A stretch of 19,538 nt of DNA from Thermoplasmatota archaeon (GTDB lineage: Archaea > Thermoplasmatota > Penumbrarchaeia > Penumbrarchaeales > Penumbrarchaeaceae). The stretch's first letter is position 1. Each line of letters begins with the position of its first letter. Below are positions 1 to 19,538 of the stretch, piece after piece. The translations under genes were made by a program, and so were the position numbers. The DNA is taken from assembly GCA_965234725.1 (NCBI GenBank), contig CBDDUX010000089.1, forward strand, positions 1 through 19,538, read 5' to 3'. The notes under the pieces are model-generated. The model searched no databases and had not been told where the DNA came from. It saw only the letters and a list, made by a program, of their open reading frames with translations.

Positions 1-125
1 CATAAATAAAAGTTAACGACGGGCACATTTTTTATTTAACTGTCAAAGCTAGGTTTCAATAAATGTCCTTGACCACTTCCAGGCAAGGCCAGGAAGCAGT
101 CCATGACAGGTAGATATCCTCTTAC

Positions 126-140
126 TTTATATATATAAAA
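126..140 (-). promoter_or_regulatory. Archaeal TATA box for a leftward transcript
   Basis: Minus strand reads TTTTATATATATAAA, about 20-30 nt upstream of a structured region at 40-109. A possible minus-strand ATG lies at 3..1. Confidence 0.5.
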
Positions 141-219
141 ATTAGAACCAAATTTGAACTATTACTTAAACCTGCTCGGTAACCCACCTATCAGGGTCCA
201 TCCGAACGATCAACTTTTA

Positions 220-1368
220 TCATCTGCGTGAGGTCATTTTTAACGTCAGCACCGCAAGGAAGAGGAATCCCACGGCGAACAAAACCAGCATCATGAGGTC
301 GAACCAAATATCGAAAACACCCCATCCTCTGAGAAGGACCGACCTCAGACCATCGACAGCATAGGTCACAGGGACGAAATAGGAGACCGGTCTCAGCCAG
401 GAAGGCATTGCTTCTATGGGCCAGAATACGCCTGATAGAAGGAATCCAGGCAGTACAATCAAAGGAAAGAACTGAATCGCCTGTGATTCCCTTTTCGCAA
501 GTGATGAGAGAAGTATACCTAGACAAACACTGACCACAGCCAGTATGGATGCGATAAGGAATGCAAGAAGTGGATTGCCTTCCACCATTATTCCGAATAC
601 AAGTATAGCCAGGACCATTAGAATACCAACCTGGACCATACCTATGATGCTGAAGGAGATCGCATACCCCACAACGATCTCTCCCTCCGTAACAGAGCTT
701 GCAAGGAGCCTTTGGAGGGTTCCCCGGGTCCTCTCCCCAACGAACGATATCAGTGTAAGGATAGTTGTAAGAAGGAATACAACGAATCCCATTATCCCGG
801 GGACGAACATGTCCAAGAACCTAGCCCCTTTTCCGTAGATGGGATCGGATGTGTCGACCTTTACAGGATTTTGGAATCCATTGCTTTCCGTGGTCTTCGC
901 CATGGCTTCCATTACCTCCGAGATCACTTCTTGTGAGATCGTCACCTGGCTCTGGTCGGACCTTACAATAATGGATGATGTCTGGCCTGTCATCTCCCCC
1001 TTGGAGAATGAAAGAAGGTCAATTGTGAAGTTCTCAGGGAATATTATAACCGAATTCGCGTTCCCTTTTTCAACCTCTTTTACTGCATAGTCCATATCTG
1101 TGGACTGTTTGATTATCAACTTGTCCTTATCAATGTTCTCAACGACCATATCGGAAAGGGTAACAGTAACATTTGATCCGGGTAGGTTCCCACCCTGATC
1201 AAGGTTCACGATGATCACATCAACATCTTCCACCTCTCCACTGAAGGCCATGCCGAAAATGAACATGGCCATGATGGGTGCGATTATGATCAGGGCAAGG
1301 CTTCGCCTGTCGTGTTTCAACGACCAGAATAATTTACGGGAAACTATCAATGTCCTTCTTATTTTCAT
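220..1368 (-). CDS. ABC-2 type exporter permease (YbhS/YhhJ-like)
   Basis: N-terminal TM, extracellular domain (VNLDQG...AVKEVEKG...IIFPENF), C-terminal TMs with GERTRGTLQRLLAS and LSGVFWPIEAMPSWL motifs. Overlaps the upstream ATPase stop. Confidence 0.93.
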   Translation of the reverse strand: MKIRRTLIVSRKLFWSLKHDRRSLALIIIAPIMAMFIFGMAFSGEVEDVDVIIVNLDQGGNLPGSNVTVTLSDMVVENIDKDKLIIKQSTDMDYAVKEVEKGNANSVIIFPENFTIDLLSFSKGEMTGQTSSIIVRSDQSQVTISQEVISEVMEAMAKTTESNGFQNPVKVDTSDPIYGKGARFLDMFVPGIMGFVVFLLTTILTLISFVGERTRGTLQRLLASSVTEGEIVVGYAISFSIIGMVQVGILMVLAILVFGIMVEGNPLLAFLIASILAVVSVCLGILLSSLAKRESQAIQFFPLIVLPGFLLSGVFWPIEAMPSWLRPVSYFVPVTYAVDGLRSVLLRGWGVFDIWFDLMMLVLFAVGFLFLAVLTLKMTSRR

Positions 1369-2090
1369 CAGGCCTTGCCCCCTTGAACGATCTTCATGAA
1401 CGCATCTTCCAGGTTCTCCATACCGGTCCTTTTCATGATTTCCGAGGGAGTTCCTTCGGCTATCAGCCTGCCCTCTCTCATCAACCCCACAAGGTCGCAG
1501 TTCCTGGCCTCATCCATATAATGCGTTGACATGATTATGGTCACCCCCTTCTTCTTCAGACCGTGAAACGTCTTCCAGAAACTTGCCCTGAGCGGTGGGT
1601 CCACTCCAACGGTAGGTTCGTCCAGGAATAGAAGTTCCGGTTCATGGATCATTGAAGCCGCAAGAGAGACCCTGTGCCTTTGACCTCCGCTCAGGTCCGA
1701 AAGGGGGAAATCCCTCCTTTTAAAGAGGTCAACCATGTCAAGGACCTCTTTCTCTCTTCTGATGAACCGTTCTTTTGACAGACCGTATATCCCCCCAAAG
1801 AGCTTCAGGTTGTCATGAACCGTCAGGTCTTCATATAGGGCAGTTTCCTGGGGCATGTATCCGATCCTTGTAAGGTACGACCGGTCCTTGATATCTTTAC
1901 CAAGAACACTGGCAGATCCTGCGTCCGGTTTCAATAAACCGCAGAGGACCTTGATCGTGGTCGTCTTCCCAGACCCATTGGGCCCCAACAACCCGAAAAC
2001 CGTTCCTTTTGGAACAGAAAGGTCCAATCCGTCGATCGCTATGACCTTTCCATAATGTTTCTTGAGTCCATTGACCTTAACAGCATCCAT
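1368..2090 (-). CDS. ABC exporter ATP-binding protein (CcmA/DrrA-like)
   Basis: Walker A GPNGSGKTT, signature LSGGQ, Walker B LFLDEPT, H-loop STHYMDEA. Confidence 0.96.
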   Translation of the reverse strand: MDAVKVNGLKKHYGKVIAIDGLDLSVPKGTVFGLLGPNGSGKTTTIKVLCGLLKPDAGSASVLGKDIKDRSYLTRIGYMPQETALYEDLTVHDNLKLFGGIYGLSKERFIRREKEVLDMVDLFKRRDFPLSDLSGGQRHRVSLAASMIHEPELLFLDEPTVGVDPPLRASFWKTFHGLKKKGVTIIMSTHYMDEARNCDLVGLMREGRLIAEGTPSEIMKRTGMENLEDAFMKIVQGGKA

Positions 2091-2684
2091 TTAATTTTCC
2101 CCCCTCTTTAATACACCATTCAAAAAGATCGATATGGCTTCCTTCAGCCTTCTATCATCCACTTCATGGAACGGATCGGCTCCCATCATCATGGCCATCA
2201 TCTCGCTCCTGATCAAATATGATGCAAGGAACACCCCTGCGGTCTCAATGTCAATATCACAACGTACCCTGTCATTCAGTATCGAATCCAATCTATCGAG
2301 CAGGAATCCTTTCATTAACCCGGGCATCTCGCTTACCTTCTCCCTGACGATATCATTGTTCATGATCTCCCGGTACATGATAGCGTATACACGCTCTCTG
2401 GCCCTGAGATTGCTCCTAATGGAAGATAGTAAGGAGAAGATGTCTTTCTCCAGATTTCCTGTCACTTCCATGGAAACCGATCCCCTCAATCCTTCAATGT
2501 CGAATCCATGGTCGAGGGATTCCGCAAGAAGGTTCTCCTTTGATGAGAAGTTGCGGAAAAGTGTTATTTCGTTAACACCGGCATTATTGGCTATCTCTCG
2601 TGTAGTTGTGGCCTTGAAACCGTTCCGTGAGAAGAGGTCCAGTGATGTTTCGAGTATCTTCTTCTGGGTTTCTGTCCTTTCCAT
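2091..2684 (-). CDS. TetR/AcrR family transcriptional regulator
   Basis: KILETSLDLFSRNGFKATTTREIANNAGVNEITLFRNFSSKENL is a TetR HTH. Start placed at ATG 2684 after a GGTG RBS. Confidence 0.93.
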   Translation of the reverse strand: MERTETQKKILETSLDLFSRNGFKATTTREIANNAGVNEITLFRNFSSKENLLAESLDHGFDIEGLRGSVSMEVTGNLEKDIFSLLSSIRSNLRARERVYAIMYREIMNNDIVREKVSEMPGLMKGFLLDRLDSILNDRVRCDIDIETAGVFLASYLIRSEMMAMMMGADPFHEVDDRRLKEAISIFLNGVLKRGEN

Positions 2685-2698
2685 GTGAACACCTATCA

Positions 2699-2743
2699 AT
2701 GCAAGTAATCACTTACATGCACAAGTGATATTTATCTCTTGTG
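2699..2743. promoter_or_regulatory. Two palindromes at the tetR promoter, likely TetR operators
   Basis: ATGCAAGT-AATC-ACTTACAT (2699-2718) and CACAAGTGATA-TT-TATCTCTTGTG (2720-2743). The second overlaps a TATA-like ATAAATA on the minus strand. Confidence 0.6.
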
Positions 2744-2754
2744 ATTATCTCAAT

Positions 2755-3021
2755 TTTTCCTACTTCGTTGAATACATCCCGGTTGCAGAAGGGTCCGAAT
2801 GTGAGGCCCCGATACAGGAACAGAGAGAAATGACCGTCCCGATCACGAAGGACCTGGAAAAAAGGTTCCCTGGAATATTCATCGCGTTTCCAGGGGATGA
2901 GGAGATATTTTGGGGATGTCTTTCCTCGGGAAGAGGATTCGTTCATATCAATCCCCAGGGAGAGTTGGAACCCTGTCCATTCACCCCATATTCGAATACA
3001 AGCTTGAAGGATGATGCCTAA
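2755..3021 (+). pseudogene. Radical SAM/SPASM-domain protein, internal fragment
   Basis: YFVEYIP...FIAFPGDEE..GCLSSGRGFVHINPQGELEPCPFTPYS matches the SPASM/twitch region of PqqE/SkfB-like radical SAM proteins. No CxxxCxxC N-terminal domain is present. Confidence 0.8.
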
Positions 3022-3059
3022 TTTTCTATTTAGGAAAATAAATTGGATCGAGAGTTGGA

Positions 3060-3119
3060 TATGAAAAAGTAACGAATATTTTATATAGTTATTTATTATA
3101 TTTTCATACTAAGATGAAA
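3060..3119 (+). promoter_or_regulatory. BRE/TATA promoter with inverted repeats, probably leaderless
   Basis: AACGAA followed by TTTATATA (3080-3087), about 27 nt before ATG 3114. TATGAAAA (3060-3067) pairs with TTTTCATA (3101-3108), and TTTCAT-N6-ATGAAA spans 3102-3119. Confidence 0.6.
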
Positions 3120-3968
3120 TGGACATTGAATGGAACTGAAATAGATACACTAAAATTTCTTGTTGACCAAGACAAAGGAGTGTGTATCTCGGCTGTCTCC
3201 AAAGAAATAGATATCTCTCTTCCATGGGCATCGGAATGTGTATCCCACATGAACGAACTGGGATTGATAGATACTTTTAGGAAAGGGAACAGGACGTATG
3301 TGACAATAGCGAAGAACGACCTGGGGTCCACATTCAAGAAGCTGGCGATCGAGAACAGGAATTTGAACTTGAAAAGGACACTTGGGGGATCCTCATTATC
3401 GATACTTCCGTATTTACTTGAGAATGGAATAAAGATGAAAGATGTTTCGAGATGGTCCTCGCTTTCCTACAGGACAGTAATGGACCACATGAACAGATGG
3501 AATAGGATGGGAATTGCCTACCGGAATGAAAGTGGATTTTGTAAGATCAATCCGAGGATGAGGGACCTCATTACATTCCTGGACCGTTTCAAAGAACATA
3601 GAGATAGAGCATTACTCGAAGAGATCTCACCGGGAGCAGTGATCATGTGGCAAAGGTGGGAAGAGGTCCTCTTCTCAAGCAATGTACCGATCGAACAGGA
3701 CCATATCTATCTTGCAGGTCCTACAAGACTTTCAACAATGGGATTTGACATCAATGCTGGAAGGAATTATTTCATGTTCAGCAGAAGGTTGGATTCAATA
3801 TCGGTAGAGGAGGCCATTGTCCAGTCAATACTTATAGATCCGGTCAACCCCCGTCCAATTAGTATTTTTAAGAAAGCCATGGCTTCCAATGAATTGAACA
3901 GGAAGATCATTCTTGGACTTGCAGAGAAGTACGGGATGGAGATTGATCTGGAAAAGATGGTGGTTTGA
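3114..3968 (+). CDS. Tandem winged-helix (MarR/ArsR-like) DNA-binding protein, putative antitoxin/regulator
   Basis: First HTH is ISAVSKEIDISLPWASECVSHMNELGLI plus wing; second is MKDVSRWSSLSYRTVMDHMNRWNRMGI. C-terminal domain follows. Abuts the nucleotidyltransferase gene. Confidence 0.8.
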   Translation: MKWTLNGTEIDTLKFLVDQDKGVCISAVSKEIDISLPWASECVSHMNELGLIDTFRKGNRTYVTIAKNDLGSTFKKLAIENRNLNLKRTLGGSSLSILPYLLENGIKMKDVSRWSSLSYRTVMDHMNRWNRMGIAYRNESGFCKINPRMRDLITFLDRFKEHRDRALLEEISPGAVIMWQRWEEVLFSSNVPIEQDHIYLAGPTRLSTMGFDINAGRNYFMFSRRLDSISVEEAIVQSILIDPVNPRPISIFKKAMASNELNRKIILGLAEKYGMEIDLEKMVV

Positions 3969-4781
3969 TTGGCCGAGGTGGGAAAGTTCCAAAATGATCA
4001 CTTAATTCAAAAATTGGAAGATATATCTGAATTACTTGATCGACCTGTAAGTGCATATCTCATCGGTGGTCTGGCGATGGGAACCTATGGATTGAAGGAG
4101 ACCACAAAGGATGTTGACCTTGTTTTCAAAACCACCAATGACGCTGAAACATTTATTAGGACAATTAGAAAGAGCGGGTATCTACGTAAGAATATCTTGG
4201 ATGACATATATTCGAACTTGGGAGCAGATGGTATTTTCACATCCAAATCGGGCCATAGCTTCGATATCTTCATTAAACAGGTTTGCAGGGGATTATCCCT
4301 TACCGATGGGATTATCAGAAGGTCTAATTTCTTTTCTATAGAAGGAAAACTGGACCTGCACACAGCATCACCGGAAGATATCTTTCTTTTTAAAGGGATA
4401 ACACCAAGACCACAAGACCTTGATGACATGTTCATATTGCTCCAAAGGGACCTGAATTGGGATATTATTCTGGATGAGATAAACGAGCAACCCGATCACT
4501 TTCGCTGGATCGGGGACCTATTCATGAGAACAGGTGAACTTGAAGAGAAATTCAATGTAAGCATACCATTTAGGAACGAAATAGCCGAAGAGGCCGAATT
4601 ATCCATTGTAATATGCTCAATACTTGAGATACTATCAACCAGAATCCTTTCCCTGGAAGAACTCCAAGTTATTGTTGAAGAAAATGAGGTCGAGATGACC
4701 GAAAAAGCAGTTGAAAGACTTATTGGGATGGGTAGAGTAGAAGTGAAGGAAGGATACATTTCCATGATAACTGATCGATGA
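3969..4781 (+). CDS. DUF6036/AbiEii-like nucleotidyltransferase (Pol-beta superfamily) with C-terminal wHTH
   Basis: YLIGGLAM...TTKDVDLV (GG and DxD motifs), DIF, and SPEDIFLFK...RPQDLDD. TTG start directly after the upstream TGA with a GATGGTGG RBS. Confidence 0.82.
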   Translation: MAEVGKFQNDHLIQKLEDISELLDRPVSAYLIGGLAMGTYGLKETTKDVDLVFKTTNDAETFIRTIRKSGYLRKNILDDIYSNLGADGIFTSKSGHSFDIFIKQVCRGLSLTDGIIRRSNFFSIEGKLDLHTASPEDIFLFKGITPRPQDLDDMFILLQRDLNWDIILDEINEQPDHFRWIGDLFMRTGELEEKFNVSIPFRNEIAEEAELSIVICSILEILSTRILSLEELQVIVEENEVEMTEKAVERLIGMGRVEVKEGYISMITDR

Positions 4782-4810
4782 TGTTGAATGAATGAAATCC
4801 ACCTTAATAA

Positions 4811-4945
4811 GAACCCCTCACGGGATCCGGACTGCTGAAGGATATAAGGGAGAACCACCACATGCTTGAGGAGACCTCCGGTGGTTGTGCTCTTTGGAGG
4901 AATCGGACGTGGATCCAGGGATCGATGAAAGATAATTCAAATTAG
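4811..4945 (+). pseudogene. C-terminal fragment of the same radical SAM protein
   Basis: My translation is EPLTGSGLLKDIRENHHMLEETSGGCALWRNRTWIQGSMKDNSN*. IRENH...GGCALW.NR.W is, from memory, the C-terminus following EPCPF.PYS in this family. Confidence 0.7.
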
Positions 4946-4965
4946 TTATTTTGAAATAACTAATT
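4940..4965. repeat. Perfect 12-bp inverted repeat between convergent genes
   Basis: AATTAGTTATTT-TG-AAATAACTAATT. Confidence 0.75.
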
Positions 4966-5008
4966 AAAATATTTTCTCACATTTTTCATTAATTATATAA
5001 AATGAATA

Positions 5009-5986
5009 TTATCTTCTCTTTCTGTAAATTATAAAAACAATAAAACTGCCAAGGAGTAATATTGGGATCAGAATCGTTATGAAACAGCAAACATCCTCCA
5101 GCCATTTACCTTCGGTCACATCCACCTCCTCATCAACACCATCATAGACAATGTATGTGTCCTCCTTCCACCAGTCCTCCAGATGGATATCGACGATGAG
5201 GTTCCCCTCTCCATCCTCAGATCTCTTCAGATCGAATCCTTCTGGAGGGGTGTGATAACCAGAACCGGAGGTAGATATCCATTCTCTTCCCACAATGACC
5301 CTGATATTCGGAGAGTTGAAATTATCATGATGTGAATGAAACTTCAACCGGAAACTGTCAATGGGTTCGGGCCAAGAGCTATTAGAGAATACGAGGTAAG
5401 AATTGCCCCAGTCAGTTATCTTGGTCTTGTAGTATTCATCATAACCAAATGGTATAGGGTTAGGACCCATTGAAGATTCTTCATATTGGATCACATAGGG
5501 ATCGGTACTCCAGGTAACATTCATGATCACTGATGAATTTCCACCTACACTTACATTCAGGGTCTTGACGGGATATGGTTCCTCGTTGAAATACCATAAA
5601 AACGATCTATCCTCTTCGATCCACCGATAGTAATCATCCTCCAGATAGATCTCATTCAAAAAAACCTCCGCCCCGTCAAGTTCGATCCTGCAGTTATCGG
5701 CATAATAACTCGGATCGAAGAATATGCTCAGGTCCTCTGTTTCATTTCCGGGATTGAAAAACATGTAGTATCCTTTCCCATCGGCCCTATCCTCGTAGAG
5801 ATCAATGCTGATATTTACTTCTTTGAGAAAGGTCATGTGGTCATCGGATTCAAGGATGCCTTGAGAGCTAACGAGATTGTTATCGGAAATTATAGAAAAA
5901 TTTCCCGAGACCATAGGAACAAAGAGAAATGAAATTACCAGCCAGAAGGCCATACCACCGATCCGTCGAAATCCTCTTCTCGACAT
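5009..5986 (-). CDS. Exported, C-terminally membrane-anchored hypothetical protein (N-terminus weakly DUF4424-like)
   Basis: Signal peptide MSRRGFRR...VPMVSG, acidic/aromatic beta-rich body, C-terminal TM and YRKRR tail. Start placed at 5986 after GAGG; 5995 is the alternative. Confidence 0.75.
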   Translation of the reverse strand: MSRRGFRRIGGMAFWLVISFLFVPMVSGNFSIISDNNLVSSQGILESDDHMTFLKEVNISIDLYEDRADGKGYYMFFNPGNETEDLSIFFDPSYYADNCRIELDGAEVFLNEIYLEDDYYRWIEEDRSFLWYFNEEPYPVKTLNVSVGGNSSVIMNVTWSTDPYVIQYEESSMGPNPIPFGYDEYYKTKITDWGNSYLVFSNSSWPEPIDSFRLKFHSHHDNFNSPNIRVIVGREWISTSGSGYHTPPEGFDLKRSEDGEGNLIVDIHLEDWWKEDTYIVYDGVDEEVDVTEGKWLEDVCCFITILIPILLLGSFIVFIIYRKRR

Positions 5987-6070
5987 AATCCTCATTCATC
6001 TATTATCACTTCACTATTTAACCCGACCCTCTACATGTAGTAAAATCATGAATTCAAATCGATTTCCTGC

Positions 6071-6736
6071 CTACAATTTCTCAGTAACAAAGGCCCAGCA
6101 GTAATACTTCTCATCGTTTTCCGGATCAATGGATCCGACAAATAACAGCCATGCGATCTTCTTTAATCCAACCTCACCAAGGACCTTCTCAACATGCTCC
6201 CTTCCGTGATGGACAACGTCCCTACCCCATCTCGTGTGATGCATCGTAGGACCTCCAACAGGTCCTCCGTTGCTGTCAGCCATAACAGTAAATGTGAATT
6301 TTCCCCCGGTTTTCAGGATCCTTCCAACCTCCTCAAAGATGCCTCTGATATCCTTGAAGAAATGGAGGACCCCAACAGAAATGACATGGTCGTAAGCTCC
6401 ATCTCCGTAAGGATACGGGACCTCGGTCATATCGTGAACAATCAGGTCCCTGGTAATATCCTTCCTCCTGCACTGGTCCAACATCGATTCGGAAAGGTCC
6501 ATACCGTCTATGGTCACTCCAAGGTCCTTGAACCGATACGAACCCAGGCCTGTCCCAATTCCAATATCGAGCATGACCTGCCCCTTCTTAATATTAGAAT
6601 AGAGAAGTCCGAATACAGCATCATCTCCGAAACACTGGAAATTCTCAGTCATGGAATCGTAATCAACAGAGAAGTCCTCATCATCCATACAGAGGGATCG
6701 GTCCAACAATTGATAATCCTTATCCTGCAGGTTCAT
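6071..6736 (-). CDS. Class I SAM-dependent methyltransferase
   Basis: MLDIGIGTG motif I, GMDLSESML, YDHVISVGVLHF, RILKTGGKF. ATGA overlap with the ATPase. Confidence 0.92.
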   Translation of the reverse strand: MNLQDKDYQLLDRSLCMDDEDFSVDYDSMTENFQCFGDDAVFGLLYSNIKKGQVMLDIGIGTGLGSYRFKDLGVTIDGMDLSESMLDQCRRKDITRDLIVHDMTEVPYPYGDGAYDHVISVGVLHFFKDIRGIFEEVGRILKTGGKFTFTVMADSNGGPVGGPTMHHTRWGRDVVHHGREHVEKVLGEVGLKKIAWLLFVGSIDPENDEKYYCWAFVTEKL

Positions 6737-7497
6737 CTCCGGGACATTGGAATGAACACTTTCTCCCTGCCCTCACCGAGGACCTTGGCTTTGATATCAT
6801 AAACCTCTTCAAGGACCTTTCTGGAAAGTGCTTCCGAATCCCCTTTTGCCACGACCTTTCCGGCTTTCAAAAGAACGAACCGATCACAGTATCTTAGAGC
6901 TAGGTTCAGGTCGTGGACGGCCATTACTGCAAGTATTCCCTTGCCTGTCTGCTTCTTGATAAGCTCCATGACATCTATCTGGTTTGCAAGATCAAGGGAA
7001 GATGTCGGTTCATCCAATAATAGAACATCTGGTTCCTGGGCAACGGCCCTGGCTATGATCACCTTCTGCCTTTGGCCTCCGGATAACGAGTTCAGATCAC
7101 GTGTGGATAACTCCTCAAGATCGAACTCCTTCAATACCTCTGAAACAATGTCCAGATCCTTCCCGATCGGGGCCCAGGAACCATGGGGGATCCTTCCCAT
7201 AAGGACCGTTTCAAAAACAGTCTTTGGAAAGAGGTTCATTGATGATTGTGGAACATATCCGATCCTCCGTGCAGTTTCTCTCCTCTTCATAGAGGACAGG
7301 TCCCTGCCGTCTATGAGGACCTTCCCCTTTCCCGGCCGAAGGATCCTGTCCATGTTCTTCAGGAGAGTGGATTTCCCGGAACCGTTGGGACCGACAAGAC
7401 CTATCAGACTTCCACCCTCCATGTCAAGGTCTATACCGGAAAGGGCATAGGTCCCGTTGTAGGAGAAATGCAGGTCCTTGACCCTGAGGTTCACCAA
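6733..7497 (-). CDS. Metal-chelate ABC importer ATPase (FepC/BtuD-like)
   Basis: GPNGSGKST, YVPQ, LSGGQRQ, LLLDEPTSSLD, HDLNLA. Confidence 0.95.
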   Translation of the reverse strand: MVNLRVKDLHFSYNGTYALSGIDLDMEGGSLIGLVGPNGSGKSTLLKNMDRILRPGKGKVLIDGRDLSSMKRRETARRIGYVPQSSMNLFPKTVFETVLMGRIPHGSWAPIGKDLDIVSEVLKEFDLEELSTRDLNSLSGGQRQKVIIARAVAQEPDVLLLDEPTSSLDLANQIDVMELIKKQTGKGILAVMAVHDLNLALRYCDRFVLLKAGKVVAKGDSEALSRKVLEEVYDIKAKVLGEGREKVFIPMSRR

Positions 7498-8570
7498 TGT
7501 TCCTTCCCCCTTATGACAAGATAGATGAACAAGGGAGCTCCCAGGAAAGAGGTCAGTATACCCACCGGTAGAACAATGGGAGCAATCACGGTCCTGGCAA
7601 AGGTATCAGAGGCAAGGAGAAGAACAGCACCGAAAAGAGCCGAAGCCGGCATAAGGTATCTCTGGTCCGCACCTATGATCTTCCTGACGATATGTGGGAC
7701 TACCAATCCCACGAATCCGATTATTCCCACAAATGAGATGATGAATGCCGTTACAAGGGAGGCTGCGCCCATACCGACCAATCTGAGCCTTTCCGTGTTC
7801 AAACCGAGACTGCCCGCAGTCTCATCTCCCATATCCATGGCATTGTATCTCCACCCGTTGAATGAGAAATAGACCAATGCAGGGAAGACCACAACGACCA
7901 TGATCAGTATTTCATCCCAACCTGTTCTCCCCATATCACCGAAGGTCCAGAAGATGATAGAGGACAGCTGGACATCATCGGCGAAATATTCCATAGCGGT
8001 AGTCCCGGCTGTTGCAAGTGACCCCATTGCAACACCGGTAAGTATCATAGACTCAGGAGAGGCTCTCTTGAATCTTGCAAGAAGGACTATGACACCGGTC
8101 GATACCAGCGAAGCCGCAAAAGCGCAGATGGATATCAGGTAGATGTTGTCATTTACCACTGCATCGATCATTCCGCTGTGGATAGTACCGGCTCCAAGTA
8201 CGACGATCGCGAAAGCTGCGCCAAAAGCCGCAGCCTGTGATATTCCCAGAGTGACAGGTGAGCCGATAGGATTCCTGAGGACCGACTGCATTGCGGCTCC
8301 GGCTGCGGCAAGACCCGCACCTGCGATCATTGCGGTAACAACCCTCGGAAGCCTTATCCTCCAGATGATGGTCTCTGTGACATCATCACCCTGTCCGATA
8401 AGGCCCTTGAAAGATTCTGAAAGCGTCATATCGGAGGAGCCAACGCTCAAAGATATCAATACGAAAATAAATAGAAGGATCAAAGAAATAAGAAGGAATA
8501 ACCACTTTTTTAAGGCTCCCTTTCGATAGTCATCAAGGGGATCGGATGGATCCTTCTCCCCTTTTTTCAA
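7491..8570 (-). CDS. FecCD/BtuC family ABC permease
   Basis: IRLPRV, MQSVLRNP, GIIGFVGLVVPHIVR, LPVGILTSFLGAPLF. Confidence 0.95.
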   Translation of the reverse strand: MKKGEKDPSDPLDDYRKGALKKWLFLLISLILLFIFVLISLSVGSSDMTLSESFKGLIGQGDDVTETIIWRIRLPRVVTAMIAGAGLAAAGAAMQSVLRNPIGSPVTLGISQAAAFGAAFAIVVLGAGTIHSGMIDAVVNDNIYLISICAFAASLVSTGVIVLLARFKRASPESMILTGVAMGSLATAGTTAMEYFADDVQLSSIIFWTFGDMGRTGWDEILIMVVVVFPALVYFSFNGWRYNAMDMGDETAGSLGLNTERLRLVGMGAASLVTAFIISFVGIIGFVGLVVPHIVRKIIGADQRYLMPASALFGAVLLLASDTFARTVIAPIVLPVGILTSFLGAPLFIYLVIRGKEHW

Positions 8571-9631
8571 ATGGACAGCTCCTTGAAGCCACCGAACTCA
8601 TCGGCCATTTGCTGGTAGACACCCTCTCCGACAAGGAACCGGTATATCTCGTTCGTTTTCTCGATAGGATCCATACCCTCGAACTCATCCGGAAAAAGGA
8701 TGGACCCGATATAGTAGGCATCGCCGAGGACCGTTCCGTAATTTGTCGTATACCAGTTGTATGGAAGGACCCCGTAGATCCTTTCGTTCTCAACTGCATC
8801 CACCGTATCAAATGTCCCATCCGAAAGCTCGGTTTCAGCAATGGATAGACCTCCTTCGTCTATGAAGATCACTTCCGGGTCCCAGTCAAGGATCTTCTCC
8901 TTGTCAACGAAAGCATGTTCAATTCCCAGCGAGGATGCGACATTGTTCCCATTAACGAATTCCAAAGGAGAGTATGCGGGTTCAGTGGACAGCATTCCAT
9001 GGGACCCACGATAACCCACACCGCCGACATAGGCAGAGGTCCTGTTCGTCGGTCCGGTTGTAAGATCATCAAGCTCCTTGATCCTGTCTTCGAAGAATAT
9101 CTGGATATCTTCGGCTCTCCTTGGGTTCCCCATTACGGTCCCGATCAGATCCAATGCACCGAAGAAGTCTTCCAAGTTATTGTTGAGGTCCCCGTATTCC
9201 AGGGCGATCACCGGGATCTGTGTCTTTGACTCCAGATCGTCCGCCTTTGAGATATCCGTTGAGGTCCAGAATATCACATCAGGTTGAGCAGCAACAAGAA
9301 GCTCGGCATCACCGCCGTGGATCGGACCTATCGATGGAAGGTCCAATAGTTCTGGGTTAGCGAAGAGATATGGTTTGGCATTTCCACCCGCTCCATCTTG
9401 CTTCTCATTGTCCTCTATACCAACTACCTTTTCGGTATGCTGCATATAGACCAGTAGTCTGAGTGCACCGGCCTCGATGCCTACTATCCTGTCAACGGTC
9501 TCGGGGATCTCCACTTCCCTTCCCAGCATATCCGTGATCCTTACGGTTCCTTTGGCATCTTCTTCCAGACATCCACAGGATATAATCAAAGATGAGGAAA
9601 TCAACAAAATGATCAGGAGCCATACCTTCAT
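8567..9631 (-). CDS. TroA/BtuF-like metal-chelate substrate-binding lipoprotein
   Basis: MKVWLLII...ISCGCLEE lipobox, ITDMLGREVEIP, AAQPDVIF, WDPEVIFID, AVENERIY. The ORF-track start at 9703 overlaps fmdE, so 9631 is preferred. Confidence 0.92.
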   Translation of the reverse strand: MKVWLLIILLISSSLIISCGCLEEDAKGTVRITDMLGREVEIPETVDRIVGIEAGALRLLVYMQHTEKVVGIEDNEKQDGAGGNAKPYLFANPELLDLPSIGPIHGGDAELLVAAQPDVIFWTSTDISKADDLESKTQIPVIALEYGDLNNNLEDFFGALDLIGTVMGNPRRAEDIQIFFEDRIKELDDLTTGPTNRTSAYVGGVGYRGSHGMLSTEPAYSPLEFVNGNNVASSLGIEHAFVDKEKILDWDPEVIFIDEGGLSIAETELSDGTFDTVDAVENERIYGVLPYNWYTTNYGTVLGDAYYIGSILFPDEFEGMDPIEKTNEIYRFLVGEGVYQQMADEFGGFKELSI

Positions 9632-9635
9632 CCTC

Positions 9636-10283
9636 TCAACTCCTTTTCCGAGAGCATGGAAGGCAATATCTTTCCTTATTGATCTCAACGGCCCTATGTG
9701 CACCCACCTTTTCCCCGCAGTCAGGACATACGAACGATTCGAATATCCTGGCCTTTTCCGGGATCTCCTCCTTCACCTCCCTGATGGTGAAAAGGTCCTC
9801 CCCCATTTCCAGCACCATTGCAGCCCTTTTCAACCATTTGATCTGGAAATCATTCTTTTCATCAGGTGTAGCCTCGCCGGACCTTACTTTCGAGAAAAGT
9901 GACATAGCCTCCGGATCGTCTTCGTTTTGAGGGATGCCTTGAAATGAATATCTCCATCCTCTCCCTGACATCCTGTCAAAAAAGGTGTAAACTGACTTCC
10001 CATGGTCAAGAAAGATAAGATTACCCTTCCCGAAAGTGCATCCAAGAAGTGATTGGATCCCGTCCGCACCGCATGCATCATTCTCTACTACGGCGACTAG
10101 TTCCTCATCAGGAGACCTCTCTCTTCCATTCAGAAATGAAATAGAAGCGGACACTCCCATTGCAAGACCCGGACATATGTGTCCATGGAATCGAGCTGCC
10201 CGGGATAGAGCCTTAAGAAGGGGGCCAGATATACCGATCTGTTCTATCTGGATCAACTGATCTTCCAGTCCATTTGCTGACAT
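9636..10283 (-). CDS. fmdE: FmdE/FwdE-family protein with C-terminal zinc finger
   Basis: RFHGHICPGLAMG, VENDACGADGIQ, GCTFGKGNL and CPDCGE...CLPC. Start at ATG 10283, downstream of the promoter. Confidence 0.88.
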   Translation of the reverse strand: MSANGLEDQLIQIEQIGISGPLLKALSRAARFHGHICPGLAMGVSASISFLNGRERSPDEELVAVVENDACGADGIQSLLGCTFGKGNLIFLDHGKSVYTFFDRMSGRGWRYSFQGIPQNEDDPEAMSLFSKVRSGEATPDEKNDFQIKWLKRAAMVLEMGEDLFTIREVKEEIPEKARIFESFVCPDCGEKVGAHRAVEINKERYCLPCSRKRS

Positions 10284-10293
10284 GATCGACCCT

Positions 10294-10347
10294 CGTGCTA
10301 CTTTTTCCAAAAAAGTAGCACGGCCGGAATGTTCAGTTGATATATAT
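10294..10347 (-). promoter_or_regulatory. TATA box plus perfect 13-bp palindrome, NikR-like operator
   Basis: CGTGCTACTTTTT-CCA-AAAAAGTAGCACG (10294-10322) contains GTGCTA-N15-TAGCAC. ATATATAT lies at about 10340-10347. Confidence 0.7.
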
Positions 10348-10362
10348 CGGTTTTGAATCCCA

Positions 10363-12669
10363 TCAACCTGTAGTCCTTTCTCTGATAGTGGTCTCGATAT
10401 CCAGTTTCTTCGTATACCGGATCGGGAATATGGAGGACCCGAAAATGAATAAGAACCCAAAGGTGAAAGTCATGATCATTGCACTAATCGCAAATACCAC
10501 CGGGAAATAATACAGGATATCCTCCATTACAACTGCGAACAGTCTTCCAAACAGATATGCGAATGGCAAGCCCAGCAAAGCCGAAAAGAACCCGATGATC
10601 CCTATTTCTATGAGCATGGACCCTATGACCTTGCTCCTCGGAATTCCCAATGTCTCAAGGGTGGCGAATTCAATATCACGCTCCATTGTGGAGATAATTA
10701 TGGCCGATGCAGCAACAACCATTGCTATTATGAGGCAGATAACGAAGAAGAAGTATAGCATCCCCATGGCCGAACCGAATGTGTCATCCATGGCTTTGAT
10801 GATATCATCCTGTTTGGTGACCTTGGATACACCCTGGATCCCTTCCAGCTCGACCGCGATCCTATTGATATCTTCCTTGTTATTTAGTTTTATGAACGCT
10901 CCCTGTGCCAGGCTCTCATCTGCCAAGGGTGAAGCGGTATTTCGGTCCAGATATACAGCCTGCATCAGTATGTCATATACGATCCCGCCAATAGTGGTCT
11001 CCAATTCATTGGCCCCAACCATGATAGTTATCCTATCGCCTTTTGATACCCCAAGTTTGCTTGCGAGCTTGTTGGTGATGACGGATGATGATAGGTCCAT
11101 TTTTCCGGATTCAATTTGAAAATCCCTTGTTTCCAGAATCCTGTCTGATGCTACAACGTAGGTGTTTTCAGTATTCCCTCCTCCGGAGATCTGCCCCGCA
11201 AGGTATGCGAAAGGGATAACATATTCAGCTTCTTCAATCTCCAACATATTCGTAACATTATTTATGGGAAGAGGGTTGGTGAGATCGACCCTGAGGTCCC
11301 AGGTATCCTGGTTCACCTGGTCCTGCATATAACCCCAGGCCGAATCTGTCACCACGATCCATGATCCGGATATACCAATTGACATCCCAATAACGAAGAT
11401 GGTGATCGCGGTCCTTACCGGATTCCTGAAGGTGTTCCTTATCCCCATCAATCTTGTTTTTGAGATTCCCGAAAACGCCCTTCCAACCGTTAGTATCCTG
11501 GTCTTTGGTTTATGGTCCAGCGCCTCTCTGACAGATTGTCTTGTAATGACAAAGATCGGTATGCCGACAGAGATCAAAACGCTCCCGAAAGAGAAAACAA
11601 GCCCTGAGATAAATGGTATCGGAGCCAGGGGATAGGCAACTCTGATGTCACCGATCATGGTCATCGTATAGGACATGATCCCCATGGTGAACAGGAAGCT
11701 CAAAAAGATCCCCACAATTGACCCTATTGCTGCAAGGATCACACCGAAGCTGAGATATGCCCAGGTGATCTTCAACCTCGAATATCCAAGGGACATCATG
11801 ACCCCGATATACCTGGAATCGTTCATGACGATACGGTAGAATGTCATGAATATCGATATCATGCCTACCACCATGAAGATCACGGAGAAAAGGGGAAACA
11901 TGTTCCTCATCTTTGCCGCACCTATATTCATGAATACAACGCTTGGATGGTCCTCCTGAAATATTATCTCCGATACAGGAAGTGAACCCAGGGACCCAAC
12001 AACAGTATCTCTCATTCCCTTTTCAACTTTCAAAGGGATGTCATTCACTCCCAGTCCTGTGATGTCCTGTAATTCTCCCAGATCCATGTAAAGGACAACA
12101 AAATGTCCAGGCAAAGGCAGGGATGAATCCTGGACAGGAGATGCGAAGATATATTCCGCGGTTTGTACGGTTCCGGTGATCTTCACTTCGATATCGGTTC
12201 CGGTTGTGGTGAATGATGCCGATCCGTCATTCTTCGCACCGATATCCTCCATGCCGGCTACAACAACTCCCTCTCCCCTTTCAGTGAATAGATCGCCGTC
12301 CTTCAATAGAAGTTTGTTGATATCCTTCCTGGCAGGGTCCTCGATACCGATGATGACAGAGGGATAGTCCTTTCCATTGTAATGGTAGGTCCCGTCAAGC
12401 TTCAATCTGAGCAAATATGATGAGACACCGTCGATGCTGGAGATCGCTTGATCCGCATCCGTCATATTGACCGGTTCGGAAAGTGTCAGGAAGATATCGG
12501 GAAAATTTGTCTCCTTGATGTATGTATCCATGGAATGATCAAATATCAAGGCGGAATAGAGACCTGTAACGAACATTGCCATTGAGAGTGAGACCACCAT
12601 GGATATGGCAAGGACCCTCCACTTCATCCTGAAGAGTTTTCTTACCACGCTCTTTGTAATAGGTTTCAA
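10363..12669 (-). CDS. FtsX/MacB-family ABC permease with duplicated architecture
   Basis: Two repeats of TM, extracellular domain and FtsX TM block (RYIGVMMSLGYS; ERDIEFATLETLGI). TTG start with AGGTGGTGA RBS. Confidence 0.92.
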   Translation of the reverse strand: MKPITKSVVRKLFRMKWRVLAISMVVSLSMAMFVTGLYSALIFDHSMDTYIKETNFPDIFLTLSEPVNMTDADQAISSIDGVSSYLLRLKLDGTYHYNGKDYPSVIIGIEDPARKDINKLLLKDGDLFTERGEGVVVAGMEDIGAKNDGSASFTTTGTDIEVKITGTVQTAEYIFASPVQDSSLPLPGHFVVLYMDLGELQDITGLGVNDIPLKVEKGMRDTVVGSLGSLPVSEIIFQEDHPSVVFMNIGAAKMRNMFPLFSVIFMVVGMISIFMTFYRIVMNDSRYIGVMMSLGYSRLKITWAYLSFGVILAAIGSIVGIFLSFLFTMGIMSYTMTMIGDIRVAYPLAPIPFISGLVFSFGSVLISVGIPIFVITRQSVREALDHKPKTRILTVGRAFSGISKTRLMGIRNTFRNPVRTAITIFVIGMSIGISGSWIVVTDSAWGYMQDQVNQDTWDLRVDLTNPLPINNVTNMLEIEEAEYVIPFAYLAGQISGGGNTENTYVVASDRILETRDFQIESGKMDLSSSVITNKLASKLGVSKGDRITIMVGANELETTIGGIVYDILMQAVYLDRNTASPLADESLAQGAFIKLNNKEDINRIAVELEGIQGVSKVTKQDDIIKAMDDTFGSAMGMLYFFFVICLIIAMVVAASAIIISTMERDIEFATLETLGIPRSKVIGSMLIEIGIIGFFSALLGLPFAYLFGRLFAVVMEDILYYFPVVFAISAMIMTFTFGFLFIFGSSIFPIRYTKKLDIETTIRERTTG

Positions 12670-12680
12670 GATCTCACCAC

Positions 12681-13358
12681 CTATGAACCCTCATTTAGCT
12701 TTCCGTGTCTAAGGACAAGTGTTCGGTCCATGTACTTCTTCAATCTTGTATTGTGAGAAACGATAAGGAAGGTCATACCAAGCTGGTTCTGAAGTTCCTT
12801 CATGATTTTCATGATGGATTCCTCCCTATCCTCATCAAGATTTCCAGTAGGTTCGTCCGCAAGGATCAGAACGGGTTCTTTGGCCAGTGCTCTGGCAATT
12901 GCGACCCTCTGCTGTTCCCCGCCTGACATTTCCTGAGGGTAGTTCCGGGCCTTATCGGCTAGTCCCACCATATCAAGATATTTCAAGGCCCTTTTCCTCA
13001 TCTCTTTCCTTGAAGTGGATAGGTTCTCGAGTCCAAGTTCAACGTTCTCAATTGCAGTAAGTGTTGGTATAAGATTGTAGAATTGGAAGATGAAACCGAC
13101 ACGTTCCCTTCTGAACTTGTTGAGGTCCTTCTTTCCAAGTTTGGGAAGTTCCAGACCATCCACCATAAGGATCCCTGAATCGGGGCCATCTATCCCACCG
13201 AGGAGGTTGAGCAGAGTTGTCTTTCCACTTCCGGAAGGCCCCATGACCATGATCATCTCCCCCTTCTTTAAATTGAGGTCAGTTCCTTTGAGGACGTTGG
13301 TGGTCTCACCACCAGTAACGTAGCTCTTGTTCAGGTTCCTGATGTCCACGAGTGTCAT
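12681..13358 (-). CDS. LolD/MacB-type ABC ATP-binding protein
   Basis: [46 protein letters not shown]. Confidence 0.95.
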
Positions 13359-13426
13359 TGTATCACTTCTCAATAAGGTCTATACAGTATGTAGTAAATA
13401 TCACTCCTGCCGTACATGCGGGGTTC

Positions 13427-13439
13427 TTTATATAATTCG
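13427..13439. promoter_or_regulatory. TATA box in divergent intergenic region
   Basis: TTTATATAA is usable on both strands, with CGAA (BRE-like) upstream on the minus strand. It lies about 21-29 nt before ATG 13456. Confidence 0.55.
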
Positions 13440-13455
13440 AAAATAATTCGTTATC

Positions 13456-14109
13456 ATGAGGAAGGCAATTATCCAGCTGAAACCGAACATACTGGTCAGA
13501 CAGATGCAGAAAGGGATCTACGATTCTGTTCTGAGGATCGAAGGACGAGAACTCCTGAAACTGGATTTCGAAAGGACCACCAAAATGGTAATTACAGACC
13601 TGATATTGAAACCAGGTCATGATCTGGATGATGTGAAATTCCCAAGAGGTGTCGAGATCCTGAATGTGTTGAAGGTAGATGGAGATAGATACACCGTATT
13701 AATGAGTGCAAAGGCTCCAGGAAAGAAATTCAGCGGATTATTCAAGATGTTCGATCTCAATGTGATCTATGATGTCCCTTTCAGTGCAACCTCCGATATG
13801 ATAATCTTCAGCGCAATAGGTGAAAATGAACCATTGAACAAATTGATCAAGCTGCTGAAAATTTTAGGTGAAGTGGAGAAGCTAAGTTTCACCCAGGCTA
13901 CTTTTTCAGAACATGATATCCTGAAGATATTGACTGACAAACAACGAGACATTCTTTTAGAGGCGAAGAAGAGAGGTTATTACGAATATCCGAGAAGGAT
14001 CAATACACAGGAGCTTTCGGAAAGATTGGGAATAAGCAAAGCAACCACGGTAGAACACTTGAGAAAAGCGGAGATCAGATTGATGAGCAATTTGCTCGTA
14101 GGATATTAA
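13456..14109 (+). CDS. Bat-type HTH_10 transcriptional regulator
   Basis: C-terminal LTDKQRDILLEAKKRGYYEYPRRINTQELSERLGISKATTVEHLRKAE. Confidence 0.93.
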   Translation: MRKAIIQLKPNILVRQMQKGIYDSVLRIEGRELLKLDFERTTKMVITDLILKPGHDLDDVKFPRGVEILNVLKVDGDRYTVLMSAKAPGKKFSGLFKMFDLNVIYDVPFSATSDMIIFSAIGENEPLNKLIKLLKILGEVEKLSFTQATFSEHDILKILTDKQRDILLEAKKRGYYEYPRRINTQELSERLGISKATTVEHLRKAEIRLMSNLLVGY

Positions 14110-14111
14110 CA

Positions 14112-17100
14112 TCAAGCCAGTGGGAATTTTATAAGGAATTTCGTTCCCTTTCCATAATCTCCATCCACCCTGTTCCTGACATCTATCTCTCCTCCGTATC
14201 TATCGGTCAATACTTTTACCAGTGAAAGACCGATACCAGTCTTGGACCCTCTTCCACGTGGGGTGAACCTTCCAAATAGCCTTTCCTTTTCAGGGTCCTT
14301 GATCCCGAATCCATGGTCAGATACTATCACCGTGACCTCGTTCTTGTTCTTTTTGATGCCAATTTCCATCTTCGGGACCTTCCCTTCTTGGAATTTAATA
14401 CCATTATGCATCAGATTGAGAAAAAGCTCCTCGACAATGGGTTCTGCCATGATCTCCAATTTACCCTTTCCCAGGTCCTCTTTTAGATCGACATCCTTCC
14501 CTGGAAACATCAATCTGACATGTTCAATGGATGATCGGATGATCTTTCGCAGGTCCAATCTCTCAAGTTCAGGTTCTTTAGCGCCAAGCCTTGATAGCAG
14601 AAGAACGTTCTTGACCAGTTTAACGGATCTCTTGATCAGTTCCTCTGTGGAATCAAGTCCCATTTCCTTGACCTTGGGGTCTGATGCTCTTCTTGCCAAC
14701 TGGAAACCTGTGTAAATGCCCTGATGCAGGTTTCCGATATCGTGGCCAAGGAGGTCCAAGTAGAATTCGGATCTCTTCCTTTCTTCAAGGATATTCCGCT
14801 CGGATTCCTTTTCTTTTGTGATGTCCCTCATGACCGTGATAACCTTCTCGATCCTCCCATAAATGATAAGAGGTATCTTGATAGTTTGTGTGACAAATTC
14901 AATATCATCGATCCTTATCTCTTCCTGTGTCTGGATCACCTCTTTTTTCTTGAAAACCCTTTGATATTCATCCCTGACTTTATCTGGAAGGTATGGTTGA
15001 AGCGTCATCAGGTTCTTTCCAAGGGGGTCCTCCTTGATCCCGGCTTTCTTCAACAGAACCCTGAAACTGCTATTAACAAATTCAAGCACCATATCCTGAT
15101 TAATAACACTTACCGAATCTGTCAGATTGTTCAATGTCTCAAATAACAGTATTTGCGACCTCAATAGTTCCCGTTGACTTCTCCTCTTATCGGTGACATC
15201 CGTTCCAATGGTCAGAATGGTCTCCACATTTCCTTCTTTGTCTCTTTGGATCGTATTGGCCCATGAAATGTATTTCAGTTCTCCCTTCTTAGTTAATATT
15301 GGATTCTCTTGATTAATATGAAGGTGTTTTCCAATTAGAACATCGTGGAAGACCTCATTTATCGCAGATCTTTCCTCCTCAGGAATGAATAAGTTCATCC
15401 AATTCTTTCCAATTACCTCCTCTCTTCTGTACCCCGTGATCTTCTCAGCATAGGCGTTGAATGTAAGAATACTGCCATCCGGTCCTAACGTTAAAATTAT
15501 TGTGTTGGCAGTCCTTATGAGGTTCTCCAGGAAGTTCTGGGAATTCTGCATTTCAAGCTCCATAAGTTTCCTCGGGGTAATATCCTCGATCAGGGTTGCA
15601 AAATACTCTTTTTTTGGAGAGTAACAAAGGACTGAGTACCATTTTTCCAGGTCAGACGAATAATCCTCGAATCTCTCCTCTATACCCTGAATCGCTACCT
15701 TTCCGTATCTTTTTATCCACGCTACCGGATCAGCCTTAATTCCTGGAATGACCTCAGAAACAAGTTTTCCCACGATCATCTCTGACTTTAGCCCGGTCAT
15801 CAATTCAAATGCATGGTTCACTTCAATGAAACGGTAATCAACCGGAGTTCCATCATCATCTCTGATTATCTTATGTAATGCAAACCCATTCAATATATTC
15901 TCGAAGAGGGTCCTATATTTTTCTTCGTTCTCGGTCAAGGCATTCAGGACATTCTTTTTATCTGAGATATCCTCAATGGTCACAAAGACCTGATACGGGC
16001 TTTTCTCCCCATTCCTGAATTGTGGAATGGCATTGATATTTATCCAGACAATATCATCTTTGATTGGATTGAATACACCCAACTCTATTCCAAGTTGAGG
16101 CTCACCTGTTGATAAAGCCAATACGGAGGGGTGCTTCTCTCCGGATAATTCATTTCCATACTTATCCAATACCTTCCATCTTGGGTCCATGGAGGTTCTG
16201 CCCATAATTTGATCCTCTGTCAATCCGAAGATCTCCAGGGTCCTTTTATTACAGTCTATCAATCTGCCATCCTTTGATTGATAGAAAACACCCTGAACCA
16301 TATTCTCATAAAGGGTCCTGAACTTCTCCTCGTTCTGTTTGATCGAGAGGTTCGCTTCAATATTCTCAGTAACATCTGTAACGATCCCCTCCAAGGCGAT
16401 CGGATTCCCCTCTTTATCCTTGACAATGGTGTTTCTTTGATTCAACCATTTTTCATTACCGTCCTTTGATATTATCTTGTATTCAAAACTATCCAACACC
16501 TCTCCATGAAGAAGACCTATCCAAACATCCAAGAACCATTTGTAAAAGTCCGGATGAATGGCATGTCTCATCAAACTGACATCTTTGTACACCTCATCCT
16601 GGGAATAGCCAACGATATCCTTGATAGAGGGGCTGATGTATTCAAAATATCCATCCGGGATCTTCAGTCTGTAGATTATATCCTTCGCGTTCTCGGCAAG
16701 TCTTCGAAATCTCCCCTCACTCTCTTTGATATCCATTTCCATTTTCTTCCTATCTGTAATATCATTGGAAATTATCTGAACAGCCATGACCTTCCCATCT
16801 TTATCCTTAATTGCATTGAGATAGGATGTGAAGAATCTCTCACCCTCGGAGAATTCCATATTATCCTCAAATCTTAGTGGTTTCTTACTCTTGATCGCTT
16901 TCTTCAATCGATCGAGATATACCTTCCCATTGGCCATTCCAAATAAATCCTGAAATGTCTTCCCCTCAAATTCCTCCGATCTTCCACCCATCCTTTCGGA
17001 TGCGATCTCATTTAACCTGATCAGTTTTCCATCTTCAGACCAGATACCAATTCCTGTTCCAGCCTCTTCCATCAATCCCCGATAAAGCTCCCGGGATTCG

Positions 17101-17513
17101 ATGAGTTCTTCCTCCATGCAATGTTTATTGGAAATATCACTTGCAATGGTCATTACTGCTGGTTCACCAAGATATTCAATAATAACGGACCTGGCCTCTG
17201 TATATATGATCTTTCCATCCGCTCTGATATTCATCTGTTCTATGCTATCCAATTCACCGTTGTCCAATAATTTCTTCCTTCTTCTCTTTGCGAATTTTTC
17301 ATTTTCCGGATGGATAAAATCCAAAACGGATCTACCAACCAGTTCCTTGGGATCATTTATTCCAAGTAGTTCCGCTGCAGCTGGATTGGCCTCCATTATC
17401 TTCATATCCCTATGGATAATGATCGCTTCGGAGGAAACCTTCATTAGGACCTTGAAATTGCTTGGAATCTCTTTTTCTTCAATCCCTTTACGCACTGTTG
17501 GAACCCTTTTCAT
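14112..17513 (-). CDS. Cytoplasmic multi-PAS sensor histidine kinase (about 7 PAS/PAC domains)
   Basis: Seven PAS modules ending in DIT/DVT/DIS, H-box LLGHDIGN, N-box NLMHNGIKF, DHGFGI and GIGLSLV. No TM seen. Start placed at 17513 after GGTG; 17600 is the alternative. Confidence 0.93.
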   Translation of the reverse strand: MKRVPTVRKGIEEKEIPSNFKVLMKVSSEAIIIHRDMKIMEANPAAAELLGINDPKELVGRSVLDFIHPENEKFAKRRRKKLLDNGELDSIEQMNIRADGKIIYTEARSVIIEYLGEPAVMTIASDISNKHCMEEELIESRELYRGLMEEAGTGIGIWSEDGKLIRLNEIASERMGGRSEEFEGKTFQDLFGMANGKVYLDRLKKAIKSKKPLRFEDNMEFSEGERFFTSYLNAIKDKDGKVMAVQIISNDITDRKKMEMDIKESEGRFRRLAENAKDIIYRLKIPDGYFEYISPSIKDIVGYSQDEVYKDVSLMRHAIHPDFYKWFLDVWIGLLHGEVLDSFEYKIISKDGNEKWLNQRNTIVKDKEGNPIALEGIVTDVTENIEANLSIKQNEEKFRTLYENMVQGVFYQSKDGRLIDCNKRTLEIFGLTEDQIMGRTSMDPRWKVLDKYGNELSGEKHPSVLALSTGEPQLGIELGVFNPIKDDIVWININAIPQFRNGEKSPYQVFVTIEDISDKKNVLNALTENEEKYRTLFENILNGFALHKIIRDDDGTPVDYRFIEVNHAFELMTGLKSEMIVGKLVSEVIPGIKADPVAWIKRYGKVAIQGIEERFEDYSSDLEKWYSVLCYSPKKEYFATLIEDITPRKLMELEMQNSQNFLENLIRTANTIILTLGPDGSILTFNAYAEKITGYRREEVIGKNWMNLFIPEEERSAINEVFHDVLIGKHLHINQENPILTKKGELKYISWANTIQRDKEGNVETILTIGTDVTDKRRSQRELLRSQILLFETLNNLTDSVSVINQDMVLEFVNSSFRVLLKKAGIKEDPLGKNLMTLQPYLPDKVRDEYQRVFKKKEVIQTQEEIRIDDIEFVTQTIKIPLIIYGRIEKVITVMRDITKEKESERNILEERKRSEFYLDLLGHDIGNLHQGIYTGFQLARRASDPKVKEMGLDSTEELIKRSVKLVKNVLLLSRLGAKEPELERLDLRKIIRSSIEHVRLMFPGKDVDLKEDLGKGKLEIMAEPIVEELFLNLMHNGIKFQEGKVPKMEIGIKKNKNEVTVIVSDHGFGIKDPEKERLFGRFTPRGRGSKTGIGLSLVKVLTDRYGGEIDVRNRVDGDYGKGTKFLIKFPLA

Positions 17514-17709
17514 CAACACACCATGGATTTTTCCTAATTGGAAGGTTGTCCCATCACCTTGAAAATATCCTTCCCAATTGGTGAGTGTATCTAAGTACAT
17601 TATAAAATTTTGTAAAGGATTTCAAAAATTGAATCTATGAATCTCTTGAATTGCTGTTAGGGAGCCAGTACGAATATTCATTACATTTTGAATTACATTG
17701 ATTATGACA

Positions 17710-18060
17710 TCATTGTGGCGGACCGAACTTGCGATCCAGGATGCTCACAATATTTTCTTTTGTTTGAATACTAGCGGTTGCCTCAACCACCTTTCCATGC
17801 TTGAAATATACAGTGAAAGGCAGTCCTCTGAATGTCGAACATTGCGGTAGTTCCCGAATGAACCTCGCGTCGGGAATATCGAATTCCATATCCCGGAATT
17901 CAACATGAGGATACTTCTTCTCCAGGTCCATCATGATCCCGTAGACCGGGATGCACATCTGACCCATTCTACCACAACAGATCATTACATTCTCATTGTT
18001 TCGAATTACTTCCTTGATATCTTTCTCAGTTTCCAGATGCTTAAGGTTGGTGATCAACAT
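17710..18060 (-). CDS. Thioredoxin-fold protein with atypical CCGRMGQMC motif
   Basis: Trx-like pattern: ENVMICC...CIPVYGIM, VEFRDMEFD, and GLPFTVYFKHGKVV (cis-Pro strand). Confidence 0.82.
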   Translation of the reverse strand: MLITNLKHLETEKDIKEVIRNNENVMICCGRMGQMCIPVYGIMMDLEKKYPHVEFRDMEFDIPDARFIRELPQCSTFRGLPFTVYFKHGKVVEATASIQTKENIVSILDRKFGPPQ

Positions 18061-18148
18061 ATTTTCATACTCCTCGATTTACTTGATCGTTTATGGATCA
18101 TGGATATTAAAAAAGGTCCCTAATAAATTCAGAGACTTCAATGAAAAT

Positions 18149-18165
18149 TGGTGGGCCGACCCGGA
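18149..18165 (-). repeat. att-like site, copy 1 of a tRNA 3'-end-like sequence
   Basis: Minus strand TCCGGGTCGGCCCACCA parses as T-stem 3' half, acceptor 3' strand, discriminator A and CCA. 15 bp (18151-18165) are identical to 19447-19461. Confidence 0.7.
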
Positions 18166-18457
18166 CGATTAACTAAAAATGATTGACGAATATTCTGCTT
18201 TCATTTTATGAAACTTATCCGGATATTCAGTCCCTTTGTTACGTCGATCCTCATTCACTGGCTTCAGATCCTGGTAATGATTATCCAAAGTACCCCTCAC
18301 ATCCCTTATACACTGGATCCTTCAGAGATCCCAACCATCCATTAACACTCGGCCCCCACCAAACCGCCCAATTCCTTACTTCCAACTTGTTTTCAGGCTC
18401 TCATTTAGATTCCTCAAATTGGACCCCGCCCCACTCCCCAGGGCCCTACTCGGCACC

Positions 18458-18724
18458 TTATTCTCTGTATCCTCTACCTCTGATAAACATTTCAATCATC
18501 TTCACTTTTACACCCTCAACACGATAGATCAATCGATAATCTCCAACCCTCAATCGGTGTTTCTGAGGATCAGTGTCCTTAACAAGTTTGATATCAGCAC
18601 CAGAACGATGATTGAAAGGATCTTTTTCAAGCTCTTTCAAACCCTTCTTGATTCTTTTTTGCATATCCTTAGAAACATTATTGAACTCCTTCTGGAAGGT
18701 TCGTGAGACAAAAACCTGATACAT
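18458..18724 (-). CDS. relE: RelE/ParE family type II toxin
   Basis: 88 aa basic protein: MYQVFVSRTFQKE...RIKKGLKEL..DP...HRLRVGDYRLIY...RGRGY. Confidence 0.9.
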   Translation of the reverse strand: MYQVFVSRTFQKEFNNVSKDMQKRIKKGLKELEKDPFNHRSGADIKLVKDTDPQKHRLRVGDYRLIYRVEGVKVKMIEMFIRGRGYRE

Positions 18725-18906
18725 TATAATTCATCCAGTGGTATGAATTCATCTTCTTCAAGGATCTTGTTCCATCTATTGTCAATTTCTTTCATTGCTG
18801 ATTTTTCAATTAACATCTGAATGATGTGATCGTAGCTTTCACCCTTCTCACCAAGCAGGCGAAGAGTTTCCTTTGTCTCAGTTGAAACAGCTATTGTCGT
18901 AGACAT
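18724..18906 (-). CDS. Cognate antitoxin (RHH-like N-terminus, acidic C-terminus)
   Basis: MSTTIAVSTETKETLRLLGEKGESYDHII...EEDEFIPLDEL. TAATG overlap with the toxin. Confidence 0.85.
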   Translation of the reverse strand: MSTTIAVSTETKETLRLLGEKGESYDHIIQMLIEKSAMKEIDNRWNKILEEDEFIPLDEL

Positions 18907-18946
18907 TATAACACTTATAACTGCTATGTCTCTTGTGACATATATA
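18906..18946 (-). promoter_or_regulatory. TA operon promoter with putative autorepression operators
   Basis: TATATA at 18941-18946, TATGTC-N6-GACATA at 18925-18942, and TTATAA-CAC-TTATAA at 18906-18920. Confidence 0.55.
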
Positions 18947-19132
18947 GGTATCTTTCAGAAGAACCGGAATAAACAAAACGAATCCATATCTCTTTGTATC
19001 TAGTAACTGACATTGTCTGCAAAGGATAAGGATTCGGGTCTTTCAGACCATTACTCAACGATACAAATGGAGACGTTTCCTTTTATCCGTACCTGCTGAC
19101 CATCGGTTCCACAAAAGTCCGCAGGTGAAACA

Positions 19133-19366
19133 ATGACATCAAAAAGGATCGGAAACAGAAAACAACCACTCAGGATCAGAAATCATTCATTCAAGCATTG
19201 GATCGTGAAATCAATACTTGTTTTCAAACTAGAGAAAATGGGTCACGAAGTCGAATTGGAATTTTACATCCCACAGGTCGGATATTGTGATCTGATAGTT
19301 AGAACCCATCGCCATAAAAGTGATTCCATTCTGATAAATATCGCTTTTGTGTCTGCCAATGATTAA
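19133..19366 (+). pseudogene. Probably truncated PD-(D/E)xK-like nuclease or MGE protein
   Basis: Strong GGTGA RBS. HWIVKSILVFKLEKMGHEVELEFYIPQVGYCDLIV resembles the H...E...D start of the fold, but no E-x-K/E strand follows. Confidence 0.45.
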
Positions 19367-19446
19367 AAACTGATTCCTTCGGGTCGGACTGATTTCAAAA
19401 AAATATCATTCCCACTTTCTACGATTTTAAAAGAGAATAAACGAAA

Positions 19447-19464
19447 GTGGGCCGACCCGGATTT
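19447..19464 (-). repeat. att-like site, copy 2 of a tRNA 3'-end-like sequence
   Basis: Minus strand AAATCCGGGTCGGCCCAC retains the AAAT of a T-loop. Confidence 0.7.
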
Positions 19465-19538
19465 ATCTAATATTAAGTGCAAGTCGGTCGGTCCTATTAA
19501 ATAACTGAATCGATATTAAACAATCATGACAAAAAAAG

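Follow-up and report, generated by a model that had tools for sequence, protein, structure and literature searches.

A two-gene winged-helix and nucleotidyltransferase cassette within a radical SAM gene of a Thermoplasmatota archaeon, a predicted autoregulated toxin-antitoxin module

In the MenAT and AbiE toxin systems, the gene of a Pol-beta-fold transferase (~200-290 aa) follows immediately after that of its partner, and the AbiE partner bears an N-terminal winged helix and autoregulates. Integron gene cassettes, which are discrete gene units of another kind, often carry toxin-antitoxin (TA) pairs; their attC sites are longer than 20 nt and share the core motif GTTRRRY. Small two-gene archaeal units with a Pol-beta-fold transferase are also represented by the HEPN-MNT modules, in which the transferase is described as the antitoxin and the HEPN RNase as the toxin (PMC7641770). 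For MenT3, C-terminal motifs III and IV have been given as K189 and D211, and archaea are said to have DUF1814 proteins as well (PMC7450476).

The locus described here lies in a 19,538-nt stretch (contig CBDDUX010000089.1) of a Thermoplasmatota archaeon, called the window, and it has the gene order of MenAT and AbiE, with the transferase gene, N, placed directly downstream of that of a winged-helix protein, H. The fold of N matches MenT1, MenT4 and MenT3, and the protein shares with these toxins Pol-beta motifs I and II; further along, N has a conserved K...R...D..D block. Unlike the MenAT and AbiE transferases, however, N appears to fall in Pfam family DUF6036/DUF2204 and bears a C-terminal winged helix of its own, while H combines two winged helices with an HVO_2833_C domain and gave no match to an AbiEi or MenA family. 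The cassette also differs from the HEPN-MNT modules, as it has no HEPN partner and its transferase is the partner that gets lost. The features of the locus are collected in Table 1.

Table 1. Features of the cassette, its junctions and the host gene (window coordinates; a dot marks features given without strand)
Feature	Coordinates	Strand	Remarks
TetR-family regulator	2091..2699	-	Pfam TetR_N, E 3.5e-14; conserved left neighbour of the radical SAM gene
5' deletion scar	2745..2762	+	18 nt replacing ~705-755 bp of the radical SAM gene
Radical SAM/SPASM remnant A	2763..3021	+	residues 233-316 of L013:9382-10464; TAA end at the junction
Left junction repeat copy, CCTAAT	3017..3022	.	unchanged in the X3 contig
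Insert part upstream of the conserved promoter block	3023..3059	+	37 nt; imperfect palindrome TTTTCTA..TAGGAAAA
Palindromic operator around archaeal TATA box (TTTATATA, 3080-3087)	3060..3108	+	inverted repeat I9
H, 284 aa	3114..3968	+	winged helices ~7-65 and 94-145; C-terminal alpha/beta domain, HVO_2833_C type
N, 270 aa	3969..4781	+	DUF6036-family nucleotidyltransferase (1-200) and C-terminal winged helix (206-268)
Insert 3' tail	4782..4801	+	20 nt
Right junction repeat copy, CCTTAAT	4802..4808	.	aligns to the single CCTTAA of G004, L014 9931-9936
Radical SAM/SPASM remnant B	4811..4945	+	residues 325-360 and stop codon; within the 91.6% G004 block
AT-rich palindrome, ancestral, outside the insert	4926..4979	.	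inverted repeat I1; also in G001 and G003

It is almost certain that the cassette was inserted into a radical SAM gene. An earlier, sequence-only reading of the window had taken two fragments on either side of the cassette for parts of one such gene, and this is borne out by alignment to the 361-aa orthologue of genome G003, residues 233-316 of which correspond to window 2725-3018 (68/84 identical, 81%) and residues 325-360 to window 4811-4942 (28/36 identical, 78%). Eight residues of this reference are missing at the join, and there is therefore no large gap or overlap between the remnants. Intact radical SAM/SPASM genes of 361-376 aa occupy the same locus in same-genus genomes, and the empty site for which the same reading had recommended looking in relatives was found twice, in G004 and G003, with complete synteny on either side and the ~1.79 kb between the remnants missing. 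In blastn, the window aligns to G004, of the same genus, in three blocks (2001-2744, 89%; 2763-3012, 86%, the nucleotide identity of remnant A; 4830-5600, 91.6%), and at the insertion site 27 nt in G004 face 1817 nt in the window. An assembly chimera might be suspected, as the window belongs to a metagenome-assembled genome in 114 contigs, but independent Logan contigs of run X1, its likely source, span without a single difference the left (2000-3223) and the right junction (4450-5015), at even depths (2539, 2762, 2902 and 2520), and a 151-nt contig of X3, from another study, spans the left junction at ~85% identity; in runs X2 and X4, parts of the insert were covered and no junction. Since both junctions are bridged in X1 and the left one in X3, the structure is, on the evidence of these contigs, not a misassembly, the outcome named beforehand as fatal to the insertion, and the probability of a chimera is negligible.

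The cassette is not the only lesion of the host gene. A 5' deletion, between window 2744 (L014 8919) and 2763 (L014 9675), took the start codon, about the first 232 codons and the part that in the intact orthologue bears the radical SAM domain, and an X1 Logan contig crosses the scar without difference. The interruption recounted in the sequence-only reading stands as far as the insertion is concerned, while the loss of the first ~232 codons had been overlooked; with both lesions, the gene has become a pseudogene. The host gene appears to encode an AhbD/NirJ-like radical SAM/SPASM protein that stays below the AhbD equivalog cut-off, the intact G003 orthologue scoring 90.5 bits against TIGR04545 (heme b synthase AhbD equivalog; cut-off 500). 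The TetR gene to its left is syntenic with G003 and G004, and the AT-rich palindrome at its other end sits between the convergent radical SAM gene and a gene for a 328-aa membrane protein. With the radical SAM fragment as query, no match was found in G001 (95% complete) or G002 (68% complete), which hold different genes beside the TetR gene; the radical SAM gene may be dispensable, and its surroundings variable, in this genome of Thermoplasmatales type.

As had been read from the letters, the insert holds only an AT-rich promoter and two open reading frames. Promoter and genes entered an already existing gene together, as a single discrete unit. The insert begins 92 nt before the first start codon and ends 20 nt after the last stop codon; these limits can be read because the unit broke a reading frame, and they are known to about +/-3 nt, where almost base-level precision had been claimed. 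Identity to the nearest empty site is only 86-91%, and the ancestral site is therefore not fixed to the single base. The shared CCT(T)AAT to which the earlier reading drew attention is present at both junctions but imperfect, no more than 4 nt in a row being identical, and when 14-nt windows were paired at random at a spacing of 1786 nt as a control, 7.1% of the pairs equalled it. By itself the repeat is weak evidence, and it carries weight only through its position, where the two flanks align with the one CCTTAA present in the empty site. The 37 nt ahead of the promoter block have no relative anywhere and no other copy in the genome.

The downstream protein, N, starts at a TTG that directly abuts the stop codon of H (3968/3969). 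Against Pfam DUF6036 (PF19502) it scores 21.0 bits (cut-off 23.6), and 43 of its 45 relatives match the family at E <=0.01 (best 1.1e-09); a PF19502 search of its own genome gave 0 matches at threshold, which is not evidence of absence, N itself being a weak member. Pol-beta motifs I and II are intact, G33 G34, D48 and D50 being invariant and D99 at least 90% conserved across 45 sequences, and K142, R147, D150, D153 and E170 are invariant in the same set. The best structural match of the AF2 model (pLDDT 92.6) is MenT1 (8an5_A; Z 13.6, rmsd 3.6, 174/194 residues), further matches being MenT4 (Z 11.4) and MenT3/TglT (Z ~10.6), and N is proposed to be the toxin of the pair. The AbiEii/DUF1814 Pfam family matched neither N (E <=0.1) nor any of the 45 relatives (E <=0.01), and N matched neither any AbiEii-type PADLOC defence model nor any NCBIfam model. 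Together with the close succession of ANT(2'')-Ia (Z 10.8), TM1012 (10.4) and LnuA (10.3) behind the MenT proteins, this missing match to any defence or TA model speaks for another reading, in which the pair is a regulator and a transferase that modifies a small molecule or antibiotic, or has a housekeeping role on RNA or DNA, and spreads because it is useful. It has to be set against the structural search, in which MenT toxins rank first and align over almost all of the catalytic domain.

The upstream protein, H, has winged helix-turn-helix (wHTH) matches in Pfam and PADLOC, and its AF2 model (pLDDT 91.5) matches wHTH structures with Z up to 12.1. AbiEi gave no Pfam match for H or its family and is absent from the structure match lists of H, which winged helices fill, and an Atlas AbiEi_2 cluster scores 0.80, below the level of a lead. 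The HVO_2833_C domain was found in 3 of 13 members of the H family (best E 8.3e-13; Atlas score 0.90). The family alignment was built from loci, as a word-indexed protein search gave 2 proteins only. H is proposed to be both repressor and antitoxin, and the DNA ahead of it fits the first of these roles. The operator arms (3060-3078 and 3090-3108) are 79% complementary, the right one ending 5 nt ahead of the start codon. The block is kept in 8 cassettes whose H proteins are 20-50% identical, with 16-nt arms flanking the TATA box, and the arms of these cassettes are 79.7% complementary, against 41-55% when slid; 0 of 500 shuffles reached 79.7%. In the window's own operator the right half is degenerate, with TTTA for the consensus TTCG, and likeness to the G003 and G004 cassettes begins only at ~3060-3066. 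From this pattern, the cassette is most likely autoregulated, as a prediction, through the palindromic operator.

The same two genes, H followed by N, were found at 10 further places in relatives, and in a wider set 80 loci were kept, 79 titled archaeal and one (L097) titled as a Spirochaetia bacterium MAG. The pair is present in 74/74 genome-contig loci with room upstream, 6 more lying at contig ends, and both genes are full-length in 70 loci; the range takes in Thermoplasmata, methanogens, Bathyarchaeia, Nitrososphaerota, DPANN groups and haloarchaea. Such strict coupling to a large DNA-binding partner argues against a plain small-molecule or housekeeping transferase, as does the repeated loss of N with H kept intact: N is deleted or interrupted beside a full-length H in G005, G086, G011 and L139, and a broken H beside a full N was met at none of the loci with room, a set chosen through N. 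Neighbours point both ways. Many are housekeeping genes, as would suit a useful enzyme, but within one genus the pair is patchy and found in TA company, the G004 cassette being adjoined by PIN and VapB-like genes, and elsewhere the neighbours include Fic/DOC, MNT-type transferase, restriction-modification, and phage portal and terminase genes. MNT-type genes neighbour three of the H-N loci examined. Among related contigs, the cassette genes show 17 differences, 8 synonymous and 9 not, with no indel listed inside H or N and the sole listed indel at 4965. A prediction of an H-N complex scored 0.00 against a mark of 0.32, which says nothing either way. Searches of the literature on DUF6036 and HVO_2833 found no paper. 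We consider it fairly probable that the cassette is an autoregulated AbiE/MenAT-like TA module, as predicted, and rather unlikely that the pair serves a use other than toxin and antitoxin.

How the cassette came to its site is a separate matter. Profile searches and the listing of inverted repeats agree with the earlier statement that transposase, integrase and terminal inverted repeats are missing: neither open reading frame of the insert matched a transposase or integrase above threshold, and inverted repeats pairing the boundaries (3019-3023 with 4801-4808) were not among the 25 longest of 75. For H, a sub-threshold NCBIfam row names an IS630 transposase (E 0.017; 14.6 bits, cut-off 100), over the HTH only. 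No recombinase was found in the eight larger open reading frames of 8567-18527 that were scanned; the translations of those at 220-2090 and 6733-8570 read as ABC-transporter components. At other loci, 4 of 137 immediate neighbours are recombinase-like. A 20-nt inverted repeat, 3075-3094 with 4954-4973, was considered as the ends of an element and rejected because one arm is the cassette promoter and the other ancestral intergenic DNA (present in G004, G001 and G003), and a GAATGAATG-like string 3' of the window and G004 cassettes was dropped, as it is present in only 2 of 10 cassettes.

Several of these features recall MITEs and other non-autonomous elements, which share with the cassette a short flanking direct repeat and the absence of a transposase inside. 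The cassette could accordingly be imagined as a transposable element moved by a transposase encoded elsewhere, with a 6-nt stagger that made CCTTAA a target-site duplication. CCT(T)AA does lie on both flanks with one copy in the empty site, a transposase would also leave a 6-nt duplication, the genome encodes seven tyrosine recombinases elsewhere, the boundaries lie tightly around the genes, and the H-N family occurs in many unrelated contexts with no recombinase adjoining. Yet no terminal inverted repeats were found, and the insert, 1.8 kb of coding cargo, is single-copy, its one DNA match in its own genome (G000, 97.65% complete) being the window itself, with no family of related ends; the insert ends do not recur elsewhere in the genome, the best other matches being 14 nt. 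Outside promoter and genes nothing is conserved among the cassettes, which share promoter and operator but no outer sequence and nothing 3' of the stop codon, and no target motif recurs: among 72 other cassettes CCT(T)AA stands upstream of 3, downstream of 8 and on both sides of 0, not enriched over a background of 8.8%. A junction repeat that is imperfect and common by chance weighs on the same side, as does the lack of a Y1 (IS200/IS605) transposase, PF01797 giving 0 matches in G000 and the control being positive in 6 of 14 genomes. We judge such an element improbable. That the cassette was mobilised in trans, or by some dedicated mechanism so far unrecognised, as earlier supposed, is not supported by a single copy with unique ends, a weak repeat and no target motif, and the comparison of homologous wHTH-DUF6036 pairs that had been proposed showed no sequence in common beyond the promoter and operator.

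A second possibility is that something larger was inserted, for example a provirus, plasmid or island, and was later trimmed by deletions to an addictive pair. Deletions have been active at this locus, as the 5' lesion of 705-755 bp attests; elsewhere the pair lies within larger mobile contexts, beside portal and terminase genes or, at three haloarchaeal loci, downstream of a shared 995-aa open reading frame; and in Nitrosotenuis, where filled and empty sites can be paired (G063 against G071, G087 and G070), the insert measures 3.6 kb and has an extra gene, its intergenic junctions being too diverged to read. Trimming would nevertheless need two deletions with end points no more than 40 nt and 20 nt from the cassette that spared the outer repeat, and the 37-nt and 20-nt remainders are unlike each other and anything else in the genome; this history, too, is improbable. 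Two further pairs of cassettes gave no boundary: those of G036 and G034 are 70% identical over 1.7 kb in differing contexts, with no empty site, and G001:C50 and G019:C9 are 98.3% identical over 3.3 kb, an overlap that is uninformative because it lies wholly within short contigs. It is further conceivable, although highly improbable, that the H-N pair is a minimal self-mobilising element whose own proteins promote capture at short TTAA-like sites; with H as sequence-specific DNA binder and N acting on DNA ends, this would explain why bare, recombinase-free units occur in many archaeal phyla, both within genes and among housekeeping genes.

Other gene units offer partial parallels. The mobile restriction-modification (RM) units of the Kobayashi type are likewise selfish two-gene units missing from the orthologous site of siblings, with a few repeated bases at the boundary and no recombinase gene; the present cassette differs from them in gene family and domain of life and in lying within a coding sequence. 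Unlike integron cassettes, the H-N cassette brings its own promoter, the 20 nt between the N stop and the right junction are on inspection too short for an attC site, and no GTTRRRY-type core is visible at its boundaries. One event with a repeat of 5-7 nt suits ordinary illegitimate recombination at least as well as a dedicated mechanism, and our tentative preference, held at somewhat less than even confidence, is for a one-off illegitimate recombination and not a new kind of mobile element.

Taken together, a sequence of events can be proposed in which a 1.79-kb cassette from another archaeon would have integrated once into the 3' part of the radical SAM/SPASM gene, by illegitimate recombination or end-joining at a 5-7 nt microhomology (CCTTAA) and without a dedicated transposase, a route consistent with the small indels beside both junctions. 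The cassette is a complete unit, most likely self-regulated, of operator, H and the translationally coupled N. A dimer of H on the operator would repress the operon, N, as a MenT/AbiEii-like toxin, would nucleotidylate a cellular target (by analogy, tRNA 3' ends), and H would hold N harmless, so that an addictive TA or defence-type module may persist after its acquisition. The insertion with its limits, the empty sites, the conserved module, the fold and the operator are established here, whereas toxicity, target, neutralisation and integration route are inferred, and for the whole package of insertion, TA-like function and recombination route the chances appear evenly balanced.

The insertion is a single old event, of a kind already well known, in a sediment archaeon, and alone it reveals no new way of moving DNA. 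It does provide a clean natural case of a bare two-gene unit entering an archaeal chromosome, with filled and empty sites and limits known to a few bases, and it points to a large, unstudied archaeal family whose transferase folds like the tRNA-modifying MenT toxins and whose operator is conserved. If the proposed toxicity is true, the nucleotidyltransferase toxin systems would gain an archaeal branch with this family, and archaeal genetics a compact autoregulated module.

The cassette of ~1.79 kb, which holds the genes of a double winged-helix protein (H) and of a DUF6036 nucleotidyltransferase (N), lies inside a radical SAM gene, as the sequence-only reading had proposed, and empty sites and bridged junctions now confirm and extend that proposal. 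A fragment query of 88 aa found matches in 21 of 41 related genomes, mostly in open frames of 360-390 aa. It had no match in either G001 or G002 (95% and 68% complete, respectively), two relatives in which the TetR regulator of the locus is accompanied by BirA-like, BioY-like and MazF-like genes (read from translations) and by a 436-aa gene, respectively; the host gene looks dispensable. In G003 and G004, same-genus genomes with an empty site, the neighbourhood of the window is kept (ABC-2 permease, ABC ATPase, minus-strand TetR regulator, plus-strand radical SAM gene), and an iron-siderophore-type ABC transporter continues the locus in both. The radical SAM gene is directly followed by a 328-aa membrane-protein gene and a methyltransferase in G004, and two different genes (350 and 401 aa) separate it from the methyltransferase in G003. 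The intact G003 orthologue, of 361 aa, is a radical SAM/SPASM protein with AhbD/NirJ as nearest models (90.5 bits against a cut-off of 500). Frame breaks occur in the G004 copy, as in several further G004 genes, and are possibly assembly errors; within the G004 locus matching the window (L014, 8986-11815), the split radical SAM, membrane-protein (231 + 114 aa) and methyltransferase genes look like the result of assembly indel errors rather than true pseudogenes.

Features of the cassette and of the interrupted host gene
Feature	Position	Strand	Remarks
Radical SAM fragment A, frame	2725-3021	+	98 aa, ends ...PCPFTPYSNTSLKDDA and stop; ORF list
Inverted repeat enclosing TATA box	3060-3078 with 3090-3108		
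TATA box TTTATATA	3080-3087	+	~27 nt upstream of ATG
H gene	3114-3968	+	284 aa, abuts N gene; ORF list
N gene	3969-4781	+	270 aa, same strand as H, abuts H; ORF list
Radical SAM fragment B, open stretch	4811-4945	+	reads EPLTGSGLLKDIRENHHMLEETSGGCALWRNRTW...

Three blastn blocks connect the window with L014 (2001-2744 with 8176-8919, 89%; 2763-3012 with 9675-9925, 86%; 4830-5600 with 9953-10724, 91.6%), and the window therefore represents the empty state plus two lesions. The first is the insertion, ~1.8 kb where G004 has 27 nt. The second, a 5' deletion which the sequence-only reading missed while recognizing the insertion, removed 705-755 bp, beginning shortly before the start codon and extending to about codon 232, and left 18 nt (2745-2762, against L014 8920-9674). 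Part of this scar is similar to the bases immediately preceding the G004 radical SAM start codon. At the protein level, fragments A and B correspond to residues 233-316 and 325-360 of the 361-aa orthologue, which is the contiguous alignment, free of a large gap or overlap, anticipated for the join.

Run X1, possibly the source sample, contained 97% of the sampled words. In its independent assembly by Logan, one contig (2000-3223) spans both the deletion scar and the left junction and another (4450-5015) the right junction, each with 0 differences, and word depth is even (2539, 2762, 2902 and 2520). In X3, a run from a different study, a 151-nt contig over 2932-3080 spans the left junction with CCTAAT unchanged. 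Misassembly is thus excluded as far as the contigs show, for both junctions by X1 and for the left one by X3, and the insertion is not recent, because it is also present in the diverged relative represented by X3. Over 149 positions, the X3 junction contig shows 22 differences, whereas X3 contigs elsewhere on the cassette and downstream are 96-99% identical; this could be due to quicker decay of the pseudogene remnant or to a strain mixture.

With a slash at the cassette limit, the left junction reads ...GATGATGCCTAAT/TTTCT... and the right one ...AAATCCA/CCTTAATAAGAACCCC..., and both flanks extend into the CCTTAA that the G004 empty site has once (...GATATGAGCCTTAAAGAGGCC...), which is the pattern expected after a 6-nt target duplication or a crossover in 6-nt microhomology. 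The repeat copies are imperfect, every reconstruction tried demanding at least a one-base change per side, in line with the one-base changes assumed earlier on each side of the join. The ancestral bases are not certain, since the closest empty site is merely 86-91% identical, and a repeat of equal quality is found in 7.1% of random 14-nt window pairs of the same spacing and genome; the weight of the junction repeat comes solely from its position. Taken together, the imperfect repeat, the diverged empty site and this chance frequency place the limits within about +/-3 nt. The G+C content drops to 0.34-0.37 over 2851-3300 and is ~0.40-0.46 across both cassette genes and 0.44-0.51 in the flanks. 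A 20-nt AT-rich inverted pair (3075-3094/4954-4973) was discarded as element ends, one arm being cassette promoter and the other ancestral intergenic DNA.

Acquisition of the cassette as a discrete unit is supported by these data; a special transposase-free mobility mechanism finds support neither in the window nor in the survey of the family. Several observations argue against trans mobilisation of a transposable element and against a site-specific system having CCTTAA as its core: an inverted-repeat search found none at the cassette limits among the 25 longest of 75 repeats, as already read from the sequence, the 97.65%-complete genome contains one copy, similar ends were not found elsewhere in it, and it has no Y1 transposase. 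Nor are the ends conserved among family cassettes, and CCT(T)AA lies beside 72 other cassettes 3 times upstream, 8 times downstream and never on both sides (background 8.8%, no enrichment). The genome does encode seven tyrosine recombinases, and help in trans is therefore possible. The small indels beside both junctions and the short microhomology are consistent with acquired DNA having entered by end-joining or illegitimate recombination; the cassette locus varies among species of the genus, with a large deletion there too. A fair rival is a larger element later trimmed to its addictive core, and the inserted stretch of Nitrosotenuis, 3.6 kb with an extra gene, favours it. A single event is insufficient to choose between these routes. 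Comparable cases are described for restriction-modification units, with a small number of repeated bases at the boundary whose meaning is uncertain (PMC4615327).

Between cassettes, homology runs from an operator block (~3060) to the N stop codon, and no relative was found anywhere for 3023-3059 (37 nt) and 4782-4801 (20 nt). Eight aligned cassettes, whose H proteins are only 20-50% identical, share the consensus ATGAAATAATAnCGAA - 13-15 nt including the TATA box - TTCGGTATTATTTCAT, which the start codon follows within a few bases. Complementarity of the 16-nt arms is 79.7% of cells (41-55% when the partner is slid by 1-3 columns), a value reached by 0 of 500 shuffles, with changes on both sides at 9 of 16 positions. 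Judged from this pattern, the block looks like the operator of a dimeric repressor; the copy in the window has a degenerate inner right half-site.

Pfam, PADLOC and NCBIfam recognize in H only winged-helix domains (~5-65 and 93-150). Its AF2 model (13 sequences, pLDDT 91.5) predicts two winged helices and a C-terminal alpha/beta domain, and in structure searches the first winged helix draws ArsR/MarR-type hits (up to Z 12.1), which fill the lists. The C-terminal domain is of the HVO_2833_C type (Atlas 0.90, 176 features in common), and PF24271 (HVO_2833_C) is matched by 3 of 13 family members, best E 8.3e-13; a literature search found no mention of HVO_2833. Protein N matches DUF6036 weakly (21.0 bits, cut-off 23.6). 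A database search gave 121 relatives, from Thermoplasmata, Methanobacteriota, Methanospirareceae and Micrarchaeota where source names are given; among the 45 aligned, 43 match DUF6036, 9 DUF2204 and none AbiEii. The alignment keeps G33 G34, D48 x D50 and D99, and a further block of K142, R147, D150 and D153. In the AF2 model of N (pLDDT 92.6), the closest structural match to residues 5-195 is MenT1 (Z 13.6, rmsd 3.6, 174 residues), followed by MenT4 (Z 11.4), ANT(2'')-Ia (10.8), MenT3/TglT (~10.6), TM1012 (10.4) and LnuA (10.3). Residues 206-268 are modelled as a winged helix, which many relatives of ~202 aa do not have. A literature search found no mention of DUF6036, and the one paper containing DUF2204 is, by its title, unrelated.

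The pair is probably a toxin-antitoxin-like module. Protein N is predicted to have the fold and catalytic set of MenT/AbiEii toxins, whose genes lie downstream of antitoxins of various kinds and whose activity is nucleotide addition at the 3' ends of tRNAs (PMC7450476), and the operon has the form of an autoregulated one. The decaying partner is the transferase: H is full-length in G005, where N is absent, and in Nitrosotenuis G086, where N is reduced to its last ~40 residues; N carries an in-frame stop in G011 and has lost its first 47 residues in L139. Both genes are breaking up in G030:C77, and among the 80 loci, which were picked through N, none with room combined a complete N with a damaged H. 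In related contigs, the cassette genes appear to be kept, with 8 synonymous and 9 non-synonymous differences (a small sample) and no indels inside H or N among those listed. Against this reading, antibiotic nucleotidyltransferases score only ~3 Z units lower, toxin-antitoxin and defence models gave no match, and H is not recognizable as AbiEi.

Relatives of N occur in 15 and relatives of H in 14 of the 61 related genomes, with H-then-N order on one strand at 10 further places. The pairs of G003 and G004 lie between a 291-aa radical SAM gene and a hydrogenase maturation protease, are only 26% (H) and 33.5% (N) identical to each other, and in G004 adjoin PIN and VapB-like genes. This interval is a second variable island of the genus (L053 6400-9300, L054 5600-11700); the window's own assembly breaks there (C34:43215-43455 and C52:26900-28326), one contig ending in a PIN gene fragment and the other in a 223-aa ORF. 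In G036 and G034, 1.7 kb at 70% identity ends at the cassette limits in differing contexts. A 3.3-kb stretch with the pair is 98.3% identical between L055 (the whole 5056-nt contig G001:C50) and L019 (G019:C9), of different genera, which would reflect a recent transfer or, alternatively, mis-binning of a short contig.

A wider scan (one genome per species; 80 loci chosen via N, 6 at contig ends) covered Thermoplasmata, Methanomassiliicoccales, Methanosarcinales, Bathyarchaeia, Nitrososphaerota, Micrarchaeota, Woesearchaeota, Nanohaloarchaeota, Hydrothermarchaeota and haloarchaea. An H gene lies directly upstream of N in 73 of the 80, L092 failing solely through overlap of stop-to-stop frames, and both are full-length in 70 loci with room. 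One 550-codon frame (L138 318-1967) matches both the H (E 4.3e-09) and N (E 8.8e-56) profiles and may be a fused form or read-through of a lost stop codon. The Nitrosotenuis insert (L099 2743-6332) includes a 320-aa gene of no known family between a methylmalonyl-CoA epimerase gene and a 429-aa gene, a site of only 165-710 nt in three relatives (L163 3082-3246); a fourth relative is G086, with H kept and N mostly lost. In haloarchaea of different genera (L103, L117, L130), a common 995-aa ORF (28-3012) with no Pfam match is directly upstream of the pair, which seems to ride in a larger common island; an Eco57I-type restriction-modification gene follows in L117.

Of 137 immediate neighbours at the 80 loci, 4 are recombinase-like (a tyrosine recombinase, an IS110 transposase, a TnpB and an InsA-type zinc ribbon). 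Others include phage portal/terminase, Fic/DOC, MNT-type transferases, restriction-modification and AAA_14-DUF4143 ATPases, and many are housekeeping genes, e.g., the DAHP synthase and dehydroquinate synthase flanking the L100 pair. Neighbours and patchiness are those of toxin-antitoxin and defence genes. From this distribution and these neighbours, the family as a whole therefore travels as a bare pair, as had been suspected from one case. The family itself is the more useful outcome: this archaeal pair, widespread and uncharacterised, combines a conserved operator with a transferase resembling MenT.
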